Below, piece by piece: positions 1 through 58,998 of a DNA stretch of 58,998 bases. Made by a program: the position numbers and the translations under genes. Within the stretch, counting starts at the first letter, position 1, and the number at the start of each line of letters is the position of its first letter. Location: sequence record LT907986.1. One strand, written 5' to 3'. The notes beneath the pieces were generated by a model, which did not search any database, had not been told where the DNA came from, and worked only from the letters and a program-made list of their open reading frames with translations. Source of the stretch: Escherichia phage vB_Eco_SLUR25.

Positions 1-481
1 ACTCCATGCACATATGCTTAGCGTCAATATAAACACATACAGCTTTCGGGTTTAAATGCTCCTGAATAGCGTCTGCAATCTGGTTAGTAAGACGTTCCTG
101 AACTTGCAGTCGACGGCTAAAAGCATCCACAACGCGAGACAGCTTACTGAGCCCAACGATCTTCCCATTTGGGACATACCCCACGACAGCATGGCCGATA
201 ATAGGAGCCATGTGATGCTCACAATGACTGTATACAGGAATATCACGGACAATGACCATTTCATTGGTGTTTTCCGCCCCATCCTCAAACGTCTTAAACA
301 GACCAGCAATATCTACATCATAACCGCTAAACCACGTTGCATAAGCTTTCGCTACACGCTCCGGAGTTTCCTCCAGCCCTGGGCGCAGAACCGCGCTAAC
401 TTCAATTTGGGATAGTAAAGTACGCACAGCGTTAGCAATACGGAATTGAACACCTTCACTATTAATACTATATTTAGACAT
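1..481 (-). CDS. folE: GTP cyclohydrolase I (FolE), N-terminal part; gene continues across the window junction into 58744..58998
   Basis: Reverse translation from ATG at 481..479 gives MSKYSINSEGVQFRIANAVRTLL...VYSHCEHHMAPIIGHAVVGYVP...; the CEHH core and length fit FolE; frame continues into the end-of-window copy. Confidence 0.75.
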   Translation of the reverse strand, partial: MSKYSINSEGVQFRIANAVRTLLSQIEVSAVLRPGLEETPERVAKAYATWFSGYDVDIAGLFKTFEDGAENTNEMVIVRDIPVYSHCEHHMAPIIGHAVVGYVPNGKIVGLSKLSRVVDAFSRRLQVQERLTNQIADAIQEHLNPKAVCVYIDAKHMCME

Positions 482-515
482 GGTTTGCAGTTTCCTTGTT
501 GTTAATGTGGTCATA

Positions 516-1037
516 TTACAGGCTATAGTTTACGTGACATTTCGAAGTTTCTTCGATGGTGCATTCTACAAGTTGAACACCATGTTCGTCAAGCAGCTGT
601 GGTCCAATTACTTCAACCATGTACGCAGCTAAGTTTTCAGCGGTCGGGTTGAATGGAAGTGACACCAGCGAACCTAAATAATCCATTTGATCCCGATGCG
701 ACATATTGTCCATAGTTGTCGTATCTACAAATTTATTTAAGCTCTCAATGAGCGGATCATGCTCCCAGTGCAGGAACTTATGGTCCCAGTTATCTTCCAG
801 CCACTGACACAGCGTAGTTTTAACCACACTAAAATCGATCACGCGTCCCACGTCGTCCAGCCCACCTTTTTCGCGAAGTGTGCCACAGCGAATAACTTTA
901 ACGTCCGTACGACCTTTCGGCGCAACCTTAAAGTGAAACTTATAGTTGTGACCATGAAGGTGGCGACACTTGCTTTCATGCCCTACAACACGATGTCCAG
1001 CGCAAATTTCATGTGAACGAATTACTGTATAACTCAT
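516..1037 (-). CDS. queD: 6-carboxy-5,6,7,8-tetrahydropterin synthase (QueD)
   Basis: 173 aa; CxxxHGH signature (CRHLHGHNY) of QueD/PTPS family; adjacent to folE/queC/queE. Confidence 0.85.
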   Translation of the reverse strand: MSYTVIRSHEICAGHRVVGHESKCRHLHGHNYKFHFKVAPKGRTDVKVIRCGTLREKGGLDDVGRVIDFSVVKTTLCQWLEDNWDHKFLHWEHDPLIESLNKFVDTTTMDNMSHRDQMDYLGSLVSLPFNPTAENLAAYMVEVIGPQLLDEHGVQLVECTIEETSKCHVNYSL

Positions 1038-1591
1038 TTTAATACCTCTTTAGACTGTTCAATTTCTAACGCACGCTGCGCCGACGCAATAATGTCTTTC
1101 AAATCTTCTACCAGATGTTTATGACCCCGTTCGCCAGGCTGCAACGCTTTTTTAATCAAATGCTGCAAAGCTGGGTTAGTTGTTTTCCAAGCTTCCAAGA
1201 CATCATACACGTCCACGATGCATTTTACAACATTGCCGTTTTCATCTTTACCATAAATAACTTTCTGATATTTATTCATGGGAATTTTAGATGGTTCATA
1301 TTTCGTAAAAATTGCGGTTTTATCAATTCTCCAGTCGGGCAAATTTGCTTCAATAGATTGTTTGACGTAATCATCCGCAACAATATATCTCCAGGCTATA
1401 ATATCTTGAACTTTATAAGGGCTATTCTCATCCATAGCCGAACGCCCTTCTATAGCCCAATCCCATCCATGTAATAGATTCTTAACGTGTGTGCCGTTGC
1501 GCAAACGAACTTCAAACTTCTCATTACGAAGAAAAATAGGCATTCCTTTACCGTCGTGTTGGTGCCAAATTTTATTCAAATTATCTTTCAT
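1034..1591 (-). CDS. hypothetical protein embedded in the 7-deazaguanine cluster
   Basis: ORF track 1034..1636; ATG at 1591 (MKDNLNKIW...) sits 2 nt after the stop of the upstream gene, so the shorter start is preferred; no recognisable motif. Confidence 0.5.
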   Translation of the reverse strand: MKDNLNKIWHQHDGKGMPIFLRNEKFEVRLRNGTHVKNLLHGWDWAIEGRSAMDENSPYKVQDIIAWRYIVADDYVKQSIEANLPDWRIDKTAIFTKYEPSKIPMNKYQKVIYGKDENGNVVKCIVDVYDVLEAWKTTNPALQHLIKKALQPGERGHKHLVEDLKDIIASAQRALEIEQSKEVLK

Positions 1592-1593
1592 TT

Positions 1594-2073
1594 TTACGCT
1601 CTTGCTGTACGTGAATGAACTTCGTAAACAACCCAAAGGATAGCGGATGCTGTGAACTTACTTAAGCTCATTGCTACCATTGATCCCGGATTAACAATAC
1701 CTATAATACTTAAGAACACAATGGAGTCAATCGGTACAGCTACCAAAGAGCTGATAAATACGCGTTGATGAAAAGGCTTCTTGGTGACCGTGTATACTAC
1801 ATAATCAGCAAACTCACTAAGCGCAAAAGACGCAACGGATGCAACTACAACCGCAGGATTACCGAACACCCAGCTAAGGATGCAACCAACGATCATTGCA
1901 GGGATAACGCCTTTGCCAGCGTTACGCTGTGCGTAATCACGCAGAACAAAGATAATGCCTACAAAGAAAGCCATCATTGGGACTACGCCAAGTGGCGTAT
2001 TAAGCATCGGAAGGTAGGAAAAGCCCAGGTTTACGAATGTAATTGCAGCCAGATAAGCAACGATAAATTTCAT
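1594..2073 (-). CDS. multi-pass membrane protein, putative queuosine-precursor transporter (YhhQ/DUF165-like, short form)
   Basis: 159 aa, 4-5 hydrophobic helices; segments FFVGIIFVLRDY and VAVPIDSIVFLSIIG resemble recalled E. coli YhhQ; lies between queD and queC. Confidence 0.4.
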   Translation of the reverse strand: MKFIVAYLAAITFVNLGFSYLPMLNTPLGVVPMMAFFVGIIFVLRDYAQRNAGKGVIPAMIVGCILSWVFGNPAVVVASVASFALSEFADYVVYTVTKKPFHQRVFISSLVAVPIDSIVFLSIIGIVNPGSMVAMSLSKFTASAILWVVYEVHSRTARA

Positions 2074-2193
2074 ACTTTTGTTCTCCAGTTTTAACAGCGC
2101 TGTTCGCTGGTTGTTGGGTTTAAAAGCTTTAGTAGTATAGTTGGGTTACCGCACCCTAAACAATGCGCTAGCGGTGCGGTTTTCGCGGTAAGA

Positions 2194-2901
2194 TCAAGCT
2201 TTGCTAATAAATTCGCTGTACCCTTTAGCACGAAGTTTACACGCCGGGCATTCCCCGCAACCATACCCCCAGTCATGCAGAGTGCGGCGGACGCCATTAT
2301 AGCACGTATGGGACTGCTCAATTACTGTGGTTAAGAAACCAACCTTATCCGCCAGCTCAAACGTTTCTGCTTTATTCAAACGCATAAGCGGAGTAACAAA
2401 ATGGATATCTGTTTCATATCCAACGTTTAACGTAGCTTCAAGCAGATCTACAAACTGCTGGCGGCAATCCGGATAACCGCTATAGTCTGTTTCACAAACG
2501 CCTGTAACCACATATCGGGCTCCGACCTTCTGCGCGTAGGCGTGCGCGGTAGTCAGGAAAAGGGCATTACGGTTTGGCACAAAGCTTGCCGGAAGGTTGT
2601 TGTGCTGTTCGTGATGTTCGTTAACATCACCTTCGTTCCCGATTAAAGCACTATTGCCAATCTGTTTCAATGCAGGTAATTCAAAGACAACAAACGGGAC
2701 ATTGTGCTCTTTACAAATTTGATTAGCACAAGCCAGCTCAATGTTATGACGTTGACCGTATGCAAAACCAATAGCGTAGACTTTGTCATAGTTATTAAGT
2801 GCAAGACCTAGACAAGTCACGCTGTCCTGGCCGCCAGACAGGACGACAACGGCGGAGTTATGATTTTTTACAGGGAATACCAGTTTATCTAATTTATTCA
2901 T
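2194..2901 (-). CDS. queC: 7-cyano-7-deazaguanine synthase (QueC), standalone (no amidotransferase fusion)
   Basis: 235 aa; PP-loop SGGQDS near N-terminus; C-terminal Cys cluster C..CGxCxxC. Confidence 0.9.
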   Translation of the reverse strand: MNKLDKLVFPVKNHNSAVVVLSGGQDSVTCLGLALNNYDKVYAIGFAYGQRHNIELACANQICKEHNVPFVVFELPALKQIGNSALIGNEGDVNEHHEQHNNLPASFVPNRNALFLTTAHAYAQKVGARYVVTGVCETDYSGYPDCRQQFVDLLEATLNVGYETDIHFVTPLMRLNKAETFELADKVGFLTTVIEQSHTCYNGVRRTLHDWGYGCGECPACKLRAKGYSEFISKA

Positions 2902-2902
2902 T

Positions 2903-3091
2903 TTAGAAACCTTTAAGGCTAATATTAAGGTTAATGACTACTTGTTCAACTACAGCTTCAGAGGTTACCTGACGCTGGTGTATCTCAAGCTCCGAATGTA
3001 TTTTCTTGGATGCAGCACGACAAATAGCGTCATTCAACTCGTCTTGTAAACGTTGAATTTTCTGCATAAGGATTACAGTTTCTTCATTCAT
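2903..3091 (-). CDS. small hypothetical protein (tandem paralog 1)
   Basis: 62 aa ORF; sequence pattern similar to adjacent 3084..3296 product. Confidence 0.4.
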   Translation of the reverse strand: MNEETVILMQKIQRLQDELNDAICRAASKKIHSELEIHQRQVTSEAVVEQVVINLNISLKGF

Positions 3092-3296
3092 TTACTTCAC
3101 CTTTAATATCACAAGGGTTAATTGTTACGTTAGACATTACAATTGGATGATTGCGCGCTCCAATTGTGCTAACGTGATTAATATCTAATTCTACATGCAC
3201 GCCCTGCATAGTAGCGTGAGCAATTGCAGAATTAAGTTTTTCTACCAGCTCAGTGATCATTTCCTGATGCTGTTTCGCTTCTTCCAAAGTGATCAT
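3084..3296 (-). CDS. small hypothetical protein (tandem paralog 2); start may be the internal Met at 3260
   Basis: 70 aa ORF; ELVEKLNSAIAHATMQGVHVELDINHVS resembles DELNDAICRAASKKIHSELEIHQRQVTS of neighbour. Confidence 0.4.
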   Translation of the reverse strand: MITLEEAKQHQEMITELVEKLNSAIAHATMQGVHVELDINHVSTIGARNHPIVMSNVTINPCDIKGEVNE

Positions 3297-3552
3297 TTCT
3301 TTTCACCTTCACTAATGTTTGTTTATAATCCATACCTTCAAGGTCAACTTCTGCCATTTCACAAAAGTTATCATCTTCCCAGTATGATATCCATTTAGTT
3401 TCACTGTCCATCAACGTTGGCTCATACTCGAATCCGTAAACTGTACCGTCCTGATCCGTAGCCAGCCACCGTACCCATTCAGGGACATCAAGCTTATTAC
3501 CAAAGTATTCAACTTCTTTAGTATGCACAACCTGACTTAACACACGCATCAT
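3250..3552 (-). CDS. hypothetical protein embedded in the 7-deazaguanine cluster
   Basis: 100 aa ORF between queC and queE, acidic, no recognised motif. Confidence 0.45.
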   Translation of the reverse strand: MMRVLSQVVHTKEVEYFGNKLDVPEWVRWLATDQDGTVYGFEYEPTLMDSETKWISYWEDDNFCEMAEVDLEGMDYKQTLVKVKRNDHFGRSETASGNDH

Positions 3553-4256
3553 TCAACCCCGATATATTTGTGAACCTGAAGCTGCAACGTGTACCCGTGT
3601 TTCATACAGCTTTGGACAACGGCTTGGATGTTACTGTGGTTAAGGTCTTCATCCTGCTCGTCCATTGGCTGTAAATATATCTTACCCTTGAAACCCTTCG
3701 GAGGTCTAGCGATAAATGGCGTAGCTTGATGATCTAATGCCTGAAGCGGCAAACCATCTTCCACGTTTACACAGCACGCTTTAAGTACATATTTAAATGC
3801 GTTTGCGCGGTACAGCACAGTAGGATGAATTTTTGAAGTCTTGGGACTACATACAATTACAGGTAACTGGGAAAAGTTCTTAGGTAAAGGCATAGACCCA
3901 TTAGTTTCAATTTGCACCAAATAGCCGCGCGATAACAGTTGTTCAATAAACGGGTTAATTTGCTGACGGAACGGTTCACCCCCAGTGATAACCACAAGTG
4001 AGGTGCTATTGCCTGATTCCAGCTTACGGCTTTCGATTAAACGCATAATATCGACAATATGATAAAGACTACGACCAACAGTATAATCCGTATCACAGCC
4101 AGGACATTGCAGGTTGCACCCAGCAAGACGCACAAATACAGCAGGTTGGCCGCAGAATGGACCTTCACCCTGAATGGTAGAGAATACCGAATGCACGTCT
4201 AAATACATATCGTTTTCTTTAGAACGGGACTCGGGAGCTTGTTGATTAATATTCAT
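3549..4256 (-). CDS. queE: 7-carboxy-7-deazaguanine synthase (QueE), radical SAM
   Basis: 235 aa; radical-SAM Cys triad CNLQCPGC (CxxxCxxC) near N-terminus; overlaps upstream gene by 4 nt. Confidence 0.85.
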   Translation of the reverse strand: MNINQQAPESRSKENDMYLDVHSVFSTIQGEGPFCGQPAVFVRLAGCNLQCPGCDTDYTVGRSLYHIVDIMRLIESRKLESGNSTSLVVITGGEPFRQQINPFIEQLLSRGYLVQIETNGSMPLPKNFSQLPVIVCSPKTSKIHPTVLYRANAFKYVLKACCVNVEDGLPLQALDHQATPFIARPPKGFKGKIYLQPMDEQDEDLNHSNIQAVVQSCMKHGYTLQLQVHKYIGVE

Positions 4257-4278
4257 CTTAAATCCTCTAGTGAAAAAG

Positions 4279-4300
4279 AAAGCGCCTCATTGGGCGCTTT
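4279..4300 (-). terminator. rho-independent terminator-like hairpin after gene 4326..5129
   Basis: Stem AAAGCGCC/GGCGCTTT with 6-nt loop; minus-strand reading is followed by a T5 tract. Confidence 0.5.
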
Positions 4301-4325
4301 CATTATAACGTGATATGTTTTGATA

Positions 4326-5129
4326 TTACAAGCCGTTCAGGGCTTCCGGTACTGGCATAGGTACGCGACCAGTTACACCATTAAACTTCTTCCAACGTGC
4401 ATACTGAGTTTTAACAGTATCTTCGTTCAGACCGTGGCGACCAGCCAGATTCAGAACATAAGAGATCGGAGCAGGCTGACCCAGCGTAGCGCTAATCTGA
4501 TCCATCAGAGCCCAGGCACGACCGCAGGAAGTTTCAGGTTGTGGACGACGAACACCATTCTGTTCAGGCATACGGTTCGCTTCTTTCGCTTTTTCACGTT
4601 CAGCTTTTTCGCGGGCTTTTTCAGCAGCCTTTTCAGCCTGTTTAGCAGCGCGGATCTTGTCTTTGAAGCCTTTGATAGACGAATCCAGTTCGTCAACCAT
4701 GCTCTGCGCAGCAGTCACTGCACCGGACAGATCTTCACCTTTGGATTTTTTAACAACTGCTTTCAGATCTTTCAGAGCATTCTTTAAATGCTTCAGCTGT
4801 TCAGAACCCTTAGATTCTGCTTCCGTAATCTGTTCAACAGTGCTTTCATCGGTAATACCGGATAAAGCAAACTTCACGGTTTCAACTGCCTGGGAAAGAG
4901 CGGTAAATTTATTTTCAGCTTCAGTACGAATTTCAGCTTGTTTCTTTTCGGCGGCAGCTTTTTTCTCTGCTTCTTTTTTCTCTTTTGCTACGCGTGCAGC
5001 TTCAGCGGCAGCGGCTTTTTTAGCTTCTGCGTCGTTAGCAGTAGCTTCTTTCTTTGCAGGCTTAGCAGATTTTGCAGCGGCAGCAGCGGCTGCGGCAGCA
5101 GCGGCTTTCTTATCTTCAATATTACTCAT
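4326..5129 (-). CDS. Ala/Lys/Glu-rich low-complexity protein with a conserved C-terminal domain (paralogous to C-terminus of 20655..21269 product)
   Basis: ATG at 5129 with RBS GGAGTG 6 nt upstream (5138 is GTG); poly-Ala run encoded by GCN repeats near 5075..5110; C-terminus NGVRRP...W...LG.P...TV..QYARWKKFNG. Confidence 0.55.
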   Translation of the reverse strand: MSNIEDKKAAAAAAAAAAAKSAKPAKKEATANDAEAKKAAAAEAARVAKEKKEAEKKAAAEKKQAEIRTEAENKFTALSQAVETVKFALSGITDESTVEQITEAESKGSEQLKHLKNALKDLKAVVKKSKGEDLSGAVTAAQSMVDELDSSIKGFKDKIRAAKQAEKAAEKAREKAEREKAKEANRMPEQNGVRRPQPETSCGRAWALMDQISATLGQPAPISYVLNLAGRHGLNEDTVKTQYARWKKFNGVTGRVPMPVPEALNGL

Positions 5130-5256
5130 TTTCTTCACTCCGAATTATTATGGGTTCGTTTGTTACCAACGGGGTTAAATGTACCAAAGGATTTTGTGAC
5201 ACGCAACCCCTTACATAAACATTTTTAAAAATATTTTTGATCAGGGTTAGAACTTA

Positions 5257-5751
5257 TTAGCTCTTCGCACCTCTGCCCGGTGTCCATGCTGCTTGCAATG
5301 CGGGTCGCTCACAAATGACCCTGGCACCGGAAATAATACTACCCTCCCGTTCAGCATCGTATTTGACACGGGCAGGTTTCCAAAGTCCTTCATCCATTGA
5401 CGGAACGTATTGCCCAATTTGAGGTGAGCAAAAGCCTTGGATATCGTATTCCACACAGAATTCGGCTTGTGCGCTGATTTGGGCGTGATCCAGGATTGTT
5501 TCTGGAAGTTGCGTAAAGTAATCAAACAAAATGCGCTCAACAATTTCCCGTTCATAAGGTGCAGCTCCTAAGTTTTCTGTCAGGTTAATATAAAGCATTT
5601 GAAGATCAACATCTTCAAGATCTTTTAAATCGTTTACTGGTGTTACCAGTGTTGACTCTGGACAACAAATAATTCCAAGTTGGTGTAGTGTCAGCCAATT
5701 GGGATGCTTTGCCAAGAGTTCAAATTTATCTGTATCAATCAGGACGTACAT
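5257..5751 (-). CDS. hypothetical protein
   Basis: 164 aa ORF; ATG at 5751 preceded by AGGGGAT RBS. Confidence 0.5.
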   Translation of the reverse strand: MYVLIDTDKFELLAKHPNWLTLHQLGIICCPESTLVTPVNDLKDLEDVDLQMLYINLTENLGAAPYEREIVERILFDYFTQLPETILDHAQISAQAEFCVEYDIQGFCSPQIGQYVPSMDEGLWKPARVKYDAEREGSIISGARVICERPALQAAWTPGRGAKS

Positions 5752-5772
5752 TGCGATCCCCTATAAATAAGT

Positions 5773-5795
5773 AATGCCCCAATAGTAGGGGCATT
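5773..5795 (-). terminator. terminator-like hairpin between helicase and downstream gene
   Basis: Stem AATGCCCC/GGGGCATT, 7-nt loop, followed on minus strand by a T-rich stretch. Confidence 0.4.
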
Positions 5796-5810
5796 AGATG
5801 TTGAAGTCAA

Positions 5811-7787
5811 TTAGAAAGGAACGTAATCCGGATCATCTACTTGTACAGGGTTAACCACATTGTTCACCGTTATACCTTGCGTATTCTGCGAAACAATATC
5901 GTCCCAGCTTACATCATCGTTATAGCTCGGACCTTCTGTCGTTCCATCCTGACCGTATACTTTAACCTGAATAGCTTCGTCGTCCTGTGGAGCTTCAAAC
6001 TTACCGAAACAAGTACCGTCATAATCATAGTTCAATATCTCAGGCCATTTCTTATTGGTATGAACTTTGATGTATTTTGGTGTTTTAAGCATTGCAGCAA
6101 CATCAAGAGCTTCTTCAATAGTTTGTGGTAAAGGTAAATGTGTCCTTTTCTTCCACCATGCGACAGCTTTACGACCTGCCCAGTCGCCATGAAGCAGAGC
6201 TACCCATTCGCTGAATATTTTACTACCGCAATAATAAGTCACCTTCATTGTTGGAGGTTTAGAGCTGTCATTGCGTTTAGTATGCTTTGCATAAGTCACA
6301 TGCGTAACTTTAAAGTCTTCAACTACTGGAATATCCTGCTTGATCAGGGCTTCCGTACTTGCTGCTTTCTTGAGTTTGGTCTGGAACTTAAACTCATGAC
6401 CGCAAAAGCCTTCTTTAACGTAATCCGTCCCGCGTAGCCTAAATCCTTTCAGATATAATTGTTGAACTTGTTCCTGTGTGACGCTGTCCATTGGGATTGG
6501 TGCGAAGCCACCGCAATAGCGAGCAGATGCATGATTATACGACCCACATACATCGCATTCTTTAACCGGAGCAGTACCAGCACCTTTTTCGCCAGGGCGC
6601 TTGGGTTTAACAGGGTCGTTAATAGGGCCCAAACGGCGCGTATTACCGCTGAAATCCAGTACAAGGCAGTTCTGCTTGGGGCTTGCCGCAATAGCTTGTA
6701 AGCGCCCCTCCTGCGTGGAAAGATCAAAGCCCTCCGCGTACACCGGACGCGTACCGCGACCCAGCATCTGGACCCATAGCACCGCCGACGCAGTGGGGCG
6801 GAGCATGATAATTAAGTCCAGCATTGGATGATCAAAACCTGTGGTTAAGACGTTATTGTTAGTTAATGCTCGAAATTCACCGCGCTTAAACTTCTCAATA
6901 ATCTCGTCACGTTCTTTTGCATCAAGCTTAGAGTGAATACATCCACAGCTAATACCCATATCGTTCAGCATATCACACGCGTCTTTAGCGTGTTCAATAC
7001 CAGAACAAAATATAAGCCAGCTTTGACGGTCTTCACCACATTCAATTGCTTCCTCAAGTGCGCGGAGTGTTGCGTCATCGCGGTTTACCGCACTTTGCAG
7101 CTCACTCTGGATAAACTCACCGCCGCGTTTACCTACCCCGTTGAGGTCCAGCTCCATCTTAGTACGCTTTGGCACAACCGGAAGAAGATAACCTTGCTCC
7201 AGGAACCAGTTGAAGGCTTCCGGAGTAGTTGCATCAAACGTTACCTTATCAAATAACGCATCATCGTCTTCGTTTTCCTTAACAATTGAACCATACCCCA
7301 GTCGATAAGGTGTAGCAGTAAGACCGATGATTTTTAAGTAAGGGTTAACTTCACGCAACGCTGCAAAGAATTTCTTATACATTGTTGCATCACGCGGACT
7401 AATAAGATGCGCTTCGTCCACAAAAATAAGATCAACTTTGCCGAACTTTTTCGGATGCTTAGCAACGGACGCAATCCCTGCAAAGGTAATAAGATTGTAG
7501 ACTTCTTTACGCTTCAAACCCGCGCTGTAAATACCTGCTGGCGCTTCGGGCCAGACTTTCATTAATTTATCATAGTTTTGTGCAATTAACTCTTTGACGT
7601 GAGTTAACATCATTACGCGCTGGTTTGGATACCATTTGTAAAGCAGATCGAGGAACCCCGCGATAACGAGCGATTTTCCTGTCCCTGTTGGTAACAGGAT
7701 CAAAGGGTTCCCCGCGTTACCCTTTTCAGCATCAAAATAGCGGAATACGCTATAAACTGCTTCCTGTTGATAATCGCGGAGCCTCAT
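5811..7787 (-). CDS. superfamily 2 DNA helicase (DEAH-box)
   Basis: Walker A PTGTGKS, motif II VDEAH, later motifs TATP and QMLGRGTR; ATG at 7787 (track start 7793 is TTG). Confidence 0.8.
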   Translation of the reverse strand: MRLRDYQQEAVYSVFRYFDAEKGNAGNPLILLPTGTGKSLVIAGFLDLLYKWYPNQRVMMLTHVKELIAQNYDKLMKVWPEAPAGIYSAGLKRKEVYNLITFAGIASVAKHPKKFGKVDLIFVDEAHLISPRDATMYKKFFAALREVNPYLKIIGLTATPYRLGYGSIVKENEDDDALFDKVTFDATTPEAFNWFLEQGYLLPVVPKRTKMELDLNGVGKRGGEFIQSELQSAVNRDDATLRALEEAIECGEDRQSWLIFCSGIEHAKDACDMLNDMGISCGCIHSKLDAKERDEIIEKFKRGEFRALTNNNVLTTGFDHPMLDLIIMLRPTASAVLWVQMLGRGTRPVYAEGFDLSTQEGRLQAIAASPKQNCLVLDFSGNTRRLGPINDPVKPKRPGEKGAGTAPVKECDVCGSYNHASARYCGGFAPIPMDSVTQEQVQQLYLKGFRLRGTDYVKEGFCGHEFKFQTKLKKAASTEALIKQDIPVVEDFKVTHVTYAKHTKRNDSSKPPTMKVTYYCGSKIFSEWVALLHGDWAGRKAVAWWKKRTHLPLPQTIEEALDVAAMLKTPKYIKVHTNKKWPEILNYDYDGTCFGKFEAPQDDEAIQVKVYGQDGTTEGPSYNDDVSWDDIVSQNTQGITVNNVVNPVQVDDPDYVPF

Positions 7788-7789
7788 AA

Positions 7790-8698
7790 TCAATCTTTCC
7801 CGTAATAATTAGCTACTTGATAGTTTTGACAACCAACTTTCTGCCCTTGCGTATCCACTGCGGCGGAATGGAAATTGCAATACCATGTTCCATCTTCTTT
7901 TGGTTCAAGGAATTGGCATGTGCGGCAGTTTACTTCCGGCATAGTTTTACGCCAGCATAGTGAGGAGTGATCGCACCATTTACATTCGAAGAAAGTGGAA
8001 TCTTTAAATGCGCGGTCCGGAATATCTGTAGCAATAGCAATCTGCACACCACGATCAATATACATGTCCGCGGTAACAGGATCAAACGGAATAATTTCTG
8101 CGTAAACTTCATCGTCATTCTTGTTTACAGCAAGATATAACGCTGCGCCAAGACCTAGTTTTCGCATGTACACGTTCATCTGTACATAGTGCTCAGGTTT
8201 GGCTTCTTTAACACCTTTAGCTTTCAGCTTTTTAAAAGACTTATCGTTATGCGTCTTCATTTCGGTGAGCACAGGCATCCCAGGCTGCACGTCCGGACAA
8301 CCTATAACCACACCATCGCAGGAACCGCCAAAGTGTCCGCCAGCTTCGCTGATACGGAACTGGTGTCCATTTTCGTCCTGCTGATAGACCTGCATACCTG
8401 CCGCAAGAAGCATAGCAATGAAACGCGCTTCTTCCAGATGTCCGCGGTTAAACAGTCGAAGCTGGCGTCCGTCAAACTCTTTGCGTGTAGCCCAGCGATA
8501 TCCATAGAAAAGCTTGCGTGCGCATTGCTGCCCAATAAGGGAAGCGCCTAAGTGACTGCGGTTACCGCTTTCAGGGCGATAAGCGTCTTCAATTGTGGGA
8601 ATGACTACGCCAAGATACTTACGGTAAGTCCCACCCTGATCTTTTTGCACACCGTCATTGATCGCTTGAAGTGTTTTTTCTGCAATATAAATAGCCAT
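7790..8698 (-). CDS. PD-(D/E)xK exonuclease, Cas4-like with Fe-S cysteine cluster
   Basis: 302 aa; D...EMK nuclease-like motif; N-terminal Cys plus C-terminal CxxCx5C (CKWCDHSSLC), the Cas4/RecB-family pattern. Confidence 0.6.
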   Translation of the reverse strand: MAIYIAEKTLQAINDGVQKDQGGTYRKYLGVVIPTIEDAYRPESGNRSHLGASLIGQQCARKLFYGYRWATRKEFDGRQLRLFNRGHLEEARFIAMLLAAGMQVYQQDENGHQFRISEAGGHFGGSCDGVVIGCPDVQPGMPVLTEMKTHNDKSFKKLKAKGVKEAKPEHYVQMNVYMRKLGLGAALYLAVNKNDDEVYAEIIPFDPVTADMYIDRGVQIAIATDIPDRAFKDSTFFECKWCDHSSLCWRKTMPEVNCRTCQFLEPKEDGTWYCNFHSAAVDTQGQKVGCQNYQVANYYGKD

Positions 8699-8763
8699 TG
8701 GAATACCTTAGAAAAATAAGCCGTCTTTCGACGGCTTATGGACACTACAGAGGGAGGGTTATC

Positions 8764-9645
8764 TTACTGCTGCCACGGCGGGACTGCTGCTTGTGCTGGA
8801 TGCGGTTCAGCTTGCTGCTGCGGCTGAGCTTGCTGCTGAGGCGCTGCTGCCTGACCCGGCTGTGCTACCTGCTGCGCCCACGGCTGCTGGGCTGCTTCCG
8901 GTGCTACTGGCTGTTGTACCGGAGCTTGCTGCACTGGCTGCTGTGGTGCTGCGTTTTGAGCAGGATTATCCCACGGCTGCGGTGCGGCATTCTGCCACGG
9001 TTGTGCTGCTGCGCCCTGCTGTGGTGCTGGTTGCTGCACAGGCTGCTGAACTGGTTGCTGTTGCTGCACCGGAGCTTGCTGCTGAGGCGCTTGCTGTTGC
9101 TGTGCAAACGGGTTAGCTGCTGGTTGCTGAGGTGCTGCGCCCGGGAAAGCTGGCTGCTGTGCTGGCGCACCTGCACCGAACGGGTTAGCTACTGCCGCTT
9201 GAGCACCCATTGCTGGAGCACCTGCTTCTTTTTCTGCATACTTAACCGGATCGTTGATGTTAGCATAACCGTTAGGCTCGTTGCTGTCTTCATAACCTTC
9301 CTGAGAACGAACTTTCAGACGCAGGTTCAGCGGAATGTTATGCAGTTGAGCAGGAGTATCCCAGCGAATTACGCCAACCGCATGGGAAAGCGCGCCCAGT
9401 TGTTCGTATGCGATACGCACAGTATCTTCGTTGTCGTTGATAACATTGTAACGAGCAAAGATTTTACGACCTTTAGCAAAACCATCAATGATGCTAAACG
9501 TTACCTGGATCGCCATACCGCCATTTTTGGTCGGTTTAAATTCAGATGCTTCAATTACTGCTTTATACCAACCTTTCGGCAATGCGCCGTAAGAAGGTGC
9601 TTGATAGCTGCTCGCGTCAAAGTGGAAATTAGTTGGCATAGTCAT
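8764..9645 (-). CDS. DUF669-like (SSB-like) recombination-associated protein with long Gln/Pro/Ala-rich C-terminal tail
   Basis: Globular N-terminal ~130 aa followed by ~160 aa of QQP/QPW low complexity; immediately downstream of Sak4-like ATPase with TAATG overlap. Confidence 0.5.
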   Translation of the reverse strand: MTMPTNFHFDASSYQAPSYGALPKGWYKAVIEASEFKPTKNGGMAIQVTFSIIDGFAKGRKIFARYNVINDNEDTVRIAYEQLGALSHAVGVIRWDTPAQLHNIPLNLRLKVRSQEGYEDSNEPNGYANINDPVKYAEKEAGAPAMGAQAAVANPFGAGAPAQQPAFPGAAPQQPAANPFAQQQQAPQQQAPVQQQQPVQQPVQQPAPQQGAAAQPWQNAAPQPWDNPAQNAAPQQPVQQAPVQQPVAPEAAQQPWAQQVAQPGQAAAPQQQAQPQQQAEPHPAQAAVPPWQQ

Positions 9646-10373
9646 TAGTTAATACCTTTCATTTTGTTGATAACAGAACCTAAGTGTGGGACTTCAACCG
9701 CATCTAAACGTCCCGAACGATCCTTAGCGATTGTATTAAAGTCCGGTTGAGTTTGCAAGTAACGATACGAGTTACCTTGCTGATCCTTATTTACATTCAG
9801 ACGAAATACTTCGTCGAAGAAGTAAGGGAGCATTTGCCCCAATTTGGATCCAGGCATAGATGGAGCATACGCGGTAACACCGGAGACTTCATCTTTGTCT
9901 TTGCCCATTTTAGCAGACATATAAACATGTTTGCCAGGAATATCGCGAAATTTACGGATCAGATCTTGCATCTTTTCAAGCAAAGTACCATAAGCTTGAC
10001 GAGGATCTTTCGTTCCCTTTTTCGCGTTGTTTAAACATTGTTCAGCAATTTCGCTCAAGCTGTCAAGCGCAATAGAATCGAAATACTGCTGGTTAGCTGG
10101 AGTTACGCACCACTGATAAGCCGCTTCAACGTCTTCCAGACATTTCACTTCAATTACCGGAATATCGTAAACGATGGGCAAACCCATGTTACCATAAACA
10201 CGGTTAAGGTTTTCCGCTGCAATAGACAACAGACCGGATTCTGCGCTGATTAAAATTGGTTTAGGTAGTGTGGCTACAAGGCTGGTTTTACCCATACCTG
10301 CTTCACCGTAAACCAGAATTTTAACACCTGTGTCCTGCACAACTTGTGAAGACATTTTAATTTCAATGGCCAT
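9645..10373 (-). CDS. Sak4-like RecA-fold ATPase (phage recombination protein)
   Basis: 242 aa; Walker A GEAGMGKTS near N-terminus; size and context typical of phage Sak4/AAA_24. Confidence 0.6.
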   Translation of the reverse strand: MAIEIKMSSQVVQDTGVKILVYGEAGMGKTSLVATLPKPILISAESGLLSIAAENLNRVYGNMGLPIVYDIPVIEVKCLEDVEAAYQWCVTPANQQYFDSIALDSLSEIAEQCLNNAKKGTKDPRQAYGTLLEKMQDLIRKFRDIPGKHVYMSAKMGKDKDEVSGVTAYAPSMPGSKLGQMLPYFFDEVFRLNVNKDQQGNSYRYLQTQPDFNTIAKDRSGRLDAVEVPHLGSVINKMKGIN

Positions 10374-10438
10374 TTAACGCCTCTCTTTTAAGTTCGCGCT
10401 CATTGTAACGTAATATACTTTGAACCCTCAATTACTTT

Positions 10439-11365
10439 TTAATCTAAAGCCTGATCACTTTCATCGCGGAAATGCATAAAGTTTGCAAAACGCGGTTTAT
10501 CTTTCACGCCATGAGGGAAGTGTTTATATGAAATAGTCCGACCTTTAATTTTGTCAGGGTTATTCCAATAATAAATCTTATCCTCTTGCGTTAGTTTACC
10601 AGGACTAACGTTGATTGTATTACCCGTCTTAACGTCTTTACAAACCAACGTCCCGATCATACCGTTAGGAACTTTATTTTCCTGATGCGAAGATCGTGTA
10701 GTCCTGCCCAGCTCGTTAACAGTAGCTTCATTAAGGTTAGTTTCACCCTCAATAATATCAAGGACAATAGCATCTTCCTGAATAAAGCGTTTAATACGAA
10801 GATATCCACCTTCACGAACTGTGCCGCGCCCATGTTTATAAGGCTTGTCAGGATCGCGGATAATAATACCTTCATAACCCATATCAAGCCAGATGTTTTC
10901 CCAGTAGAGCAACTCTTCTAAAGACTTAACCACATACATTGGCACAACTTGCAGGTCGAGCAATTCACCTTTCGCGTGCTGTGTGGTTATAAAATCTTTC
11001 ATCATGTTGTAGCGGGCTTCATAGCCCAGCTCTGCAACACTCTCAGCGCACAGATCAAAGATGTGCCATTTCAGGAACGGTTCACCTTCAATTGTGTTTA
11101 CCGCACTGGTTGTTTTACGACACAGGTCTGGATCTGTTTCCACCCCTGCCGCAAGCTCACCGTCATAGCCCATGTATTGAGAACCGCTGAAAATTGCGCT
11201 GGTATGGCGGTTTTTAAACAGCTTTAAGCTTCGCCCTACTATCTGCCCGTCCGGATTTAAACCGCGTACACCGTCGATTTTAGGCAGTATACAGCACGGA
11301 AACTTAATCTTTTCTTCAACCGCGTCAGTCGCTAAATGTGGTTTAAATGCCATTGTTAACCTCAT
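10439..11365 (-). CDS. ATP-dependent DNA ligase
   Basis: Adenylation motif KIDGVRG (KxDG); length ~300 aa typical of small phage ligases; ATGA overlap with upstream gene. Confidence 0.8.
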   Translation of the reverse strand: MRLTMAFKPHLATDAVEEKIKFPCCILPKIDGVRGLNPDGQIVGRSLKLFKNRHTSAIFSGSQYMGYDGELAAGVETDPDLCRKTTSAVNTIEGEPFLKWHIFDLCAESVAELGYEARYNMMKDFITTQHAKGELLDLQVVPMYVVKSLEELLYWENIWLDMGYEGIIIRDPDKPYKHGRGTVREGGYLRIKRFIQEDAIVLDIIEGETNLNEATVNELGRTTRSSHQENKVPNGMIGTLVCKDVKTGNTINVSPGKLTQEDKIYYWNNPDKIKGRTISYKHFPHGVKDKPRFANFMHFRDESDQALD

Positions 11366-11985
11366 TCATAATAATCATGTTGATGAGAACTGCCACGTAT
11401 ACCGCAACGTTCTAAAAGTATTGCAGCTTTTTGAGCTTTCTCTTTCATACGGGTATTACGGCGTAAATGTCCGCTACCCTTTTTAGGTCTATTTTCCTTT
11501 TTCTTTGCTTCGGAAATAAGCTCTTTGCATTCCTGCAAACGGATCTTGCTTCTTTCCAATCGCATAGCAGAACGCGCACGTTCATCGCAAAATCTTTGGG
11601 CTTTACTACGCTGGTCCTGATTAGCTGTATGACCTTTAACGTGGCGAAACTCAATAGTAAGATTATATTTACGAAGTTGATCGTTCAACCATTTGAAAGC
11701 TACACCTTCCTGTTCACTTTTCCAGCTTGCCTCTTTATACACTTTAATAGCGGTTGAACAATCTGTTTGCACAATTAAATGATCGCCTGGATGGATTAAT
11801 TTAGCCTTCATTCCCTCCCAAATAACATTACAGATTGCCATTGTTTCAGCTGCATTATTATCAGGAGCGCCACGTAACGGTCCACCGTTAGCGTTATTTC
11901 CACGGTTGCACACTACCCATCCACCGTATCCCGCAGCTTTTGTATTTGGACAAAAACTTGCATCAGATATAATTGTTACTCTCAT
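11362..11985 (-). CDS. RNase H-like nuclease
   Basis: 207 aa; ISDAS, TDCSTAI and VKGHT segments resemble RNase HI catalytic motifs; basic C-terminal extension. Confidence 0.55.
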   Translation of the reverse strand: MRVTIISDASFCPNTKAAGYGGWVVCNRGNNANGGPLRGAPDNNAAETMAICNVIWEGMKAKLIHPGDHLIVQTDCSTAIKVYKEASWKSEQEGVAFKWLNDQLRKYNLTIEFRHVKGHTANQDQRSKAQRFCDERARSAMRLERSKIRLQECKELISEAKKKENRPKKGSGHLRRNTRMKEKAQKAAILLERCGIRGSSHQHDYYE

Positions 11986-12026
11986 TGTTTATCCTTAATA
12001 AAAAGGGGTCTGTTGACCCCTTATAG

Positions 12027-12257
12027 TTATGCAGGAATGGATTCTTGCGGTGCTTCCGGAATAACAATCTCAATCTCTTCCTCATTCTGGAAGGTTAGTC
12101 GAAACCCGTCTCCTGGACGCCCGAAAGCAAAGGTAAGGGCTATCGTATTATCCTGCTCGTAATGACAGATACTTTCTACTTTCATTTCGTTACCGTAAAA
12201 GTCACGGTAAATCATTCCAGGTAGCGCATCGGTCGCTTTGATCTTTCTTACAGCCAT
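12027..12257 (-). CDS. hypothetical protein
   Basis: 76 aa ORF in operon context. Confidence 0.4.
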   Translation of the reverse strand: MAVRKIKATDALPGMIYRDFYGNEMKVESICHYEQDNTIALTFAFGRPGDGFRLTFQNEEEIEIVIPEAPQESIPA

Positions 12258-12268
12258 TATTCCCCCGT

Positions 12269-13060
12269 TTACAGTTTGTCTTTGAACTCTTCGATATATT
12301 GCTCGATCGGATACTGCTTACGCTTGAAACGATCAAACAAGATTTTAGCAGATTCTACGTCTTCGTCGCTCTCTTTACTTGCGCCCGGTGCCATAAAATC
12401 ACGCCATGTAAAACCGTTCAGATTATGCATCTTAGCGATGTGCTTGTTGTAACGGCTTTCCCAGTCCACACGCGGACCTTCCATCTTGCGTAAACCGCGC
12501 CCAAGCACCTGTACATACAAATCTTTCTGACGTTGTACAGCTTCACCATTATAAGGTCCGGTTTTAAACTCAACAACACTACCGTTAAGATCTGCACCAT
12601 CCGCAAAGTTGTGTAGCATAGTTTCAATAACGTCATTCAATGTTGGAACCGTCACTTTGCCCTGGGCAATGCCTGCCAAATAACCGACGTTTTCTTCACC
12701 GTACAACTCGATCAGTTCTTTCTTGGTTGCTTCTGCTTCTTTGTTTGCGGACAAAGCCAACATCTGTTGTTCGAACATGTGTTCCTGTTCCAGGAAGTGA
12801 GCATAGCGCTCTTCGTCTACTTTGCACACAATCCATTTATATTCAACATCCTTGCTGAAGTCCGGATACTGATCTACTTCTACTACTTCCGTAGTAAAGA
12901 ACTTGCCGTTATATTGAATAACAACTGTATCGCCCGGCTGCAATTCGTCACTTTCCAGAGCACGGTAGGTATAAAGACGGCCACCCGCTTCAAACTTAAC
13001 TTTGACAGTTACAACGCCTTTTAACAGAGCATGATAAGCTTTCTGAAATTCTTTACGCAT
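12269..13060 (-). CDS. hypothetical protein
   Basis: 263 aa ORF, no recognised motif. Confidence 0.5.
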   Translation of the reverse strand: MRKEFQKAYHALLKGVVTVKVKFEAGGRLYTYRALESDELQPGDTVVIQYNGKFFTTEVVEVDQYPDFSKDVEYKWIVCKVDEERYAHFLEQEHMFEQQMLALSANKEAEATKKELIELYGEENVGYLAGIAQGKVTVPTLNDVIETMLHNFADGADLNGSVVEFKTGPYNGEAVQRQKDLYVQVLGRGLRKMEGPRVDWESRYNKHIAKMHNLNGFTWRDFMAPGASKESDEDVESAKILFDRFKRKQYPIEQYIEEFKDKL

Positions 13061-13102
13061 TTTTAGTTTCCTCTTGGGCGGATTGACTGCCCGTTAATGT
13101 GG

Positions 13103-13513
13103 TTAGGCTTTATTCGGCACAATTTCCAGAGACGCGGAACCAACTTTCGATTCAACGCACTGGTTAAAGACTGCGGCTTGCTCCGCTGTAAGTTTACGCC
13201 AAGCCGCAACTTTCAACACAGGTTTATTTTCCACAAGCTGATCAACGTTAACACCAACTTTAATCAGATCGCCCAGGATTCCGTTAAGGCTTGGAAGATC
13301 AATCTTGCGATCAATCTTGTGAGTCATTTTCATAACCCCGCCAGTAATTTCAACTTTATTAGTCCCTTCAGATGGAGCAGGGAAATAGGACTTAATAATC
13401 TTTTCGCGTAGTGCTCGCTCGCGAGCTTGAAGCTTTTGTAATTCTGCTTTGGTTTTATACCACTCAATTACATCTGCTTCTGTTGCTTGTACTGCTTTAT
13501 CTGCGTCGAACAT
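13103..13513 (-). CDS. hypothetical protein
   Basis: ATG at 13513 (MFDADKAVQ...) preceded by AGAGGAT RBS; ORF-track start at 13573 lacks an RBS. Confidence 0.45.
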   Translation of the reverse strand: MFDADKAVQATEADVIEWYKTKAELQKLQARERALREKIIKSYFPAPSEGTNKVEITGGVMKMTHKIDRKIDLPSLNGILGDLIKVGVNVDQLVENKPVLKVAAWRKLTAEQAAVFNQCVESKVGSASLEIVPNKA

Positions 13514-13754
13514 TTTTCTATCCTCTGTTGTGTTTCGATGTATGTATAATAGCACATCCATGTGACAGGGCAAGACTCAATTCGTATCAATTAATCTTTT
13601 TAAACGGATTTGTAATCTAGCAACCTTCCTCCATTCAGCATCCTCCATTAATGGTGTAGACTTATAGGCTTCAGGTATCGGACAAGGTATATAGGGTTCC
13701 ATGTCAGATATTACTTGCTTTGATAACTTTTTCTTCCGTTTACCCATAAATAGC

Positions 13755-14510
13755 CTATTTCAAATAGCGGGAAGTCATAATTGGATGCAAAGACACTTCT
13801 TCCTCAGATGTAACCACATTGGGCTTCCCTGAGCAAGGCACTTCTAATTCAATTTCAGCTGCCCCACAGACACGGCATTGATGTAATGCAATTTCACCAT
13901 TTCTATCCTTGATGCACTCAGGGGCGTCCGGATCGCTATTAATATATAATTCATGACCGTTTATAAAAGGTCGCATATCCTGTTTACGATAAGCTACACC
14001 CGTTGACCCGAAACCATTAGCACCGCGCTCAGTAGTCTTGAGCTCGTCTACTTCTACCAGTTGCACGCAAGGCACCTTAATAAGCATAGCTTGCGCAATA
14101 CGATCACCATGACTAACGGTAAAACTACCATTATGATCAATAGTAAGCTTAACTTTAACTTCGCCAGTGTAGTCGCTATCGATGACACCTACGCAGTTAG
14201 CCAAACGAACGTCATTTTTGAATCCATGTCCACTCCGGGAATAGACCATAAGCGCATATCCTTTAGGGATATCAAATGCTAACCCTGTACGGAATACGTG
14301 CTCGTAAGAGAAAATGATTTGTTCACAACCGTCTTCACTTTTGAGATCCGCGTGCAGGTCAAAGCAAGCTGCCCCGGCAGTGGCAAACGCTGGTAGAATT
14401 GCCGTGTCAGTTAAACGTTTCACACCGACCGGAATTGTGCTTAATGATGCAGCAAGTTTTTCAACATCAATTGCAAAAGAATTTTTTGTGATATTTAATA
14501 CATCAGTCAT
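13755..14510 (-). CDS. dut: dUTP diphosphatase (dUTPase) with C-terminal Cys-containing extension
   Basis: Motifs YSRSGHG, GVIDSDYTGE, HGDRIAQ typical of trimeric dUTPases; extra ~90 aa C-terminal region with CxxC. Confidence 0.8.
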   Translation of the reverse strand: MTDVLNITKNSFAIDVEKLAASLSTIPVGVKRLTDTAILPAFATAGAACFDLHADLKSEDGCEQIIFSYEHVFRTGLAFDIPKGYALMVYSRSGHGFKNDVRLANCVGVIDSDYTGEVKVKLTIDHNGSFTVSHGDRIAQAMLIKVPCVQLVEVDELKTTERGANGFGSTGVAYRKQDMRPFINGHELYINSDPDAPECIKDRNGEIALHQCRVCGAAEIELEVPCSGKPNVVTSEEEVSLHPIMTSRYLK

Positions 14511-14519
14511 AATTTCACC

Positions 14520-14987
14520 TTATTGAATTGAACCGCGATCAATTAACCATTGTTTCGCGTGCGCTTTAAAGATAATGCGGTAGTCATCGAGACTAATTTC
14601 CGCGCGGATGGAATCTTTAACTTCATACCACTGCCATTCACCATTACTGAAGACAACCGGATTAAGCGGTAGAACGACCTTCCATCCTTTACGTTCTATT
14701 TTATACATCAGAACTGGATATCTGCCAAGCTCTTTAGCAGATTGGACAGTCTGCTTCCACCATGTGTTTACTTGTGGCGTAGCATGGTTTTTTACTTCAA
14801 CCGCATGGTGGCATGTATTGCTGATATCACAACCACCGACAGCACTTTGATTCTGGTTTCGCTGAGCAATAGGTTTTTCCGGTAACTGCATCCCCAGCTC
14901 TGCGTAGATTTCGGCATAAATTGCATTAAAGAAATCACATACTTCCCGCTCACCGCGTTGGCCTTTAGCGCGAATATTTACTGCCAT
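14520..14987 (-). CDS. PD-(D/E)xK nuclease, Holliday-junction-resolvase-like
   Basis: ATG at 14987 with GGAG RBS; GQRGEREV ... GGCD ... VEVK resembles E/D/ExK arrangement of Hjc-type resolvases. Confidence 0.45.
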   Translation of the reverse strand: MAVNIRAKGQRGEREVCDFFNAIYAEIYAELGMQLPEKPIAQRNQNQSAVGGCDISNTCHHAVEVKNHATPQVNTWWKQTVQSAKELGRYPVLMYKIERKGWKVVLPLNPVVFSNGEWQWYEVKDSIRAEISLDDYRIIFKAHAKQWLIDRGSIQ

Positions 14988-15060
14988 GTTTGTCTCCATA
15001 ACTTTAATGTAAAACACTTCATAAAGAATTTTATATTGAAGTTATGTTGATCGCAAGGAA

Positions 15061-15092
15061 CAAAAAAGCCCAGGCATAAGGATTCCTGGGCT
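15061..15092 (-). terminator. rho-independent terminator (minus strand)
   Basis: Stem AGCCCAGG/CCTGGGCT, 10-nt loop, followed on minus strand by TTTTTG. Confidence 0.55.
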
Positions 15093-15404
15093 CTCTTGAT
15101 TGTCGGATAGCTTACTTTGACTGCCGTCTTCGTCTACCCTGGCCTACTTGTACAGCCTCGCCAAAGGCTGGTGACGGTTTGGTACATCTGGCGCCGTCTC
15201 GTTAAACATCGTTTACATCGTTCAGTAAGTTGCGGGTTTACCCTGTCCGCTCCAGGAAGCCCAGCGAAAGTAGTTGCTGTAAGGAGGTACAGCTACCGCT
15301 TTCAAGGGCTTGAGTTAAGCATCGTTCACTAAGTTAATGTTGTTAAATTGTTAAACCTCGTTAACTGTGGTTATCTTAAAGGATGCAGTCTTGAATGGCA
15401 AGCT

Positions 15405-15722
15405 TCAATTTTGCGCGGTTCCCTTTGCCGCTTTTGGTGCTAAAGTACCATCATTTAACATCAACTCAAAACCTGTTACTTGATCGGTTGGAACAATAGG
15501 GTAATTCATAATAGCCATGTGAATACAATGTCCACCGTCACATTCATCGATGTATTCATTACCCCAATAGTATAAATGCCCATCTCTTCGAATATCCATT
15601 GCCGTTGGGAAATCTACAAGAATTCTTTTAATTTCTTTTCGTCCTTCTTTATGCAGATTAGTTTCAATACGGATAAGCTCCGCATAAATTGCTTCACAGA
15701 TAGTGTTTACAATTCCCATCAT
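15405..15722 (-). CDS. hypothetical protein
   Basis: 105 aa ORF. Confidence 0.45.
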   Translation of the reverse strand: MMGIVNTICEAIYAELIRIETNLHKEGRKEIKRILVDFPTAMDIRRDGHLYYWGNEYIDECDGGHCIHMAIMNYPIVPTDQVTGFELMLNDGTLAPKAAKGTAQN

Positions 15723-15916
15723 TTACCCCTTAAGTTTTGAATCATTCTATCACAGGCAGCTTTTACAGAAGAGTTTTGCCAGTCTTCCTCAATTTGTGAA
15801 GGTTCTTCAGGTGAATAAGCAGCACTAATTAGACACTGATTATAACCTTCAATATAAGCCTGCTTTGCTGTATCTATTATTGCTTGTAAAGCAATATTGA
15901 ATAATTGTTGAGACAT
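15719..15916 (-). CDS. small hypothetical protein
   Basis: ATG at 15916 (MSQQLFNIALQ...) with GAGGTG RBS; the longer track ORF to 16090 lacks start support. Confidence 0.4.
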   Translation of the reverse strand: MSQQLFNIALQAIIDTAKQAYIEGYNQCLISAAYSPEEPSQIEEDWQNSSVKAACDRMIQNLRGK

Positions 15917-16157
15917 CTTACACCTCACAGAATATACATAAACCAGAAATAACCAGCTACGAAAATAGCACCCGCAAATAATTTTAAAAGCTCGAACATT
16001 GTTCCCTCCGTCAACTTTATGCTGTAAGTATAGCAGGACTTGCGATGTATGCAACAACTTTAGACTTGAAATACATCTATGAAATAGCACGATTTGCCTT
16101 TACCTCTGATCCGTCTAGCTGTACTATTAACCCATAAACAGAGCGGAGGATTACAAA

Positions 16158-16382
16158 ATGGTCATGCTGAATAAAGTATATAGCACAATGGGCGCGGATT
16201 ATAAAGTTGTACGTCACCCGCGTACTGGTAAATTTGAAGCATATATCCGTCCAATTGGTGAAAGTTGGATGTATTACGGTACTTATGATGATGCTGAGCA
16301 AGCTTATAAAGAAGCGGAAAGTGCCGCGGAAGCATCCGAAATTATGGCAAGGTACGACGTCGATGATTACTACCTTAACTAA
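16158..16382 (+). CDS. AP2-domain DNA-binding protein, encoded on the opposite strand inside the leftward arm
   Basis: 74 aa; GKFEAYIRPIGESWMYYGTYDDAEQAYKEAESAA matches AP2-like pattern; GGAGGA RBS; followed by strong terminator. Confidence 0.55.
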   Translation: MVMLNKVYSTMGADYKVVRHPRTGKFEAYIRPIGESWMYYGTYDDAEQAYKEAESAAEASEIMARYDVDDYYLN

Positions 16383-16387
16383 CAATA

Positions 16388-16405
16388 AAGGGCCTTTCGG
16401 CCCTT
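16388..16405. terminator. bidirectional rho-independent terminator
   Basis: Stem AAGGGCC/GGCCCTT with TTTC loop, T-rich on both sides; lies between convergent genes 16158..16382(+) and 16409..18745(-). Confidence 0.55.
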
Positions 16406-16408
16406 TAT

Positions 16409-18745
16409 TTATTTACTTAAGTCCTTGAAAACGCTCTCAATTGACTCATCTATATACCATCCCAATCCCCTGAAATTACGCTTCAACGCATCTTCACGCG
16501 TAACTGGAACGAGCGCACCCATATCTACAAGTTGTTTGATAGTAAGGTCTGTTGCAGTACCTGCTCCCATCCTGTGATTCTTGAATGCAGCTAGACCGTA
16601 AGTCCTGCGTGTGATAGTTGCCTTTGGAATAATACCGTCAACGCGCAGCTCCTTACGATCACATGCAATCTTACCGCCAAGATAGTCTTTGCAGACCTGA
16701 CAGATAGCCTTCACACGTGTTTCGTCATCACCGCCAATAGTACCTTTTTCCCATGCGTTGATCATAATGTCCTGACCGTGCGTAACAAAATCTACCGCCC
16801 ATTGCATGTGGTTTGGTTGCACCACAGGATTGATCCAGTTTTCCCCCACCGCTAACAGAGAAGCAAGACGCAAAGCTTTAAGGTGTGCACGGTTCCACGG
16901 CTGACGGATTGCTTCGTCTTTGGTTGCGTTGATGTGTTCATCACATAACAGGTTAAACTCCCGTTCAATCCTTTCAGCTTCAGGGCTTAACTGGACTGTG
17001 ACAGTTTGAAACTTCGCCATTGTTACTAAGGTGTGGTTAACAAGATGGCACACCATGTCCTTTAACTGCTGGGGCATTATAATCTCAGGGTTTTCATTTG
17101 CAGGAACTCGATCTCCTTCATATTGCACAATGTGGAAACGGGACAAGAAACCGTCTTCCATCATTTCACGAGTTAATGCTTCAAAGAAAGTGTCCGGTGT
17201 TGTTTCTCCCAGCACGCTGAACGCTACCCCTTCCATCGTTTTGGTATTATTAGCCTTATCAGAATATCCAATACCGCCAACAACATCCATTGCGCCAGAT
17301 TTTTGATATACATCTGTGATAGTTTGCTTTAGAGTATAGTTTGCAGTACCAGGCTGAGCTGTTGCCATACCTTTGATGGTTTTGCCAAACTCTCCGTTAA
17401 TGTTCACAAACGAACTATGATCCGCAAAACTTTTACGCAATGCAGGACCGGACGCATAGTTAGTCATGTCTACAAATTCATGAACTTGCGGTAATTGCTC
17501 CCCTACTTGCTTGCAAATATAGCTGGGTCCGGCGTGAAGCATCTCTTTACCCACACCTGAGCGAGCGATAAGCACAAAGTAACCGTTCAGCCCTGTGTTG
17601 GTGATAGTATTCCATACCTTACCGCACACACCAGACAGAAATGCTAACGATGCGGTGATTGCAATTTCTTTCACCGGACGTTGCGATGCTTTGTAGATGT
17701 ACTTCGCAAGCTCCCCAGCAAGCCCCGGCGGCCACTCAATAGCGGTTGCATCAATAGACGTACTTTCTGCAACTACTATTTGACCGGAAGGACTAACTGT
17801 GGTTACAGGCATCTCGGTTACTTGCTGCATTGTGCTGTGTGCGGCTTGCATACGGGCAGCGTAATCCCGCGCCAGCGCAGCTACGTTTTCCTGGGCAATG
17901 CGCTCACGCTCCATGCGACCTCGACACATACGCAAGCAACGGTCAATATGAACATTGTTCTTATTAGCCTTCTCACGTTTGCCCAGTGCACTATAACGGA
18001 ACAGACGGCGACATTGCTCATTACTTTCCGTGTAGAATGCATACATAGAAATGAGGGCAAGGTCTGCTTCAGACTGGGAAGGGAAACCCATTTCAACCCA
18101 TTCACCATTAAATAACCGCGCATACTTATCGCCGTTGTCTGCTTCAAGTGCACGCTGATGAATAGTTGCATCATCTTCTACCGGATCTTTTTCTACCAGT
18201 TCAATTTCATATGTCTTGCGCTGAAGATCAATTTCATTCACAAGCATAGTAAGGTAATGATCACGTTCTGCAACTGGTTTGTTGTAGACAGGATTACCAG
18301 TGCAGATAATAAAACGCTCCTGACTATAAACCTCGACACCATCACGTCGACGACCTTTACCGATGTTACCTCTTAACCACAGGTGAACACCCAAGCCTGA
18401 GCGACTCACTTCGGTGTAAGTATCGAACGCAGTCATGATCTGTTCGAAGCGGCGCAACTGTTCCGGCGTCGTGTGCTTTTTGGGATCCGGTTCATTGGTT
18501 GCATTCTTCACATCCAGGTCGATGCAGGTGAACGGGTCTTGTGCGGTAAGCACAAAGCCAATATAAGGTTTATTGAAATGAGCGGCACAACCTTTGGCAG
18601 CTTCAAACGTCATAAGCATATCCGGATCGGTAACGTCCGCCGCCATCAAACGTCCAATATCGTTATCCCATACGAGCGGTTTTTTATCCGCATCGGCGAC
18701 CGCCCATTGTGGGAAAGCTTTAATTTCAGCGGGAAACAGTTCCAT
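16409..18745 (-). CDS. DNA primase/helicase (primase-polymerase-like N-terminus, D5/DUF3987-like helicase C-terminus)
   Basis: 778 aa from ATG 18745; Walker A-like GVGKE; overall size and architecture typical of phage primase-helicases; family assignment from memory. Confidence 0.6.
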   Translation of the reverse strand: MELFPAEIKAFPQWAVADADKKPLVWDNDIGRLMAADVTDPDMLMTFEAAKGCAAHFNKPYIGFVLTAQDPFTCIDLDVKNATNEPDPKKHTTPEQLRRFEQIMTAFDTYTEVSRSGLGVHLWLRGNIGKGRRRDGVEVYSQERFIICTGNPVYNKPVAERDHYLTMLVNEIDLQRKTYEIELVEKDPVEDDATIHQRALEADNGDKYARLFNGEWVEMGFPSQSEADLALISMYAFYTESNEQCRRLFRYSALGKREKANKNNVHIDRCLRMCRGRMERERIAQENVAALARDYAARMQAAHSTMQQVTEMPVTTVSPSGQIVVAESTSIDATAIEWPPGLAGELAKYIYKASQRPVKEIAITASLAFLSGVCGKVWNTITNTGLNGYFVLIARSGVGKEMLHAGPSYICKQVGEQLPQVHEFVDMTNYASGPALRKSFADHSSFVNINGEFGKTIKGMATAQPGTANYTLKQTITDVYQKSGAMDVVGGIGYSDKANNTKTMEGVAFSVLGETTPDTFFEALTREMMEDGFLSRFHIVQYEGDRVPANENPEIIMPQQLKDMVCHLVNHTLVTMAKFQTVTVQLSPEAERIEREFNLLCDEHINATKDEAIRQPWNRAHLKALRLASLLAVGENWINPVVQPNHMQWAVDFVTHGQDIMINAWEKGTIGGDDETRVKAICQVCKDYLGGKIACDRKELRVDGIIPKATITRRTYGLAAFKNHRMGAGTATDLTIKQLVDMGALVPVTREDALKRNFRGLGWYIDESIESVFKDLSK

Positions 18746-18747
18746 TA

Positions 18748-18972
18748 TCAGCCTCGCATCATTGCAGGACCGCAAGACCGTAATGCTTCAACAAATTGTT
18801 CTGCATTACTTTTTATAGCTTTGACAGCATTTTGTGCATCCAGGTAAGATTCAAACTTGCCCAAATAAAGGATCTTACCAGCCACCATGACGTGAGCGGT
18901 ACGAGCAACGTTTCCACCAATGTAGTACCCGTTACGTTTTAAAAGTGTTAACTGTTCGTCATTAAGAGCCAT
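18748..18972 (-). CDS. hypothetical protein (possible AP2-like fold)
   Basis: ATG at 18972 (MALNDEQLTLL...) with GGAGGA upstream. Confidence 0.4.
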   Translation of the reverse strand: MALNDEQLTLLKRNGYYIGGNVARTAHVMVAGKILYLGKFESYLDAQNAVKAIKSNAEQFVEALRSCGPAMMRG

Positions 18973-19264
18973 AGATCTGTTTCCTCCGCCATTCTTCGTA
19001 TGCTGAATTATTTGCGTCATATACTTCACAAGCGTCTTTCATGCTGTCATACAGTCCAAGGAAAGTTCGCCTTGTTTCTCCGCCTACATCTACCCATGTT
19101 AATCGGGCGAGCCATTTACCAGTTTTATAATCGAAAGTAACTCCCTCACGCCCGCTCACATTTTCCCGCGGAACTCGGGGCTTTCGGCGTCCGAGTCCAC
19201 GACCTTTGAAATTACTACCCGGAACAGTCCTGCACTTACGACCCACGACCAACCTCCGGCACAA
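18962..19264 (-). CDS. AP2-domain DNA-binding protein (start TTG 19264 or GTG 19246)
   Basis: GVTFDYKTGKWLARLTWVDVGGETRRTFLGLYDSMKDACEVYD matches AP2 pattern; only non-ATG starts available; overlaps 3' end of upstream HTH gene. Confidence 0.5.
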   Translation of the reverse strand: MCRRLVVGRKCRTVPGSNFKGRGLGRRKPRVPRENVSGREGVTFDYKTGKWLARLTWVDVGGETRRTFLGLYDSMKDACEVYDANNSAYEEWRRKQIYGS

Positions 19265-19451
19265 CCCGGCCAGCGTGCAACATTAAGACAGGTTCTGCAA
19301 CTGCACGAACATAGACATACACGTTAGCAATCTTAACTTCGCCCGGCAGCTTACCGCGAAGCGAACATAATTTGCGACGACTAAGACCGAAGCGGTTTTC
19401 AATTTCTGATGTGGTTATGTATTTAAGATCAAATTCTTTTTGACAGTCCAT
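19236..19451 (-). CDS. small helix-turn-helix DNA-binding protein, first gene of leftward arm
   Basis: 71 aa; ITTSEIENRFGLSRRKLCSL is HTH-like; GGAGG RBS 5 nt before ATG at 19451. Confidence 0.5.
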   Translation of the reverse strand: MDCQKEFDLKYITTSEIENRFGLSRRKLCSLRGKLPGEVKIANVYVYVRAVAEPVLMLHAGRVVPEVGRGS

Positions 19452-20279
19452 ACCTACCTCCTAACAGCACTATACACAATCCATAGTAGGTCAGCCACAA
19501 TTATTCCACCTGAAGTTATAATGTGAGCGGATTGTTAATATATAACCACATGTGATGGAAAGTTTTGGGTAGGAATAGTTGGTGCTCCACAGTTTGCACA
19601 ATGTGACGGAAAGTTTTGTGAGTTTTGCAAAGTTTTGCGAAGTTTTGTGGTGCCACTGTTGCTAAAAACTTTAATAAAAACAATAAGTTGGTGCAGTAAG
19701 TTTTTGCGTTTTGGGGTAAAACGCATTTTTTACCCTAATACCCTAATCCCGACTGTTAGTAAAAAACGTATATAAATCAATAGGATAGATACTAAATGAA
19801 TAGTGAATGGAATGGGTAGAAATCCAAATGATGGAAGTGGAATAAATTATTCCTACTTGATGGAATAATGGAATCGGTACTCTGGAGCGCAAAAACCTAA
19901 AACTTTCAGTCAACAGACTAAAAACGGATAGAAACTAAAAGTTAATAAGTAATAGCATAAATATATATAAAATAAGGATTTATTAGTAATGTATATAGTA
20001 CCTATTGGTATTATTTGAATGTTTTTGGGTCTGCAACAAAAAGTCGCAAAACTCACAAAAAGTGAAAGATAACAATTCGTGACAAGATTGTTAATGGAAT
20101 AGGGTGTATGGATATACAGTATTATTCCAGATTCCGGAATAATTGGAATAATGGAATAAATTATTGAACTATTGTGATCGGAATGTATATCAAGCTATAA
20201 TGCGCTTAATCGCGGGATATTGGAGGAGGACTTTATTGCGCGGTTAACCGGACCAGTAGGAGGGCTGGCCCGGAGTAGT
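19452..20279. promoter_or_regulatory. 830-bp non-coding control region: phased GTTTTG repeats, TGGAATA palindromes, AT-rich core, 15-bp long-range inverted repeat (origin/early promoter region candidate)
   Basis: GTTTTG at 19561, 19612, 19621, 19631, 19642 (about 10-bp phasing); palindromes GGAATAAATTATTCC (19838..19852) and ATTCCGGAAT (20130..20139); TTTTGTGAGTTTTGC (19613..19627) inverted at 20045..20059; AT-rich 19925..20000. Confidence 0.5.
19705..19730 (+). terminator. terminator-like hairpin plus T-tract on plus strand inside control region
   Basis: GCGTTTT-GGGGT-AAAACGC followed by ATTTTTT. Confidence 0.4.
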
Positions 20280-20480
20280 TTAGAGCTGTACAGGTATGAA
20301 GTGGGCTAATGTGTCGTCGGACATGATACCCGACAATTTTTCGCTTACCCATTCGGACCAAATGCTATCCGGTTCCTGGCGGTGTACAAACCAGATTTCG
20401 GATGTGCCTTCTTTGCGCATCGGCTGCACTTCTACAAGAAACTTGTCCTGCATGAGGCGGGTGAAGCATACGCTGGTCAT
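20280..20480 (-). CDS. hypothetical protein
   Basis: 66 aa ORF; weak RBS. Confidence 0.35.
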   Translation of the reverse strand: MTSVCFTRLMQDKFLVEVQPMRKEGTSEIWFVHRQEPDSIWSEWVSEKLSGIMSDDTLAHFIPVQL

Positions 20481-20654
20481 TGGAACTGGCTTTTCGTGTT
20501 TATTGTAATAAGGAGTCAGTAATTTATTTCCGAAGTTAGCAACTTCATAAACAGTTCCTTTGCGAAGACCTCTGATGTCTGTGTAAGAGCGATAAATGTT
20601 TTCATGTTTACTCCTAGGGCTCCCGCAGAAGCCGTTGGTTGATGTGGTTATAGA

Positions 20655-21269
20655 TTATGCGTCCAGTCCGTTGTACTTGCGCCAGGCGTAGAACTGAATG
20701 GCAACCGTTGTTCCGTTGTAAGAAGGCATTGCAGCTTTCATTTCTTTCAGCTCCGGCGTGCGGCCCAGTTCGGCTAAAAGTTTGTCGCCCATTGCCCACA
20801 CTTCGGCGGTTTTTCCTTTCAGAGGCTTGCGAGCGCCATTTTTGAAATCACAGCGAGCAGCTTTTGCATCCTGTTTTGGTGCGGCAGCTTTTGGCTCTTC
20901 AATTTTGATTTCAGAAACCTGCGTGGCAGCTTTTGCATGTTTCATATCTTTCTCTTCCTCCTGCTCCAGGGCTTCGAGGCAGCTTTTGACGATTTCCGGA
21001 TTTACCATCGGGCGCAGTACCGAGACGCTGGCAGCTGGCGCGGCGGTCGGTGCCGGGACTTTCTGCTCCGGTTGTTGCGCTTTTTTATGGTCGCGCAGCA
21101 CCTGAAGCACTTCCTTCTCGACGATGTAAAAACCGATTTCGTCCTGATGGATAAGCTGTTCGTGTGCATCGCGTGCAACCTGGCCCCAGCGGGTCTTAAG
21201 GGCGCGGCGTGCATTCGTTTTCATGGTGTAACGCATTTTGTCCTGTTCGCGGTGAGTTACTTTAGACAT
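20655..21269 (-). CDS. hypothetical protein with Ala/Lys/Glu-rich middle and C-terminal domain shared with 4326..5129 product
   Basis: ATG at 21269 (MSKVTHREQ...) with AGGAG RBS; C-terminus NGARKP...W...LGRTP...TV.IQFYAWRKYNG. Confidence 0.5.
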   Translation of the reverse strand: MSKVTHREQDKMRYTMKTNARRALKTRWGQVARDAHEQLIHQDEIGFYIVEKEVLQVLRDHKKAQQPEQKVPAPTAAPAASVSVLRPMVNPEIVKSCLEALEQEEEKDMKHAKAATQVSEIKIEEPKAAAPKQDAKAARCDFKNGARKPLKGKTAEVWAMGDKLLAELGRTPELKEMKAAMPSYNGTTVAIQFYAWRKYNGLDA

Positions 21270-21342
21270 GGTATAGCTCCTTTCGTTAAAGTTAGTTTGC
21301 TTATTATTGCCTACCGTGATAGTAGGCAAGGTATAAGAAAAC

Positions 21343-21591
21343 TTATTGCACGATTGCTACGAAATCGGCGGTTGCGATATCCATGCTTGCGAAAGCAACG
21401 ATGCCATAGTCGGTGTCGTTTTCGGCGTTAAACGCTTTGAGGAACTGCTGTACTGCTGCTTTATGGTTAAGCGTTACGTCGATAGCATAGTCCCAGCTAT
21501 AGACTTTGCGCTTGCCAAAACCTTTAACTGCAATGCGTGCGCTTTTAGTGTTGGTTGGTGCCAAAAATTTGGTGACGATAGAAGTAGCCAT
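21343..21591 (-). CDS. hypothetical protein
   Basis: 82 aa ORF preceded by repeated promoter-like hairpin element. Confidence 0.45.
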   Translation of the reverse strand: MATSIVTKFLAPTNTKSARIAVKGFGKRKVYSWDYAIDVTLNHKAAVQQFLKAFNAENDTDYGIVAFASMDIATADFVAIVQ

Positions 21592-21660
21592 GATGTATAT
21601 CCTCGTTTTGTTTAAGTTGACTTATTATTGCCCGGTCCGATCAACTGGGCAAGATATAAA

Positions 21661-21828
21661 TCAACTATTTTCGCTTACATAATCCAGTGCGGCTTCGAGG
21701 AAATAGAATTCTTCCTGCTTATATAAGCTGATGGCCCACTCCAGCTGAGCGCGGGTAAGGTGGTGATATTTGTTATCGATGCAATAGCTGCGACCGAAGT
21801 ACATGATAGTGAAGTATGAGCTGGACAT
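21661..21828 (-). CDS. small hypothetical protein (55 aa)
   Basis: Manual translation MSSSYFTIMYFGRSYCIDNKYHHLTRAQLEWAISLYKQEEFYFLEAALDYVSENS with GGAGG RBS 8 nt upstream; replaces ORF-track 21675..21893 in another frame. Confidence 0.35.
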   Translation of the reverse strand: MSSSYFTIMYFGRSYCIDNKYHHLTRAQLEWAISLYKQEEFYFLEAALDYVSENS

Positions 21829-22228
21829 AACGCGCCTCCAAGTATGGTTAAGAAGTAGTACCGTGTTGCTATGGGTACATAATAGCGATGCATTGTGATA
21901 TTGAATAGGCCAAAAGTGCTATTTTAGAATCGTTTTGCATCTAGTGAAAATTATGCTTGCCCTACATGTTTAGCACCAATGCCCTAACTAATATCACACG
22001 ATCCGGTCTACGCGCTTGCACACATACATCTAAGGAGCGCCGGACCAGTTCCCACGGACTGGGAGTAGTACACCGGATCTACCAGGGGGATCCGGTTCCG
22101 CGTATGTGCAGAATCTACCAGGTAGGATCGGTACTATGTGGGCGCCGGAAATACCAGGGGCGCTCAACCGTCTCCGGTCGTCCTGTAAGCTGGTCCAAAA
22201 TATTTTTATAAAAAGATGCAAAAAGGTG

Positions 22229-22257
22229 TAGACATATGATCAATCTAACCATACTAT
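22229..22257 (+). promoter_or_regulatory. candidate sigma70-type promoter for the rightward arm
   Basis: TAGACA - 17 nt - TACTAT located about 50 nt upstream of first plus-strand gene. Confidence 0.3.
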
Positions 22258-22306
22258 ATACACATACCGCAACGGTACTACAAATTAACTTAAAGGGGTC
22301 TACATC

Positions 22307-22510
22307 ATGTCTATTCGTAACGTTATCTGTGTAATGGTTGCAAACAATAATTTCGGTTTCGTAGAAGGTGCAGAGTATAAAATGGATCTTAACACTCGTT
22401 GCATTATTAAAGGTGAAGAGGAATGGCGCGCAGTAGTAGAAGACCGCGGCGATATCTACATTTATAGTTCAGACACAATGAAAACTATTGCGGTCTTCGA
22501 ATTTAAATAA
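22307..22510 (+). CDS. hypothetical protein
   Basis: 67 aa ORF, first gene of rightward arm. Confidence 0.45.
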   Translation: MSIRNVICVMVANNNFGFVEGAEYKMDLNTRCIIKGEEEWRAVVEDRGDIYIYSSDTMKTIAVFEFK

Positions 22511-22536
22511 GATAATTAATTTACAGGAGGTGTAAA

Positions 22537-22800
22537 ATGATTCGCATTCTGGAACGTTACAAAAACGAAGCTACTGGCGCTATTGCATTCAAACGTATGT
22601 TAGTAAAACAAATCGACGGTTTATTCCGTGTTGTTAAAGAGGTTGATTACGGCAACGGCGCAGGGGTAAGCGCCACTATTGTCCCGGGCATTAAAGCGTA
22701 TAAAACTTTAAAAGGTGCCGAGAAAGCCCTGGCAGCCTGGAAACCTGCTCGCTATCAAATGTCCCGTGTTGAAGGGCTTATGCAGGAAGGTAAGATCTGA
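22537..22800 (+). CDS. hypothetical protein
   Basis: 87 aa; strong RBS AGGAGGTG. Confidence 0.5.
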   Translation: MIRILERYKNEATGAIAFKRMLVKQIDGLFRVVKEVDYGNGAGVSATIVPGIKAYKTLKGAEKALAAWKPARYQMSRVEGLMQEGKI

Positions 22801-22868
22801 GTTTGTTTATACAATGGGCATTAATACAGTGCCCATTAATAAGCTAACTAATTATAACGAGGTGTATT

Positions 22869-23054
22869 ATGTCTACGGACACTGTGAAGTCTGTAAATAA
22901 TAGCAACAGAACATTTAGAGTTATGTACTATGGCGAATATATCGGAGACGTTACAGCTCCCAGCCGCATCGCTGCAGAAGGTTTCGTCCGCGCAGAGATG
23001 CAACTTGGAATCGCCGATTTTGCAGCCATTATTGAACTGGTAGAGGTGTACTAA
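22869..23054 (+). CDS. hypothetical protein
   Basis: 61 aa; RBS GAGGTG. Confidence 0.45.
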   Translation: MSTDTVKSVNNSNRTFRVMYYGEYIGDVTAPSRIAAEGFVRAEMQLGIADFAAIIELVEVY

Positions 23055-23055
23055 T

Positions 23056-23196
23056 ATGTCACGCAAATACACGCTTACACGCGCACAGCACGCGTTATTA
23101 ATTGCAGCAATGCGCGCAGAATATGTAGTTCATGGCTGGCACAGTGCCATGATGCGCGGTAAAAGCATATATGCGGGCATACGCTCGCAAGGATAA
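23056..23196 (+). CDS. small hypothetical protein (46 aa)
   Basis: Manual translation MSRKYTLTRAQHALLIAAMRAEYVVHGWHSAMMRGKSIYAGIRSQG; ATG 2 nt after upstream stop with GAGGTG RBS. Confidence 0.3.
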   Translation: MSRKYTLTRAQHALLIAAMRAEYVVHGWHSAMMRGKSIYAGIRSQG

Positions 23197-23762
23197 CGCA
23201 CACAGCAGCACCACAGCGAGCTAAAGCTCAAAGGTAATGGTAATGCATTACCAACACACAACGAGCACGCTGTACCCCACAAAGCGGCGCTAATTTCAAC
23301 ACTCACAGGCTGTACGTTAACTCGTACGGCCTGCTCTGCTATATGCACGCGATGTATATAGCCAGCTCACGATATACATTAATATAATAACGAATGAAAT
23401 AGATTCGTCTGGAAGAATAACAGATCTTGCAGTCACAGACCGGTCCAATGAGCCGACTCATAGACCCCACCTAGGATCATCAGGGTACTAATAATCACCC
23501 GAGGGCGCCTTATCCATCCTGATAGTAAGTCCTTGCCTAAATCTCACCTGTCGCATCCCTATCCACCTACATCCATGACCCCACCTACCTTCTTTTTGAA
23601 TATATTGCGCTCATCCTTTCTAAATATATGGATTTTGGTAGTAAATTCTGAGTCGTCAACGTATAATTCGTCTTGTAGCTGCTCCATAGCTACCATCTTT
23701 AAGCGGATGCAACCAATTTCTATCAATTCACACCTGTTTTTAGAGCATCAAGGAGGTATTAT

Positions 23763-24011
23763 GTGCGACTCCAGTGCAAGCGCTGCACCAGCACCTCCAG
23801 CAATGTGGTTACAGAGGTAAATGCAATGCGATTAGGCCCATATCGCGGGTATTATGGTCGGGCAGCATGGAATGACGCTACTCAACGTTTTGAAGGCTGG
23901 ATTATCTGTCCAGAACGTGTTAAATTTCATTCCGTAAAAGAGAAAAATATCGTTCTTAATTTTCAAAAATGTGTCACTAAATATGTAGAGGAGCAAGAAG
24001 AATGCGTGTAG
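23763..24011 (+). CDS. hypothetical Cys-containing protein (start GTG 23763 or ATG 23826)
   Basis: AAGGAGG RBS ends about 7 nt before 23763; CKRC and CPER motifs. Confidence 0.4.
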   Translation: MRLQCKRCTSTSSNVVTEVNAMRLGPYRGYYGRAAWNDATQRFEGWIICPERVKFHSVKEKNIVLNFQKCVTKYVEEQEECV

Positions 24012-24292
24012 AAGAGATTGTTGAAGGTAAAGAGTATCGTTTACTGACCGATATTGGTGGTGTCGGATATACTCCGGATGATGCAGCTTGTTTTAATGTC
24101 CTTCCGCAAGGTGCTATCGTGACAGTTAACAAGGTTGTTACCGATTTATACAGCGTTCATGACGGCAGATGGCCACATGCAGTTATTGTTACCTTCGGTA
24201 AAGATGGTTATGTGGACCTTGATGGCGGAGACGACACTTACGAAGTCGCTTATACAGGTCTGGTGAGTCCCAATTTCCTGGAAGAAGTATAA
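24002..24292 (+). CDS. hypothetical protein
   Basis: 96 aa; RBS GAGGAG. Confidence 0.5.
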   Translation: MRVEEIVEGKEYRLLTDIGGVGYTPDDAACFNVLPQGAIVTVNKVVTDLYSVHDGRWPHAVIVTFGKDGYVDLDGGDDTYEVAYTGLVSPNFLEEV

Positions 24293-24343
24293 TTATCAAT
24301 CTATAATGGGCTCTACGGAGCCCTTAATTATCTGGAGATTGTT

Positions 24344-24640
24344 ATGCTGTATTTAGGAATGGACGAAACTGGACACGCGATTCCTTCCGTTAGCAAGGAG
24401 ACGCAAGTATTTACCGACTATTACGGGTCTGCTGTCCCTGTTGAGCCCTGGGCTAACTTTATCGCTGTAGACGCAGACGGTAAAGTACATTGTTATGACG
24501 CCAAACCTTCTTGCTATGAATCTGGTAAGCAATGGATGCTTGGCGTATACGGTTTGCATGTTCGCTATTGCGGCGAAGTTGACATTGAAGGTGTGGACTG
24601 GCGCGATACGTTGAAGGAGATTAAAGATGTCCGCGGCTGA
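24344..24640 (+). CDS. hypothetical protein
   Basis: 98 aa; RBS GGAG. Confidence 0.5.
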   Translation: MLYLGMDETGHAIPSVSKETQVFTDYYGSAVPVEPWANFIAVDADGKVHCYDAKPSCYESGKQWMLGVYGLHVRYCGEVDIEGVDWRDTLKEIKDVRG

Positions 24641-24716
24641 AGTTACAACATTTATAATAGCTTTTGCTGTTGCTTTATTCCTTATAGCTAAGTTAGATTT
24701 AATGATGGGATAGTTT

Positions 24717-24941
24717 ATGCGCTTACTCATGGTGTTAGGCGTTATACTTGCCGCTTTCGTTGTATTTGCAATTGTAGACTCTAAAGAAATGGAGCGGCAA
24801 AACTGCCAACGTACTGGTAACAGCCGGGATGATATTATTTGGCAATATATTTACGATGCAAAAGGTAATGTTATGTCAATGTATCCTCAGGTTATTACTG
24901 AGTATGAATATAAATGCAATGACCGTAACAGGTGGAGATAA
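24717..24941 (+). CDS. small membrane protein
   Basis: 74 aa with N-terminal hydrophobic helix LLMVLGVILAAFVVFAIV. Confidence 0.45.
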   Translation: MRLLMVLGVILAAFVVFAIVDSKEMERQNCQRTGNSRDDIIWQYIYDAKGNVMSMYPQVITEYEYKCNDRNRWR

Positions 24942-24943
24942 TA

Positions 24944-25483
24944 ATGAGCTGTCAAAAATGTAACGGAACGGGAATGGTTGATAGTGGTGGAGTTCAACCG
25001 TGGGGTGATCCTATTCTGGTGGAGTGCGATTGTTTATATCGTGAGCGCGATGCTTGGGAGCTGGATCAAGCTGGAGGTTATTACTCCCGCCATGTTATGG
25101 CAATGACATCCGAAGGTTTGCACAGCAAAGGTGATATTGCTGCGGAGCTAGGCTATCGTGACATGCGCATTGACCAGCTAGAAGCTGAATGGCGTGCTCA
25201 GGAAGAACGTGCAGAAAATGCTGAGACGGATCTTGTCGACATGCGTGCTGCTGAGCACGCTCTATCCGATTCTTATATTCGTTTGCGTCAAATTGTTGGT
25301 GCAATGAATCCGCCTGGTGTGAGCAGCGAAGAGGTGTGGGCGCATACCGAGAAGAAGGCTCAAGAGTTGCGTGATCGCTGCGAAGCTCTGGAAGCTGTAG
25401 CAAAGGACTTCCTGCGTCGTAATAAATATGGTCCTTTGTTCTATCGTGATCTGTATAACCGTTTTAAGGAGATTGTAAAATGA
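24944..25483 (+). CDS. hypothetical protein with N-terminal Cys4 zinc-ribbon-like motif
   Basis: ATG 24944 with GGTGGAG RBS; CQKCNGTG ... ECDC. Confidence 0.5.
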   Translation: MSCQKCNGTGMVDSGGVQPWGDPILVECDCLYRERDAWELDQAGGYYSRHVMAMTSEGLHSKGDIAAELGYRDMRIDQLEAEWRAQEERAENAETDLVDMRAAEHALSDSYIRLRQIVGAMNPPGVSSEEVWAHTEKKAQELRDRCEALEAVAKDFLRRNKYGPLFYRDLYNRFKEIVK

Positions 25484-25749
25484 TTACTGCTCAAGAAGCT
25501 CGTGAATTAAGCGATAAGCTGGATATTAGCGAAGATATTGAATTTATCAGTGACAGCATTCGCGTAGCTGCTACAAAGGGATACAATAAAGTATCACTGG
25601 TAACCAAATACGGCGCTGTTGGCAATCCTGACACTCAAGACCCGACCACTATGAAGATTGCTAAATGGTTAGCTGATTCTGGTTTTACGGTGTTATATTA
25701 TCCTTCAATGGACCAACGTGATAACGAGCGTACTGAGGTGGCATGGTGA
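25480..25749 (+). CDS. hypothetical protein
   Basis: 89 aa ORF overlapping upstream stop. Confidence 0.5.
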   Translation: MITAQEARELSDKLDISEDIEFISDSIRVAATKGYNKVSLVTKYGAVGNPDTQDPTTMKIAKWLADSGFTVLYYPSMDQRDNERTEVAW

Positions 25750-25816
25750 TTGAAGAAAATATCAAATATTGGAAAGGCTTTATTGACGAAATGTTGAAAC
25801 CGTTGGAGAAGAAATA

Positions 25817-26209
25817 ATGCTATTAGTCGTCACCGGAGGTCGAAATTTTAAGCATGTGGAGTATATTTATGCTCAATTGGATAAGCTGCATATGCAAAGA
25901 AGGATAACCACACTTCGCCACGGTGACGCTGACGGTGTTGACCGCATTTGCGCACAGTGGGCAGAGCGCAACGGTATTAAGACAGAAGCGTTCCCTGCCC
26001 CGTGGGACAATCTTTCCTTACCAAATACCAAGATACGGTATAACGCCAAAGGTGCTTATAACGCACAAGCAGGCGCTTATCGCAATCAATTAATGCTGGA
26101 TACCGATCCTAAACCGGATCACGCTATTGTGTTTCCTGGCGGAGCTGGTACTATGGATATGTACAGACGGATTAAAGCATCCGGTATTCCTTACACATTA
26201 GCGGAGTAA
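25817..26209 (+). CDS. SLOG/DUF2493-like (Rossmann-like ligand-binding) protein
   Basis: LLVVTGGRNF ... HGDADGVDRICAQWAERNG ... FPGGAGTMDM resembles recalled DUF2493/YspA pattern. Confidence 0.4.
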   Translation: MLLVVTGGRNFKHVEYIYAQLDKLHMQRRITTLRHGDADGVDRICAQWAERNGIKTEAFPAPWDNLSLPNTKIRYNAKGAYNAQAGAYRNQLMLDTDPKPDHAIVFPGGAGTMDMYRRIKASGIPYTLAE

Positions 26210-26212
26210 ATA

Positions 26213-26683
26213 ATGGCTGACGTTAAAACTATTGTTGATGCAATGGACGAATCCAAAGACTGCCAACTGAAGAAGTCATTTGAAGTAAAACAGGTTACAG
26301 AGACTCAGTTGGTTTGTAATTTTGCGCGTTATTGTGGACTGGGGCGCGGGAAAGACTGGAACGGGCTTATTGTTATGCCCACATCACAGATTCTCGTTTA
26401 CGTCCGCAACGTTGTAGAAGATGTTCTGCGTCTTCAGGTTGAAATTGGTGACGTAGAAATTAACATGACCGCGAGTTCTACCATTGTGGTTAAATGGCAG
26501 TCGGGCGAGACACTGCGTTTGGAAGCGTGTCATTGTGCTAAGAGCTTGCACCACCTGCGCGGCTGTCATTACCAGTTCGTTGGGTTTGTACATCCGCAAG
26601 GGTTAAGCGAGCGTACGGCGCTGGTAGCGCGTTTGCTGCTGCGTCCTTATAATAACGAGCCGGAAGTTATATACGAGGCATAA
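26213..26683 (+). CDS. hypothetical protein
   Basis: 156 aa ORF. Confidence 0.5.
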   Translation: MADVKTIVDAMDESKDCQLKKSFEVKQVTETQLVCNFARYCGLGRGKDWNGLIVMPTSQILVYVRNVVEDVLRLQVEIGDVEINMTASSTIVVKWQSGETLRLEACHCAKSLHHLRGCHYQFVGFVHPQGLSERTALVARLLLRPYNNEPEVIYEA

Positions 26684-26684
26684 A

Positions 26685-27110
26685 ATGTCAGTAAATTTTG
26701 TCAAACAGCCAACTTTAAATACATGCGTTTCTGCGTGTTTGGCAATGATCCTTAATAAACCTGTTGAGAAGGTTATTGAGGAATTTCATAGTCGTTATTA
26801 TAACAACTGGGAAATCACTATCAGCGAATATTTGACTAAAAACGGCGTCCAGCATCATTGTTCAGAAGGTGGTGGACGTGAAACTTTGCATATGGGAGGT
26901 TTGTTCCTGTGCACGGTGCCAAGTCTTAATATTCCTGGCGCATTGCACCAGATTGTGATTGATATGACGGATCACAAGTTTATTGTGCATGATCCAATTA
27001 AAGGATGGGAAGGTAAAAAGTTCTATGTTGGTCCGGATCAAGATCCTGAAGAGCCTGGAGCTTTTATCATTCATACTTGGGTCAAAGACGTTGAAATCCT
27101 GCCTTATTAA
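26685..27110 (+). CDS. papain-like cysteine peptidase (C39-like)
   Basis: N-terminal Q-x5-C in KQPTLNTCVSACLAMIL and downstream His/Asp (FIVHDP), as in C39 peptidases. Confidence 0.45.
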   Translation: MSVNFVKQPTLNTCVSACLAMILNKPVEKVIEEFHSRYYNNWEITISEYLTKNGVQHHCSEGGGRETLHMGGLFLCTVPSLNIPGALHQIVIDMTDHKFIVHDPIKGWEGKKFYVGPDQDPEEPGAFIIHTWVKDVEILPY

Positions 27111-27172
27111 TTTTCTTGCTATCACATAACCCTTCATTGTATTGTGTACCCATCGAATAAGAGGGGTACACA

Positions 27173-27358
27173 ATGACCAAACTATACGCCGGATTGTTTT
27201 TATTTGCGACGTTAATGTTCGCTGGGCTTTATACCTATACAGTAGTCGAACAACCTTCCACGGTTATCCGAATCTTTGCAAGTATAGGGCTTTGCATCTG
27301 TCTTATTCTATTTGTTTTATGCATTGTTATTATCCAAGACCAAAGGAAAATTAAATGA
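27173..27358 (+). CDS. small two-helix membrane protein
   Basis: 61 aa, two hydrophobic segments. Confidence 0.45.
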   Translation: MTKLYAGLFLFATLMFAGLYTYTVVEQPSTVIRIFASIGLCICLILFVLCIVIIQDQRKIK

Positions 27359-27819
27359 CCACAATTGCGTTTGATGGAAAAGTATTAGCCGCGGACCGTG
27401 GAGTTATGCGCGGGGAAGCCGTGACTGCTTATAAGAAAGTTCATAGCGTGAATGGACATCGTGGACGGTTTTTACTGGGCTTGTGCGGCCTTACAGCATT
27501 TACCGATCAGGTGTTGCGTTATTTTAATAGCGCGGAACCTGTTAAGTTCCCTGATATTAAACTTTACAGCAAAGATGATGATTACGGGCAAACTTGCGGT
27601 CTTGCTGTCACTCCGGAAGGTACTTGCCATTTTATTTATAATGATGGTACTTTGAGCGAGCCCATGCTGGATGGATGGGGGTCTGAGGGTAGCGGTTGTG
27701 TGTTTGCTGCTGGCGCGTTAGCTGCTGGTGCAAGTGCGAGCGAAGCTATTGAGTTGGCAATTAAACACACCACATGCGCATTCCTGGGAGTTGATACAAT
27801 ATCATTTGAGGGTTTTTAA
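27355..27819 (+). CDS. Ntn-hydrolase of the HslV/proteasome beta-subunit type
   Basis: N-terminus MTTIAFDGKVLAADRG (Thr after initiator Met), internal KKV, C-terminal GSEGSG...AAGA...EAIELA resembling recalled HslV. Confidence 0.45.
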   Translation: MTTIAFDGKVLAADRGVMRGEAVTAYKKVHSVNGHRGRFLLGLCGLTAFTDQVLRYFNSAEPVKFPDIKLYSKDDDYGQTCGLAVTPEGTCHFIYNDGTLSEPMLDGWGSEGSGCVFAAGALAAGASASEAIELAIKHTTCAFLGVDTISFEGF

Positions 27820-28080
27820 ATGACTACATTCAGTCACCTGATCCCACCTGCTTATCATAGTAAGGTAGTTGACCACGGGACGCATGTTGTAATTGGTGGC
27901 GAAATCTTTATCACAGATAACGAGGAAATCGCCATTGCAATTATTGACAGCACTCAGCATGACTTTATGGTTATCCTGCAACACGAACCAGATAACTTCA
28001 CTTTTTACTCCAGCTACGGGGTCGATAAAGGTGGAAAAAGCCTTGTTAGCTGGTACATTAGCGAGTGGTTTGACGGGTAA
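27820..28080 (+). CDS. hypothetical protein
   Basis: 86 aa ORF. Confidence 0.45.
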   Translation: MTTFSHLIPPAYHSKVVDHGTHVVIGGEIFITDNEEIAIAIIDSTQHDFMVILQHEPDNFTFYSSYGVDKGGKSLVSWYISEWFDG

Positions 28081-28161
28081 TCTCCTTAGATCAATTCTCC
28101 TTGCGCCGTATCAAGTTTCTCTGTTACCCTTGAGTGGTTCATGTCAAGCGGAGGAACTCGA

Positions 28162-28600
28162 TATGGCACTTCAACCTCGTGGTATTCGTAATAACAATCC
28201 AGGCAATATTCGCTGGGGTGATAATTGGCAGGGCTTAGTTCCTGCTGATAAGCGAACCGATAAATCTTTTGCTCAATTCACGCAACCGATTTACGGCATT
28301 CGTGCGCTAGCGAAAATCCTGACAAACTACACCAAACGTGAAGGCTTACCCAATGTGGGTAAGAAAAACATCGACACTGTACGTGAAATTATCGCTCGCT
28401 GGGCACCGCCTAACGAAAACGATACGGAAGCGTATATTCGCTCTGTTGCCAAAGCAATTGGTGTTCAACCTAACGATCCAATTAATGTCTTCGACAAGGC
28501 AATTATGTCAGGATTGGTGAAAGCAATCATTCGTCATGAAAATGGCATGATGCCCTATACCGACGACGTAATTAACCGCGCTATTGCAATGGTACTTTAA
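28162..28600 (+). CDS. putative endolysin (peptidoglycan hydrolase, class not determined)
   Basis: ATG 28162 with GGAGGA RBS; 146 aa; immediately upstream of holin and spanins; motif RNNNPGNIR. Confidence 0.45.
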
Positions 28601-28603
28601 CTG

Positions 28604-28626
28604 ACGGGGCGTTAGCCCCTTTTATT
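28604..28626 (+). terminator. terminator-like hairpin between endolysin and holin
   Basis: GGGGC-GTTA-GCCCC followed by TTTTATTT. Confidence 0.4.
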
Positions 28627-28636
28627 TGGAGGGAAC

Positions 28637-28981
28637 ATGTTCAATTCACCCAACGAACATTGGGCAGTTCTAGCGGGGTTTGCGTTTATCTCCCTCATTG
28701 GGGGAGCTCTCGGTTATGTCATGCGTACAATAGACGCTGGTAAGAAAGTACGGGCAAGCATTGCGTTTCTTGAAGGCTTATCCGCCGCTTTCTTTGGCGT
28801 TATAATGTATGCGATCTACAGGGAGTTTAACATCAGCCTTTGGTTCGCTTTTGGCCTTGCTGGCCTATTTGCTTGGGCAGGTTCACGTGCTACGCTAAAA
28901 GCCCTAACGTCGCTTATAGCTTCACGGACAGGGATCAAACTCGATTCAGGGGACTGCAAACATGAAAACAATTCTAAATAA
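28637..28981 (+). CDS. holin (multi-TM membrane protein)
   Basis: 114 aa, three hydrophobic helices, charged C-terminus; position in lysis cassette. Confidence 0.45.
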   Translation: MFNSPNEHWAVLAGFAFISLIGGALGYVMRTIDAGKKVRASIAFLEGLSAAFFGVIMYAIYREFNISLWFAFGLAGLFAWAGSRATLKALTSLIASRTGIKLDSGDCKHENNSK

Positions 28982-29438
28982 CTTCTTCAGTTTTATAAAA
29001 ACTAAACCGCGTCTGTTTATCGAGTATTTGATGATCGGTGCGGTTGTGTTTTTATGCGGGGTGGCTGCATACTTGTGGTCACAGAACGAGCTCAGCAAAA
29101 CTAATTTAAATCATGCTGAGCAAAGACTAACCGTTGTAGAACGGGACAATGCAAAGCTGGGCGAAGCTGTTGTATTTCTTGCATCCCAACGGGAGAAGGA
29201 TACTGAATCCTATCGAAAATTGGCTTCAGCAATTGAAAGTGAGCAACATAACCACAGGTTGCTTCAGGACAAATTAAAAGCACTGGAGAAAAGCAATGCC
29301 GACGTCAAAGCTTATCTTAATGAGCGTGTTCCTGATGATTTGCGCAGGCTGCTCGACGGAGATACAACCTCCACCACCGCCGCAGATAGTGAAGATAAAA
29401 CTTCCGGCCCATCTGTTGGTAGAATGTCGGGAAGTTGA
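28962..29438 (+). CDS. i-spanin (Rz-like inner-membrane spanin)
   Basis: N-terminal TM helix followed by coiled-coil-like periplasmic region; o-spanin embedded out of frame. Confidence 0.5.
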   Translation: MKTILNNFFSFIKTKPRLFIEYLMIGAVVFLCGVAAYLWSQNELSKTNLNHAEQRLTVVERDNAKLGEAVVFLASQREKDTESYRKLASAIESEQHNHRLLQDKLKALEKSNADVKAYLNERVPDDLRRLLDGDTTSTTAADSEDKTSGPSVGRMSGS

Positions 29439-29601
29439 TAAATATCCTTTGGTTTATACAAGGGACATTATCCAACGTTTGCAGGATACAGAAACAGCTC
29501 TGACTGAATGTAAACTGAGGGTTAAGGAAATCATACGCTATGAAGCTGAAAATGTTTCGCTTGATTTTGTAGGATCAAGCAATTATATTCAGCCTAAATA
29601 G
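29296..29601 (+). CDS. o-spanin (Rz1-like outer-membrane lipoprotein), embedded in i-spanin gene
   Basis: Signal peptide with lipobox ICAGC followed by Pro-rich segment PPPPPQ; out-of-frame overlap with 28962..29438. Confidence 0.55.
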   Translation: MPTSKLILMSVFLMICAGCSTEIQPPPPPQIVKIKLPAHLLVECREVDKYPLVYTRDIIQRLQDTETALTECKLRVKEIIRYEAENVSLDFVGSSNYIQPK

Positions 29602-29621
29602 CAATAAGAAAGGGGGCTTCC

Positions 29622-30179
29622 ATGAACGGGGCAAGTCAAGAGCAATATGATCGTGACTGGACGAATTACATCCAGTATGCAAATAGCTTGTCCGCTGAAG
29701 AGATGGCAATACGTGACAAAGTTGTTGCTGAGTACATGTTCGACTACAATTGGACTAACGCTTGCATGAGATGCGGGTTCAATGCTATGTTTGCACAGGA
29801 GCTTGGCCAACGCTTTGCCACGGACTGTTATGTTCGATGGAAGCTCAAGGAGATTGAAAGATCCCGTGTTCAACGTACTTCTGAGCAAGCTAACATTGAA
29901 GCAGACCTTGAGCGTCAGCATATCATTGAAGCATTAAAACGTGAAGCTCATTATACAGGACCGGGATCTTCTCAAGCTGCTAGAGTCGCCGCATTGGGCA
30001 AGCTTGCACAAATTTATGATTTGGATGCTCCCAAGAAGGCTAAGATTGATGTTACTAACAGAGGCGGCGTAATGATAGTCCCTGCTGTAGCAAATATTGA
30101 CGAATGGGAAAAAACTGCATCCGAGTCTCAACAACGACTAGTTAAAGAGACTGAAGATGGAGCTAAACCGACAACCTGA
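29622..30179 (+). CDS. terminase small subunit
   Basis: 185 aa ORF immediately upstream of and overlapping large terminase; RBS AGGGGG. Confidence 0.5.
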   Translation: MNGASQEQYDRDWTNYIQYANSLSAEEMAIRDKVVAEYMFDYNWTNACMRCGFNAMFAQELGQRFATDCYVRWKLKEIERSRVQRTSEQANIEADLERQHIIEALKREAHYTGPGSSQAARVAALGKLAQIYDLDAPKKAKIDVTNRGGVMIVPAVANIDEWEKTASESQQRLVKETEDGAKPTT

Positions 30180-31716
30180 TAACATGCCGCGAGTCGTCTG
30201 GAAACCACATCCAGGTTCACAGACACTCGCTCTATCCTGCCCCGCTGATATTATCCTATACCACGGAACTCGCGGTCCTGGAAAAACGGACTGCCAGCTT
30301 ATGCGTTTCCGTAAGAATGTTGGTGTAGGGTACGGTAAATTTTGGAAGGGTATTATATTCGACCGTGAATATAAAAACCTTGATGACCTTGTAACTAAAT
30401 CCCAGCGTTGGTTTCCTGAATTTAAAGACGGGGCTAAATTCCTTAGCTCTAAGTCTGATTATAAATGGGTTTGGCCTACAGGTGAAGAGCTACTGTTCCG
30501 CGTTGCTTGTAAAGAAAAGGATTACTGGTCTTATCACGGTCACGAATACCCATTTATCGGATGGAACGAATTAACAAAATATCCGGACGGGCGTTTGTTT
30601 GAAGCTATGATGTCCTGTAACCGTTCATCTTTCTTACCAGAAGATAACCCAATTATTAATCCAGATGGTACGGTCACATATTTACCGGATATCCCTCTTG
30701 AAGTGTTTGCTACCAGTAACCCGTTTGGTGCGGGGCATAACTGGGTTAAGAAACGCTTCATTGACGCTGCACCGATGGGTAAAATACTCAGGAAGACTAC
30801 GCGAGTGTTTAACCCGAGGACGCAGAAAGACGAAGATGTGGTTACGACGCAATGCCATATCTTTGGTTCGTACCGTGAAAACAAAAACCTAAGTCCAAAA
30901 TATATTGCAGAACTTATGTCTATCACAGACCCGAACAAGCGTGCTGCATGGTTGGGCGGGAGCTGGGATATTACATCCGGTGGTATGTTCGATGATCTGT
31001 GGCGTAGCACTGTTCACAAAGTACGACCATTCCCGATTCCAGCGAGTTGGAAGATTACACGTTCTTTCGACTGGGGTTCTTCAAAACCGTTCTCTGTCGG
31101 TTGGTGGGCTATTAGTGATGGTTCGGATGTTGTGCGTGAAGATGGCACTACATTCTCCACGGTCCGCGGTGACCTGTTTAGGATTAACGAATGGTATGGG
31201 ACCAACGGTAAAACAAACGAAGGTCTACATTTGCTGGACTCAGAAATTGCAAGCGGTATACTGGAGCGGGAATTGGCCTGGGGTATACACGATCGTGTAG
31301 TTCCTGGTCCTGCGGATAACTCCATTTGGGATCTGGAGAACAATAACTCCACCGCTGCAACAATGGCGAAGAAAATTCGTCTTAACGGGAAGTTATACGA
31401 CGGTATACATTGGAAGCGCAGTGATAAGTCTGCTGGGTCACGTAAACGGGGCTGGCAGAAAATGCGTGAGTTCCTTAAAGCTGCACTGCGGGAAGATGCG
31501 AACGGTAAACCTTTGCCCGGTCCGCGCGAGAATCCAGCAATGTACATTTTTGATAACTGCAACTATTTCTTTGAGCTGGTTCCAAGTCTACCTCGCGATG
31601 AAGTAGATCAGGACGACGTTGATACGGAATGTGAAGACCATATGGGTGATGAAGTTCGTTATATGGTTCTGGATCAAGCTGTTTATACAGGTGTTGGCAA
31701 AACTATCGGTATTTAA
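30157..31716 (+). CDS. terminase large subunit
   Basis: Walker A GTRGPGKT near N-terminus; ~520 aa; acidic C-terminal nuclease-like region; start could alternatively be 30184. Confidence 0.85.
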   Translation: MELNRQPDNMPRVVWKPHPGSQTLALSCPADIILYHGTRGPGKTDCQLMRFRKNVGVGYGKFWKGIIFDREYKNLDDLVTKSQRWFPEFKDGAKFLSSKSDYKWVWPTGEELLFRVACKEKDYWSYHGHEYPFIGWNELTKYPDGRLFEAMMSCNRSSFLPEDNPIINPDGTVTYLPDIPLEVFATSNPFGAGHNWVKKRFIDAAPMGKILRKTTRVFNPRTQKDEDVVTTQCHIFGSYRENKNLSPKYIAELMSITDPNKRAAWLGGSWDITSGGMFDDLWRSTVHKVRPFPIPASWKITRSFDWGSSKPFSVGWWAISDGSDVVREDGTTFSTVRGDLFRINEWYGTNGKTNEGLHLLDSEIASGILERELAWGIHDRVVPGPADNSIWDLENNNSTAATMAKKIRLNGKLYDGIHWKRSDKSAGSRKRGWQKMREFLKAALREDANGKPLPGPRENPAMYIFDNCNYFFELVPSLPRDEVDQDDVDTECEDHMGDEVRYMVLDQAVYTGVGKTIGI

Positions 31717-31727
31717 CTGGAGGGTAT

Positions 31728-33224
31728 ATGGGTATTGATGCAACTCACCCGCTATATGACAAGTGGAAGGACGCATGGGTTAAGTGCAACGACTGCTATG
31801 AGGGTGAAGATAAAATTAAAGAAGAAGGTGTTAAATATCTACCACCTTTAGCTTCCATGATTATTGATGGGATGAATAATCCTAATGATTTGGGCTTTCA
31901 ACGTTGGCTCGCTTATCGTCTGCGTGCTAACTTCCCTGACGATTATTCAAGTGCGGTTACAAACAATTTAGGTCTGCTACACCAGAAGCCTCCTACAATC
32001 CAGCTCCCACCTGAAATGGAATACATGCGGGAGCTGTGTACTGCGGACGGTGAAGACATTATTGCTCTGCTACGTCGCATCAATGAAATGCAGTTAAAAA
32101 ATGGACGTTTGGGCCTGCTGCTGGACTTGCCGAAAGGTGAGGATGTAAATAACAGACCTTATATTAGCGTTTATGATGCTTTATCCATTATCAACTGGGA
32201 TGATGGTAAAGATGAATTGGGCAATATCAACTTGAACATGGTTGTTCTGGATGAAAGCGGTCCTGTGCGTGTCAATCAGTTTGACTGGAAAGAAGAGAAG
32301 CGTTATCGCGTTCTACAATTAGGTCCAATGGACACAGATGAAGTAGCAGGTGGAGCGGTCTACTCCCAACATCTGTTTATTAACAATACCAATTATGATG
32401 AAGGGCAAATGATTGCTCCTTATTATAAAGGTAATACGCTGGATGAAATTCCTTTCCAGTTTGTCAATACAACAGATATTACCCCAGCACCGGAAGCGCC
32501 GCCATTGTTGGGTCTTGCTAACATTTGTCTAAGCATGTACCGAAGTGACGCGGATTACCGCCAATGCTTGCATATGCAGGGTCAGGATACTTTAGTTGTT
32601 GTTGGTGGTTCCATGGAAAATGGAGATAAAGCCCCTCAGCGTATTGGTCCTGGTGCAGTCATTAACGTTTCTCAGGGAGGTGACGCTAAATATGTAGGTG
32701 TTAGCGGTGACGGTTTGTCCGAGCAACGTCTCGCACTGGCAGCGGATAAGCAGGAAGCCCAAATTAAAGCCGGGCAAATGGTAAACAATACCAAGAGTAC
32801 GCAGGAATCGGGTGAAGCCATGAAAACGCGTATTGCTGCGCGTACAGCTAGTCTGATTCGAATTGCGTATACTGGTGCGGCTGGTTTGGAAAACTTGCTG
32901 AAGGTTTGCGCTAAGTGGATGGGTGCTGATCCCGAGAAAGTTGTGGTTAAGCCTAATCTTGAATTTACCAAGAGCATGTTTAACGGTCAGGACTTTGTTC
33001 AAATTATTACTGCACGCAACCTTAAGGCTCCGATTAGCTTGCAGTCTATTCATGGCTGGCTTGTTGATCAGGGCTTGACCACACTAAGCTTTGAAGAAGA
33101 AATGGCAATTCTTGAAGAAGAGCTTAAGAAGTGGCCTCTGCCTGATGATGCTAAAGCTGATTTAAACGCAGAGCAGCAAGTAAGCAAAGATCCTAAGGAA
33201 GACAACGCTTCCGATAAAGAATAG
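31728..33224 (+). CDS. portal protein
   Basis: 498 aa ORF directly after terminase large subunit; acidic C-terminus. Confidence 0.6.
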   Translation: MGIDATHPLYDKWKDAWVKCNDCYEGEDKIKEEGVKYLPPLASMIIDGMNNPNDLGFQRWLAYRLRANFPDDYSSAVTNNLGLLHQKPPTIQLPPEMEYMRELCTADGEDIIALLRRINEMQLKNGRLGLLLDLPKGEDVNNRPYISVYDALSIINWDDGKDELGNINLNMVVLDESGPVRVNQFDWKEEKRYRVLQLGPMDTDEVAGGAVYSQHLFINNTNYDEGQMIAPYYKGNTLDEIPFQFVNTTDITPAPEAPPLLGLANICLSMYRSDADYRQCLHMQGQDTLVVVGGSMENGDKAPQRIGPGAVINVSQGGDAKYVGVSGDGLSEQRLALAADKQEAQIKAGQMVNNTKSTQESGEAMKTRIAARTASLIRIAYTGAAGLENLLKVCAKWMGADPEKVVVKPNLEFTKSMFNGQDFVQIITARNLKAPISLQSIHGWLVDQGLTTLSFEEEMAILEEELKKWPLPDDAKADLNAEQQVSKDPKEDNASDKE

Positions 33225-33319
33225 TTGCAACTTCCAAGTTGATTGGTTTATATTAACGAACACGGGGCTGGGACGGCTCAGCTCCAAAAACGTCACACGG
33301 GTGACAACGGAGATAAGAA

Positions 33320-34192
33320 ATGAAAAAGAGTTCTGTAGCTATTAGTGTTGGTATGGCTTTAATTAATCCACGCGCTCGCGGTGAAGGTGATGTGGAACTG
33401 GAATACGAATATGCATCTGCGGAAGAGATCCCGGCAGAGTTTGCAACTCTTTACGCAGAGCAGGGCGGTAAATACGTTCTTGCAAAAGTTAAAGGTGTAG
33501 CCCCTGCTGATAGCGTTCGTCGTCTGGAAAGTGCGTTAGCTAAAGAACGTAACGACCATCGTCAGGTGAAGCAACAGATTAGCGCACTTGGGCGTCCGGT
33601 TGAAGAAGTCCTTGCGGACCTTGATCGTATTCCTCAACTGGAAGCTGCCGCTAACGGTAAAGGTACTCCGGAAGACATCGAAAAGATGGTTAAAGCCCGT
33701 CTTGCTCCGCTCGAGCGTCAATTGCAAACTGTAGCAGCTGAACGCGATTCCGTTAAGCAGGAAATTGAAGGCTACCGCACTCGCGAAACTAAAGCGAAAA
33801 TTAAAGACGCAGTTATTGCCGCTGCATCCGGTGCTAAGCTGCGTCCGTCTGCTATCGAAGATGCGGTGACTTATGCACAGTTGCAAATGACCGTCGACGA
33901 GAACGGCAATGTGGTTACGAAAGATGGGGCGGGTGTAACTCCATACCTAACCCCGGCGGATTGGCTTAACGAGATCCTCCCGAAACGTCCTCACTGGGTT
34001 GAAGGATCTGCTGGTGGTGGTGCATCTGGTCCGGGCGCTGGCGGACATCACGGCGAAGACCCTTACAGTCACGACGGTTGGAACATCTCTAAACAGATGA
34101 ATCTCTGGAAAACTAATCAATCTTTAGCTAAACGCTTAGCTGAAAAGAATGGCGTAGACCCGCTGAAGCCTGTACGTCCTGCTAAGAAATAA
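33320..34192 (+). CDS. putative scaffolding protein
   Basis: 290 aa, alpha-helical/coiled-coil-like charged protein between portal and major capsid genes. Confidence 0.45.
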   Translation: MKKSSVAISVGMALINPRARGEGDVELEYEYASAEEIPAEFATLYAEQGGKYVLAKVKGVAPADSVRRLESALAKERNDHRQVKQQISALGRPVEEVLADLDRIPQLEAAANGKGTPEDIEKMVKARLAPLERQLQTVAAERDSVKQEIEGYRTRETKAKIKDAVIAAASGAKLRPSAIEDAVTYAQLQMTVDENGNVVTKDGAGVTPYLTPADWLNEILPKRPHWVEGSAGGGASGPGAGGHHGEDPYSHDGWNISKQMNLWKTNQSLAKRLAEKNGVDPLKPVRPAKK

Positions 34193-34314
34193 GTTGACAT
34201 CCCGACGTCCCTGATGTTAAGTTTCAACACATCAGGGACACGGGTTCCTAAACAGCCTTCCACGGGGAAAGGCTACCAACAGTAAACAAATCAATCCTTT
34301 TCCTGGAGACAAGT

Positions 34315-35376
34315 ATGTCTAAATCTAAAATTATTCTACCATTTGGTCGTGGTGAAACTGACCTGACTCGTTTGAAGGATGTCATTGTCCCTGAGATCTT
34401 CACTGGTTATGTGCAGACGCAGACTGCTGAACTTTCTGCTCTGATTCAATCCGGTGCGGTTGTAATGGACGAGCGTTTATCTGCTAACCTTGCTGGTGCA
34501 GGTCTGACTTTTAACGAGCCGTTCTATAACGACCTGAAAGATGAAGACGAAGATATCGCGGTTGATAAAGGCAATCCGTCCAAACCGTCAAACATCACTA
34601 CCGGATCTGAAGTTCAGGTTCGTATGAGCCGTTCGAAATCCTGGGGTTCTGCGGATCTGGTATCAGCTTTGATTGGTAACGACCCAATGACCGCTATCGG
34701 TAACCGCGTGTCTGCGTGGTGGGTTCGCCGTCTGCAAGCTGCATACATCGCAACCTGGAAAGGCGTATTTGCTAATGCGAAGAAATCCCATAACGATGAT
34801 CTGACGTTCGATATTTCCGGTTCTTCATTTGTAAACAACCAGACCAACTTTACCGCGTCTAACTTCATCAACGCAACTGCAACGATGGGTGATGCTGCTC
34901 GTGGTCTGACCATGATTATGGTGCACTCTACCGTTCGTAACCGTATGCGTCAGCTGAACCTGATCGACTTCATTCCGGATGCTCGCGGTGAAACTCAGTT
35001 TGAGTATTATCAGGGCCTGCGTATTATCGAAGACGACTCCATGCCACACGATCCGTCTACTGGTGTGTTTGAAAGCTGGCTGTTCGGCCCGGGCGCGACT
35101 GCAATGGGTGCTGGATCACCGAAAGTTCCGACCGCTGTGGTGCGTGACGAAGCCGCTAACCAAGGCGCTGGTGAAGAAGTTCTTCACAACCGTGTTGAAT
35201 GGATTCTGCATCCGGTTGGCCATGCTTGGGCTGCTGCTCAAACTGCTAAAGGTGGTCCGTCTAACGCTGCTACCACTAACAACCTGGCCCATGAAGATTC
35301 CTGGCGTCGTGCGTTCCCTGAGCGCAAGCAGCTTAAAGTTGCACGCCTGATTACTCGTGAGTATCAGGGTTCCTAA
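34315..35376 (+). CDS. major capsid protein
   Basis: 353 aa ORF in capsid position, followed by strong terminator as expected for a highly expressed gene. Confidence 0.65.
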   Translation: MSKSKIILPFGRGETDLTRLKDVIVPEIFTGYVQTQTAELSALIQSGAVVMDERLSANLAGAGLTFNEPFYNDLKDEDEDIAVDKGNPSKPSNITTGSEVQVRMSRSKSWGSADLVSALIGNDPMTAIGNRVSAWWVRRLQAAYIATWKGVFANAKKSHNDDLTFDISGSSFVNNQTNFTASNFINATATMGDAARGLTMIMVHSTVRNRMRQLNLIDFIPDARGETQFEYYQGLRIIEDDSMPHDPSTGVFESWLFGPGATAMGAGSPKVPTAVVRDEAANQGAGEEVLHNRVEWILHPVGHAWAAAQTAKGGPSNAATTNNLAHEDSWRRAFPERKQLKVARLITREYQGS

Positions 35377-35406
35377 GGCTTCACTCAACGCCGCGCTGTA
35401 GTATTT

Positions 35407-35433
35407 TGGGGACATCTTATGTCCCCTCTTTTT
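35407..35433 (+). terminator. rho-independent terminator after major capsid gene
   Basis: GGGGACA-TCTTA-TGTCCCC followed by TCTTTTTT. Confidence 0.6.
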
Positions 35434-35446
35434 TAGGAGAACAACC

Positions 35447-35770
35447 ATGCGTTATCAACGTTATGAGCGACATGACTTGATGGAAAAATCGTTGCAGGTG
35501 GAGCCAATTTCGATTACTCTCGATCCTGCTACGATTGACACCACAACTTCAGAAGTAAAAACGGTTACTGTTAAAATAAACTTTGTCCCAGGCGGAACTA
35601 CAAACAAAGCGTATAGCGCGTCAGTTGACGGTTCCTCTGCTACAATTAAAGACAACGGGGACGGTACAATTACTGTGACCACAACCGCAAGCAGTGGTAC
35701 TTCAAACTTGACAGTAACGTCCAAGGCAAAGGATAGTGTTACTGGTACATGTGTTATTAATGTGACCTAA
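35447..35770 (+). CDS. Ig-like (Big_2-type) domain protein, possible capsid decoration
   Basis: Thr/Ser-rich beta-strand pattern VKTVTVKINFVPGG ... TITVTTTASSG typical of bacterial Ig-like domains; AGGAG RBS. Confidence 0.4.
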   Translation: MRYQRYERHDLMEKSLQVEPISITLDPATIDTTTSEVKTVTVKINFVPGGTTNKAYSASVDGSSATIKDNGDGTITVTTTASSGTSNLTVTSKAKDSVTGTCVINVT

Positions 35771-35786
35771 AAATAAGGATTAAACA

Positions 35787-36440
35787 ATGAAGACATTAAT
35801 TGAAGCATTGTTAGAACTTGATCCGGATAACCCGAATCATTGGACTAGCGACGGTCTACCTAAAGTTGACGCTCTGCGTTTCGCTACCGCTAACCCATCT
35901 TTAACTCGCGACGATATTACAACTGCTGCTCCGCTGTTTACCCGCGATAACCGCGTGCTGGAAGAGCCCGAGCCAGTGGAACCTGTTAAATCTGCGGACC
36001 CAGTTTTACATGAAGCAGTTAAACAGGAGAAAGCTCATGAAGAACAAAAGAAAGTCGCGGTTGCAACGATGCAAATCGAAGTTAAGATTAGCGAAGCACT
36101 GCGTGCTCTTCTGGAGCCGGAAAAAATCGGTGACACTTCCAGCCTAAGCGATGAAGAGCTGAAAGCGAAGCGTGAAAAGCTTAGCAATGTGGTTAAAGAG
36201 ATTGCCCACACTAAGCACGCGCTGGAGCTTGCTATTGCCGACGTTCAAGCGGATCTGGATAAGATTATCGTTGAGCAGGAAAGTCGTCGTCCTAAGTCCG
36301 GGCTTACTGCAACTCAGATGTATCTTGAAGCGCAGAAAAAACGTAAACCTGAAGACATGCTTTCTGACCATCTCTTCCAGAACCCTATTGACGATCCGGT
36401 CGCCCGTATGGTTGCGCGTAATATGATGCGTCGAGGTTAA
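35787..36440 (+). CDS. hypothetical structural-module protein
   Basis: 217 aa ORF. Confidence 0.45.
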   Translation: MKTLIEALLELDPDNPNHWTSDGLPKVDALRFATANPSLTRDDITTAAPLFTRDNRVLEEPEPVEPVKSADPVLHEAVKQEKAHEEQKKVAVATMQIEVKISEALRALLEPEKIGDTSSLSDEELKAKREKLSNVVKEIAHTKHALELAIADVQADLDKIIVEQESRRPKSGLTATQMYLEAQKKRKPEDMLSDHLFQNPIDDPVARMVARNMMRRG

Positions 36441-36493
36441 CCATGGAAATGAGCCATAGACAATATGTGTTGTGGCTCCTCCGACGTAATAGA

Positions 36494-36518
36494 AAACGGC
36501 GTCAAGAAGACGCCGTTT
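36494..36518 (+). terminator. terminator/attenuator-like hairpin
   Basis: 10-bp stem AAACGGCGTC/GACGCCGTTT with AAGAA loop, followed by TCTGTT. Confidence 0.35.
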
Positions 36519-36578
36519 CTGTTCCTGAAGAAGAGCTCCCGCCGCTTATCCCTACAACCATCGCAATGAGGAAGAAAG

Positions 36579-37085
36579 ATGGAGATTCCACTGATAGTTG
36601 AAGATGGTACTGGTGTACCGGACGCCAACAGTTATGTCACCATTGAACAAGTCCGCATGTATGCAGCAATGCGAGGTATTGTACTTCCAAGTGAAGATGA
36701 AGATCTAAAGACAAAGATCTTTGACGCTATGGATTTTGTGGAAGGGTACAGCCAACGCTTTAAAGGTTATAAAATTAACCCACAGCAACCGCTAAATTGG
36801 CCACGCTACGGGGTGTTTGTGGACGGGTTCGAGCTACCCCAAAGCCCCTTACCAAAGGCGCTTATAAACGCTGTTTGCCAGCTTACAGCGGACTCAGCTA
36901 CTGGCGGTCCTCTTAATGGGAAAACTACTGCATATGCAGTCAAAAGAACTAAAGTAGAAGGTCTTGAGATTGAATACGCAACTGGTAGCACAGCACAGTC
37001 AGGTCCAGCAAAAACATATGATAAAGCTATGACGTTTTTATCACCTTTGCTGGGTTATCAAATGGGTAATAGATTGATACGGTGA
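36579..37085 (+). CDS. putative head-tail connector/adaptor protein
   Basis: 168 aa; position between capsid and tail genes. Confidence 0.4.
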   Translation: MEIPLIVEDGTGVPDANSYVTIEQVRMYAAMRGIVLPSEDEDLKTKIFDAMDFVEGYSQRFKGYKINPQQPLNWPRYGVFVDGFELPQSPLPKALINAVCQLTADSATGGPLNGKTTAYAVKRTKVEGLEIEYATGSTAQSGPAKTYDKAMTFLSPLLGYQMGNRLIR

Positions 37086-37088
37086 TTT

Positions 37089-37469
37089 ATGAGCTTTCCT
37101 TACGAGCAGCTAGTTGAAGCTGCAAAGCAAATGATCAACGATGCTGGTGTTAACTGTACCCTTGTTGTTATGGAGCAAGGGGAAGGTCAAGATGAATGGG
37201 ACGATCCGAGCGTTGAAAAACGATACCCATTCATTGGAGCTTTCCTTTCACCGAAGGAAAAGATGATTGGCGGCAGTCTTGTTTCTGCTGGTGAACTGAA
37301 AGTGTTGACTTACCCAATGACACCTCCATTGACTCGCGATAAAGCAATGACTGCACGCATTGAGCGTGTGTCACCGGATGGGGAACTGGAAGTGTGGACA
37401 ATAAATGAGTTTGTTGATACACGACCAGCTAACGTTTCTGTTCTTTACACTTTTAAGGTGACGCGATAA
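37089..37469 (+). CDS. putative head completion / neck protein
   Basis: 126 aa ORF in neck module. Confidence 0.4.
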   Translation: MSFPYEQLVEAAKQMINDAGVNCTLVVMEQGEGQDEWDDPSVEKRYPFIGAFLSPKEKMIGGSLVSAGELKVLTYPMTPPLTRDKAMTARIERVSPDGELEVWTINEFVDTRPANVSVLYTFKVTR

Positions 37470-37876
37470 TGGGATTCGGGGCGGATATTCGACGTGCAAG
37501 TCAGAAGGTACTTGTTCAGACAAGCGAGCAGGCCAAAAAAGTCGTTGTCAAGTTCACAGAGAACGTGATACAGGATACTCCTGTTAAGACCGGACGCACA
37601 AAAGGTGGTTGGCGGTCATCCATTGGTGCGCCGTATGCAACGGAAACTATCCGCCTCGATCCTACTGGAGAGATGGCTAAAGCTGAAGCCCGAGTTGTTG
37701 CACGCCAACTACCTAATGATAAAGACTGGACTTTCTATTTTAGCAACCTGACACCATATGCTGGCAAACTGGAGTTCTTAGGTTGGTCACAGCAAGCCCC
37801 GAACGGTATGGTTCGTATTAACGTAGCGAAGCTTCCAATGTTGATACGTCAAGCTATAGCAGAAGGAAAACTATAA
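37469..37876 (+). CDS. putative tail completion protein (HK97 gp10-like)
   Basis: 135 aa; ATAATG overlap with upstream gene; size and position. Confidence 0.4.
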   Translation: MGFGADIRRASQKVLVQTSEQAKKVVVKFTENVIQDTPVKTGRTKGGWRSSIGAPYATETIRLDPTGEMAKAEARVVARQLPNDKDWTFYFSNLTPYAGKLEFLGWSQQAPNGMVRINVAKLPMLIRQAIAEGKL

Positions 37877-38325
37877 TGCTTGGATACGATTTCATTAATG
37901 ATGCATTTAATAAGATGCTACGCGAAGCAGTTGGACCGGATATTGGTATAGCGTGGAAGAATAAGAAGTTCACACCTAAAGCCAACCAGATGTGGTTAAA
38001 GGCAATCAATGCTCCCGCTTCCACTTACGCTGCAACGCTAGGTGATAACGGTCTGAATGAAATTCCAGGCTTCTACCAAATTACAGTATATAGCCCTTTA
38101 AACACTGGAACGTCTAAGCAGAATCAAATCTTGGATTCTATTCGGAAAAAGTTTAAACTGGGCTTGCGTATCCCGTGCCCGGATGACCACACGTTACGGA
38201 TTGTCAGTTTAGACTTTTCGCAAGGTGGACAAACTTCGCTGAACGATTTTACCAAAGGCGGGGTTGAAGATAACTGGGACGTTAACTTTATCACAATCTA
38301 TTGGTCGGCTCGTGAGCCGAGGTAA
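37876..38325 (+). CDS. putative tail terminator protein
   Basis: 149 aa immediately upstream of major tail protein. Confidence 0.4.
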   Translation: MLGYDFINDAFNKMLREAVGPDIGIAWKNKKFTPKANQMWLKAINAPASTYAATLGDNGLNEIPGFYQITVYSPLNTGTSKQNQILDSIRKKFKLGLRIPCPDDHTLRIVSLDFSQGGQTSLNDFTKGGVEDNWDVNFITIYWSAREPR

Positions 38326-38339
38326 GAGAGGATCTAAAT

Positions 38340-39263
38340 ATGGCTACAGGTTCACGTTATTCGTGTTACTACGTCAAAGAAGATGTAAGCAACACTACGC
38401 CAGCGAGTGCGAAGTTTACTCCGTTCCGTGTGACCAGCTCCGGTCTGGACATTAATATTGCAACGCTGGAATCTGAAGAACTGCGCGATGACGCTGAAAC
38501 TGCGGACTTCCGCCTCGGTGCTCGCAGTGTTGAAGGTACAGTAACGGGCGAAATGTCCTTCGGCACCTTCGATGATCTTATTGCTGCTGCACTTCGTGGG
38601 GAGTGGCAAGACAATGTCCTTAAAGGTGGTATCGTTCGTCAGTCGTTTACTTTCGTAGACTATAACGCAGATCTACCGTCAGGTAAATATACAATTTATC
38701 GCGGTTGCGAAGTTAATAGCATGACTTTTTCATTGTCTGCGGAAAACATGACCACAGTGGAATTCGGTATTGTTGGGCGCTCGATGGAAATTGCGGAATC
38801 GCTTCCATCTGGTGCAACTATCAAAGCCCGTACAACTACGTCACCGATGGATGGTTTCTCCGGTCGCTTGCTGGAAAACGACGAAGAAATCAGCGTTATT
38901 ACGGAAATCGGTCTTACCGTTGAAAACGATATTGCGCCACGCTTTGTTGTTGGTTCTAAGTTCTCCATTGAACCGTCCGCTGGTCGTCGTGCGGTAACTG
39001 GTACAGCTAACGTGTACTTCCTGGATAACAAGCTGCGTATGAAGTATCTGGATGAAGTGGAAACTTCAATCAAGTTTGATCTGATTGACCCAAGCAATCC
39101 GGAACAAAAATACACTGTGGAAATTCCTCGCGTGAAATTCACTGAAGCTCCGCGTCCTATTGACGGTGAAGGGGATATCATGCTTAATATGGGCTACCGC
39201 GGATTGCTGGACCCAGCAACCGCAAGTTCCATCAAAATTACCCGCGTTGTAGCGGGAGCCTAA
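38340..39263 (+). CDS. major tail (tube) protein
   Basis: 307 aa ORF directly upstream of tail chaperone and tape measure genes. Confidence 0.55.
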   Translation: MATGSRYSCYYVKEDVSNTTPASAKFTPFRVTSSGLDINIATLESEELRDDAETADFRLGARSVEGTVTGEMSFGTFDDLIAAALRGEWQDNVLKGGIVRQSFTFVDYNADLPSGKYTIYRGCEVNSMTFSLSAENMTTVEFGIVGRSMEIAESLPSGATIKARTTTSPMDGFSGRLLENDEEISVITEIGLTVENDIAPRFVVGSKFSIEPSAGRRAVTGTANVYFLDNKLRMKYLDEVETSIKFDLIDPSNPEQKYTVEIPRVKFTEAPRPIDGEGDIMLNMGYRGLLDPATASSIKITRVVAGA

Positions 39264-39272
39264 GGATAAGAA

Positions 39273-39680
39273 ATGACCGACACCAAAAAAGCCAAAGTTG
39301 TAGTAGCTAAAAGCTTCCGTGATTTTAAAACTGTGAGCCGGGCTAACGACCCGGCAAACACTAAGCCAATGAGTGTGGTTATTCCTGGTGTAGGCGACAC
39401 TGGCGAAAAACTCTACATTCGTAGCCGCTACTGCACAGAGTACCGTGATGCTGAACTGAAAGCACAGCGTCAACTGTTGGCTCTTATGCAGGGTAAAGAC
39501 GGTGAAGTAACGGATGCTATGAAGGAAGATATCCTTACCCGTTCACTGTGTAACCTTGTAGCAGGTTGGACTTTTGACGAGCCACCGACTGTTGACAACG
39601 TGTTTGAGTTCTTAACGGAGAACCCAACTGTCCGAGAAGATCTTAACGTATTTGCCGCTAAAGATAGTAATTTTTTCTAA
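39273..39680 (+). CDS. tail assembly chaperone (gpG-like)
   Basis: 135 aa; ends in slippery heptamer T_TTT_TTC at 39671..39677; position between major tail and tape measure genes. Confidence 0.55.
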   Translation: MTDTKKAKVVVAKSFRDFKTVSRANDPANTKPMSVVIPGVGDTGEKLYIRSRYCTEYRDAELKAQRQLLALMQGKDGEVTDAMKEDILTRSLCNLVAGWTFDEPPTVDNVFEFLTENPTVREDLNVFAAKDSNFF

Positions 39681-40078
39681 AAGCGCGCAGACAGTTAATT
39701 GATAAGAAGATCCTCCAATGGGAACTAAATAGTAAAGTCCCCGGCGGGGGATCTTCTTTATTATCGCAACTGCAAAAGGTTGAGGAACAGTCTGGTAAGA
39801 CGCCACCTAAGCTTAAAGAATATCGGGAAAAGGAAATACCGATTTGCTTCGAATATCTATCTACTCTATTTGATGATATTTACACTGGAGGGGATTTTAG
39901 TTATACAGAATTGCACAGCTATCGAGTGACAATGGGCTTACATCTTCAACCGTACGAATGCGAAATACTGCGGCAGCTATGGCTTGAAAAGCGCGTGTCA
40001 GAAGCTGAACAAAATGCTAAACTCATGGAAAGTCAAATGCAAAATCAAAATAAAGGTAGAAGAAAAAGGAGAAGATAA
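39273..40078 (+). CDS. tail assembly chaperone frameshift product (gpGT-like) made by -1 programmed frameshift at 39671..39677
   Basis: -1 frame is open for 135 codons from the slippery site to TAA 40076..40078 with no start codon near its beginning; stop overlaps tape measure ATG (TAATG). Confidence 0.5.
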
Positions 40079-43000
40079 TGGCCGAAACCGCTTCGCTAGT
40101 AATCAGAGTTGACGCGAGAGGGATTAGTACCGCGGACTCTATGTTGCGGAACTTAGCGCGTACAGGTGACACAGCGGAGCGGTCTGCTCAACGTGTCACA
40201 TCAAGCTATAAAACATTGTCTAACACATCTAACGAACTTGCAACTGTCACAAGTCGTTTAGATGCTGCAATTGTAGGAATGATCAGCGTTGACACCATTA
40301 ACCGTGTTATTTCGCTATCGGACTCCTGGACTATCCTCACCAACAAACTTGAACTGGCTCGTACGGGTAATGAAACCGTTGCGGATGCACAGCAACGCGT
40401 GTTTGATATTGCCCAGCGGTCACGTACAAGCTTGGAAGCAACTGCAACTCTATATTCCCGTCTCCAGCGTGCAATGAAGAATACTGGTATGACGGGTATG
40501 GAGCTTGGACGTATCACTGAAACAATTAACAAAGCGATGATTGTTTCCGGTGCAACGTCACATGAAGCAAGCGCTGCCCTTATTCAGTTTTCGCAAGCGA
40601 TGGCATCCGGTGTTCTGCGAGGGGATGAATTCCGCTCTGTTGCAGAACAAGCACCCCGCTTAACTCAAATCATGTCCGATGCGTTAGGTGTTACCATTGG
40701 ACAATTGCGTGAAATGGCTTACAGCGGCAAGTTGAGCGCCGATGTGGTTATCAAATCGTTGTCTGGTGCTGCGGATACAATTGATAAAGAATTTAGCCGC
40801 ACTATGCCAACGTTTAACCAGCAATGGACGGTTGCAACAAACAACTTGACTAAGTTCATGGGCGAATCCCAAAAGACTCAAGGTGCGGTTGCTGCATTGG
40901 GACAGACGTTTGTTGCATTATCCGAAAACTTAGGAACGGTTGTAACGGTTGGTTCAGCTTTAGCCACAGTGATTACCGCCCGTATCATTACGGCAATGCT
41001 TGCTAAGACTAAAGCGTCTATAGCTGCTGCAAAAGCATCGCAGATGGAAGCTGCACAAACGGCGGCAACTACTGCGTTGATGCAAAGCTCTATTGGCGTT
41101 ACCGCGCAGAAAGCGGCGGCGGATCGTGCTGCTTCTCTTGCAGCGTTACAGGTTGCTCGCGGGTCATTAGCGGTTGCTAAAGGTACGGCAGCGGAAGCAG
41201 GCGCACGTCTTGCGCTTATTAACGCTACCCGTGCGCATTCTGCGGCAATTATGGCGGACGTACAAGCGCGGCAAGCGCTCAATGCTGCGCTTAATGCAAC
41301 TGTACCAGTCGCAAGCCGAGCAGCTACAGCAATGAGCGTGCTGCGCGGTGCTATGGGGTTAATTGGCGGTCCTGTTGGTGTAGCAATGCTGGCAGCGGGT
41401 GCAATTTACTCCTATAAAGCGTCGTTGGAAGCTGGTCGTGCGGAAAACAATCAGTTTGCGGATAGTGTTGATTCTGTACGCGAGAAACTGATGCAGATGA
41501 CAGAAGCTCAGTTGGCAGCTAACGCGGTCAAAGCTAGAGCAATCCTTCCGGAACTTGAAGAGCAAATGAAGCGAGATCAAACTGCTCTTAAATCTGCTAC
41601 AGAAACACAGAAGTTCTATGAAGCACAATTAAAACGCCGTGCCGCGTCCGGTCGTGATACAGCTAGTGCCGAGAAGAACTTACAAATTGCAACGGATAAC
41701 GTCAAGCTTGCTGCCGAGCGTGCTGAAGAAGCTCAACGTCGTTACAACAATGTCTTAGAAATGACAAGCCCTGCTATCGAGAAAATAATTCCGTTAGCTC
41801 GTCAGCTTGCTGCTGATATGAAGGCTGTTCTTAGCATCAAATCCGGTCCACTTATTGACGAGAAAGTCCTTGACCGTTTTAAAGGTCAGCTAGGTGATGT
41901 TAACCGTGAGATTGATGTTAACACGGTTAAGGGTGCTGGCAATGCTCGCCAAGCTGCAATCCTTAGTGGACTGTATCAGACGCTGGGCAAGGATGCGGAT
42001 ACATACGGAAGTCTTATTCGCAAAGTAGCTATGGGCCAGGACGTTAGCTCAGAGGCAACAAGCGAATCCGCTAAAGAGCTTGTTAAATATGCTCAAGATT
42101 TAGCGCAAGCTCTTGGCAAAAACTACGATCTTGAAGAAGCAGAGAGAAACCGGACTAAAGCTACAAAAGACGGTATTAAAGCAGAACAACAGAACGCCAA
42201 AGTTATTGACGATTTACGCAACAAGCTTAACGAAGTAACCACAGGGGTTAAGGAAAACGCCAAAGCGAAAGCTCAAGCTGTGGCTTTAAACAAGCTCAAT
42301 ACGTCTGCAACTGCCGCGGAAAAAGCAGAAGTTGTTAGTCTTGCTGCTGCAATTTACGATGCAGAAGAAGCTCAAAAGAAACTGGACGAGCGTAAGAAGA
42401 ATCGTAAGTTTGCTCAGGGTCTGTTAGATGAAGGTATGACAGACTATGAAAAAATCGCGTACGAGCAAAATACAAAGATTGCAGAGCTTAATGCAAAACA
42501 GCGAGCCGATGATTTAGCTTACTATCAGCTTTACGAAGATGCTAAAACCCAAGTGCTGAAAAAAGCAAGCATGGAAAGGGAAAACCTGGATAAAGTTCTT
42601 ATGAACCGAATGATATCTTTTTCTCAGGAATCCTTAGGCATTATAATGGATGGCCTGTCACAGGCTGTAAGCCAGCAGAACTTCTTTTATAAAGCTATGT
42701 TTGCAGCACAGAAAGCAATGCAAATCCCATCAATCCTTGCTAACACGGAAACGGCAGCATCTGCGGCGCTTGCATGGGGTACACAGCAAGGAGGTGCTAC
42801 GATGGGTGCAACAATGGCAGCTATAGTGAAAACTATGGGTTATGCGTCCGCTGCCACTGTGGGTGGCTTAGCGATTGCTGGTATGGCTCACGACGGTATT
42901 GATAACGTTCCGCGTGAAGGTACATGGTTGCTGGATAAGGGTGAACGTGTACTTAATGCTCCGTCTAATGACAAGTTAAATCGCTTCCTGGATAGCCAAG

Positions 43001-43194
43001 CTTCACAACAAGGTGGCGTGAATATGTCCGGTGGTGTTAGCATTGTTCAGTATATCACGGTGCAAGGAAATGGCGATGCAGCACTCACACAAGCCATGCA
43101 AAAAGCGGCCCGTGATGGCGCTGAGCAGGGATATAATAAAGTTCTTAATGACTTTGCATCCCGAGGAACAATTCGTAGAACTGCAATGGGGTAA
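40078..43194 (+). CDS. tail tape measure protein
   Basis: 1038 aa, Ala-rich alpha-helical, follows chaperone frameshift pair. Confidence 0.8.
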   Translation: MAETASLVIRVDARGISTADSMLRNLARTGDTAERSAQRVTSSYKTLSNTSNELATVTSRLDAAIVGMISVDTINRVISLSDSWTILTNKLELARTGNETVADAQQRVFDIAQRSRTSLEATATLYSRLQRAMKNTGMTGMELGRITETINKAMIVSGATSHEASAALIQFSQAMASGVLRGDEFRSVAEQAPRLTQIMSDALGVTIGQLREMAYSGKLSADVVIKSLSGAADTIDKEFSRTMPTFNQQWTVATNNLTKFMGESQKTQGAVAALGQTFVALSENLGTVVTVGSALATVITARIITAMLAKTKASIAAAKASQMEAAQTAATTALMQSSIGVTAQKAAADRAASLAALQVARGSLAVAKGTAAEAGARLALINATRAHSAAIMADVQARQALNAALNATVPVASRAATAMSVLRGAMGLIGGPVGVAMLAAGAIYSYKASLEAGRAENNQFADSVDSVREKLMQMTEAQLAANAVKARAILPELEEQMKRDQTALKSATETQKFYEAQLKRRAASGRDTASAEKNLQIATDNVKLAAERAEEAQRRYNNVLEMTSPAIEKIIPLARQLAADMKAVLSIKSGPLIDEKVLDRFKGQLGDVNREIDVNTVKGAGNARQAAILSGLYQTLGKDADTYGSLIRKVAMGQDVSSEATSESAKELVKYAQDLAQALGKNYDLEEAERNRTKATKDGIKAEQQNAKVIDDLRNKLNEVTTGVKENAKAKAQAVALNKLNTSATAAEKAEVVSLAAAIYDAEEAQKKLDERKKNRKFAQGLLDEGMTDYEKIAYEQNTKIAELNAKQRADDLAYYQLYEDAKTQVLKKASMERENLDKVLMNRMISFSQESLGIIMDGLSQAVSQQNFFYKAMFAAQKAMQIPSILANTETAASAALAWGTQQGGATMGATMAAIVKTMGYASAATVGGLAIAGMAHDGIDNVPREGTWLLDKGERVLNAPSNDKLNRFLDSQASQQGGVNMSGGVSIVQYITVQGNGDAALTQAMQKAARDGAEQGYNKVLNDFASRGTIRRTAMG

Positions 43195-43197
43195 TAT

Positions 43198-43782
43198 ATG
43201 CTCACTTGGCCCGAAGAAATTAGACCGTCTGAGATGGAATGGTATCTAGTTTCAAACTCTGTAGAATTTACAAGCCCCTTCAATGGGGCTTCCCAAACTG
43301 TGTCCTATCCTGGATCACGATGGGAAGCAACGTTGACATTTAGTAATTTAAATGACTGGCAATCCAGAAAGCTCGAATCGACATTAGCTAAGCTTGATGG
43401 TAAAGCTGGTCGAATTATGCTTCAAGATTTTGGTCGTTGGGGACGCGCACCGATTGGATCACCTGTGGTTAACGGTGCAAACAATACAGGGACAACTTTA
43501 TCAACTAAAGGTTGGACACCTAATAGAAAGGTTTTATGGGAAGGGGATTACATCGCAGTAAACGATGAATTAAAATTAATAACCGAGGATGCTTGGAGCG
43601 ATTCTTCTGGCAACGTGATATTAAATATCGCCCCGATGCTAAGGACTATTCCACCGAATGGGGCTAAAATCGAGACTCAAAAGCCACAAGGGGCTTTCCG
43701 GTTAGCGGAAAATACTAACGGGGTTAAGCGTCAGCCAGCTTTTAATAATTCATTCACTCTAAAATTCTCGGAGGCGTTCTAA
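43198..43782 (+). CDS. minor tail protein (distal tail)
   Basis: 194 aa directly after tape measure. Confidence 0.5.
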   Translation: MLTWPEEIRPSEMEWYLVSNSVEFTSPFNGASQTVSYPGSRWEATLTFSNLNDWQSRKLESTLAKLDGKAGRIMLQDFGRWGRAPIGSPVVNGANNTGTTLSTKGWTPNRKVLWEGDYIAVNDELKLITEDAWSDSSGNVILNIAPMLRTIPPNGAKIETQKPQGAFRLAENTNGVKRQPAFNNSFTLKFSEAF

Positions 43783-44366
43783 TGCTATTCAGTCCTTTCA
43801 GCGATACGCTTCTCAACGCAATGGAGCAGTCGAACGTTAGTCTGGTACTTGCTGCGGAAATTGACTTTCCTTCTGGTGTAACGCGTGTGCATACTGGGAC
43901 AGGGGTTGTTGTTATTAATGGTCAAACTTTCCTTGGCGTTGGTACTCTTGGGGACGTTGGGTCAGTGACTGAGGAAAACAGCACTAGCTCCAGCACAATG
44001 TCCATGGCGCTTAGCGGTCTGGACATGAGTCTTGTTGGGGAGACATTAAACGAAGAAGTTATCGGGCGTAATGTTGTTTGCTATATTGCAGTAATGAACG
44101 AGCAAGGAAATGTCATTGCTGCTAATGTTTTATTTGAAGGTTTTATTACCGACACGGCATTACAAGCTGGTCAACAGAATGCATTGAGTTATGTTATTTC
44201 CAACGTTTTTGAGCGTTGGTCACAAGGTTTACCGGATCGCTATACAGATGAAAGTCAACAGCGTTTATATCCGGGCGACCGTTTCTTTAGATACATTGCA
44301 CAAATGGCTGAACGTTCAATCTTTTGGGGGAGTAAGAAAGATGCGCCAGGGTTCTCCTATGAGTAA
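43782..44366 (+). CDS. minor tail protein
   Basis: 194 aa; TAATG overlap. Confidence 0.45.
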   Translation: MLFSPFSDTLLNAMEQSNVSLVLAAEIDFPSGVTRVHTGTGVVVINGQTFLGVGTLGDVGSVTEENSTSSSTMSMALSGLDMSLVGETLNEEVIGRNVVCYIAVMNEQGNVIAANVLFEGFITDTALQAGQQNALSYVISNVFERWSQGLPDRYTDESQQRLYPGDRFFRYIAQMAERSIFWGSKKDAPGFSYE

Positions 44367-44775
44367 GTTACCGGGCTGGCAGACACGTTTATTAACCACA
44401 GTAAAGGAGTTGTCATCGACTCCTTTTTCTTGGGGTGAAAATGATTGCTGCACCTTCGCGGCTAAATGTGTTGATGCGCAATACGGCACAAATATCTACG
44501 AACAAGTCGCTGGAAAATATAGCACAGAGCTTGGAAGTAAAAAGTTCACTATTGAAAGAGTTGGAACCGCTTACCTTCCATTGTTATTGGATACCTACCT
44601 CAGCGAACGAGTTGACAAGAACTATGCGCAAAGAGGCGATGTGGTTACATTTGAGGGAGCATTGGGCTTAACTGCTGGCATATTATGGACTGGATATGTA
44701 TGGGCTATGGGCCCGAACGGTGTGGAAACATTCCCGCTTAATAAGATCAAAATTACGGATATTTGGAGGGTCTAA
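44341..44775 (+). CDS. tail assembly protein (gpK-like; possible NlpC/P60-type Cys motif)
   Basis: ATG 44341 with GGGGGAG RBS; WGENDCCTFAAKC resembles catalytic Cys region of NlpC/P60; ORF-track start 44191 lacks support. Confidence 0.4.
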   Translation: MRQGSPMSKLPGWQTRLLTTVKELSSTPFSWGENDCCTFAAKCVDAQYGTNIYEQVAGKYSTELGSKKFTIERVGTAYLPLLLDTYLSERVDKNYAQRGDVVTFEGALGLTAGILWTGYVWAMGPNGVETFPLNKIKITDIWRV

Positions 44776-54312: not shown

Positions 54313-54376
54313 TTTGTATCTCCTCTTGTTGTATGCATATATTAAAACAGACCCGCGAAGGGTCTGCAAGTAGAAT

Positions 54377-56362
54377 TTAGGCGTATCCCATGTCTTCGAG
54401 ATACTTCTCTGCTTTAGCTATATAAGCATCATAATCTATGTCGTCCGGTATTTTATCCGGTAGCGTCATGATCGGGACACCTCCCGCGCTACCAGCTACA
54501 CGGTTGCCCGAGTTAGCATAGATTATTTCAGGTGTTTCTTCATTAGTGCTTAAATACCAGCGTACAACCTTACCCAAAAATTCGCCATTCCATACCGCGC
54601 CGCCTTTTACCGCACGTAGGATAATGAATTTTCTAATATCGTTGCAATTGCGTATAGTACGAGAAACAGGCGTACCGTGGGCCAAACATTCACATACAGC
54701 TTCCATAATGATCTCACCAGTACAGTTCTTTTGAAGACCTGTCTTTGCGAACCACCCTTTACGTTTAATTTCAACATTTCCTTCCTCGTCAGGTTCTTTT
54801 ACTGCAACATAGTTATTGACGTTAGCGCTGTACAGCTTGTCATAGTAGTTGGACTCCATTTCAAAGCCTGTCACGGATTCCCACCACTTGATCATATTAT
54901 CAACGAAGTCCTGCATGTGGTCTGGATACTTAACCACAATGCCGTCCGTGTTCGCTGAAATTACTTTAACACCATTCAACTCAAATGCTTCAATAAGCAT
55001 CAACAGTGAAAGCTGCCCTGTTAATGTAACTTGTATCAATAATTGCGGCGCGTAAAGGACAGACCACATAGACCCCAGCTTACCAAACGATCCGTTAATA
55101 ACGATCTTCAGCGTGTTGGCTGTGTTCTTGTCTCCGCTGTGCTTAGCTGCAATACGGCGGTCTACAATACTTTTATAAACACGAAGGAACGCTGGTCCCA
55201 ACTGTTCTGGATATAAGCCCTGATTAAGAATGATTGAAGGATAATAAGACGTTACGTCAATGTCCCGCTTTTTGATACCAGGCTCTTTACCGTGGCCAGC
55301 ACACTCTTCGGAGCTATGCAAACCACCAATACCCATACGGTAGACACCGTCCGCAATCTTGATCTCAAGACCTGTTAATGCAGGAGGTAAGCTGACACCA
55401 CCGTTATCGCTAACAATAAAGCGACAGTCCCGAACAATATCCAAAACACTATTCATCAAAGGAGTTTGAAAACGAATAAAGTCTGGTATGTTGTATGCAT
55501 ACTTTGTTCCAGGATAAACTTGCGGACGCTGTGGGCGCACGCCCGTCAACGCTTGGATTTCGTGCTTAATTACGTCTTCTGCAATCTGTGCATCTGAGCG
55601 TGAACGCAGGTCCACACCGTATTCTTGCGACATAATTTCACGCAAGTGAATAGGCTCTTGTAATGCAATAAAACATTCTTCCGTCTGTACAAGGTCGTTA
55701 ATACAGTACCAGCGCACAATAAGCATCTGGTCTTGCGTCAACATTGTATTAGGCTTGAACGGTAAATCCTGCATACGACGAGTATGTACACGTCCGCCGT
55801 ATTGTTTCAAACCGCCGGACCCAGGCAGCACTTCCATGATATCGATGTGGTTAACGTTCTGCATACGCTTGAGACGGTAACTCTTCAATACATCCGAAGG
55901 ACGCCAGTCTTCAACGATTATTTTATCAGTTGCGTCTTTAAGCTGAGCATTAGAGCAGCCGTTAAGCGCAAGCGTAGCAATGGGCATATCGTACCCGTTA
56001 CCGTTAAAGCTTACGATAAGGAAGTTTGTCATTACCCAGTTAAGTAGCAAGCAATTCAAACTACAACCGTGATACATTTCGAAGTAGACAACTTTCTTAG
56101 TCCTTACTCCGCGGAATGCGATCAAGAAGTAGTTTGGATAACATTCAATATCATATACAAGCGGTTCGCGGTTAATCCATGCTTGAATAAGTTCATCCTG
56201 CGTATACAGGTTGTATTGGAAGTTCCGCGCTTCCTCAAGGTTAGGCAAATAATCCTGGCGCTCCCAAGTGCGCTCCGGCGGTAAACGTTTAACCTTTTCT
56301 TTCTTTGCTTTTGGCTCAGGCGGTAAGTCCTGCCAAAAGAAACCAATAGCATCTGTCCGCAT
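54377..56362 (-). CDS. family B DNA polymerase with 3'-5' exonuclease domain
   Basis: Exo motifs VYDIECYP and FNGNGYDMP; pol motifs DVTSYYPSI, KIVINGSFGK, ANTDG; ATG 56362 in TAATG overlap. Confidence 0.75.
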   Translation of the reverse strand: MRTDAIGFFWQDLPPEPKAKKEKVKRLPPERTWERQDYLPNLEEARNFQYNLYTQDELIQAWINREPLVYDIECYPNYFLIAFRGVRTKKVVYFEMYHGCSLNCLLLNWVMTNFLIVSFNGNGYDMPIATLALNGCSNAQLKDATDKIIVEDWRPSDVLKSYRLKRMQNVNHIDIMEVLPGSGGLKQYGGRVHTRRMQDLPFKPNTMLTQDQMLIVRWYCINDLVQTEECFIALQEPIHLREIMSQEYGVDLRSRSDAQIAEDVIKHEIQALTGVRPQRPQVYPGTKYAYNIPDFIRFQTPLMNSVLDIVRDCRFIVSDNGGVSLPPALTGLEIKIADGVYRMGIGGLHSSEECAGHGKEPGIKKRDIDVTSYYPSIILNQGLYPEQLGPAFLRVYKSIVDRRIAAKHSGDKNTANTLKIVINGSFGKLGSMWSVLYAPQLLIQVTLTGQLSLLMLIEAFELNGVKVISANTDGIVVKYPDHMQDFVDNMIKWWESVTGFEMESNYYDKLYSANVNNYVAVKEPDEEGNVEIKRKGWFAKTGLQKNCTGEIIMEAVCECLAHGTPVSRTIRNCNDIRKFIILRAVKGGAVWNGEFLGKVVRWYLSTNEETPEIIYANSGNRVAGSAGGVPIMTLPDKIPDDIDYDAYIAKAEKYLEDMGYA

Positions 56363-57315
56363 TAGACACGTTCTCCAATTAACACACCGCGAAGATTTTC
56401 CCCAAAGAATGCGCAAGGTTGCGGATATAAACTAAAGTCCGCAGTCTTAACCACATTTTCGAGTAATAACAGGATGTCGATATTGTAAACTCCTGTTATT
56501 GATCTGTCCTGCAATACGAAGCTTGCACCTTCTGCATCATCGTAATGAGTACGTGCTAGACCGTTTTCAATATATACGCGAGGACGATCTTCCGCAAAAG
56601 GTTTGATTTTATGCAAGCCCTCAAAAAGACCTGGATCAACAGGATGTGCATTGCATTGAACATTTAAAATACGACGTATATCAGGCCACTCCGCATCAAT
56701 AAGCTGTGTTCGCAACCAGCGACCTTCCGGATAATGAAACGTCACATTGTTCTTGCTAACCTGAATATGTGTCGGGTTAGCTTTAATGCGCAGTATTTCT
56801 TTAATAGCAACAGACGGTATTATGCAGTCAATAGGGAATTGATTACCAAACCAATATTCCGCAATGGTGACGTTATTTGTAGCAAACAGGCTACCGTTAT
56901 TAATCAGAATACCACAGGCCCACGGGCGGGACGCATCCGAGCCTACAAACGGAGCAACAGACTTCACACCGTGTACGAAGCGAGCACCGTCTATTTCGTA
57001 TAAATCGCCTTCAGGGAATACGTGAGGCGTTTCCTTGTCAATGCAGCGTATAGCAACACGAAACGGTCCGGACTTGATATTAAGTTTACCGTTAGCCATC
57101 ATTGTTAACTGTACGGTTTCGTCACAGTTTGAAATAGCTTTAATCATAGGACCAGCTTCGGGCTTGCAATCAATATCCAGCTCAATAGGGCTACCCAGTG
57201 CAATAACACCGTTAAAGCCCTGTACCTGTCCATCACGGATAAGAAAACTGGTAAGCCCTTCTACCAGTTCCTTTTTAGCGACGGAGCCTTGAACAAATTT
57301 AAGAGCGTCTAACAT
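56362..57315 (-). CDS. DNA polymerase sliding clamp (DnaN/beta-clamp-like)
   Basis: 317 aa; QLIDAEWPDIRRILN resembles recalled DnaN motif KLVDGRFPDYRRVLP; immediately upstream of polymerase gene. Confidence 0.5.
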   Translation of the reverse strand: MLDALKFVQGSVAKKELVEGLTSFLIRDGQVQGFNGVIALGSPIELDIDCKPEAGPMIKAISNCDETVQLTMMANGKLNIKSGPFRVAIRCIDKETPHVFPEGDLYEIDGARFVHGVKSVAPFVGSDASRPWACGILINNGSLFATNNVTIAEYWFGNQFPIDCIIPSVAIKEILRIKANPTHIQVSKNNVTFHYPEGRWLRTQLIDAEWPDIRRILNVQCNAHPVDPGLFEGLHKIKPFAEDRPRVYIENGLARTHYDDAEGASFVLQDRSITGVYNIDILLLLENVVKTADFSLYPQPCAFFGENLRGVLIGERV

Positions 57316-57542
57316 TAGCGATCCTCGATTGCTCTAATTGTGGTTAAATCTAATTCACAGGTTGGAGGGTATCCATAAAGTCCCATTTGTTTTCCTTGTG
57401 CATTAAACCATGTACCTGACGGATCCTGCCACTGCTTAGGTGTCTTGTGGAGAAATACTACTCTGTTTTCACCGTAATAATTAATTCTTACGCCCGTGTG
57501 AGTATATTTACGTTTACCTTTTGGTCTTCTTAAGTTAGCCAT
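57315..57542 (-). CDS. hypothetical protein
   Basis: 75 aa from ATG 57542 (57545 is TTG); overlaps dpdA stop. Confidence 0.4.
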   Translation of the reverse strand: MANLRRPKGKRKYTHTGVRINYYGENRVVFLHKTPKQWQDPSGTWFNAQGKQMGLYGYPPTCELDLTTIRAIEDR

Positions 57543-58462
57543 CAAAACAACTCCATTACACGATCACGGAATGTGCCGTCATGGGTAGCGTTAATGTTTG
57601 CAGCAATTACACCATACGCCCATAAGTTGAAGGCAGCACGTGATTCATAGATTGTTGATAAACGTTCGTAAGTGAAACCGTTTTGCTCAAGGTATTTAAG
57701 GACAGCGTCTTGTTCAATCTCAGTTAATGTTGAAACATGCTTACCAAAATGATGGCGGTCCGGTGACTTATCTGATACGCGCATTGGTCCCCACGGAGGG
57801 GTAACCACACTTCCAAACGCTGCTGCTTGAATCCAGGAGGATGAGTCGCAGCTATACCACGGATAACGTTCCATGATGGTTGTTGACGTAATACCAAACG
57901 CATGAAGTTTAATCTTAGCACGTCCGCTACCGTCGCAAATATATTTGTCCCACATGCGGTCAAGCCAAGTCTTAAGCGTGTCCGTTGAACGTCCCACCAT
58001 ACCCCCAATGGTGATATATTCGTAGTTCTTCATGTAGTATTCAAGATAGCGGAAGTCCTCCCCAAAGTGAAAGCAAGGTAACGGTTTAGCACCGCGTGCT
58101 TCCATTTCAAGCTGGTTACGGTAGGTTTGCAACGGATCACCGATACCATCAAGCACCGATGCCATTACCGCACCATCTTCTACCCGCAAAATATCTTTAT
58201 TGCGCTTGATGTATTCGCAGTATTCAACAATATCAATGTGAGCACCTAACGAGTGCGCGGAGAATGCACCGGAGTCGAGAAACACTTTAGCTCCATCCGC
58301 ACGCATCTGATCAACATACTTTTGACGTCCAACGTAGTGGTATGATTCCAAAATATGGGGCAGATTGCGCGTGATATTTTTCTCATGCTCCGACAGCTTT
58401 TCATAACGCTGCTGTCCAGGCATATATCCGTTCGTGTAAACTGCTGCCATAAAAACGTTCAT
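57542..58462 (-). CDS. dpdA: DpdA-like DNA 7-deazaguanine transglycosylase (TGT-fold)
   Basis: 306 aa; LDSGAF matches TGT catalytic Asp region (DSGGFQ-like); ITIGGMVG matches TGT GG(L/M)(S/V)G motif; clustered with folE/queD/queC/queE. Confidence 0.75.
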   Translation of the reverse strand: MNVFMAAVYTNGYMPGQQRYEKLSEHEKNITRNLPHILESYHYVGRQKYVDQMRADGAKVFLDSGAFSAHSLGAHIDIVEYCEYIKRNKDILRVEDGAVMASVLDGIGDPLQTYRNQLEMEARGAKPLPCFHFGEDFRYLEYYMKNYEYITIGGMVGRSTDTLKTWLDRMWDKYICDGSGRAKIKLHAFGITSTTIMERYPWYSCDSSSWIQAAAFGSVVTPPWGPMRVSDKSPDRHHFGKHVSTLTEIEQDAVLKYLEQNGFTYERLSTIYESRAAFNLWAYGVIAANINATHDGTFRDRVMELF

Positions 58463-58465
58463 TTC

Positions 58466-58672
58466 TTACTCCACGTTGTTTAAAGCGACTACTTCAATGA
58501 GATAATTTTCTCTCTTAAAGCATTGCTCGCTTAAGATCTGTTCAACTCTAACATGCAGATCCGCATGAATTTGTTTTGCGTTACTGCTTTCAGCAATACC
58601 GTCCATACATAACAGAACTCTGAAAGTACCTTTTTCTACAGCTCGAACGTTGAAAAAGTATTGTCTTACCAT
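58466..58672 (-). CDS. small hypothetical protein between folE and dpdA
   Basis: ATG 58672 with GGAGGA RBS 3 nt upstream; 68 aa. Confidence 0.4.
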   Translation of the reverse strand: MVRQYFFNVRAVEKGTFRVLLCMDGIAESSNAKQIHADLHVRVEQILSEQCFKRENYLIEVVALNNVE

Positions 58673-58708
58673 ATTTCCTCCAATGACTAAAAAGCCCATA
58701 CCAGTATT

Positions 58709-58735
58709 ATGACCGATATGGGCTTGATCTGTAAA
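58709..58735 (-). terminator. terminator-like hairpin after folE
   Basis: Stem AGCCCATA/TATGGGCT with long loop, followed on minus strand by TTTTAG. Confidence 0.35.
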
Positions 58736-58743
58736 GCTATCTA

Positions 58744-58998
58744 TTATTTACAAGCTTCAAGGAACTCCCGGCGCCATTCTTTACCAATATTGCTACCATG
58801 CTCCAGTTCTGTAGCGCCCCGGAACGCTTTGGTAATAGTAGAGCTGCCGCATACCTGTTTAACACCGCGCGACTCCATGCACATATGCTTAGCGTCAATA
58901 TAAACACATACAGCTTTCGGGTTTAAATGCTCCTGAATAGCGTCTGCAATCTGGTTAGTAAGACGTTCCTGAACTTGCAGTCGACGGCTAAAAGCATC
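58744..58998 (-). CDS. folE: GTP cyclohydrolase I (FolE), C-terminal part (stop at 58744..58746); 58872..58998 duplicates 1..127
   Basis: Reading frame from 1..481 continues through the junction: ...[46 protein letters not shown]. Confidence 0.7.
58872..58998. repeat. 127-bp exact direct repeat of window positions 1..127 (terminal overlap of a circular assembly)
   Basis: Last 127 nt are identical to first 127 nt; repeat lies inside the folE coding sequence. Confidence 0.9.

Follow-up and report, generated by a model that had tools for sequence, protein, structure and literature searches.

In phage CAjan, of the genus Seuratvirus, dPreQ0 reaches 70,628 per 10^6 nucleotides, about 32% of the guanines, as determined by LC-MS/MS, and dADG, dG+, dPreQ1 and dQ are each found at less than 6 per 10^6 nucleotides (Hutinet et al., 2019; PMC6884629). 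Deletion of dpdA leaves the CAjan DNA unmodified and fully restrictable (PMC6884629); deletion of folE or queC nearly abolishes the modification, with an approximately 12-fold lower, host-derived incorporation remaining, deletion of yhhQ leaves it as in the wild type, and modification falls on GA and GGC (Kot et al., 2020; PMC7544227). In vivo, the BASEL Seuratvirus phages withstand restriction-modification systems of type I as well as type II (PMC8594841). To date, the dPreQ0 gene cluster is well known and is textbook knowledge for the Queuovirinae: it is a signature of the genus Seuratvirus, and the 2017 paper on the phage studied here, vB_Eco_SLUR63, already discussed these genes and proposed DNA modification (PMC5758909).

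Related systems are found in a sister genus and in bacteria. Phage 9g (Nonagvirus, Queuovirinae) carries dG+ (2'-deoxyarchaeosine); its FolE, QueD and QueE complement E. coli mutants (a queE deletion in the case of QueE), and its DpdA alone inserts preQ0 into plasmid DNA and fails to complement an E. coli tgt deletion. In the bacterial Dpd island (DpdA/DpdB/DpdC; Thiaville et al., 2016), DpdA also puts preQ0 into DNA, but the product is dADG with a role in defence, whereas the phage product is dPreQ0 with a role in counter-defence. The tRNA enzymes arcTGT and TGT share with DpdA the base-exchange chemistry and, according to a published homology model, a TIM barrel with two catalytic aspartates (PMC7544227), while DpdA acts on dsDNA and is devoid of their C-terminal RNA-binding domains.

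The window, that is the whole stretch of 58,998 nucleotides analysed here, is 100% identical over the whole genome to LR025196.1 (Escherichia phage vB_Eco_SLUR63, Seuratvirus, Queuovirinae) and corresponds to a rotated circular contig with duplicated ends of 127 nucleotides (1-127 = 58872-58998). Once the contig is closed, the minus-strand order is dpdA-orf68-folE-queD-orf185-yhhQ-queC-orf62-orf70-orf100-queE, contiguous over about 5.6 kb (Table 1), and four small, uncharacterised ORFs (ORF185, ORF62, ORF70 and ORF100) are interleaved with the pathway genes. The preliminary description had reported FolE, QueD, QueC and QueE together on the minus strand, and all four are found where it placed them. 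It was right on the identity of FolE, but the contig is circular, with the same 127 nucleotides at both ends, so that the window boundary cuts the gene and only the first 160 codons lie at 1-481: 58744-58871 joined to 1-481 gives an intact ORF of 202 aa, ending at 58744, which matches the GenBank CDS 18375..18983 (LR025196.1). Similarly, the DpdA-like gene noted at the other end of the window is indeed present but adjoins folE after circularisation, so that it is not distant but belongs to this cluster, some 280 nucleotides downstream of folE. A terminator-like hairpin and a promoter-like site next to queE are at most a hint on the transcription unit, since such sites are no more numerous in this region than expected from shuffled sequence.

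Table 1. Position of the cluster genes and of neighbouring candidate signals in the window.
Feature	Position	Strand	Remarks
folE, 5' part, GTP cyclohydrolase I	1..481	-	first 160 codons; Pfam PF01227 (GTP_cyclohydroI) 7.1e-64
queD, 6-carboxytetrahydropterin synthase	516..1037	-	Pfam PTPS PF01242 9.6e-22, 77.7 bits (gathering score 22.4)
ORF185 ('gp69', phrog_23361)	1034..1591	-	two modules: variable N-terminal half, C-terminal domain (about residues 105-180)
yhhQ-like, short VUT-family membrane protein, putative preQ0 importer	1594..2073	-	159 aa; PF02592/YhhQ names of homologues
queC, 7-cyano-7-deazaguanine (preQ0) synthase	2194..2901	-	Pfam QueC 7.2e-75, residues 17-230 of 235
ORF62 (phrog_24420)	2903..3091	-	genus-conserved; 87% identical to CAjan gp43
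ORF70 (phrog_26258)	3084..3296	-	96% identical to CAjan gp44
ORF100 (phrog_1972)	3250..3552	-	accessory ORF, variable slot, absent from CAjan
queE, radical-SAM 7-carboxy-7-deazaguanine synthase	3549..4256	-	five QueE NCBIfam models, 1.8e-27 to 1.9e-20
terminator-like hairpin and T-run	4278..4301	-	just upstream of queE; 9-bp stem, 6 GC pairs, then TTTTT (consensus scan)
promoter-like site	4331-4302		overlaps hairpin 4278..4301 (consensus scan)
dpdA, DNA guanine transglycosylase	57542..58462	-	306 aa; predicted G to preQ0 in dsDNA, by CAjan identity; named 'queuosine tRNA-ribosyltransferase' in GenBank (LR025196.1)
orf68	58466..58672	-	between dpdA and folE; annotated CDS in LR025196.1
folE, 3' part	58744..58998	-	58872-58998 repeats window 1-127

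Profile searches, which the preliminary description had suggested as a check on the four enzymes, put each of them in the expected family with both Pfam and NCBIfam, and the E-values rule out chance. FolE scores above the curated cut-offs of TIGR00063 (195.8 bits; cut-off 181.6), NF006825 (208.8; 174) and also NF006826, and contains the Zn-binding CEHH motif at residue 87. QueD stays under the equivalog cut-off of TIGR03367 (1e-15, 57.9 bits; cut-off 89.25), and its CxxxHGH motif reads CRHLHGH at residue 24. The best NCBIfam matches of QueE are five QueE models, each under its equivalog cut-off, and the [4Fe-4S] motif CxxxCxxC is present as CNLQCPGC at residue 47. QueC is over the equivalog cut-off of TIGR00364 (243.1 bits against 150.3) and has the PP-loop SGGQDS at residue 22 and a C-terminal Cys cluster, C..(13)..CGECPAC.

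The genus, the gene order and the module are the same as in CAjan: DpdA, a DNA transglycosylase of the DpdA1 type, is identical (306/306 residues), and QueE (99.1%), the YhhQ-like protein (99.4% to gp41) and QueC (97.9%) are 98-99% identical. By contrast, FolE (85%), QueD (79%) and ORF185 (61%, with a different N-terminal half) are other alleles in SLUR63, which lacks the 107-aa gp39 that CAjan encodes between queD and gp40; ORF100 is found between queE and ORF70, and orf68 is unrelated to CAjan gp36. With 9g the window shares the dpdA-folE-queD...queE layout beside DNA polymerase genes, with 69% identity for DpdA, 81% for FolE, 71% for QueD and 63% for QueE, while the 9g cluster is without an annotated yhhQ and encodes a 471-aa Gat-QueC fusion leading to dG+. 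The preliminary description had called QueC standalone, and this is confirmed: the 235-aa protein matches the QueC domain only, with no Gat/GATase domain in Pfam or NCBIfam, and aligns solely to residues 241-457, the C-terminal half, of 9g Gat-QueC (28.6% identity). The Gat-QueC fusion of a Nonagvirus-type dG+ module is absent, and no GATase match was obtained among the proteins searched with Pfam and NCBIfam.

Taken together, the window very probably carries the CAjan-type dPreQ0 DNA-hypermodification module of Seuratvirus. In this module, FolE would convert GTP to dihydroneopterin triphosphate (H2NTP), QueD would turn H2NTP into 6-carboxytetrahydropterin (CPH4), the radical-SAM enzyme QueE would rearrange CPH4 to 7-carboxy-7-deazaguanine (CDG), and QueC, with ATP and ammonia, would produce 7-cyano-7-deazaguanine (preQ0) from CDG. 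After replication, DpdA, of the TGT superfamily, is predicted to flip G out of the phage dsDNA, mainly at GA and GGC, and to insert preQ0, with Asp206 as the putative nucleophile and Asp63 as the putative general base. The expected product is 2'-deoxy-preQ0 at roughly 28-32% of the guanines, against which many restriction enzymes of types I and II would be partly or wholly ineffective. Salvage of preQ0 from outside is the probable role of the YhhQ-like protein, which would be dispensable. The earlier proposal that a preQ0-type base replaces genomic G for anti-restriction coincides with the published result for the genus (PMC6884629, PMC7544227). For SLUR63, the analysis establishes the gene identities, the catalytic motifs and the identity to proteins tested by experiment in other phages; the chemistry, the dependence on individual genes, the preferred motifs and the protection from restriction were demonstrated in CAjan and 9g and would carry over by sequence identity. 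GA and GGC sites make up 28.2% of G in SLUR63 and 28.1% in CAjan. SLUR63 virion DNA itself would be expected to carry dPreQ0 at a comparable density.

Whether preQ0 is the final base depends on the presence of tailoring enzymes. In the profile-scanned part of the proteome and among the 89 annotated CDS, neither an amidotransferase (Gat-QueC, ArcS, QueF-L) nor QueF was found, in agreement with the preliminary description, which recognised no QueF-like reductase, and the pathway is therefore predicted to stop at preQ0. QueF-type matches occur only sub-threshold, on FolE (Pfam and NCBIfam), and presumably reflect shared T-fold ancestry. It is nevertheless conceivable that the final base of SLUR63 is a tailored or other 7-deazaguanine (dADG, dG+, dPreQ1 or a new one), produced by one of the embedded or SLUR63-specific ORFs, for example ORF100 or ORF185, given that the four uncharacterised ORFs sit among the pathway genes, that CAjan has neither ORF100 nor the same N-terminal half of ORF185, and that DpdL, DpdM and DpdN were found only recently, beside such genes (PMC10516641). 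This is, however, highly improbable: besides the lack of a Gat domain in QueC, the four ORFs have no enzyme-family, metal-binding or cofactor motif match in Pfam, NCBIfam or PADLOC, the SLUR63-specific ORFs (those without CAjan counterpart) are all of 100 aa or less, ORF100 sits at a position that is filled in some phages and empty in others, as is usual for accessory ORFs, and CAjan has ORF62, ORF70 and ORF185, yet dPreQ0 alone was detected (PMC6884629). The reservation of the preliminary description about further tailoring by an embedded ORF is thus largely answered, as the CAjan-shared ORFs give none of the derivatives tested and ORF100 has no enzyme signature.

As for the nucleic acid that is modified, DpdA matches PHROG 887 (8.2e-96), while its HMM matches are weak and local (residues 147-212; NF041059 2.2e-3, PADLOC DpdA 1.3e-3), and neither a Pfam TGT match nor a sequence or profile match in PDB was found. 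Over the active-site region, DpdA resembles the bacterial DpdA models very remotely (E about 1e-3); these models are about 100 aa longer than the phage protein, and neither a DpdB ATPase nor DpdC, which converts preQ0 to ADG, was recognised. Residues D63, S64, F67, D105, H132, G153, G154, F189 and D206 are invariant across 32 DpdA homologues, the active-site roles being those of the published homology model (PMC7544227). The AlphaFold (AF2) model is poor (pLDDT 61.7) and gave no match at E <= 0.001 by Foldseek against PDB; the top matches, none significant, are TIM barrels including arcTGT 1iq8 (rank 2, E = 0.11) and bacterial TGTs. The genes are homologous to the tRNA-queuosine pathway, as the GenBank label of DpdA recalls, and the 2017 SLUR paper left open the option (PMC5758909) that the cluster serves host tRNA, either by raising the preQ0/queuosine supply or through a DpdA that modifies tRNA and not phage DNA. 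Such a role is extremely unlikely: dPreQ0 in CAjan DNA needs an identical DpdA (PMC6884629), which effectively refutes it for that phage, and 9g DpdA behaves on plasmid DNA and in the tgt deletion as described above. Moreover, the 306-aa DpdA has no arcTGT C-terminal tRNA-binding domains, its alignment being confined to residues 1-350, the catalytic domain, and no QueF, QueA or QueG is encoded to finish queuosine synthesis. That the cluster is inactive in this isolate, decayed or merely carried along, has next to no probability, since nothing specific favours it beyond FolE and QueD being more diverged from CAjan than other cluster genes, whereas all ORFs are intact, every catalytic motif is present, and the synteny is kept in at least 33 phage genomes at 90-95% identity, as a signature of the genus.

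Returning to the dPreQ0 module, the remaining cluster members are a membrane protein and the small ORFs. The term transporter, used in the preliminary description, may hold for the YhhQ-like protein, a short form of about 160 aa: most of its homologues have PF02592 and bear the name YhhQ or queuosine precursor transporter, but its own scores are sub-threshold, both for Pfam Vut_1 (26.5 bits, 9.3e-6; gathering score 27.2) and for TIGR00697 (6.6e-5, 22.8 bits; cut-off 50.95). Orf68 has no Pfam or PHROG match and is not conserved with the CAjan ORF at the equivalent position (27% identity). ORF62, with no credible Pfam match, is a weak paralogue of ORF70, for which the label 'radical SAM domain-containing' is unsupported, as there is no Pfam match. 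ORF100 lies in a segment without CAjan coverage (3298-3546); seven other phages have a near-identical copy, many have a divergent allele and several have none, and phage Greed shares it at 99% nucleotide identity. ORF100 has no Pfam or PADLOC match. The PHROGs of ORF62, ORF100 and ORF185 are without assigned function. It is very unlikely, though a little less so than the alternatives above, that ORF185, the ORF62/ORF70 pair and ORF100 are accessory factors of the modification and not passengers; if they were, they could set the sequence specificity of DpdA or the modification density, keep intermediates of the pathway from disturbing the metabolism of host or phage, or act against defences that recognise 7-deazaguanine DNA.

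In a weaker variant, the divergent FolE-QueD-ORF185 patch may give SLUR63 a modification level unlike that of CAjan, and the pathway flux could differ because these three proteins are the least conserved. ORF185, for which no Pfam, PDB or fold match was obtained, has 972 homologues, many of which match only the C-terminal 30-45% or so of the protein (about 55-85 residues), and its C-terminal domain, with an invariant block K107...A174, is widespread in phages.

Phage vB_Eco_SLUR63 (Seuratvirus, Queuovirinae), as whose genome the window is treated here, very probably makes dPreQ0-modified DNA by the mechanism of CAjan, a coliphage of the same genus with a tested dPreQ0 system. This conclusion is drawn by analogy, and falls short of full confidence because the chemistry is transferred to this isolate and because a variable ORF, or the divergent FolE or QueD alleles, might alter the outcome. 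The preliminary description recognized four enzymes of the preQ0 pathway in the cluster, and profile searches against Pfam and NCBIfam bear this out. FolE matches PF01227 (7.1e-64) and scores over the curated cut-off in each of three FolE models, and QueC matches PF06508 (7.2e-75) and TIGR00364 (243 bits, cut-off 150). QueD scores over the gathering score of the PTPS family (9.6e-22) but under the cut-off of the QueD equivalog model (1e-15), while for QueE the top five NCBIfam matches (1.8e-27 to 1.9e-20) are QueE models without exception, every one scoring under its equivalog cut-off. The motifs already named for QueD (CxxxHGH), QueC (SGGQDS) and QueE (CxxxCxxC) are present, the first and last as CRHLHGH and CNLQCPGC, and FolE carries CEHH. 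The transporter assigned to the cluster is marginal by direct comparison with Vut_1/YhhQ (26.5 bits, gathering score 27.2), but most of its database homologues belong to PF02592 and bear the name YhhQ or queuosine precursor transporter.

Genes of the preQ0 DNA-modification cluster, with small ORFs that have no assigned function named by their length in amino acids
Gene	Position in the window	Strand	Basis or remark
dpdA	57542-58462	minus	ORF listing and deposited annotation
orf68	58466-58672	minus	ORF listing and deposited annotation
folE	58744-58871 joined to 1-481	minus	202 aa, intact once joined
queD	516-1037	minus	ORF listing and deposited annotation
ORF185	1034-1591	minus	ORF listing and deposited annotation
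yhhQ-like	1594-2073	minus	ORF listing and deposited annotation
queC	2194-2901	minus	ORF listing and deposited annotation
ORF62	2903-3091	minus	ORF listing and deposited annotation
ORF70	3084-3296	minus	ORF listing and deposited annotation
ORF100	3250-3552	minus	ORF listing and deposited annotation
queE	3549-4256	minus	ORF listing and deposited annotation

In a megablast search of the phage collection, positions 1-4300 of the window match vB_Eco_SLUR63 (LR025196.1; 58,998 bp) at 100% over the full length, and 32 other records each span 80% or more of the query; nearly all of them are from coliphages, and most show about 90-95% identity. The first 127 nucleotides of the window are the same as the last 127 (1-127 = 58872-58998), and the ends of LR025196.1 are likewise identical, so that both represent a single circular assembly, rotated differently, whose unique length is 58,871 bp; the terminal duplication itself we regard as the trace of a k=127 assembler overlap and not as a biological feature. 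As the assembly is circular, folE is split by the window boundary and dpdA physically adjoins it. The location first given for the cluster, 1-4256, thus holds except for folE, the rest of which lies at 58744-58871, and the DpdA-like gene noted at the other end is present but not distant. The GenBank record is broken within the tape-measure gene, whose intact ORF (1038 aa) is at window 40078-43194, so that the GenBank CDS 30..2825 (window 40399-43194) is N-terminally truncated relative to it.

DpdA (306 aa) is identical to CAjan DpdA at all 306 positions and matches PHROG 887 (8e-96); it has no Pfam match and no PDB match by sequence or profile search, and two bacterial DpdA HMMs give weak local matches over residues 147-212. 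Nine residues (D63, S64, F67, D105, H132, G153, G154, F189 and D206) are invariant in DpdA and 31 homologues of 68-75% identity, and the same nine form the preQ0/guanine pocket and the two catalytic aspartates in a homology model on arcTGT (Kot et al., PMC7544227). The AF2 model, built from a 32-sequence alignment whose members are all about 70% identical, is poor (pLDDT 62), and Foldseek against the PDB gave no significant match, TIM barrels and TGTs leading the list. In all, 2,811 homologues of DpdA exist. The DpdA call therefore rests on the identity with CAjan and on the conserved active-site residues.

In CAjan, LC-MS/MS found 70,628 dPreQ0 per 10^6 nucleotides (about 32% of G) and fewer than 6 per 10^6 of each of dADG, dG+, dPreQ1 and dQ, and in a dpdA deletion mutant the modification is absent and the DNA is cut by all enzymes tested (PMC6884629). 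Nanopore sequencing showed that folE, queC and dpdA are needed for modification and yhhQ is not, that folE and queC mutants retain a residual modification about 12-fold lower, attributed to host-derived preQ0, and that the modified sites are GA and GGC (PMC7544227). The proposal that a preQ0-type base replaces genomic G as an anti-restriction measure is therefore supported, since the DpdA required in CAjan for both dPreQ0 and restriction resistance is the same protein. Phage 9g, of the sister genus Nonagvirus, carries dG+; its folE, queD and queE each complement the matching Escherichia coli mutants, while its dpdA fails to rescue a tgt deletion mutant but alone puts preQ0 into plasmid DNA. 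The SLUR63 proteins are 81% (FolE), 71% (QueD), 63% (QueE) and 69% (DpdA) identical to those of 9g.

Several lines of sequence evidence indicate that the SLUR63 pathway would stop at preQ0. QueC (235 aa) consists of a QueC domain only (residues 17-230), as already noted, and aligns only to residues 241-457 of the 471-aa Gat-QueC fusion of 9g at 29% identity, which makes it a separate QueC lineage without the amidotransferase domain. The 9g fusion is encoded at L008 5207-6622, and while its QueC half shares 29% identity with Seuratvirus QueC, its neighbours FolE, QueD, QueE and DpdA share 63-81%; this disparity argues that queC was replaced between the two sister genera, and a Seuratvirus QueC that is simply Gat-QueC minus the Gat domain is rejected on the same figures. 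The lack of a recognizable QueF, also noted before, likewise holds among the proteins scanned with profiles: the sole QueF-type matches, to Pfam (1.8e-5) and TIGR03139 (2.5e-7), are below cut-off and overlie the strong FolE match, presumably through shared T-fold ancestry and not as a reductase. By blastn, 90.7% of the SLUR63 genome is covered by CAjan at 95.6% identity. Tailoring genes were sought by tblastn against CAjan and in the GenBank annotation: the SLUR63 ORFs without a CAjan counterpart, AP2-like small ORFs included, are all of 100 aa or less and carry no enzyme signature, and no other gene related to queuosine is annotated in the deposited record. GA and GGC contexts hold 28.2% of G in SLUR63 and 28.1% in CAjan, so that the expected modification density is the same.

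Judged from their sequences, none of the embedded ORFs (ORF185, ORF62, ORF70, ORF100) looks like an enzyme, and CAjan also has ORF62, ORF70 and ORF185 alongside a pure dPreQ0 product. ORF100, ORF62, ORF70 and orf68 were rejected as tailoring enzymes, having no enzyme family match. ORF185 combines a variable N-terminal half with a highly conserved C-terminal domain about 75 residues long (invariant core K107...A174; ...VDVYDVLxAWxxxNPALQHLIKKALxPGxRGHKxxxxDLxDIxxSAxRA...), which is found behind differing N-termini in hundreds of phage proteins (972 matches). Searches of Pfam (with the single sequence and with each of the 36 members of its alignment), of NCBIfam, of PADLOC and of the PDB sequences gave no credible match, and AF2 with Foldseek gave no fold match; a DUF3310/SaV-like domain was considered but dropped, as no tool supported it. 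ORF62, ORF70 and an 89-aa ORF at 25480-25749 are weak paralogues (pairwise E 3e-5 and 3e-4), and the label "radical SAM domain-containing protein" of ORF70 homologues (CAjan gp44, phrog_26258) has no Pfam or NCBIfam support. The slot of ORF100 between queE and ORF70, which it overlaps by 47 nt, is variable: seven other phages have a near-identical ORF100 and many have a divergent allele, while CAjan, KurtStettler and VogelGryff lack it. The ORF100 motif PEWxxWxATDxDGTxY also makes up the N-terminus of P0204, a metagenomic protein with an ORF185-type C-terminal domain, a hint that ORF100 and ORF185 might be exchangeable modules of one protein family.

The system was known before and the genome had been published; as a discovery the feature offers nothing new. 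7-deazaguanine DNA modification is the defining trait of the Queuovirinae, the genetics and chemistry of the system are established from a phage with an identical DpdA, and the description of SLUR63 took queCDE and folE as a genus signature and proposed DNA modification against endonucleases (PMC5758909). The practical value is a well-founded annotation, in which the names DpdA, QueC and QueE should replace, respectively, "queuosine tRNA-ribosyltransferase", "BcepGomrgp35" and "organic radical activating enzyme" of the GenBank record. SLUR63 DNA is expected to withstand many restriction enzymes of types I and II and to lower nanopore base-calling quality.

Promoter and terminator scans gave site counts not above shuffled expectation, one hairpin alone being noteworthy. 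This terminator-like element (4278-4301, minus strand) is strong, with a 9-bp stem, six GC pairs and a T-run, and is placed between the stop codon of an alanine/lysine-rich 270-aa ORF (4326-5138) and the queE start codon, with a promoter-like TTGTAA-18-TATAAT immediately 5' of it (within 4278-4331, minus strand); together they may delimit the modification operon at its 5' end.

Within the cluster, DpdA (100%), YhhQ (99.4%), QueE (99.1%) and QueC (97.9%) are near-identical to their CAjan counterparts, whereas FolE (85%), QueD (79%) and ORF185 (61%) have diverged and orf68 is unrelated; CAjan gp39 is missing from SLUR63 and ORF100 from CAjan. This mosaic identity (57542-58998 and 1-4256) suggests a recombinational patchwork within the module. 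Elsewhere, two overlapping minus-strand ORFs (93 and 100 aa) without CAjan counterpart lie at 18748-19264, and the longer of them matches an AP2 DNA-binding domain below threshold (2.8e-4). The pair may be left over from, or belong with, an insertion of the homing-endonuclease type downstream of the primase gene. The lateral tail fibre locus is hypervariable in these phages, and the largest segment without nucleotide match to CAjan (48692-50466), which lies in the gene for a 729-aa side tail fibre (48131-50320) and in the first part of the ORF that follows, is consistent with that locus.

Follow-up and report, generated by a model that had tools for sequence, protein, structure and literature searches.

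The window analyzed here, a 58,998-nt stretch of DNA from Escherichia phage vB_Eco_SLUR25 (record LT907986.1), carries a DNA-modification cluster in which one gene, at 1594-2073 on the minus strand, had been proposed to encode a multi-pass membrane protein, and the locus raises the question of what such a protein contributes to the modification of phage DNA. The membrane protein of the initial annotation was confirmed, since an exact open reading frame with six hydrophobic segments and que genes as neighbours was found at these coordinates. In the order on the minus strand the gene sits between queC and queD of a folE-queD-queC-queE-dpdA cluster, for which the following features were identified:

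1594-2073, minus strand: CDS of the putative preQ0 importer, 159 aa, assigned to the compact Vut_1/COG1738 (QPTR/YhhQ-family) membrane proteins
2083-2086, minus strand: Shine-Dalgarno sequence GGAG, read from the sequence 9 nt 5' of the ATG of the 1594-2073 ORF
2194-2901, minus strand: QueC, 7-cyano-7-deazaguanine synthase, the upstream neighbour (Pfam QueC, 251 bits; TIGR00364, 243 bits)
3549-4256, minus strand: QueE, 7-carboxy-7-deazaguanine synthase, radical SAM (TIGR04322/TIGR04508, E about 1e-27)
1034-1591, minus strand: 185-aa protein, gp69-like, phrog_23361, with no assigned function; its ATG lies 2 nt past the transporter stop
516-1037, minus strand: QueD, 6-carboxytetrahydropterin synthase (Pfam PTPS, 77.7 bits)
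128-481, minus strand: N-terminal part of FolE, GTP cyclohydrolase I (record annotation and joined translation)
58744-58998, minus strand: C-terminal part of FolE (joined translation)
57542-58462, minus strand: DpdA, preQ0-inserting DNA guanine transglycosylase (phrog_887, E=8e-96; DpdA annotation in KurtStettler), the enzyme predicted to use the imported base

The window represents the genome in rotated form, with 127 nt duplicated at its ends, and folE is therefore split across the window ends; joining 58744-58998 to 128-481 gave a complete FolE of 202 amino acids. Positions 1-127 are identical to 58872-58998, a terminal redundancy of 127 bp which may be an assembly overlap. Other genes of the region were also inspected. 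The gene for the 185-aa protein has a GC content of 38%, against 45% in its neighbours, and an HMM scan found homologues of its product in only nine of the fetched loci, from Seuratvirus and related phages, each with a complete que cluster. Three small overlapping ORFs between queC and queE (2903-3091, 3084-3296 and 3250-3552, minus strand; 62, 70 and 100 aa) are conserved among Seuratvirus phages and have no Pfam match; the PHROGs label of the 70-aa product, "radical SAM domain-containing protein", is implausible at such a length. Just upstream of queE, 4326-5138 (minus strand) encodes a low-complexity protein of 270 aa, rich in Ala, Lys and Glu and with a run of 11 alanines, the counterparts of which in related phages are annotated as "FtrA domain-containing" or "plectin 1".

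In the ORF listing the gene runs from an ATG at 2073 to a stop at 1596-1594 and encodes 159 aa. The spacing of 2 nt between its stop and the ATG at 1591 indicates translational coupling to the downstream gene for the 185-aa protein. Codon differences from its orthologues (synonymous/non-synonymous) numbered 13/1, 11/1, 27/4, 35/5 and 27/5, and their overwhelmingly synonymous character marks 1594-2073 as an expressed and constrained gene. The gene is under strong purifying selection and was confirmed as real; the opposite-strand ORF at 1765-2094 (109 aa) is a shadow ORF. Bases 1-6000 of the window are 100% identical to Escherichia phage vB_Eco_SLUR63 (LR025196.1; Seuratvirus, Queuovirinae), in which the gene is CDS VAY27818.1, labelled "hypothetical protein", and they are matched by 45 further phage records, mostly Seuratvirus-like.

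A scan for promoters and terminators gave nothing above shuffled expectation near the gene. A strong stem-loop (CCGCACC...GGTGCGG) without a U-tract lies just past the queC stop (2130-2180, minus strand); it is annotated as a terminator in a related record and, according to Rfam, is not a preQ1 riboswitch. Many bacterial yhhQ genes are preceded by a preQ1 riboswitch, whereas none was found upstream of the phage gene: cmscan of 1-6000 and 2040-2230 at E ≤ 10 gave no match to the Rfam models preQ1-I, -II and -III. A class-I preQ1 aptamer suggested by eye at 2120-2150 (minus strand) was rejected for want of Rfam support; the folding of this stretch is no more stable than that of shuffled sequence (z=-1.0).

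The same gene has a published counterpart. In phage CAjan the protein named YhhQ (YP_009196835.1, "putative preQ0 transporter") is of equal length and 99.4% identical in amino acid sequence, and its gene occupies the same place, directly downstream of queC in a like cluster; nothing of substance differs, and the label in LR025196.1 is merely less informative. Deletion of CAjan yhhQ left dPreQ0 at the wild-type level in BHI, a rich medium, and deletion of folE, queC or dpdA abolished modification or sharply reduced it (Kot 2020, PMC7544227). Phage EC151 (preQ0 transporter) and the BASEL phages are annotated as CAjan is, and the iggy paper repeats the annotation. The membrane gene had been called unusual in the initial annotation; in the sense of unreported it is not, the CAjan gene having been both published and deleted. 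YhhQ homologues had also been noted in some phages (Hutinet 2019, PMC6884629). The identification is thus correct but already known, and the biology had been put forward in Hutinet 2019, Kot 2020 and Morozova 2021.

The relationship to YhhQ was examined by profile searches. Pfam Vut_1 (PF02592) matched residues 66-145 only of the 159-aa protein (E=9.3e-6), and the score of 26.5 bits is 0.7 bit short of the Pfam gathering cut-off of 27.2 bits; relatives at 47-80% identity clear this cut-off with 27.7, 30.5 and 34.0 bits. When 46 diverse relatives were scanned one by one, Vut_1 was the sole Pfam family matched, by 45 of the 46 at E ≤ 1e-3. The HMM check against Vut_1/DUF165 which had been suggested was therefore positive in its E-value and among the relatives, though not at the curated cut-off. 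The NCBIfam model TIGR00697, "queuosine precursor transporter", was matched by 39 of the 46 relatives at E ≤ 1e-3 (best E-value 2.4e-8), and the phage protein itself scored 22.8 bits (E=6.6e-5). As this lies below the equivalog cut-off of 50.95, the protein is not a close orthologue or equivalog of E. coli YhhQ.

Direct comparison with E. coli YhhQ required a deeper profile. Pairwise BLASTP between the two proteins was not significant, the family HMM gave YhhQ about 8-10 bits, and a shallow 46-sequence profile aligned to a low-diversity YhhQ alignment reached a probability of only 1.5%. The link attained significance only with a 138-sequence family profile, for which hhalign gave a probability of 92.8% against the E. 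coli YhhQ clade (E=4e-7; phage residues 24-126 against YhhQ 35-164). Profile-profile comparison with a group of 190-aa bacterial Vut_1 proteins gave 99.4-99.7% probability; this group clears the Pfam Vut_1 cut-off at 42 bits, and the gene of one member overlaps queC. In a joint alignment, nine invariant columns are common to the phage proteins, the 190-aa bacterial group and the YhhQ clade (in phage numbering N15, D46, R50, A78, S79, D90, S108, D116 and F120); three membrane-embedded Asp residues are among the positions shared with YhhQ. A search of 5.8 billion proteins returned 108 relatives, mostly of 150-170 aa, many tagged PF02592 or named YhhQ/VUT, and an exhaustive profile search returned 1,268 cluster representatives at E ≤ 1e-3, the family being mostly compact. 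Family membership is regarded as established on these profile comparisons, by which the 159-aa protein is a genuine but very divergent, compact member of Vut_1/COG1738. The proposed likeness to YhhQ/DUF165 consequently stood at the level of the family and fell at that of close orthology.

The protein is hydrophobic throughout, and family hydropathy delimits segments at 3-18, 33-44, 56-70, 75-93, 105-124 and 131-149. Loops 45-55 and 95-104 and the C-tail are rich in K/R and loops 19-32, 71-74 and 125-130 are uncharged or acidic, a charge pattern which implies an N-in/C-in topology. Six TM helices with a cytoplasmic C-terminus are thereby predicted, as reported for YhhQ (Zallot 2017, PMC5372724). 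Six segments are consistent with a transporter; neither a topology at odds with transport nor the lack of a significant family profile match, the two outcomes named beforehand as speaking against the YhhQ reading, was encountered.

An AlphaFold2 model built on the family alignment (pLDDT 82, pTM 0.71) is all-helical with one beta-hairpin: helix 2-20, hairpin 23-32 and helices 33-70, 73-97, 101-124 and 129-158. Residues 38-70 form a single helix in the model, with at most a kink at the conserved G53; the model therefore does not settle between five and six spans, and the boundary of TM2 and TM3 rests on hydropathy. E. coli YhhQ, modelled likewise, shows the same order of elements, namely TM1, beta-hairpin, helix-Gly-helix and three more helices. 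The top structural matches of both models are the ECF S-components RibU and BtuM, and the six-helix S-component architecture (VUT, TC 2.A.88) is predicted for the phage protein. Neither the phage protein nor YhhQ has a sequence match in the PDB, so there is no direct structural template for either. The fold is likewise regarded as established, the models predicting for the 159-aa protein that of a solitary ECF S-component; systems of this type (BtuM, group-I BioY and RibU) are listed among the closest known ones.

Compared with E. coli YhhQ (COG1738, PF02592, TIGR00697, TC 2.A.88), to which it is homologous by profile-profile comparison, the phage protein shares the predicted element order, the predicted S-component fold and the linkage to 7-deazaguanine genes. 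It differs in having about 20% identity and 159 rather than 221 aa, and lacks the N-terminal ~10 residues, the inserts at 90-105 and 164-174 and the long C-tail. The helices match, which indicates that every predicted YhhQ helix is kept and that only loops and ends are trimmed. The short length, together with the dispensability of the gene in CAjan and its absence from Nonagvirus, could be taken as the mark of a truncated, decaying bacterial yhhQ remnant without function. Such a remnant would hardly be expected to show purifying selection (for example 35 synonymous against 5 non-synonymous codon differences), to retain all the predicted YhhQ helices with shortening confined to loops and tails, or to belong to a family of about 1,268 cluster representatives with 22 residues invariant across 46 diverse members. 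Decay is thus highly improbable, and on the conservation data it is effectively refuted.

A role other than transport was also weighed, in which the protein would anchor or organize the modification enzymes at the membrane, exclude superinfecting phages or act in the manner of a holin. PHROGs assigns the protein to phrog_4899, listed as of unknown function, the CAjan deletion leaves modification unaffected, and weak Foldseek matches to holins occur far down the viral list (E>1), all of which would suit such a role. It is nevertheless very unlikely, given the significant homology and the fold match to S-component transporters, the conserved charged residues within the predicted membrane helices of the phage family, the position of the gene in the que cluster and not beside an endolysin, and its recurrence beside DpdA in unrelated phages. 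A phage holin proper (1-4 TM segments, endolysin-adjacent) was rejected, there being six hydrophobic segments, a que cluster and no holin match in Pfam or PHROGs. The superinfection-exclusion and pseudogene readings were rejected as well.

Using tblastn the gene was found in 75 phage records, which include Seuratvirus, EC151, many Vibrio phages, Rhizobium Kleczkowskavirus and phages of Aminobacter, Sulfitobacter, Roseobacter and Arthrobacter; none of the 75 is an Enterobacteria phage of the 9g type (Nonagvirus). In phage 9g itself, no Vut_1 homologue was detected in the 42 kb examined, which include the whole que cluster. That cluster (3007-8212) reads dpdA, folE, queD, Gat-queC, a gene of unknown function and queE, in the same order as here. 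Since Nonagvirus, the sister genus, does without a Vut_1 gene in this cluster, the transporter counts as an accessory part of it.

Eighty IMG/VR loci encoding relatives were then scanned with iterated HMMs seeded on DpdA, FolE, QueD, QueE and QueC of this phage. DpdA was present in 70 of the 80, and in 53 of those 70 it is adjacent to the transporter. Sixteen of the DpdA-bearing loci encode at least three synthesis genes as well, and five have QueC only. In the other 49, DpdA occurs without any synthesis gene in the fetched stretch, and in every one of them its gene directly follows that of the transporter in the same orientation (IMG/VR loci L027-L092; for example L041, 9989-11395, L030 and L056). 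The short DpdA of these loci (~230 aa) belongs to phrog_887 (E=3e-42), the PHROG of DpdA in the present phage. The 49 loci fall into 26 clusters at 90% identity and six at 70%, and so represent a handful of lineages distinct from those with full clusters. Complete genomes gave a similar picture: in Vibrio phages BUCT006 (13571-14841) and K392 (8094-9358) transporter and DpdA form an adjacent pair, with FolE, QueD, QueE and QueC absent genome-wide, and in Arthrobacter phage Aoka, which has no synthesis genes, a gene annotated as DpdA-like lies two genes downstream of the transporter. Genomic association with queuosine/7-deazaguanine genes, by which the family is recognized, was accordingly found, and the linkage to DpdA is established by these counts. 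It supports a 7-deazaguanine substrate more strongly than any other independent evidence.

In at least four of the five loci with QueC only (L062, L083, L084 and L088) a short QueC of ~182 aa lies between transporter and DpdA, with no FolE, QueD or QueE nearby; that of L062 (10470-11018) has 182 aa and scores 143 bits with Pfam QueC. Phages with this variant of transporter, short QueC and DpdA might use imported or host-made CDG.

The preferred reading is that the protein is probably a solitary importer of the S-component type, by which preQ0 is taken up into infected cells for use by DpdA, as a supplement to de novo synthesis. The analysis supports the YhhQ-type interpretation of the initial annotation; we infer for the phage protein the importer function itself, including what it transports, in which direction, and that it does so independently of an ECF energising module. 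In E. coli, salvage of preQ0 at low concentrations depends on YhhQ, and strain K-12 lacks ECF core components (Zallot 2017, PMC5372724); an S-component-type protein would hence be expected to act alone. The presence of yhhQ within dpd clusters has been read as a sign that salvaged preQ0 can enter DNA (PMC5699537). The transporter gene would be co-transcribed with the phage preQ0 synthesis genes and its product inserted into the host inner membrane, where a free 7-deazaguanine base, most likely preQ0, would be bound at the periplasmic face through the conserved polar intramembrane residues N15, D46, R50, E87, D90, D116 and K139. The base would be delivered to the cytoplasm and exchanged by phage DpdA for guanine in the phage DNA. 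Import would thereby add to the preQ0 made de novo by FolE, QueD, QueE and QueC, or serve as a reserve for it, which would make the transporter accessory and not essential.

Several points count against the importer role. The host already encodes its own yhhQ, Nonagvirus 9g has the same pathway without a Vut_1 gene, the profile scores lie below the Pfam and NCBIfam cut-offs, and BLASTP to YhhQ was not significant, the shallow profile reaching only 1.5%. To these may be added the absence of a preQ1 riboswitch match upstream of the gene and the continuous helix 38-70 of the AlphaFold2 model. A further point is that the CAjan yhhQ deletion has no modification phenotype in rich medium (Kot 2020, PMC7544227).

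Family and fold could also be as described and the substrate another one (preQ1, CDG, queuine or another purine-like base), or the protein could be a facilitator or exporter controlling the intracellular 7-deazaguanine pool. This is an unlikely alternative, although it draws on the separate position and great divergence of the phage clade, with about 20% identity to YhhQ and a score below the equivalog cut-off, and on the loci with transporter, short QueC and DpdA, for which import of CDG, the substrate of QueC, would make sense. We know of no family member that acts as an exporter, which counts against the exporter reading, and in many phages the gene is tightly paired with DpdA alone, as would fit import of the base that DpdA uses. 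COG1738 is itself heterogeneous, and its subgroups are predicted to differ in their preference between preQ0, preQ1 and queuine (Zallot 2017, PMC5372724). Against this, Seuratvirus DNA contains dPreQ0 and DpdA inserts preQ0 (PMC7544227, PMC6884629), which makes preQ0 the simplest substrate.

The mildly new element is the regular pairing of the compact transporter with DpdA alone in uncultivated phages, which suggests a module of two genes operating solely by salvage. It qualifies the remark that YhhQ is uncorrelated with any phage group (Hutinet 2019, PMC6884629). A broader proposal, which we put forward tentatively and at somewhat less than even chance, is that the Vut_1 proteins of the compact phage clade go primarily with DpdA and not with the synthesis genes, transporter and DpdA forming a self-sufficient modification module based on salvage. 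Phages with such a module would import a 7-deazaguanine base produced by the host community and write it into their DNA without synthesis genes of their own, and the Seuratvirus transporter would be a retained back-up of the ancestral arrangement. If this is true, modification would be set by the transporter and not by the capacity for synthesis in many uncultivated phages, which form a large group, and modification levels would track environmental preQ0.

With regard to annotation, VAY27818.1 should be renamed [quoted passage not shown]. It points to salvage as a second way, besides synthesis, in which phages could acquire the precursors of DNA modification, and such a route would bear on predictions of how well these phages resist restriction enzymes and Cas9 where precursors are plentiful or scarce, and on the engineering of therapeutic phages.

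Follow-up and report, generated by a model that had tools for sequence, protein, structure and literature searches.

A phage-type C-terminal domain shared by two paralogous Seuratvirus proteins and its possible distant relationship to the head of KfrA

KfrA proteins are known from IncP-1 and IncU plasmids such as R751, RK2 and RA3, and two reports describe them as DNA-binding heads with long helical coiled-coil tails (PMC7783346, PMC7821693). A second point of comparison is the Seuratvirus DruSM1, in which deletions of single ORFs were attempted (Ojima et al., bioRxiv 10.1101/2024.04.14.589459, preprint). In that phage ORF72, the orthologue of gene 2 described below, was dispensable, its loss sensitised the phage to BREX type I and its expression in trans restored infectivity, and HHpred assigned the protein to KfrA_N; the anti-BREX activity and the KfrA_N assignment of the gene-2 orthologue were therefore known already. 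The DruSM1 study dealt with another isolate, offered no mechanism, and remarked neither on the domain that ORF72 has in common with ORF49 nor on the family as a hallmark of the gene cassette from helicase to QueE. The third described system is Pseudomonas phage PaMx25, in which gp42, gp45 and gp43 (phrog_18634, phrog_21588 and phrog_7864) bear the same domain and lie in the same cassette between helicase and QueE as the family treated here. All three paralogues are adjacent in PaMx25, whereas in the DNA analysed here the class B paralogue lies 16 kb away and the class C protein is without a copy of the domain. New in the present analysis are the tie between the anti-BREX ORF72 and a sister gene for which no deletion was obtained, a definition of the shared domain with its three classes A, B and C, the conserved cassette beside the Que operon, the natural fusions and the inverted KfrA-like architecture.

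The window, that is the whole stretch of DNA that was analysed (58,998 nucleotides), is 100 % identical by megablast to LR025196.1, Escherichia phage vB_Eco_SLUR63 (Seuratvirus, Queuovirinae), in rotated form, with window position 1 corresponding to record position 18503. The first 127 nt of the window recur at the window end. Both genes of interest are labelled hypothetical protein in LR025196.1, and a Shine-Dalgarno-like GGAGTG was found upstream of the gene 1 ORF. The features referred to below are as follows.

3549..4256, minus strand: QueE (context); in 87 of 92 related loci it is the next gene after class A
4278..4301, minus strand: intrinsic-terminator-like hairpin, directly 3' of gene 1 and ahead of QueE
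4326..5129, minus strand: gene 1 (class A), 267 aa and stop; helical K/A/E-rich region, then C-terminal domain; SLURMMXVI_10033, "ORF49" of the DruSM1 study
4365..4574, minus strand: shared C-terminal domain of gene 1, residues 186-255; beta-hairpin (PEQNGVRRP), then three helices, helix 3 with YARWKKF
4578..5120, minus strand: predicted helical region of gene 1, residues 4-184; helices 4-90, 98-128 and 132-184, a spectrin-repeat-like three-helix bundle
5073..5105, minus strand: Ala11 tract, gene 1 codons 9-19, mixed GCC/GCT/GCA
5257..5751, minus strand: 164-aa protein (phrog_7864, the "class C" N-terminal module), upstream of gene 1, without the shared domain in the window
5811..7793, minus strand: SF2 helicase (context), upstream boundary of the cassette
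20655..21269, minus strand: gene 2 (class B), 204 aa and stop; SLURMMXVI_10054, "ORF72" of the DruSM1 study (anti-BREX type I)
20658..20861, minus strand: shared C-terminal domain of gene 2, residues 137-204

The hairpin after gene 1 is strong, and its counterpart is annotated in Seurat, SA126VB, PaMx25 and Bhz54. A second terminator-like hairpin follows the SF2 helicase gene, so that terminator-like structures flank a short unit consisting of the 164-aa gene and gene 1. Operator repeats sought beside gene 1 gave nothing convincing, and 16-nt repeats at 22073-22160, examined in the same operator and iteron search, are not found again close to gene 1 or to the Que genes; the folding of 22040-22185 was not significant (z=-1.5). 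The window was also searched for Rfam families and tRNAs, and none was present.

An initial sequence-only reading had proposed that the two proteins share a C-terminal domain of about 60 residues, and both pairwise and profile alignment bear this out. In a single BLASTP comparison with compositional matrix adjustment the gene 1 and gene 2 products matched over 69 C-terminal residues (30 % identity, E=1e-6), with no significant match between their Ala-rich parts. Both products match phrog_17772 and phrog_21588, and an HMM built exclusively from sequences of other phages detected gene 1 at 4.5e-34 and gene 2 at 5.1e-14. The shared domain comprises about 70 aa, and the pair is homologous. The motif pattern proposed for it, NG.R.P...W...D...LG.P...TV..Q...WRK.NG, holds in essence once a gap of 1 residue is allowed at LG.(.)P. 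Ala, Lys and Glu are abundant in both proteins, and the public labels "plectin 1", "outer capsid protein" and "FtrA domain" look like low-complexity artefacts, as would be expected if two unrelated proteins resembled each other merely as a by-product of Ala-rich composition. The chance that this accounts for the similarity is nevertheless negligible, because the match withstood compositional adjustment and sits in the non-repetitive C-terminal 70 residues, because a hairpin motif and two invariant Trp residues are conserved over 46 diverse domain sequences, and because the independent HMM, applied to a six-frame translation of the window, picks exactly the gene 1 and gene 2 ORFs and no third copy of the domain.

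The further proposal that the two proteins have the same architecture holds for the C-terminal domain and fails for the remainder, since gene 1 carries a long helical region, whereas gene 2 consists of a small N-terminal module and a non-helical Pro/Ala/Glu/Lys-rich linker ahead of the domain. Gene 2 matches the class B protein PaMx25 gp45 at E=1e-11 over residues 73-202, which makes it the class B paralogue, moved in Seuratvirus to a site 16 kb away. The unlinked position of the pair is particular to Seuratvirus; in most relatives the paralogues are about 1.3 kb apart or fused. Both paralogues are kept across Queuovirinae.

An AF2 model of the domain alone (pLDDT 87) shows a short beta-hairpin followed by three helices, and the model of full-length gene 1 (pLDDT 90) places helices at residues 4-90, 98-128 and 132-184 ahead of the domain. 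The K/A/E-rich region had been likened to histones and DNA binding had been proposed from that likeness. The comparison does not stand, as residues 1-66 contain 16 basic and 11 acidic residues, residues 67-159 have a net charge of -2, and the region is predicted to form continuous helices in a spectrin-repeat-like bundle; this charge balance and the predicted helices do not fit a histone-like or H1-like nucleoid protein, whose low-complexity Lys/Ala/Pro-rich tail would be strongly basic and poor in acidic residues. The case for DNA binding consequently rests on the C-terminal helix-turn-helix domain and not on composition, and on that footing DNA binding is plausible. The Ala/Lys/Glu-rich helical region may serve as a spacer or as an oligomerisation scaffold.

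The known family to which the domain could be linked is that of KfrA, through its N-terminal helix-turn-helix head, at a distance that lies below the thresholds of curated databases. Pfam and NCBIfam scans of both proteins and of the 46 domain sequences returned no curated family at threshold and only scattered single hits. Against PF11740 (KfrA_N; gathering score 26.1 bits) gene 1 and gene 2 gave no match, and the best two class B relatives scored 14.9-16.9 bits (E=0.011 and 0.045, sub-threshold). For profile-profile comparison, KfrA of plasmid R751 (PF11740 match E=3.9e-27) and its homologues were used as the KfrA alignment, which is shallow (Neff 1.8). With this shallow alignment, hhalign matched the 46 domain sequences to the KfrA_N helix-turn-helix with a probability of 80.8 %, short of 95 %, and P=1.3e-5 over 43 columns spanning helices 1-3. 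The score of 29.5 was reached by none of 200 column shuffles (mean 9.8, sd 2.2, maximum 20.6), and the reversed-alignment control scored 8.9. The KfrA head aligns with the phage domain helix for helix, KfrA reading AVADELDAAGQNPT / ...EWRARK and the phage domain ALADKLSAELGQPTP / ...RWRKF. PDB sequence searches with two profiles returned chance matches only, KfrA itself has no solved relative by sequence in the PDB, and BFVD returned only uncharacterised members of the same family.

The phage proteins resemble KfrA in having a long Ala-rich alpha-helical region attached to the domain, and in being small, basic and encoded beside replication or maintenance genes. They differ from it in several respects. 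KfrA has an N-terminal head and a C-terminal tail, whereas the order in gene 1 is inverted, with helices over residues 4-184 and then the domain at 186-255; the phage domain has an extra N-terminal beta-hairpin with an N-G-x-R-x-P motif; in gene 1 the model of the helical region shows three helices folded into a bundle and not a long coiled-coil tail; and the genes belong to lytic phages, with several paralogues per genome, and not to plasmids. The partners KfrB, KfrC, ParA (IncC) and ParB (KorB) were sought among the annotations of LR025196.1 and none was annotated. In view of the inverted order, the added hairpin and the failure to reach the Pfam threshold, the phage proteins are treated as related to KfrA_N and not as members of that family. 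The reading cautiously favoured here is that gene 1 and gene 2 encode inverted KfrA-like DNA-binding scaffold or regulator proteins whose domain is a remote homologue of the KfrA head, and in which the near-invariant N-G-x-R-x-P hairpin and helix 3 would contact DNA.

HNH_repeat (PF18780), winged-helix and RecX-type repeats are likewise short three-helix modules; in these, too, helix 1 is followed by a "G-x-P" turn, helix 3 contains an aromatic residue, and copies can stand in tandem. HNH_repeat was rejected as an assignment, since gene 2 (E=0.0078-0.044) and the protein P0114 (E=0.0084) fell below the 26-bit cut-off, and the single hit among the 46 sequences of the bulk scan was not reproducible. 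The label "FtrA transcriptional activator" used in phage CAjan was also set aside, as Pfam and NCBIfam gave it no support and no literature was found for it.

Conservation within the domain is uneven. In a set of 78 different class A sequences, conservation reaches 90 % or more in the hairpin (PEQNG.RRP) and in helix 3 (EYARWRKF), while helices 1 and 2 are variable, a distribution that points to a conserved ligand. Candidates for this ligand are DNA bound irrespective of sequence, a conserved site, modified DNA and a conserved protein. Sequence-specific regulators would not usually keep a "recognition helix" near-invariant in phages of very different hosts, and this counts against the KfrA-like reading. 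Owing to the ambiguity of the ligand, a protein-protein docking module, that is a winged-helix-like adaptor comparable with RPA32C or the MCM C-terminus, is retained as an alternative, unlikely yet deserving serious attention. Such an adaptor would tether varied N-terminal modules (helical rod, HeH/SAP-like, zinc ribbon, hyp164-like) to one phage partner, for example the SF2 helicase, the clamp or the polymerase, and this would suit a domain that ends three different proteins of one cassette in copies that are sometimes fused. The most conserved surface is near-invariant even where the hosts of the phages are distant from one another, which would suit a conserved partner protein, and some class B N-termini have a putative DNA-binding HeH/SAP-like motif of their own (sub-threshold, E=0.01-0.09). 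The profile-profile likeness, however, is to a DNA-binding head, and basic or aromatic residues (R, R, R-W-R-K) occupy the conserved positions of a domain with a pI of 9.5, both of which speak for the KfrA-like reading over docking.

The family was delimited by an exhaustive profile search with a cut-off of E<=1e-3 for members. It comprises at least 2087 cluster representatives at this cut-off and 914 at E<=1e-10, some with two or three tandem copies of the domain, and the PHROG label of the matched families is "unknown function". Among 185,579 bacterial and archaeal species genomes (one per species) only 8 loci were found, several of them on MAG contigs of about 56 kb, near the size of these phage genomes; the family is phage-restricted, having been found here only in phage-type sequence. 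Gene 1 as query retrieved 148 records in the phage collection, from phages of Escherichia, Pseudomonas, Vibrio, Rhizobium and other hosts. The family is a hallmark of a large cosmopolitan lineage made up of Queuovirinae and relatives on Pseudomonas, Vibrio, Rhizobium, Stenotrophomonas and cyanobacteria. Pfam has no entry for it and PHROGs give it no functional label; the domain definition given here could be curated, and the misleading public labels noted above can be corrected.

The order conserved in relatives is Cas4 nuclease, SF2 helicase, class B (in some), a small ORF, a hyp164-like gene, class A, terminator, QueE-QueC-QueD-FolE-DpdA, clamp and PolA. As annotated, this order was seen in PaMx25, RHEph04, Bhz54, ART and VspDsh_1, and S0112 shows its upstream half, as far as its record extends. 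The loci examined from IMG/VR, MAGs and phages numbered 92, and in 87 of them a match to QueE begins after the domain, at a median distance of 151 nt; four of the five exceptions are cut-off contigs, and the remaining one, a Synechococcus phage, has its genes in another order, with FolE and DpdA still nearby. In all 10 further loci with downstream sequence class A likewise stands directly before QueE. A second or third domain-bearing ORF is present in 54 of the 92 loci, typically about 1.3 kb upstream, and the HMM scores are bimodal, separating class A from classes B and C. Tandem proteins with two or three domains fill the same slot ahead of QueE; viral contigs were searched for loci of the triple-domain protein P0051 and none was found. 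The 164-aa product of the window is homologous to PaMx25 gp43 (phrog_7864) and to the N-terminal part of natural fusions that run into a K/A/E linker and a class A domain (e.g. P0041, E=4e-8). Its relatives have a divergent third copy of the domain at their own C-terminus or are fused to the class A protein, whereas the copy in the window is without the domain. Some class B N-termini contain zinc ribbons, or the HeH/SAP/Rho_N-like motifs mentioned above, at sub-threshold scores. On the KfrA-like reading, the cassette paralogues A and B, and in relatives also C, would act jointly on phage DNA.

The constant position beside the Que genes bears on a different explanation, in which the family is an accessory to 7-deazaguanine modification that either targets DpdA to DNA, as a substitute for DpdB, or activates the Que operon, and in which the BREX sensitivity of the gene-2 knockout arises because its DNA is under-modified. 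The direct placement of class A upstream of QueE in the loci counted above is what such an accessory would predict. The domain occurs in 148 phage records, compared with 154 for full-length Queuovirinae-type DpdA, with matching counts per genus; in DruSM1, moreover, Que gene deletions likewise sensitise to BREX type I, and DpdA and gene 1 are both among the genes that could not be deleted. The explanation is nonetheless judged improbable, since DpdA and Gat-QueC of phage 9g suffice to exchange 9-18 % of the G in plasmids of E. coli (PMC6884629), DpdA phages of Mycobacterium, Cellulophaga, Arthrobacter and Streptococcus are without the domain, in Seuratvirus 16 kb separate gene 2 from the Que genes, the ORF72 knockout and the Que knockouts are not sensitive to the same set of defences, and the synteny may reflect one vertically inherited module. 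An obligatory DpdA cofactor in particular was downgraded, because in E. coli the phage 9g DpdA needs no phage protein other than Gat-QueC (PMC6884629). A DpdB-like ParB-like ATPase domain was sought with Pfam and NCBIfam and none was found.

A related and still more speculative proposal, given only a slim chance, is that the domain reads or handles 7-deazaguanine-modified DNA independently of sequence, with recognition of the modified duplex by the hairpin and helix 3. If true, this would explain the restriction to the lineage with Queuovirinae-type DpdA, the neighbourhood of the Que operon and the exposure to BREX on loss of a paralogue, and the task of the two or three paralogues would be to label or organise the DNA of the phage as "self" when it is replicated, transcribed or packaged.

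The published DruSM1 deletion primers were mapped onto the DruSM1 genome (PP596835.1) to check which ORFs correspond to the two genes. ORF72 shares 98 % identity with gene 2, and the check PCR for its deletion lost 615 bp, the exact gene length; ORF49 is the gene-1 orthologue, with A10 instead of A11. The deletion of ORF49 was not obtained and the gene was classed as essential, in one preprint and by a rough criterion (fewer than 10 plaques), and the deletion of PH_ORF52, just upstream of gene 1, was likewise not obtained (Ojima et al.). The deletion of ORF50, the 164-aa gene, was obtained, with the phenotype listed as none, and in the same table the DNA polymerase and the clamp were deletable and DpdA was not (Ojima et al.). 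The ORF72 knockout showed sensitivity to AVAST type III and qatABCD as well, whereas the "restriction-like" system, which affects Que knockouts, had no such effect on it (Ojima et al.). By these phenotypes the two paralogues differ in function, the gene-1 orthologue being undeletable and the gene-2 orthologue dispensable yet needed against BREX.

On the KfrA-like reading, class A (gene 1) seems to provide a function required for growth, and class B (gene 2), itself dispensable, favours infection of BREX type I hosts. An Ocr-type DNA mimic, which has a highly acidic surface, was considered for gene 2 and is at odds with its pI of 9.4 and net charge of +8. With one paralogue apparently indispensable and another modulating sensitivity to BREX, AVAST and Qat, the family offers a handle on the DNA metabolism or defence evasion of this lineage.

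The sequence-only reading had also drawn attention to 11 consecutive Ala codons in gene 1 as a likely site of slippage. The tract is present at codons 9-19 and is encoded by GCC GCT GCT GCC GCA GCC GCT GCT GCC GCT GCA, and it is not a pure repeat because the codons are mixed. Nothing suggests a role for it as a regulated switch. It is absent from more distant relatives (Vid5-like and Nonagvirus-like). Variation in length among isolates was found as anticipated, with A10, A11 and A15 all seen: A11 occurs in 7 of 8 aligned Seuratvirus orthologues, KS_A3 has A15 together with a nearby 7-residue deletion, A10 occurs in DruSM1 and in one IMG/VR contig, and another contig has AEA8. From these variants within the genus and its absence farther out, the Ala tract is regarded as a genus-specific, mildly length-variable feature of the helical N-terminus.

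Class B relatives, the paralogue type of gene 2 (window 20655..21269, minus strand), join the C-terminal domain that gene 2 has in common with gene 1 to varied N-terminal modules. Class B loci with such modules include the following, among others.

Locus L009 of a relative, 3241..3768
Locus L017 of a relative, 8346..8855
Locus L048 of a relative, 3127..3834

One of the modules has an HeH/SAP/Rho_N-like motif (GKxELRxACKEAGI...), another ('MKTYSxKSNAKRAA') is also present at the N-terminus of gene 2, and CxxC...CxxC zinc ribbons are inserted in class B relatives. Every Pfam match to the class B N-terminal modules was sub-threshold.

The 164-aa protein encoded upstream of gene 1 (window 5257..5751, minus strand) is a shortened member of phrog_7864, in which relatives are 220-245 aa long and either carry a divergent copy of the gene 1/gene 2 domain at the C-terminal end or occur as fusions with a class A protein, the paralogue type of gene 1. 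The C-terminal domain is lost from the Seuratvirus version. The fusions of a 164-aa-type module to a class A protein are listed below.

Relative protein P0041
Relative protein P0092
Relative protein P0105

Gene-1 orthologues in public records KX534337, PQ202980 and KP064094 are labelled 'plectin 1', 'outer capsid protein' and 'transcriptional activator FtrA domain-containing protein'. These labels were unsupported in Pfam and NCBIfam scans of the gene-1 protein of the window; their likely source is similarity of a low-complexity or spectrin-like helical kind.

In the sister Seuratvirus DruSM1, the gene-2 orthologue is followed by the 44-aa gene Druad1 (anti-Druantia type I); the positions concerned are as follows.

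Window, 20640..20657, at the end of gene 2
Locus L113 of a relative, 2169..2303

Druad1 appears to be absent from SLUR63, because the gene-2 stop codon in the window is joined directly to sequence found downstream of Druad1 in DruSM1. In CAjan and KS_A3, the gene-2 orthologue is adjoined by an HNH endonuclease. Immediately downstream of gene 2, approximately 1.2 kb (window 19451..20655) is free of annotated genes and of ORFs >70 aa, and is crowded with short direct and inverted repeats, including two copies of TGGAATAATGGAAT, GGAAAGTTTTG motifs, and a pair of 24-nt inverted arms (19614 and 20037). This stretch may represent a regulatory or origin-like region or what is left of a mobile gene.

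The divergent early control region contains a GC-rich island (window 22000..22190) with three 16-nt direct repeats, CCGGAWMTACCAGGGG-like and spaced at 36 nt (22073, 22109 and 22145). The island gave no Rfam or tRNA matches, its predicted RNA fold was not significant (z=-1.5), and the repeat motif did not occur elsewhere in the genome above chance.

In the supplementary table of the published DruSM1 knockout screen, DNA polymerase and its clamp are entered as deletable whereas DpdA is entered as not deletable (Ojima et al., bioRxiv 10.1101/2024.04.14.589459), a surprising outcome that reflects either a rough essentiality criterion or a hint that DpdA is needed for growth; the orthologues lie at window 54377..58462. 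The window opens and closes with identical 127-nt sequences (1..127 and 58872..58998) and is a rotation of record LR025196.1, starting at record position 18503. The 127-nt terminal overlap of the record looks like an assembly k-mer artefact arising from a circular or permuted genome.

Follow-up and report, generated by a model that had tools for sequence, protein, structure and literature searches.

A probable recombination and replication module of two coupled gene pairs in a lytic Seuratvirus siphovirus

The window analysed here, a stretch of 58,998 nucleotides, is the complete genome of Escherichia phage vB_Eco_SLUR63, a Seuratvirus (100% identity). Positions 5811-10373 are filled by four consecutive ORFs on the minus strand, which encode a Sak4-like ATPase (10373..9645, 242 aa), a DUF669 protein (9645..8764, 293 aa), a Cas4-like nuclease (8698..7790, 302 aa) and a RadD-like helicase (7787..5811 from the ATG, 658 aa, or 660 aa from an alternative TTG at 7793). 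A chance ORF is ruled out, on sequence grounds, for all four genes. The module is already annotated and thus not new: the CAjan orthologues, gp48-51, bear the same names. Its upstream neighbours encode RusA, RNase H and an ATP-dependent ligase, separate genes for a primase/helicase, a clamp and a polymerase are found elsewhere in the genome, and in Seuratvirus the QueE/QueC/QueD/FolE/DpdA cluster lies directly downstream of the helicase gene. The order Sak4, DUF669, Cas4-like nuclease, helicase is common to Seuratvirus, Nonagvirus, Nipunavirus, Vibrio phage VpKK5, Septimatrevirus and a Rosemountvirus myovirus, and Sak4 identity drops to 28% across the phages that conserve it.

A preliminary description of this region had presented the genes as four coupled ones with ATGA and TAATG overlaps. 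Coupling holds within each of two pairs, and the TAATG overlap is indeed present at the Sak4/DUF669 junction, where stop and start codons have 1 base in common, but the DUF669 and Cas4-like genes are uncoupled and separated by a 65-nt spacer that contains a hairpin. The ATGA overlap is absent: the Cas4-like/helicase junction reads TGAttATG, a 2-nt gap with the GenBank-annotated start, or becomes a TTGA overlap if the TTG start is used. The spacer hairpin (8706..8739, minus strand) resembles an intrinsic terminator, with a 10-bp stem, AUAAGCCGUC-GAAA-GACGGCUUAU, followed by UUUUU; its fold energy is -22.4 kcal/mol (z = -2.8), and none of 200 shuffled sequences folds equally well. A hairpin with a T-run occupies the same position, with other stem sequences, in Nonagvirus SE1, Klebsiella phage Kpn2-P2 and Rosemountvirus SE13, so that position is conserved across four genera while the stem sequences differ. 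The genes are therefore arranged as two coupled pairs split by a putative terminator which, lying 3' of the SSB gene, would favour the output of Sak4 and SSB over that of nuclease and helicase. Another terminator-like hairpin, of 9 base pairs followed by CTTATTTATA, is located just 3' of the helicase stop codon (5772..5796, minus strand); this one has no conserved counterpart in Nonagvirus SE1, whose next gene begins 8 nt past the helicase. A possible start of the Sak4-SSB transcript is weakly indicated by a promoter-like site, TTGAGG-18-TACAAT, in the 65-nt ligase-Sak4 spacer (10402..10431, minus strand); this is a consensus match only, in a region with 12 such sites observed and 9.1 expected.

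The first gene product is a Sak4-like, core-only ATPase of the RecA/Rad51 type, with no extra N- or C-terminal DNA-binding domain. Residues 16-220 match positions 2-195 of the 195 in Pfam AAA_24 (PF13479; 1.2e-27, 97.4 bits against a gathering cutoff of 27), and the PHROG family phrog_124, 'Sak4-like ssDNA annealing protein', matches at 1.7e-59; the match to NCBIfam TIGR01618 (phage_P_loop) falls under the cutoff of that model. The Walker A motif GEAGMGKT spans residues 23-30 (about 10284-10307). Homologues are present in 429 phage records. The gene adjoins, with its 1-nt overlap, a cognate SSB-type gene, as about 80% of sak4 genes adjoin an ssb gene (PMC5928155), and Sak4 is needed for the replication of Staphylococcus aureus phages (PMC5499656).

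The partner of Sak4 consists of a DUF669 domain (about aa 1-150, 9196..9645, minus strand) and a low-complexity tail (aa 151-293, 8764..9195) composed of 33% Q, 25% A and 21% P. The domain covers positions 2-138 of the 138 in Pfam DUF669 (PF05037; 2.4e-14, 54.1 bits against a gathering cutoff of 21) and matches phrog_6015, 'single strand DNA binding protein', at 6e-40; 5231 representatives match at E<=1e-3, and a profile search of PDB sequences gave no match. PW motifs are found in the tail at aa 216, 224, 255 and 290, and the C-terminal end is HPAQAAVPPWQQ (PPWQQ). Among 136 full-length representatives of the subfamily, 117 carry [P/A]PW inside the last 13 residues and none has an acidic xPF end; the protein in the window, too, is devoid of an acidic SSB tip. 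DUF669 has been linked to the SSB of phage N4, and viruses that encode it have no other SSB (PMC4889955). The window protein fits this pattern as a Pfam DUF669 member encoded beside a sak4-type gene, and by its sequence it is the only recognisable SSB candidate of the phage, with no other SSB annotated in the relative CAjan. The DUF669 proteins of that study possess acidic C-terminal tails, in contrast to the non-acidic PPW end of the nearest subfamily here.

The only biochemically characterised Sak4 system is hkaL/hkaK of phage HK620, in which Sak4 anneals single-stranded DNA with ATP and is stimulated by SSB through the last six residues of the latter, NDYPPF (PMC5928155). Both phages place an AAA_24 RecA-core ATPase directly before a translationally coupled SSB gene, with a 4-nt overlap in HK620 and a 1-nt overlap here, and both SSBs carry a C-terminal Pro-Pro-aromatic motif (NDYPPF and VPPWQQ, respectively). 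The HK620 SSB has an acidic tip and a terminal Phe, whereas the P/Q/A linker of the window protein, 143 aa long, contains an internal Trp and is free of acidic residues; HK620 also lacks an adjacent Cas4-like nuclease or SF2 helicase. Neither pair of proteins shows significant pairwise similarity: in BLASTP only the P-loops of the two Sak4 proteins align (E = 0.01), and hhalign of the DUF669 protein with the HK620 SSB gives a probability of 2.6%. In Pfam scans, HK620 Sak4 barely passes AAA_24 (30 bits) and the HK620 SSB has no DUF669 match at E<=0.01. The transfer of function from HK620 therefore rests on homology at the family level. That the DUF669 protein is missing the acidic tip needed by HK620 Sak4 counts against the scheme proposed below.

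The third product is a predicted PD-(D/E)xK nuclease of the Cas4 fold, which matches phrog_1990, a Cas4-domain exonuclease family, at 3.4e-118. Neither Pfam, with the threshold relaxed to E<=10, nor NCBIfam gave a match, the Cas4 profiles PF01930 and TIGR00372 included, and a precomputed Pfam domain is present in none of 120 homologues. The confident AF2 model (pLDDT 93.9) retrieves from the PDB, as its best Foldseek matches, the Cas4 proteins SSO0001 (4ic1, 3.7e-6) and Pcal_0546 (4r5q, 2.6e-4) as well as a further Cas4 structure, 8d3l (1e-3), each with a probability of 1.00 and at modest TM-scores (0.33-0.39), along with 3sz4/1avq of the lambda Exo/LHK-Exo type, EXO5 and RecE. With Cas4, lambda Exo, RecE and EXO5 the protein shares the PD-(D/E)xK fold and the D...ExK...QxxxY motifs, at query-normalised TM-scores of 0.33-0.42; in 93 sequences, D128, E146, K148, Q173 and Y177 are invariant. 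So are four cysteines, C59...C239-x2-C242-x5-C248, in the C-Xn-C-X2-C-X5-C arrangement known from Cas4 and AddB, and the nuclease probably carries an Fe-S cluster. A second invariant set in the same 93 sequences, C258, C261, C274 and C290 (encoded at about 7829-7927), forms an extra C-terminal Cys4 module that is missing from the Cas4, lambda Exo, RecE and EXO5 structures. No CRISPR context (cas1/cas2 or an array) was found near the gene, whose neighbours are replication and recombination genes, and the protein is therefore best called Cas4-like, not a Cas protein.

The fourth product is an SF2 ATPase/helicase, with Pfam matches to ResIII (76 bits) and Helicase_C (61 bits) and a PHROG DNA helicase match at 2e-99. 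It comprises two RecA-like domains (aa 1 to about 400), a zinc ribbon, a C-terminal domain and a disordered tail; K38, D124 and E125 are invariant in 114 sequences, as are the four zinc-ribbon cysteines C411, C414, C425 and C462 (about 6402-6557). The closest protein of known structure is E. coli RadD (YejH; 6jde/7r7j), which leads both the search of PDB sequences (6jde, 9.5e-55; next sequence, 1.8e-13) and the Foldseek search with the AF2 model (pLDDT 89), where the best eight matches are all RadD (2.5e-35) and the next one, 19 orders of magnitude behind, scores 4e-16. The structural alignment extends over about 640 columns of both proteins, with a TM-score of 0.45-0.54 and an rmsd of 17-19 Å. 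In BLASTP, the two are 35% identical over 430 aa (2e-64), with no similarity past residue 418. All SF2 motifs are kept, and C411 and C414 align to C384 and C387 of the first RadD zinc finger (ZF1: C384, C387, C411, C425).

Nevertheless, by sequence the protein is a relative of RadD and not a RadD equivalog: against the NCBIfam equivalog model NF053632 it scores 263 bits, with a cutoff of 720, and covers model positions 1-358 of 573, whereas E. coli RadD itself scores 1030 bits. A counterpart of the second zinc finger (ZF2: C434, C437, C448, C451) was not found, there being no second CxxC...CxxC set and no further invariant cysteines in the helicase; in E. coli, ZF2 is required in vivo, where C437A inactivates RadD (PMC9049331). 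The missing ZF2 and the score far under the equivalog cutoff likewise count against the scheme proposed below. Nor is the pocket with which RadD binds the SSB tail (R21, R49, R145) matched, the window residues being D19, N55 and K152, with the R49 position uncertain owing to an indel in the pairwise alignment; among the 114 homologues the R21 and R49 columns vary, and the R145 column contains K or R throughout. RadD speeds up strand exchange by RecA and is a binding partner of SSB (PMC8887467, PMC10238739), and the helicase gene in the window likewise stands beside RecA-like and SSB genes. E. coli RadD is not known to act as a helicase (PMC9049331), another point against the scheme. UvsW of T4 and D10 of T5 are also phage helicases of the SF2 class, with genes that lie amid those for recombination and replication, but they are only 13-14% identical to this helicase in pairwise comparison (PMC12746101), and RadD is much closer. 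Like UvsW and D10, the 658-aa orthologue from the Seuratvirus Bas22, 'Heli22', triggers Retron-Eco11 (PMC12746101).

The unexpected detail is what looks from the sequence like a bacterial SSB docking tail copied onto the RadD-like helicase and not onto the DNA-binding protein. The helicase ends in DDPDYVPF (5814..5837, minus strand), which resembles DFDDDIPF, the last eight residues of E. coli SSB (PMC10238739). Among the 114 homologues, the end is xP[F/W] in 110, [DE][DE][IV]PF in 90 and exactly DFDDDIPF in 13, including those of Nonagvirus SE1, Klebsiella phage Kpn2-P2 and Pseudomonas phage JG054. The tail is predicted to be disordered (pLDDT < 50), and E. coli RadD has no SSB-like tail at its C-terminus. 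The helicase is the sole ORF in the window with an SSB-like end, and each phage region examined holds one carrier of such a tip and no more. Most likely, the tip docks the helicase onto a protein able to recognise SSB tails, whether a partner of the host SSB or a phage protein.

These matches uphold the family assignments of the preliminary description (SF2 helicase, Cas4-like nuclease, DUF669-like protein, Sak4-like ATPase), and its C...CxxCx5C cluster was located at C59, C239, C242 and C248; the Cas4/DUF83 profile search that it proposed came back empty. The RadD-like character of the helicase and its SSB-type tip had gone unmentioned there.

Taken together, we consider it likely, by analogy with characterised relatives, that in this lytic siphovirus of the genus Seuratvirus the segment serves as the central module for recombination and replication, built of two coupled pairs with a leaky terminator between them. 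One pair would supply a Sak4-type RecA-core ATPase and a DUF669 SSB with a long disordered P/Q/A linker ending in PPW; the other, a nuclease of the Cas4/lambda Exo fold and an SF2 motor resembling RadD that bears a zinc ribbon and ends in an SSB-like acidic tip. As relatives suggest, the nuclease would resect double-stranded ends 5'->3', the exposed 3' single strand would be coated by the DUF669 SSB, and the Pro-Pro-aromatic motif at the C-terminus of the SSB would recruit Sak4 to the coated DNA. Sak4 could then carry out ATP-dependent annealing to complementary single-stranded DNA, as HK620 Sak4 does with its SSB, and the RadD-like motor could extend or branch-migrate the joint, comparable to RadD with RecA, UvsW in T4 or D10 in T5. 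Completion may fall to the products of the neighbouring genes, RusA resolvase, RNase H and ligase, and the outcome would be the priming of recombination-dependent replication, the production of concatemers and the repair of breaks. This scheme is consistent with the literature, in which a sak4 gene accompanied by genes for an SSB, a nuclease and a helicase constitutes a recombination module (PMC5928155, PMC8093625, PMC5499656).

Because the DUF669 protein must also be the replicative SSB, 'recombination module' is too narrow a label. One may go further and regard the four genes mainly as replisome parts, without a dedicated recombination system, with the DUF669 protein as replicative SSB, the AAA_24 ATPase as a loader or mediator at the fork, and the RadD-like motor, anchored by its acidic tail to the phage polymerase or clamp, remodelling or restarting forks. 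A model for this is offered by T7 gp4 and gp2.5, whose acidic tails with a terminal Phe bind T7 polymerase. It agrees with Pseudomonas phage 73, where the module directly adjoins a clamp-like factor and DNA polymerase and the DDIPF-type tip is on the clamp-like protein, not on the helicase, and with the lack of another annotated SSB in CAjan, as in DUF669 viruses generally (PMC4889955). Yet a separate primase/helicase is encoded elsewhere in the genome, the tested Sak4-family proteins are annealases (PMC5928155), and a resection-type nuclease together with a RusA resolvase suggests recombination. We hold this account as tentative, and it overlaps the recombination/replication module proposed above instead of excluding it.

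The tip also raises the prospect, of about the same doubtful standing, that part of the module is directed at the host, with the helicase tip mimicking the host SSB tail to recruit or titrate chi, PriA, RecQ, ExoI, RecO or RNase HI, and the nuclease degrading host DNA or countering defence. The 13 homologues with the exact E. coli SSB ending fit such mimicry, as do the absence of this tip from the phage's own SSB and the single tip carrier per region; in Seuratvirus, however, the tip has diverged to DDPDYVPF, and the tight synteny of the nuclease is with genes of recombination and not of host shutoff. Against a host-directed role, too, acidic Phe-terminated tails make contacts purely internal to the phage in T7. 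The same holds for HK620 (PMC5928155). The sensing of the orthologous helicase by a retron defence system favours a host-directed role (PMC12746101). A specialisation for the repair or replication of 7-deazaguanine-modified DNA appears very improbable; the effect on the repair of modified DNA suggested in the preliminary description was not supported. What speaks for it is adjacency only, the QueE/QueC/QueD/FolE/DpdA cluster directly following the helicase gene in Seuratvirus; against it stands Pseudomonas phage 73, where the same four-gene order occurs, tblastn detected no DpdA, QueE, QueC or QueD homologues, and the helicase gene lies beside the clamp and polymerase genes instead. The deazaguanine genes accordingly appear to have been inserted into a replication module that predates them.

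Four minus-strand open reading frames (ORFs) occupy positions 5811-10373 of the window and encode a Sak4 protein (9645..10373, 242 aa), a DUF669 protein (8764..9645, 293 aa), a Cas4-like nuclease (7790..8698, 302 aa) and a helicase (5811..7787, 658 aa). Profile searches bore out all four family assignments of the preliminary description, the Cas4-like one through PHROG rather than Pfam or NCBIfam. Sak4 scored 97 bits against Pfam AAA_24 (cutoff 27) and matched the PHROG 'Sak4-like' family (2e-59); the DUF669 protein scored 54 bits against Pfam DUF669 (cutoff 21) and matched PHROG 'SSB' (6e-40); the nuclease matched PHROG 'Cas4-domain exonuclease' (3e-118); and a Pfam scan of the helicase returned ResIII, Helicase_C and DEAD domains. 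The four-gene feature is real and was correctly identified, yet it is ordinary and had been annotated before. The genome of Escherichia phage vB_Eco_SLUR63 (LR025196.1, 58,998 bp; genus Seuratvirus, subfamily Queuovirinae) is 100% identical to the window across the whole queried segment, a further 32 members of the group, CAjan and Seurat among them, are 93-99% identical to the segment, and CAjan gp48-gp51 are named in RefSeq as DNA helicase, Cas4-domain exonuclease, hypothetical protein (DUF669) and Sak4-like ssDNA annealing protein. The published description of the phage (Sazinas et al., PMC5758909) does not treat these four genes; with the genome deposited earlier and the Sak4-SSB partnership published, the gene module is known, and the importance of the segment as such is small. 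The refinements reported here are an apparent RadD relationship of the helicase, a putatively relocated SSB tip, a PPW tip on the DUF669 protein and a predicted conserved internal terminator, none of which was found in the searched literature.

The genes had been described as four consecutive coupled genes with ATGA and TAATG overlaps. The Sak4 and DUF669 genes do overlap by one base in TAATG, but there is no ATGA overlap: the DUF669 and nuclease genes lie 65 nt apart, and a two-base gap (TGAttATG) separates the nuclease stop from the annotated helicase ATG. The 65-nt spacer contains a GC-rich 10-bp hairpin followed by UUUUU (z = -2.8; 0 of 200 shuffled sequences fold as well). A hairpin and T-run are found at the equivalent position in Nonagvirus SE1, Klebsiella phage Kpn2-P2 and the myovirus Rosemountvirus SE13, with completely different stems (GCCGUC/GACGGC, AAGCUCC/GGAGCUU, CAGCGCC/GGCGCUG and AGGGGC/GCCCCU across the set). 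Fixed position combined with differing stems is the pattern that a functional terminator or attenuator would be expected to show. The module therefore consists of two coupled pairs, one of Sak4 and SSB and one of nuclease and helicase; coupling within the pairs is seen again in other genera and in HK620, whose Sak4/SSB system has been characterized biochemically.

The helicase is more specific than a generic SF2 protein. Among PDB sequences, E. coli RadD (YejH), a repair protein, was the best match (9.5e-55; runner-up, 1.8e-13), and BLASTP aligned the two proteins with 35% identity over 430 residues, reaching into the first zinc site of RadD. In Foldseek, the AF2 model (pLDDT 89) matched each of the eight RadD chains (~1e-35, about 640 aligned columns) ahead of FANCM (4e-16), and C411, C414, C425 and C462, the counterpart of RadD zinc finger 1, are invariant in 114 homologs. 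That the phage protein is a RadD ortholog is nevertheless ruled out by its score against the NCBIfam RadD equivalog model (263 bits, cutoff 720; match confined to model positions 1-358 of 573), by the absence of the second RadD zinc finger, which is needed in vivo (PMC9049331), and by the extent of the sequence similarity, which ends past the first zinc site. Many homologs are named 'RadD' in JGI and one phage record notes 'YejH', so annotators had seen the resemblance. RadD, although a bacterial repair protein, remains enigmatic and is not known to have helicase activity. A phage homolog whose conserved operon also encodes a RecA-like protein, an SSB and a resection nuclease could serve as a less complex setting for the study of such motors. 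The 658-aa helicase of Seuratvirus Bas22 triggers Retron-Eco11, as do the branch-migration helicases UvsW of T4 and D10 of T5 (PMC12746101); with a retron defense system triggered by an orthologous helicase, the partners of the protein bear on phage sensing. One helicase homolog (P0032, 995 aa) contains intein/LAGLIDADG homing-endonuclease domains, and in phages SA80RD and VogelGryff (records OL960575.1 and MZ501110.1) an HNH or homing endonuclease gene interrupts the four-gene segment; the module is a target of selfish elements.

The helicase ends in DDPDYVPF, within a tail predicted to be disordered in the AF2 model. Among the 114 aligned homologs, 110 end in x-P-F/W, 90 in [DE][DE][IV]PF, 47 in DDDIPF and 13 in DFDDDIPF, the final eight residues of E. 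coli SSB (PMC10238739). Unlike the phage helicase, E. coli RadD has no SSB-type end; a pocket framed by R21, R49 and R145 lets RadD recognize the SSB tail (PMC10238739). Binding of the helicase tail to a RadD-type pocket of its own is unlikely: the pocket arginines, which align to D19, N55 and K152, are not conserved, the first two positions being variable among the homologs, and the AF2 model leaves the tail undocked, at low confidence. No other ORF in the window has an SSB-type end, and where related phages have a tip-less helicase, the tip is found on another protein of the same module. Vibrio phage VpKK5 (locus L005, 12178-12393) and the Rosemountvirus Salmonella phage SE13 (locus L011, 8203-8424) encode a Cys-rich protein of 71-73 aa (phrog_23504) that ends in ...QIDIPF or ...FDYDVPF, its gene directly following or overlapping the end of a helicase gene without an SSB-like tail. 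In Pseudomonas phage 73, a scan of the whole genome found a single ORF with an SSB-type tip, the minus-strand gene for a clamp-like 'DNA polymerase processivity factor' (locus L012, 25688-26851) ending in ...NYEDDIPF, and the RadD-like helicase of this phage has none. The actinobacteriophages, checked for whether the helicase tip tracks the host SSB tip, have differently arranged modules with a PPF-type tip on the SSB-like protein, Phendrix gp166 being an example. Open-access papers and bioRxiv preprints yielded no report of phage-helicase mimicry of DDDIPF or SSB-Ct.

The DUF669 protein itself ends differently. Its residues 151-293 are 33% Q, 25% A and 21% P with four PW motifs, and its C-terminus is HPAQAAVPPWQQ. 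The nearest DUF669 subfamily (50% identity clusters) has 136 full-length representatives, of which 117 carry [P/A]PW within the last 13 residues and none has an acidic xPF end, in contrast to DUF669 tails in general, which are described as acidic (PMC4889955). The end also differs from that of the HK620 SSB, which depends on its last six residues, NDYPPF, to recruit Sak4 (PMC5928155); common to both is a Pro-Pro-aromatic element, and by this analogy we infer that PPW may be the Sak4-binding element of the DUF669 protein. BLASTP of the Sak4 and DUF669 proteins against those of HK620 gave nothing significant, and PDB sequence searches with Sak4, the DUF669 protein and the nuclease gave no meaningful match. 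For the DUF669 N-domain, a word-indexed homolog search returned only 9 proteins, and the subfamily was collected by exhaustive search of representatives. An N-domain profile of 31 sequences found no match among PDB sequences and aligned to the HK620 SSB with 2.6% probability (hhalign); support for an OB fold and an SSB role therefore comes from Pfam, PHROG and the literature.

Taken together, the two tips raise the possibility, which we consider doubtful enough to offer only tentatively, that the 'hub' function of SSB has been split in a large phage lineage, the DUF669 tip changing from the universal acidic ...DDDIPF to non-acidic PPW and a faithful copy of the host tip being relocated within the module. 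This copy matches up to 8 of 8 residues (DFDDDIPF); its carrier is usually the RadD-like helicase, otherwise the clamp-like factor or the phrog_23504 protein. Were the tip to work as a mimic, it would let the helicase plug directly into the host SSB interaction network, or block that network, and the phage, with a RecA-like protein, an SSB, a nuclease and a RadD-like motor, would provide a compact, genetically tractable system for learning the roles of RadD-type motors. Candidate readers of the helicase tip are host SSB partners, Sak4 and the phage polymerase or clamp. The SSB-like helicase tip and the PPW tip of the SSB are concrete, testable interaction motifs.

Several observations concern the DUF669 gene and a presumed SSB of another phage. 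Tail length (window 8764-9195) differs among near-identical phages (proteins P0121, P0250 and CAjan gp50), the proteins being 262, 293, 294 and 295 aa long with N-domains 97-99% identical. Antisense to the gene runs a 316-aa plus-strand ORF (8698-9648) that looks like a by-product of biased composition. In Gordonia phage Phendrix, gp166 (locus L014, 9802-10482, 226 aa), encoded next after a RecA-like/Sak4-type gene, ends in ...DTPPPPPF; here too, a protein presumed to partner a Sak4-type protein as its SSB has a Pro-Pro-aromatic tip.

The nuclease has no match in NCBIfam or, even at E<=10, in Pfam, and 0 of 120 homologs carry precomputed Pfam domains; the Cas4-like assignment therefore rests on the AF2 model (pLDDT 93.9, confident), on its Foldseek matches (Cas4 SSO0001, LHK-Exo, lambda Exo, Cas4 Pcal_0546, EXO5 and RecE) and on residues invariant in 93 homologs (D128, E146, K148, Q173 and Y177). 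The C...CxxCx5C cluster proposed earlier is matched exactly by C59, C239, C242 and C248, likewise invariant. Beyond this Cas4-type cluster lies a second invariant Cys4 set, C258, C261, C274 and C290, absent from the preliminary description; residues 258-290 (window 7829-7927) form a small three-stranded C-terminal mini-domain in the AF2 model, which is possibly a zinc ribbon or another Fe-S site and has no equivalent in the solved Cas4 and lambda-Exo structures matched. The CxxC...C...GC pattern of the phrog_23504 protein resembles this extra module.

A working scheme can be drawn from characterized relatives, on which all of its steps are based. The nuclease would resect DNA ends, the DUF669 SSB would coat the single strand, and the SSB tip would load Sak4 for ATP-dependent annealing to complementary DNA; the RadD-like motor would then extend or migrate the joint, and RusA, RNase H and ligase would complete the products. 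With a predicted attenuator past the SSB gene, Sak4 and SSB would stay more abundant than nuclease and helicase. Since DUF669 is the sole SSB candidate, the module probably also serves replication; its recombination and replication roles cannot be separated by sequence analysis.

Genes for RusA, dUTPase, RNase H and an ATP-dependent ligase lie upstream of the module, and those for a DNA polymerase, a clamp-like factor and a separate primase/helicase map to other parts of the genome. The order Sak4, DUF669, nuclease, helicase is kept in Nonagvirus, Nipunavirus, Vibrio phage VpKK5, Septimatrevirus and Rosemountvirus, with protein identities down to 27-42%. In the part of the window concerned (57542-58462, 516-4256 and 56362-57315), 7-deazaguanine genes (DpdA, QueD, QueC-like, QueE and others) separate the helicase from the clamp-like/polymerase genes. 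Clamp and polymerase directly follow the helicase in Pseudomonas phage 73, and tblastn found no DpdA, QueE, QueC or QueD homolog in the genome; this arrangement therefore suggests that the Seuratvirus cluster is an insertion between helicase and clamp of an older replication module. The proposal that the module may affect how modified DNA is repaired is not upheld, as phage 73 has the module without these four genes and the module is independent of modification. The dUTPase gene (13755-14510) is 756 nt long here vs 657 nt in CAjan, and the extra C-terminal part is Cys-rich (…CRVCGAAEIELEVPC…). Bases 1-127 of the window are identical to bases 58872-58998, and the length of 127 suggests a k-mer-127 assembly overlap of a circular or permuted genome rather than a biological terminal repeat; a GTP cyclohydrolase (folE-like) gene is split over both window ends by this duplication.

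Follow-up and report, generated by a model that had tools for sequence, protein, structure and literature searches.

[quoted passage not shown] The protein is built in three parts, as are bacterial SSBs: an OB fold, a disordered linker of about 140 residues and a short conserved tip. Rather than a system of a new kind, it is best read as a variation on the known OB-linker-tip design, with a neutral internal Trp tip replacing the acidic ...DDDIPF. We regard it as reasonably probable that the tail acts as an SSB linker whose Trp tip recruits a phage replication/recombination partner, most likely the Sak4-like ATPase encoded next to it. Positions below refer to the window, i.e., the whole stretch of 58,998 nucleotides that was analysed (record LT907986.1; Table 1). 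The phage is Seuratvirus-like.

The preliminary description had called the protein DUF669-like from its letters, and the profiles agree. Residues 8-144 match Pfam DUF669 (PF05037) over profile positions 2-138 of 138 (E 2.4e-14; 54.1 bits, for a gathering cut-off of 21 bits). The match to phrog_13350 is full-length, and there are further matches to phrog_6015, 378 and 7778, which are annotated 'single strand DNA binding protein'. The AlphaFold2 (AF2) model of the N-terminal domain has five strands and one helix (beta-beta-beta-alpha-beta-beta), with pLDDT >90 over most of residues 21-140. Its top Foldseek matches are the structures of PrgE (8s4s/8s4t; E 3.5e-6, prob 1.0, TMt 0.63), followed by bacterial SSBs. 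The domain is thus confidently modelled as an OB fold, which would bind ssDNA. A tblastn search of the window with an approximate E. coli SSB query returned no EcSSB-like gene elsewhere (best E 0.53), and the annotation of 25 kb of the replication region of phage CAjan lists no further SSB. As far as these two sources go, the DUF669 protein appears to be the only SSB of the phage.

Table 1. Features of the SSB locus and its neighbourhood (window positions; aa, amino acids).
Feature	Position	Strand	Evidence
SF2 helicase gene (ResIII/Helicase_C), fourth module member	5811..7793	-	Pfam; position conserved
Cas4-domain exonuclease gene, downstream module member	7790..8698	-	phrog_1990 E 3.4e-118
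Terminator-like hairpin, 25 nt past the SSB stop; 10-bp stem, GAAA loop, then TTTTTCT	8716..8739	-	
Complete CDS of the DUF669-type phage SSB, 293 aa + stop	8764..9645	-	ORF list, Pfam, PHROGs
Conserved C-terminal tip PHPAQAAVPPWQQ, residues 281-293	8767..8805	-	homologue tips, Trp-anchored profile
Intrinsically disordered (predicted) Q/A/P-rich linker, residues 141-280	8806..9225	-	composition, entropy, pLDDT, in-frame indels, pN/pS
Three internal QPW motifs, Q215-W217, Q223-W225, Q254-W256	8878..9003	-	conserved in orthologues
Proximal Phe motifs NPF 154-156, FPG 167-169, NPF 178-180	9106..9186	-	Phe kept in orthologues
Predicted OB-fold ssDNA-binding domain, residues ~8-140	9226..9624	-	AF2, Foldseek
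Sak4-like AAA_24 ATPase gene, directly upstream of the SSB gene; putative tip partner	9645..10373	-	Pfam, phrog_124, junction
Antisense ORF of 316 aa, spurious, sharing the phase of the SSB codons	8698..9648	+	stops in relatives
Spurious antisense ORF, 107 aa, from CAG/GCN/CCN bias	8793..9116	+	no depressed pS
Spurious other-frame ORF, 90 aa	8904-9176	-	ORF list

The tail comprises residues 141-293 (window 8767-9225). Its 153 residues are slightly fewer than the approximately 160 first described, which began at 9250, i.e., at residue 133; the bias reported there towards Q, P, A and V stands, as 48 Gln, 41 Ala, 31 Pro and 9 Val make up 84% of the tail. The residues C, I, K, L, R, S, T and Y do not occur in it, D and E total three (net charge -3), and the sequence entropy is 2.58 bits, compared with 4.13 for the N-terminal domain. 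The flexibility proposed for the tail is borne out by the AF2 disorder prediction: pLDDT is 40-58 over residues 141-293, with no secondary structure, against >90 for the OB domain, and the tip stands at about 55 in the full-length model.

Seven aromatic residues punctuate the tail, at positions 156, 167, 180, 217, 225, 256 and 291. The four Trp all lie within PW, three as QPW (215-217, 223-225 and 254-256) and the last as PPW (289-291). The gaps between successive PW motifs are 8, 31 and 35 residues, so the periodicity once ascribed to them does not hold. As a whole, the tail is a polar, weakly charged spacer with evenly distributed aromatics, which corresponds to the sticker-and-spacer type of low-complexity sequence. 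The tip (peptide letters AEPHPAQAAVPPWQQ) ends in ...HPAQAAVPPWQQ (A-V-P-P-W-Q-Q). It lacks the acidic Pro-Phe-COOH end (DDDIPF), and the last 12 residues contain no D or E. Compared with the acidic C-terminal hexapeptide of the NDYPPF type, it has a Pro-Pro-aromatic (PPW), but with Trp for Phe, without acidic residues and with two residues beyond the Trp. DUF669 sequences typically have an acidic C-terminal tail (Kazlauskas et al. 2016, PMC4889955), which is found neither here nor in most of about 260 relatives, where D+E make up 1.7% of tail residues. A search of the window for a shared hub motif revealed no other protein with a C-terminal PPW/QPW motif in a comparable context.

The DNA of the tail is biased (62% GC, compared with 45% for the window), favouring the codons CAG, GCA and CCG. 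It had been described as repetitive; the compositional bias is there, and the repetitiveness is weak. The arrays reported by Tandem Repeats Finder (TRF) are short, imperfect and only two in number (18 nt x 2.3 copies; 12 nt x 2.8 copies). Identity within the direct-repeat families is 60-80%, and the tail region has no long perfect repeats. Since the repeats are neither long nor perfect enough, confounding of the assembly is unlikely. The region is moreover present in 33 independently sequenced phage genomes, at 93-100% identity, which excludes the collapsed or expanded repeat that had been named as grounds for dismissing the tail.

The Seuratvirus orthologues show how the tail changes. As anticipated, its length varies between isolates: the proteins have 262-296 aa, every indel is a multiple of 3, and no frameshift occurs in any orthologue examined. 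The in-frame indels are confined to the Q/P/V spacers of the linker, e.g., a 54-nt deletion between flanking CAGCAGCC copies (microhomology). All three Phe and all four Trp are kept in 12/12 orthologues, which have 277-296 aa, as are the internal QPW motifs (one of which is PPW in L002), and the tip is identical or near-identical across the 12. The tail is under purifying selection (pN/pS 0.096 at pS 0.196). The codon bias towards CAG/GCN/CCN, the short imperfect repeats, the indels at microhomologies and the variable length are what one would see if the tail were a functionless slippage expansion or an artefact of assembly; against the number of independent genomes, the intact reading frame, the low pN/pS, the conservation of all aromatics and of the tip, and repeats unable to confound assembly, we consider this explanation very improbable.

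An overlapping gene has even less to recommend it. The three ORFs in other frames are long, and that of 107 aa is open in 12/12 relatives. The 316-aa ORF owes its openness solely to the absence of TTA, CTA and TCA codons from the SSB gene, and it is interrupted by 1-2 stops in 7/12 relatives. Sense-frame pS is as high in the tail (0.196) as in the N-terminal domain (0.183), hence nothing points to a second constrained reading frame, and the predicted products are Leu/Cys/Arg- or Ala/Leu-rich because of base composition. We thus reject the overlapping-gene readings, whose probability we hold to be negligible, in line with the preliminary description, which took the opposite-strand ORFs for spurious.

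Beyond the genus, we compared about 260 homologues with 35-50% identity in the N-terminal domain. Around 90% of them carry an A-[TV]-P-P-W-[AQM]-Q tip 2-10 residues from the C-terminus, and PPW occurs within the last 15 aa in 117/120. The relatives of the N-terminal domain form 1,431 clusters (50% identity, E<=1e-10), of which we inspected the 141 new top representatives. Among these, the last 16 residues include a Trp in 136 (106 as PPW and 30 in another W tip), and two have an acidic P-F end. In the Trp-anchored tip profile, Pro occupies position -2 in 93% and position -1 in 92% of cases, and W291 is an invariant column of alignment A1. Classical acidic tips (..DDVPPFE, ..DDDSDLPF) stand at the equivalent position in a small number of proteins from this OB clade, so that the two types of tip are interchangeable. 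W tips are found on phages of Escherichia, Pseudomonas, Stenotrophomonas, Rhizobium, Rhodobacter and Vibrio. Their carriers include Queuovirinae (Seuratvirus, Nonagvirus), Septimatrevirus, Lokivirus, Rosemountvirus and Titanvirus, as well as several phages of the E. coli BASEL collection. We found no literature on PPW in phage SSBs.

The linker behaves differently. It is 19-214 aa long among the relatives and comes in Q/P/A, G/Q/P, N/G/Q and S/T/A/G flavours; at the level of sequence, the tip is strongly conserved on a non-conserved linker. Some regularities of the aromatics nevertheless recur. Internal Trp residues have the family-wide context [AQ]-Q-P-W-[QA]-Q, Phe is concentrated in the proximal 30% (across 239 tails), and in 93% of 202 tails the gaps between aromatics have a lower coefficient of variation than the mean of shuffled tails (mean z -1.1). 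Short-tail members without internal aromatics (BP63, ZCSE2, a Vibrio phage) retain the tip, and sister lineages (DLP2, RcThunderbird, Halfdan) have GGW repeats like those of EcSSB.

The SSB gene belongs to a conserved module. The upstream gene encodes a Sak4-like ATPase (Pfam AAA_24, E 1.2e-27; phrog_124 'Sak4-like ssDNA annealing protein', E 1.7e-59), and its TAA stop overlaps the ATG of the SSB gene in the junction TAATG. An AAA_24/Sak4-like gene lies directly upstream, co-oriented, at every locus examined, i.e., in at least 8 phage genera and in metagenomic contigs. The position of the Cas4-domain exonuclease is conserved in JenP2, DLP2, BP63 and CAjan. The site of the hairpin past the SSB stop is that of an annotated rho-independent terminator in phage SA126VB. 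SSBs with W tips and with acidic tips alike adjoin Sak4 genes, and the exonuclease and the helicase are equally constant; the context therefore singles out no partner, and we ruled out naming one in this way. An AF2 model of an artificial Sak4-tail fusion, computed without an alignment, had a mean pLDDT of 38, with Sak4 itself unfolded.

A precedent exists in phage HK620, whose DUF669 SSB ends in NDYPPF and stimulates Sak4 annealing and recombineering; deletion of its last six residues abolishes the binding of Sak4 to SSB-coated ssDNA (PMC5928155). The HK620 protein (HkaK/Abc1) and ours share the Pfam DUF669 OB domain (Hutinet et al. 2018, PMC5928155), in both phages the SSB gene is immediately downstream of a sak4-type ATPase gene, and both tails end in Pro-Pro-aromatic (PPF in HK620, PPW here). 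However, the HK620 tail has about 40 residues, is charged and acidic, and has Phe as its very last residue, whereas the tail studied here has 153 residues, is uncharged and carries seven aromatics, with the Trp followed by QQ (by 2-10 residues in relatives). The module here also adds a Cas4-type exonuclease and an SF2 helicase, in a virulent phage. BLASTP of the SSB and the Sak4-like protein against the HK620 SSB and Sak4 gave nothing significant beyond the P-loop. The proteins of HK620 are too remote for BLAST, so that the precedent is an analogy, the link being one of common Pfam/PHROG families and gene order rather than of pairwise similarity. Together with the conserved tip on a non-conserved linker, it supports the early suggestion of a recruitment tail like the C-termini of bacterial SSBs, in which the tip would bind a partner.

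Bacterial SSBs (...DFDDDIPF) have in common with this protein the OB fold, a low-complexity, Q/P-rich, disordered linker with a few aromatics and with neither length nor sequence conserved, and a short, highly conserved tip. In EcSSB, the tip recruits partners and the linker supports cooperativity as well as phase separation; the linker, Q/G/P-rich and with W136 and F148, drives liquid-liquid phase separation (LLPS) (PMC7584906, PMC12143593), and condensation is tuned by those of its residues that are aromatic or positively charged (PMC12143593). In contrast, the OB domain here belongs with DUF669/PrgE and not with the tetrameric bacterial domains. The linker is about 2.5 times longer than that of EcSSB, Ala-rich instead of Gly-rich and devoid of Arg/Lys, and the neutral, Trp-based tip does not sit at the very C-terminus. 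It differs from all SSB tips characterised so far. Because this tip is non-acidic and its aromatic residue is followed by 2-10 others, recognition of a free carboxylate as in SSB-Ct (the Phe-carboxylate pocket) cannot apply.

Three other proteins were compared. Among solved structures, PrgE of plasmid pCF10 (PDB 8s4s/8s4t) comes nearest to the N-terminal domain as predicted, at an identity of only 12%. This OB protein derives from a phage and binds ssDNA in a beads-on-a-string manner (PMC11137577); it has 144 aa, without a long disordered tail or a Trp tip. Bas52_0087, a phage SSB-like trigger of DRT10 with two OB folds and an FDDDIPF tip (bioRxiv 10.64898/2026.04.29.721553), is a different protein and was rejected as a counterpart. 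Whether the query was the protein itself or the family profile, sequence searches of the PDB had a sole match, the P/Q-rich tether of ZipA (PDB 9iue sequence; E 7.5e-5 with the family profile), which is Pro/Gln/Ala-rich like the tail. We rejected ZipA as a homologue of the tail, since the match comes from composition alone (bias 41.6 of 25.3 bits). ZipA is a membrane-anchored protein with neither punctuating Trp motifs nor a PPW tip; its Pro/Gln/Ala tract serves as an unstructured spacer.

We propose the following mechanism, in which the binding of the tip to a partner, the identity of that partner and any role in clustering are inferred. The OB domains would coat ssDNA, with the tails projecting from the filament. 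The Trp of the PPW tip would insert into a hydrophobic pocket on a replication/recombination protein of the phage, the likeliest being the upstream Sak4-like ATPase, which is translationally coupled to the SSB. Docking would load the ATPase on ssDNA already covered with SSB, where it would serve annealing and recombination-dependent replication alongside two further products of the operon, the Cas4-type exonuclease and the SF2 helicase. The internal QPW and NPF motifs may provide weaker multivalent aromatic contacts (SSB-SSB, SSB-partner or condensate-type clustering), from aromatics evenly spaced along the linker with Phe proximal and Trp distal. Slippage indels would be tolerated because the Q/P/A spacers set only reach and flexibility. 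A bolder version, which we put forward tentatively, is that the neutral internal A-[TV]-P-P-W constitutes a second, host-insulated SSB code, which would recruit only the phage Sak4-exonuclease-helicase set and be invisible to the host proteins that bind SSB-Ct, while the Phe and Trp of the linker would form a multivalent scaffold or condensate organising a recombination-replication compartment.

Two other accounts of a functional tail were weighed. The tail could act mainly on the SSB itself, its aromatics and tip binding neighbouring SSBs or the OB cleft to produce cooperativity, auto-inhibition or condensates in which replication and recombination proteins would be concentrated, as has been proposed for the linker of EcSSB, with no docking of a specific partner. 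Evenly spaced aromatics in a polar, uncharged Q/P/A tract are a pattern of phase-separating low-complexity sequences, the EcSSB linker is a precedent for LLPS (PMC7584906, PMC12143593), the sister lineages have their GGW repeats, and the internal W motifs resemble the tip. Yet conservation is much stronger in the tip than in the internal motifs, and the tip has the context PPW rather than QPW and survives in short-tail members without internal aromatics, all of which argues for a specific docking site; nor does the AF2 model give a confident placement of the tip against the OB domain. We therefore find this account unlikely as a full explanation, and it overlaps with the recruitment of a phage partner rather than excluding it. 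Alternatively, the Trp tip might recruit proteins of the host E. coli, as phage SSBs tipped with DDDIPF use the host SSB interactome. Other phage SSB-like proteins do have host-like tips, such as the FDDDIPF of Bas52_0087 (bioRxiv 10.64898/2026.04.29.721553), and phages with W tips infect many different proteobacteria. But this tip has neither the acidic residues nor the C-terminal Pro-Phe carboxylate recognised by host SSB-interacting proteins, and it is constant across six host genera, in which the co-inherited constant is the phage module Sak4-SSB-exonuclease-helicase. We judge recruitment of host proteins to be distinctly improbable. Docking of a phage partner, probably the Sak4-like ATPase, remains the reading that we prefer.

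SSB tails act as hubs: through them, the proteins of replication, repair and recombination are organised on ssDNA. To our knowledge, the only tip code that is well understood is the acidic ...DDDIPF. Here, a large group of phage SSBs uses a Trp-based tip on linkers of highly variable length. Members of the group are recurrently mis-annotated as 'transpeptidase', 'FtsK' or 'acyltransferase' because of the low-complexity tail. The family offers a natural series of linkers for probing the effects of linker length and aromatic patterning. One Trp, or the 13 residues of the tip, would give a testable handle on the loading of Sak4-type recombinases, which may be of relevance to the recombineering tools derived from Sak4/SSB pairs.

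The protein that carries the Q/P/A-rich tail is a DUF669 protein (Pfam, residues 8-144; E-value 2.4e-14; 54 bits against a cut-off of 21), which matches phrog_13350 over its full length and, more weakly, three PHROGs families annotated as single-strand DNA binding protein. DUF669 was linked to the SSB of phage N4 by Kazlauskas et al., who proposed that these proteins are OB-fold SSBs and observed acidic C-terminal tails (PMC4889955). An AlphaFold2 model, based on a 75-sequence alignment of the SSB, has pLDDT values above 90 for most of residues 21-140, arranged as beta-beta-beta-alpha-beta-beta. Residues 141-293 have values of 40-58 and no secondary structure, as expected if the tail is flexible. 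The best Foldseek match in the PDB is PrgE of plasmid pCF10 (8s4s/8s4t; E-value 3.5e-6, probability 1.0, target TM-score 0.63), an OB protein of phage origin with a beads-on-a-string mode of ssDNA binding (PMC11137577), followed by bacterial SSBs (E-values around 1e-2). The sole match in a PDB sequence search, the P/Q-rich region of ZipA, was rejected as compositional only.

The tail (residues 141-293) contains 48 Q, 41 A, 31 P and 9 V (84% of its residues) and only three acidic residues; C, I, K, L, R, S, T and Y are absent. With an entropy of 2.58 bits, it is less complex than the N-terminal domain (4.13 bits). The preliminary description presented it as punctuated by periodic Trp motifs. 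The punctuation is real, since there are four Trp, each preceded by Pro (QPW at 215-217, 223-225 and 254-256; PPW at 289-291), but the gaps between them (8, 31 and 35 residues) are not periodic. Three Phe lie within residues 154-180 (NPF, FPG, NPF). Similarly, the DNA of the tail (62% GC, against 45% for the window; mainly CAG, GCA, CAA and CCG codons) is repetitive to a lesser degree than was described: TRF reports a pair of short, imperfect arrays (18 nt x 2.3 copies; 12 nt x 2.8 copies), and identity within the direct-repeat families is 60-80%. The long ORFs in other frames are indeed present, as by-products of composition. The antisense ORF of 316 aa shares the codon phase of the SSB gene; it stays open only through the absence of TTA, CTA and TCA codons from that gene, and has one or two stops in 7 of 12 relatives. 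There is no sign of a second constrained frame over the tail, since its synonymous divergence is not depressed relative to the N-domain (pS of 0.196 and 0.183).

The low-complexity tail also attracts wrong names. The relatives' SSB is called 'dihydrolipoamide acyltransferase component' in Pseudomonas phage Quinobequin-P09 and 'multimodular transpeptidase-transglycosylase' in Shewanella phage S0112 and in the UniRef name for phage MiCath; the Greed and CSP1C records place 'methyl-accepting chemotaxis protein' and 'cell division protein FtsK' on the SSB or the neighbouring Sak4-like gene. Most Seuratvirus records have 'hypothetical protein'.

The 1.2 kb around the tail are identical in Escherichia phage vB_Eco_SLUR63 (LR025196.1), of which the window is a circular permutation (both 58,998 bp; offset of 18,502 bp, window 8600 being record 27102). 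They are 93-99% identical in 32 other phage genomes, mostly classified as Seuratvirus, including the relatives CAjan, Seurat and slur01 and the BASEL phages KurtStettler, SeppeHuegi, VogelGryff, GottfriedDienst and WildeMaa. We compared orthologues from eight Seuratvirus genomes in GenBank and from three contigs in IMG/VR. The expected variation in tail length between isolates was found: the proteins have 277-296 aa, with one metagenomic variant of 262 aa. All indels are multiples of three and lie within the Q/P/V spacers; in phage Greed, for example, 54 nt bounded by the direct repeat CAGCAGCC are deleted. The three Phe, the four Trp and the 13 C-terminal residues are retained throughout. With pairwise values summed, the tail has a pN/pS of 0.096 and the N-domain one of 0.053; pS is similar in both. 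The tail is thus real and under selection: the in-frame indels, the kept aromatics and C-terminus and the low pN/pS exclude both the assembly error that had been considered for the repeat region and a neutral product of slippage.

A word-indexed search returned 427 homologues, and in the best 120 identity to the query is 35-50% over the N-domain, the tails cannot be aligned, and PPW occurs within the last 15 residues of 117. With the N-domain as the only query, a full HMMER scan gave 1,431 clusters (50% identity) at E<=1e-10 and 5,143 at E<=1e-3. Among 141 further representatives, 106 have PPW, 13 another x-P-W and 17 P-[AS]-W or similar; two have classical acidic ends (..DDVPPFE and ..DDDSDLPF), and three lack the tip, two of these being only 130 and 161 aa long and apparently truncated. 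Across 239 non-redundant tails (19-214 residues, median 141), the profile anchored on the last Trp is A(58%)-Q(49%)-x-A(54%)-[T/V]-P(93%)-P(92%)-W-[A/Q/M]-Q, with this Trp 2-10 residues from the end; the context of internal Trp differs ([A/Q]-Q-P-W-[Q/A]-Q). In these tails, Phe are mostly in the proximal 30% and Trp mostly in the middle and at the tip, and in 93% of 202 tails the aromatic gaps are more even than after shuffling. No other ORF of the window has a comparable PPW/QPW motif.

Judging from their sequences, other phage lineages keep the design of linker and tip with a changed spacer. JenP2 (Nonagvirus) has a Q-rich linker with GF/FG motifs and the tip TPPWKR; DLP2 (Septimatrevirus) and RcThunderbird (Titanvirus) have G/Q/P linkers in which GGW recurs, closely resembling that of E. 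coli SSB, and the tip PWGQR; Halfdan (Lokivirus) has an N/G/Q linker with GW repeats and the tip PAWGQPR; BP63, ZCSE2 and fHy-Eco03 have short S/T/A/G tails ending in APWEE or APWNQ. Some distant homologues (proteins P0029, P0033, P0063 and P0067 and locus L005) have two tandem tips, e.g., ...ATPPWMQQ...ATPPWAQP, so tip duplication may have given rise to the QPW motifs inside the Seuratvirus tail.

The SSB gene is part of a co-oriented module encoding, in order, a ligase-like protein, a Sak4-like AAA_24 ATPase, the SSB, a Cas4-domain exonuclease and an SF2 helicase. It immediately follows the Sak4-like gene in every locus examined, usually with the exonuclease and helicase next.

Features of the SSB module in the window
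Feature	Position	Strand	Remarks
SSB ORF	8764-9645	-	293 aa; contains the Q/P/A-rich tail
Sak4-like AAA_24 ATPase gene	9645-10373	-	precedes the SSB gene
Cas4-domain exonuclease gene	7790-8698	-	follows the SSB gene
SF2 helicase gene	5811-7793	-	follows the exonuclease gene
TAATG junction	9643-9647	-	Sak4-like stop TAA overlaps SSB start ATG
Terminator-like hairpin	8716-8739	-	strong; ATAAGCCGTC-GAAA-GACGGCTTAT, then TTTTTCT

The overlap of stop and start suggests translational coupling of the ATPase and the SSB; in phage KS_W4, the annotated SSB start is the second in-frame ATG, two codons downstream of the first. The hairpin, 25 nt past the SSB stop, separates the SSB and exonuclease genes and may raise the expression of Sak4/SSB relative to exonuclease/helicase; a rho-independent terminator is annotated at the equivalent site in phage SA126VB. 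The exonuclease, whose start overlaps the helicase stop region (7790-7793), matches the Cas4-domain PHROG very strongly (E-value 3.4e-118) and has no Pfam match at E<=0.01. Its Cys-rich C-terminal part (CKWC..C..C..C) is consistent with a Cas4-type Fe-S cluster.

In CAjan (NC_028776.1, locus L021), a queuosine-type 7-deazaguanine DNA-modification cluster (1998-7658; QueC, QueD, QueE, FolE and TGT/DpdA-like genes), syntenic with the window below about 5800, lies directly downstream of the helicase gene, and QueC and radical-SAM genes flank the module in distant contigs with Trp-tipped SSBs (L024-L026). The SSB module thus travels with the modification cluster. In Escherichia phage vB_EcoM_fHy-Eco03 (MW602648.1, locus L033; 461-1983), the Sak4-like, SSB and exonuclease homologues are annotated as 'putative structural protein', virion associated and verified experimentally by LC-MS/MS of phage particles. 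This is unexpected for replication/recombination proteins and could reflect carry-over or real packaging.

The closest functional precedent is the DUF669 protein of HK620, a genuine SSB that boosts Sak4 annealing and recombineering and whose last six residues (NDYPPF) are needed for Sak4 binding to SSB-coated ssDNA; up to 80% of sak4 genes adjoin an ssb gene (Hutinet et al., PMC5928155). The HK620 protein is 195 aa long, its short charged tail ends in ...DDYGYSQNDYPPF, and BLAST detects no similarity between it and the SSB of the window. In E. coli SSB, the acidic tip recruits partners; the disordered Q/G/P linker promotes cooperativity and phase separation, with condensation tuned by its aromatic and its positively charged residues (PMC7584906, PMC12143593). 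The Pro-Pro-aromatic core of the window's tip parallels PPF in HK620 and IPF in E. coli. Yet this tip, being neutral and having further residues after its aromatic one, cannot work exactly like the bacterial one. A literature search for a Trp-based SSB tip found no paper. The rare acidic P-F ends within the same OB clade show that the two types of tip occupy equivalent positions.

The tail is built like an SSB linker with its tip, given its variable and predicted disordered spacer, its patterned aromatics and an end peptide conserved far beyond the rest of the tail. Together with the HK620 analogy, this supports the earlier proposal of a partner-recruitment tail like bacterial SSB C-termini: its role is most likely to recruit a phage protein to SSB-coated ssDNA. 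The Sak4-like ATPase, with its apparent translational coupling, is the leading candidate partner; the exonuclease and helicase are as constant beside the SSB, and gene context cannot separate the three. The even spacing of Phe and Trp points to a further, multivalent role in cooperativity or in clustering of the condensate type, which we rank as a rival that overlaps with recruitment and does not exclude it. The tail is a variation on the known linker-plus-tip design, not a new kind of system, and these results are mainly of value for defining, across the family, a non-acidic Trp tip that is directly testable.
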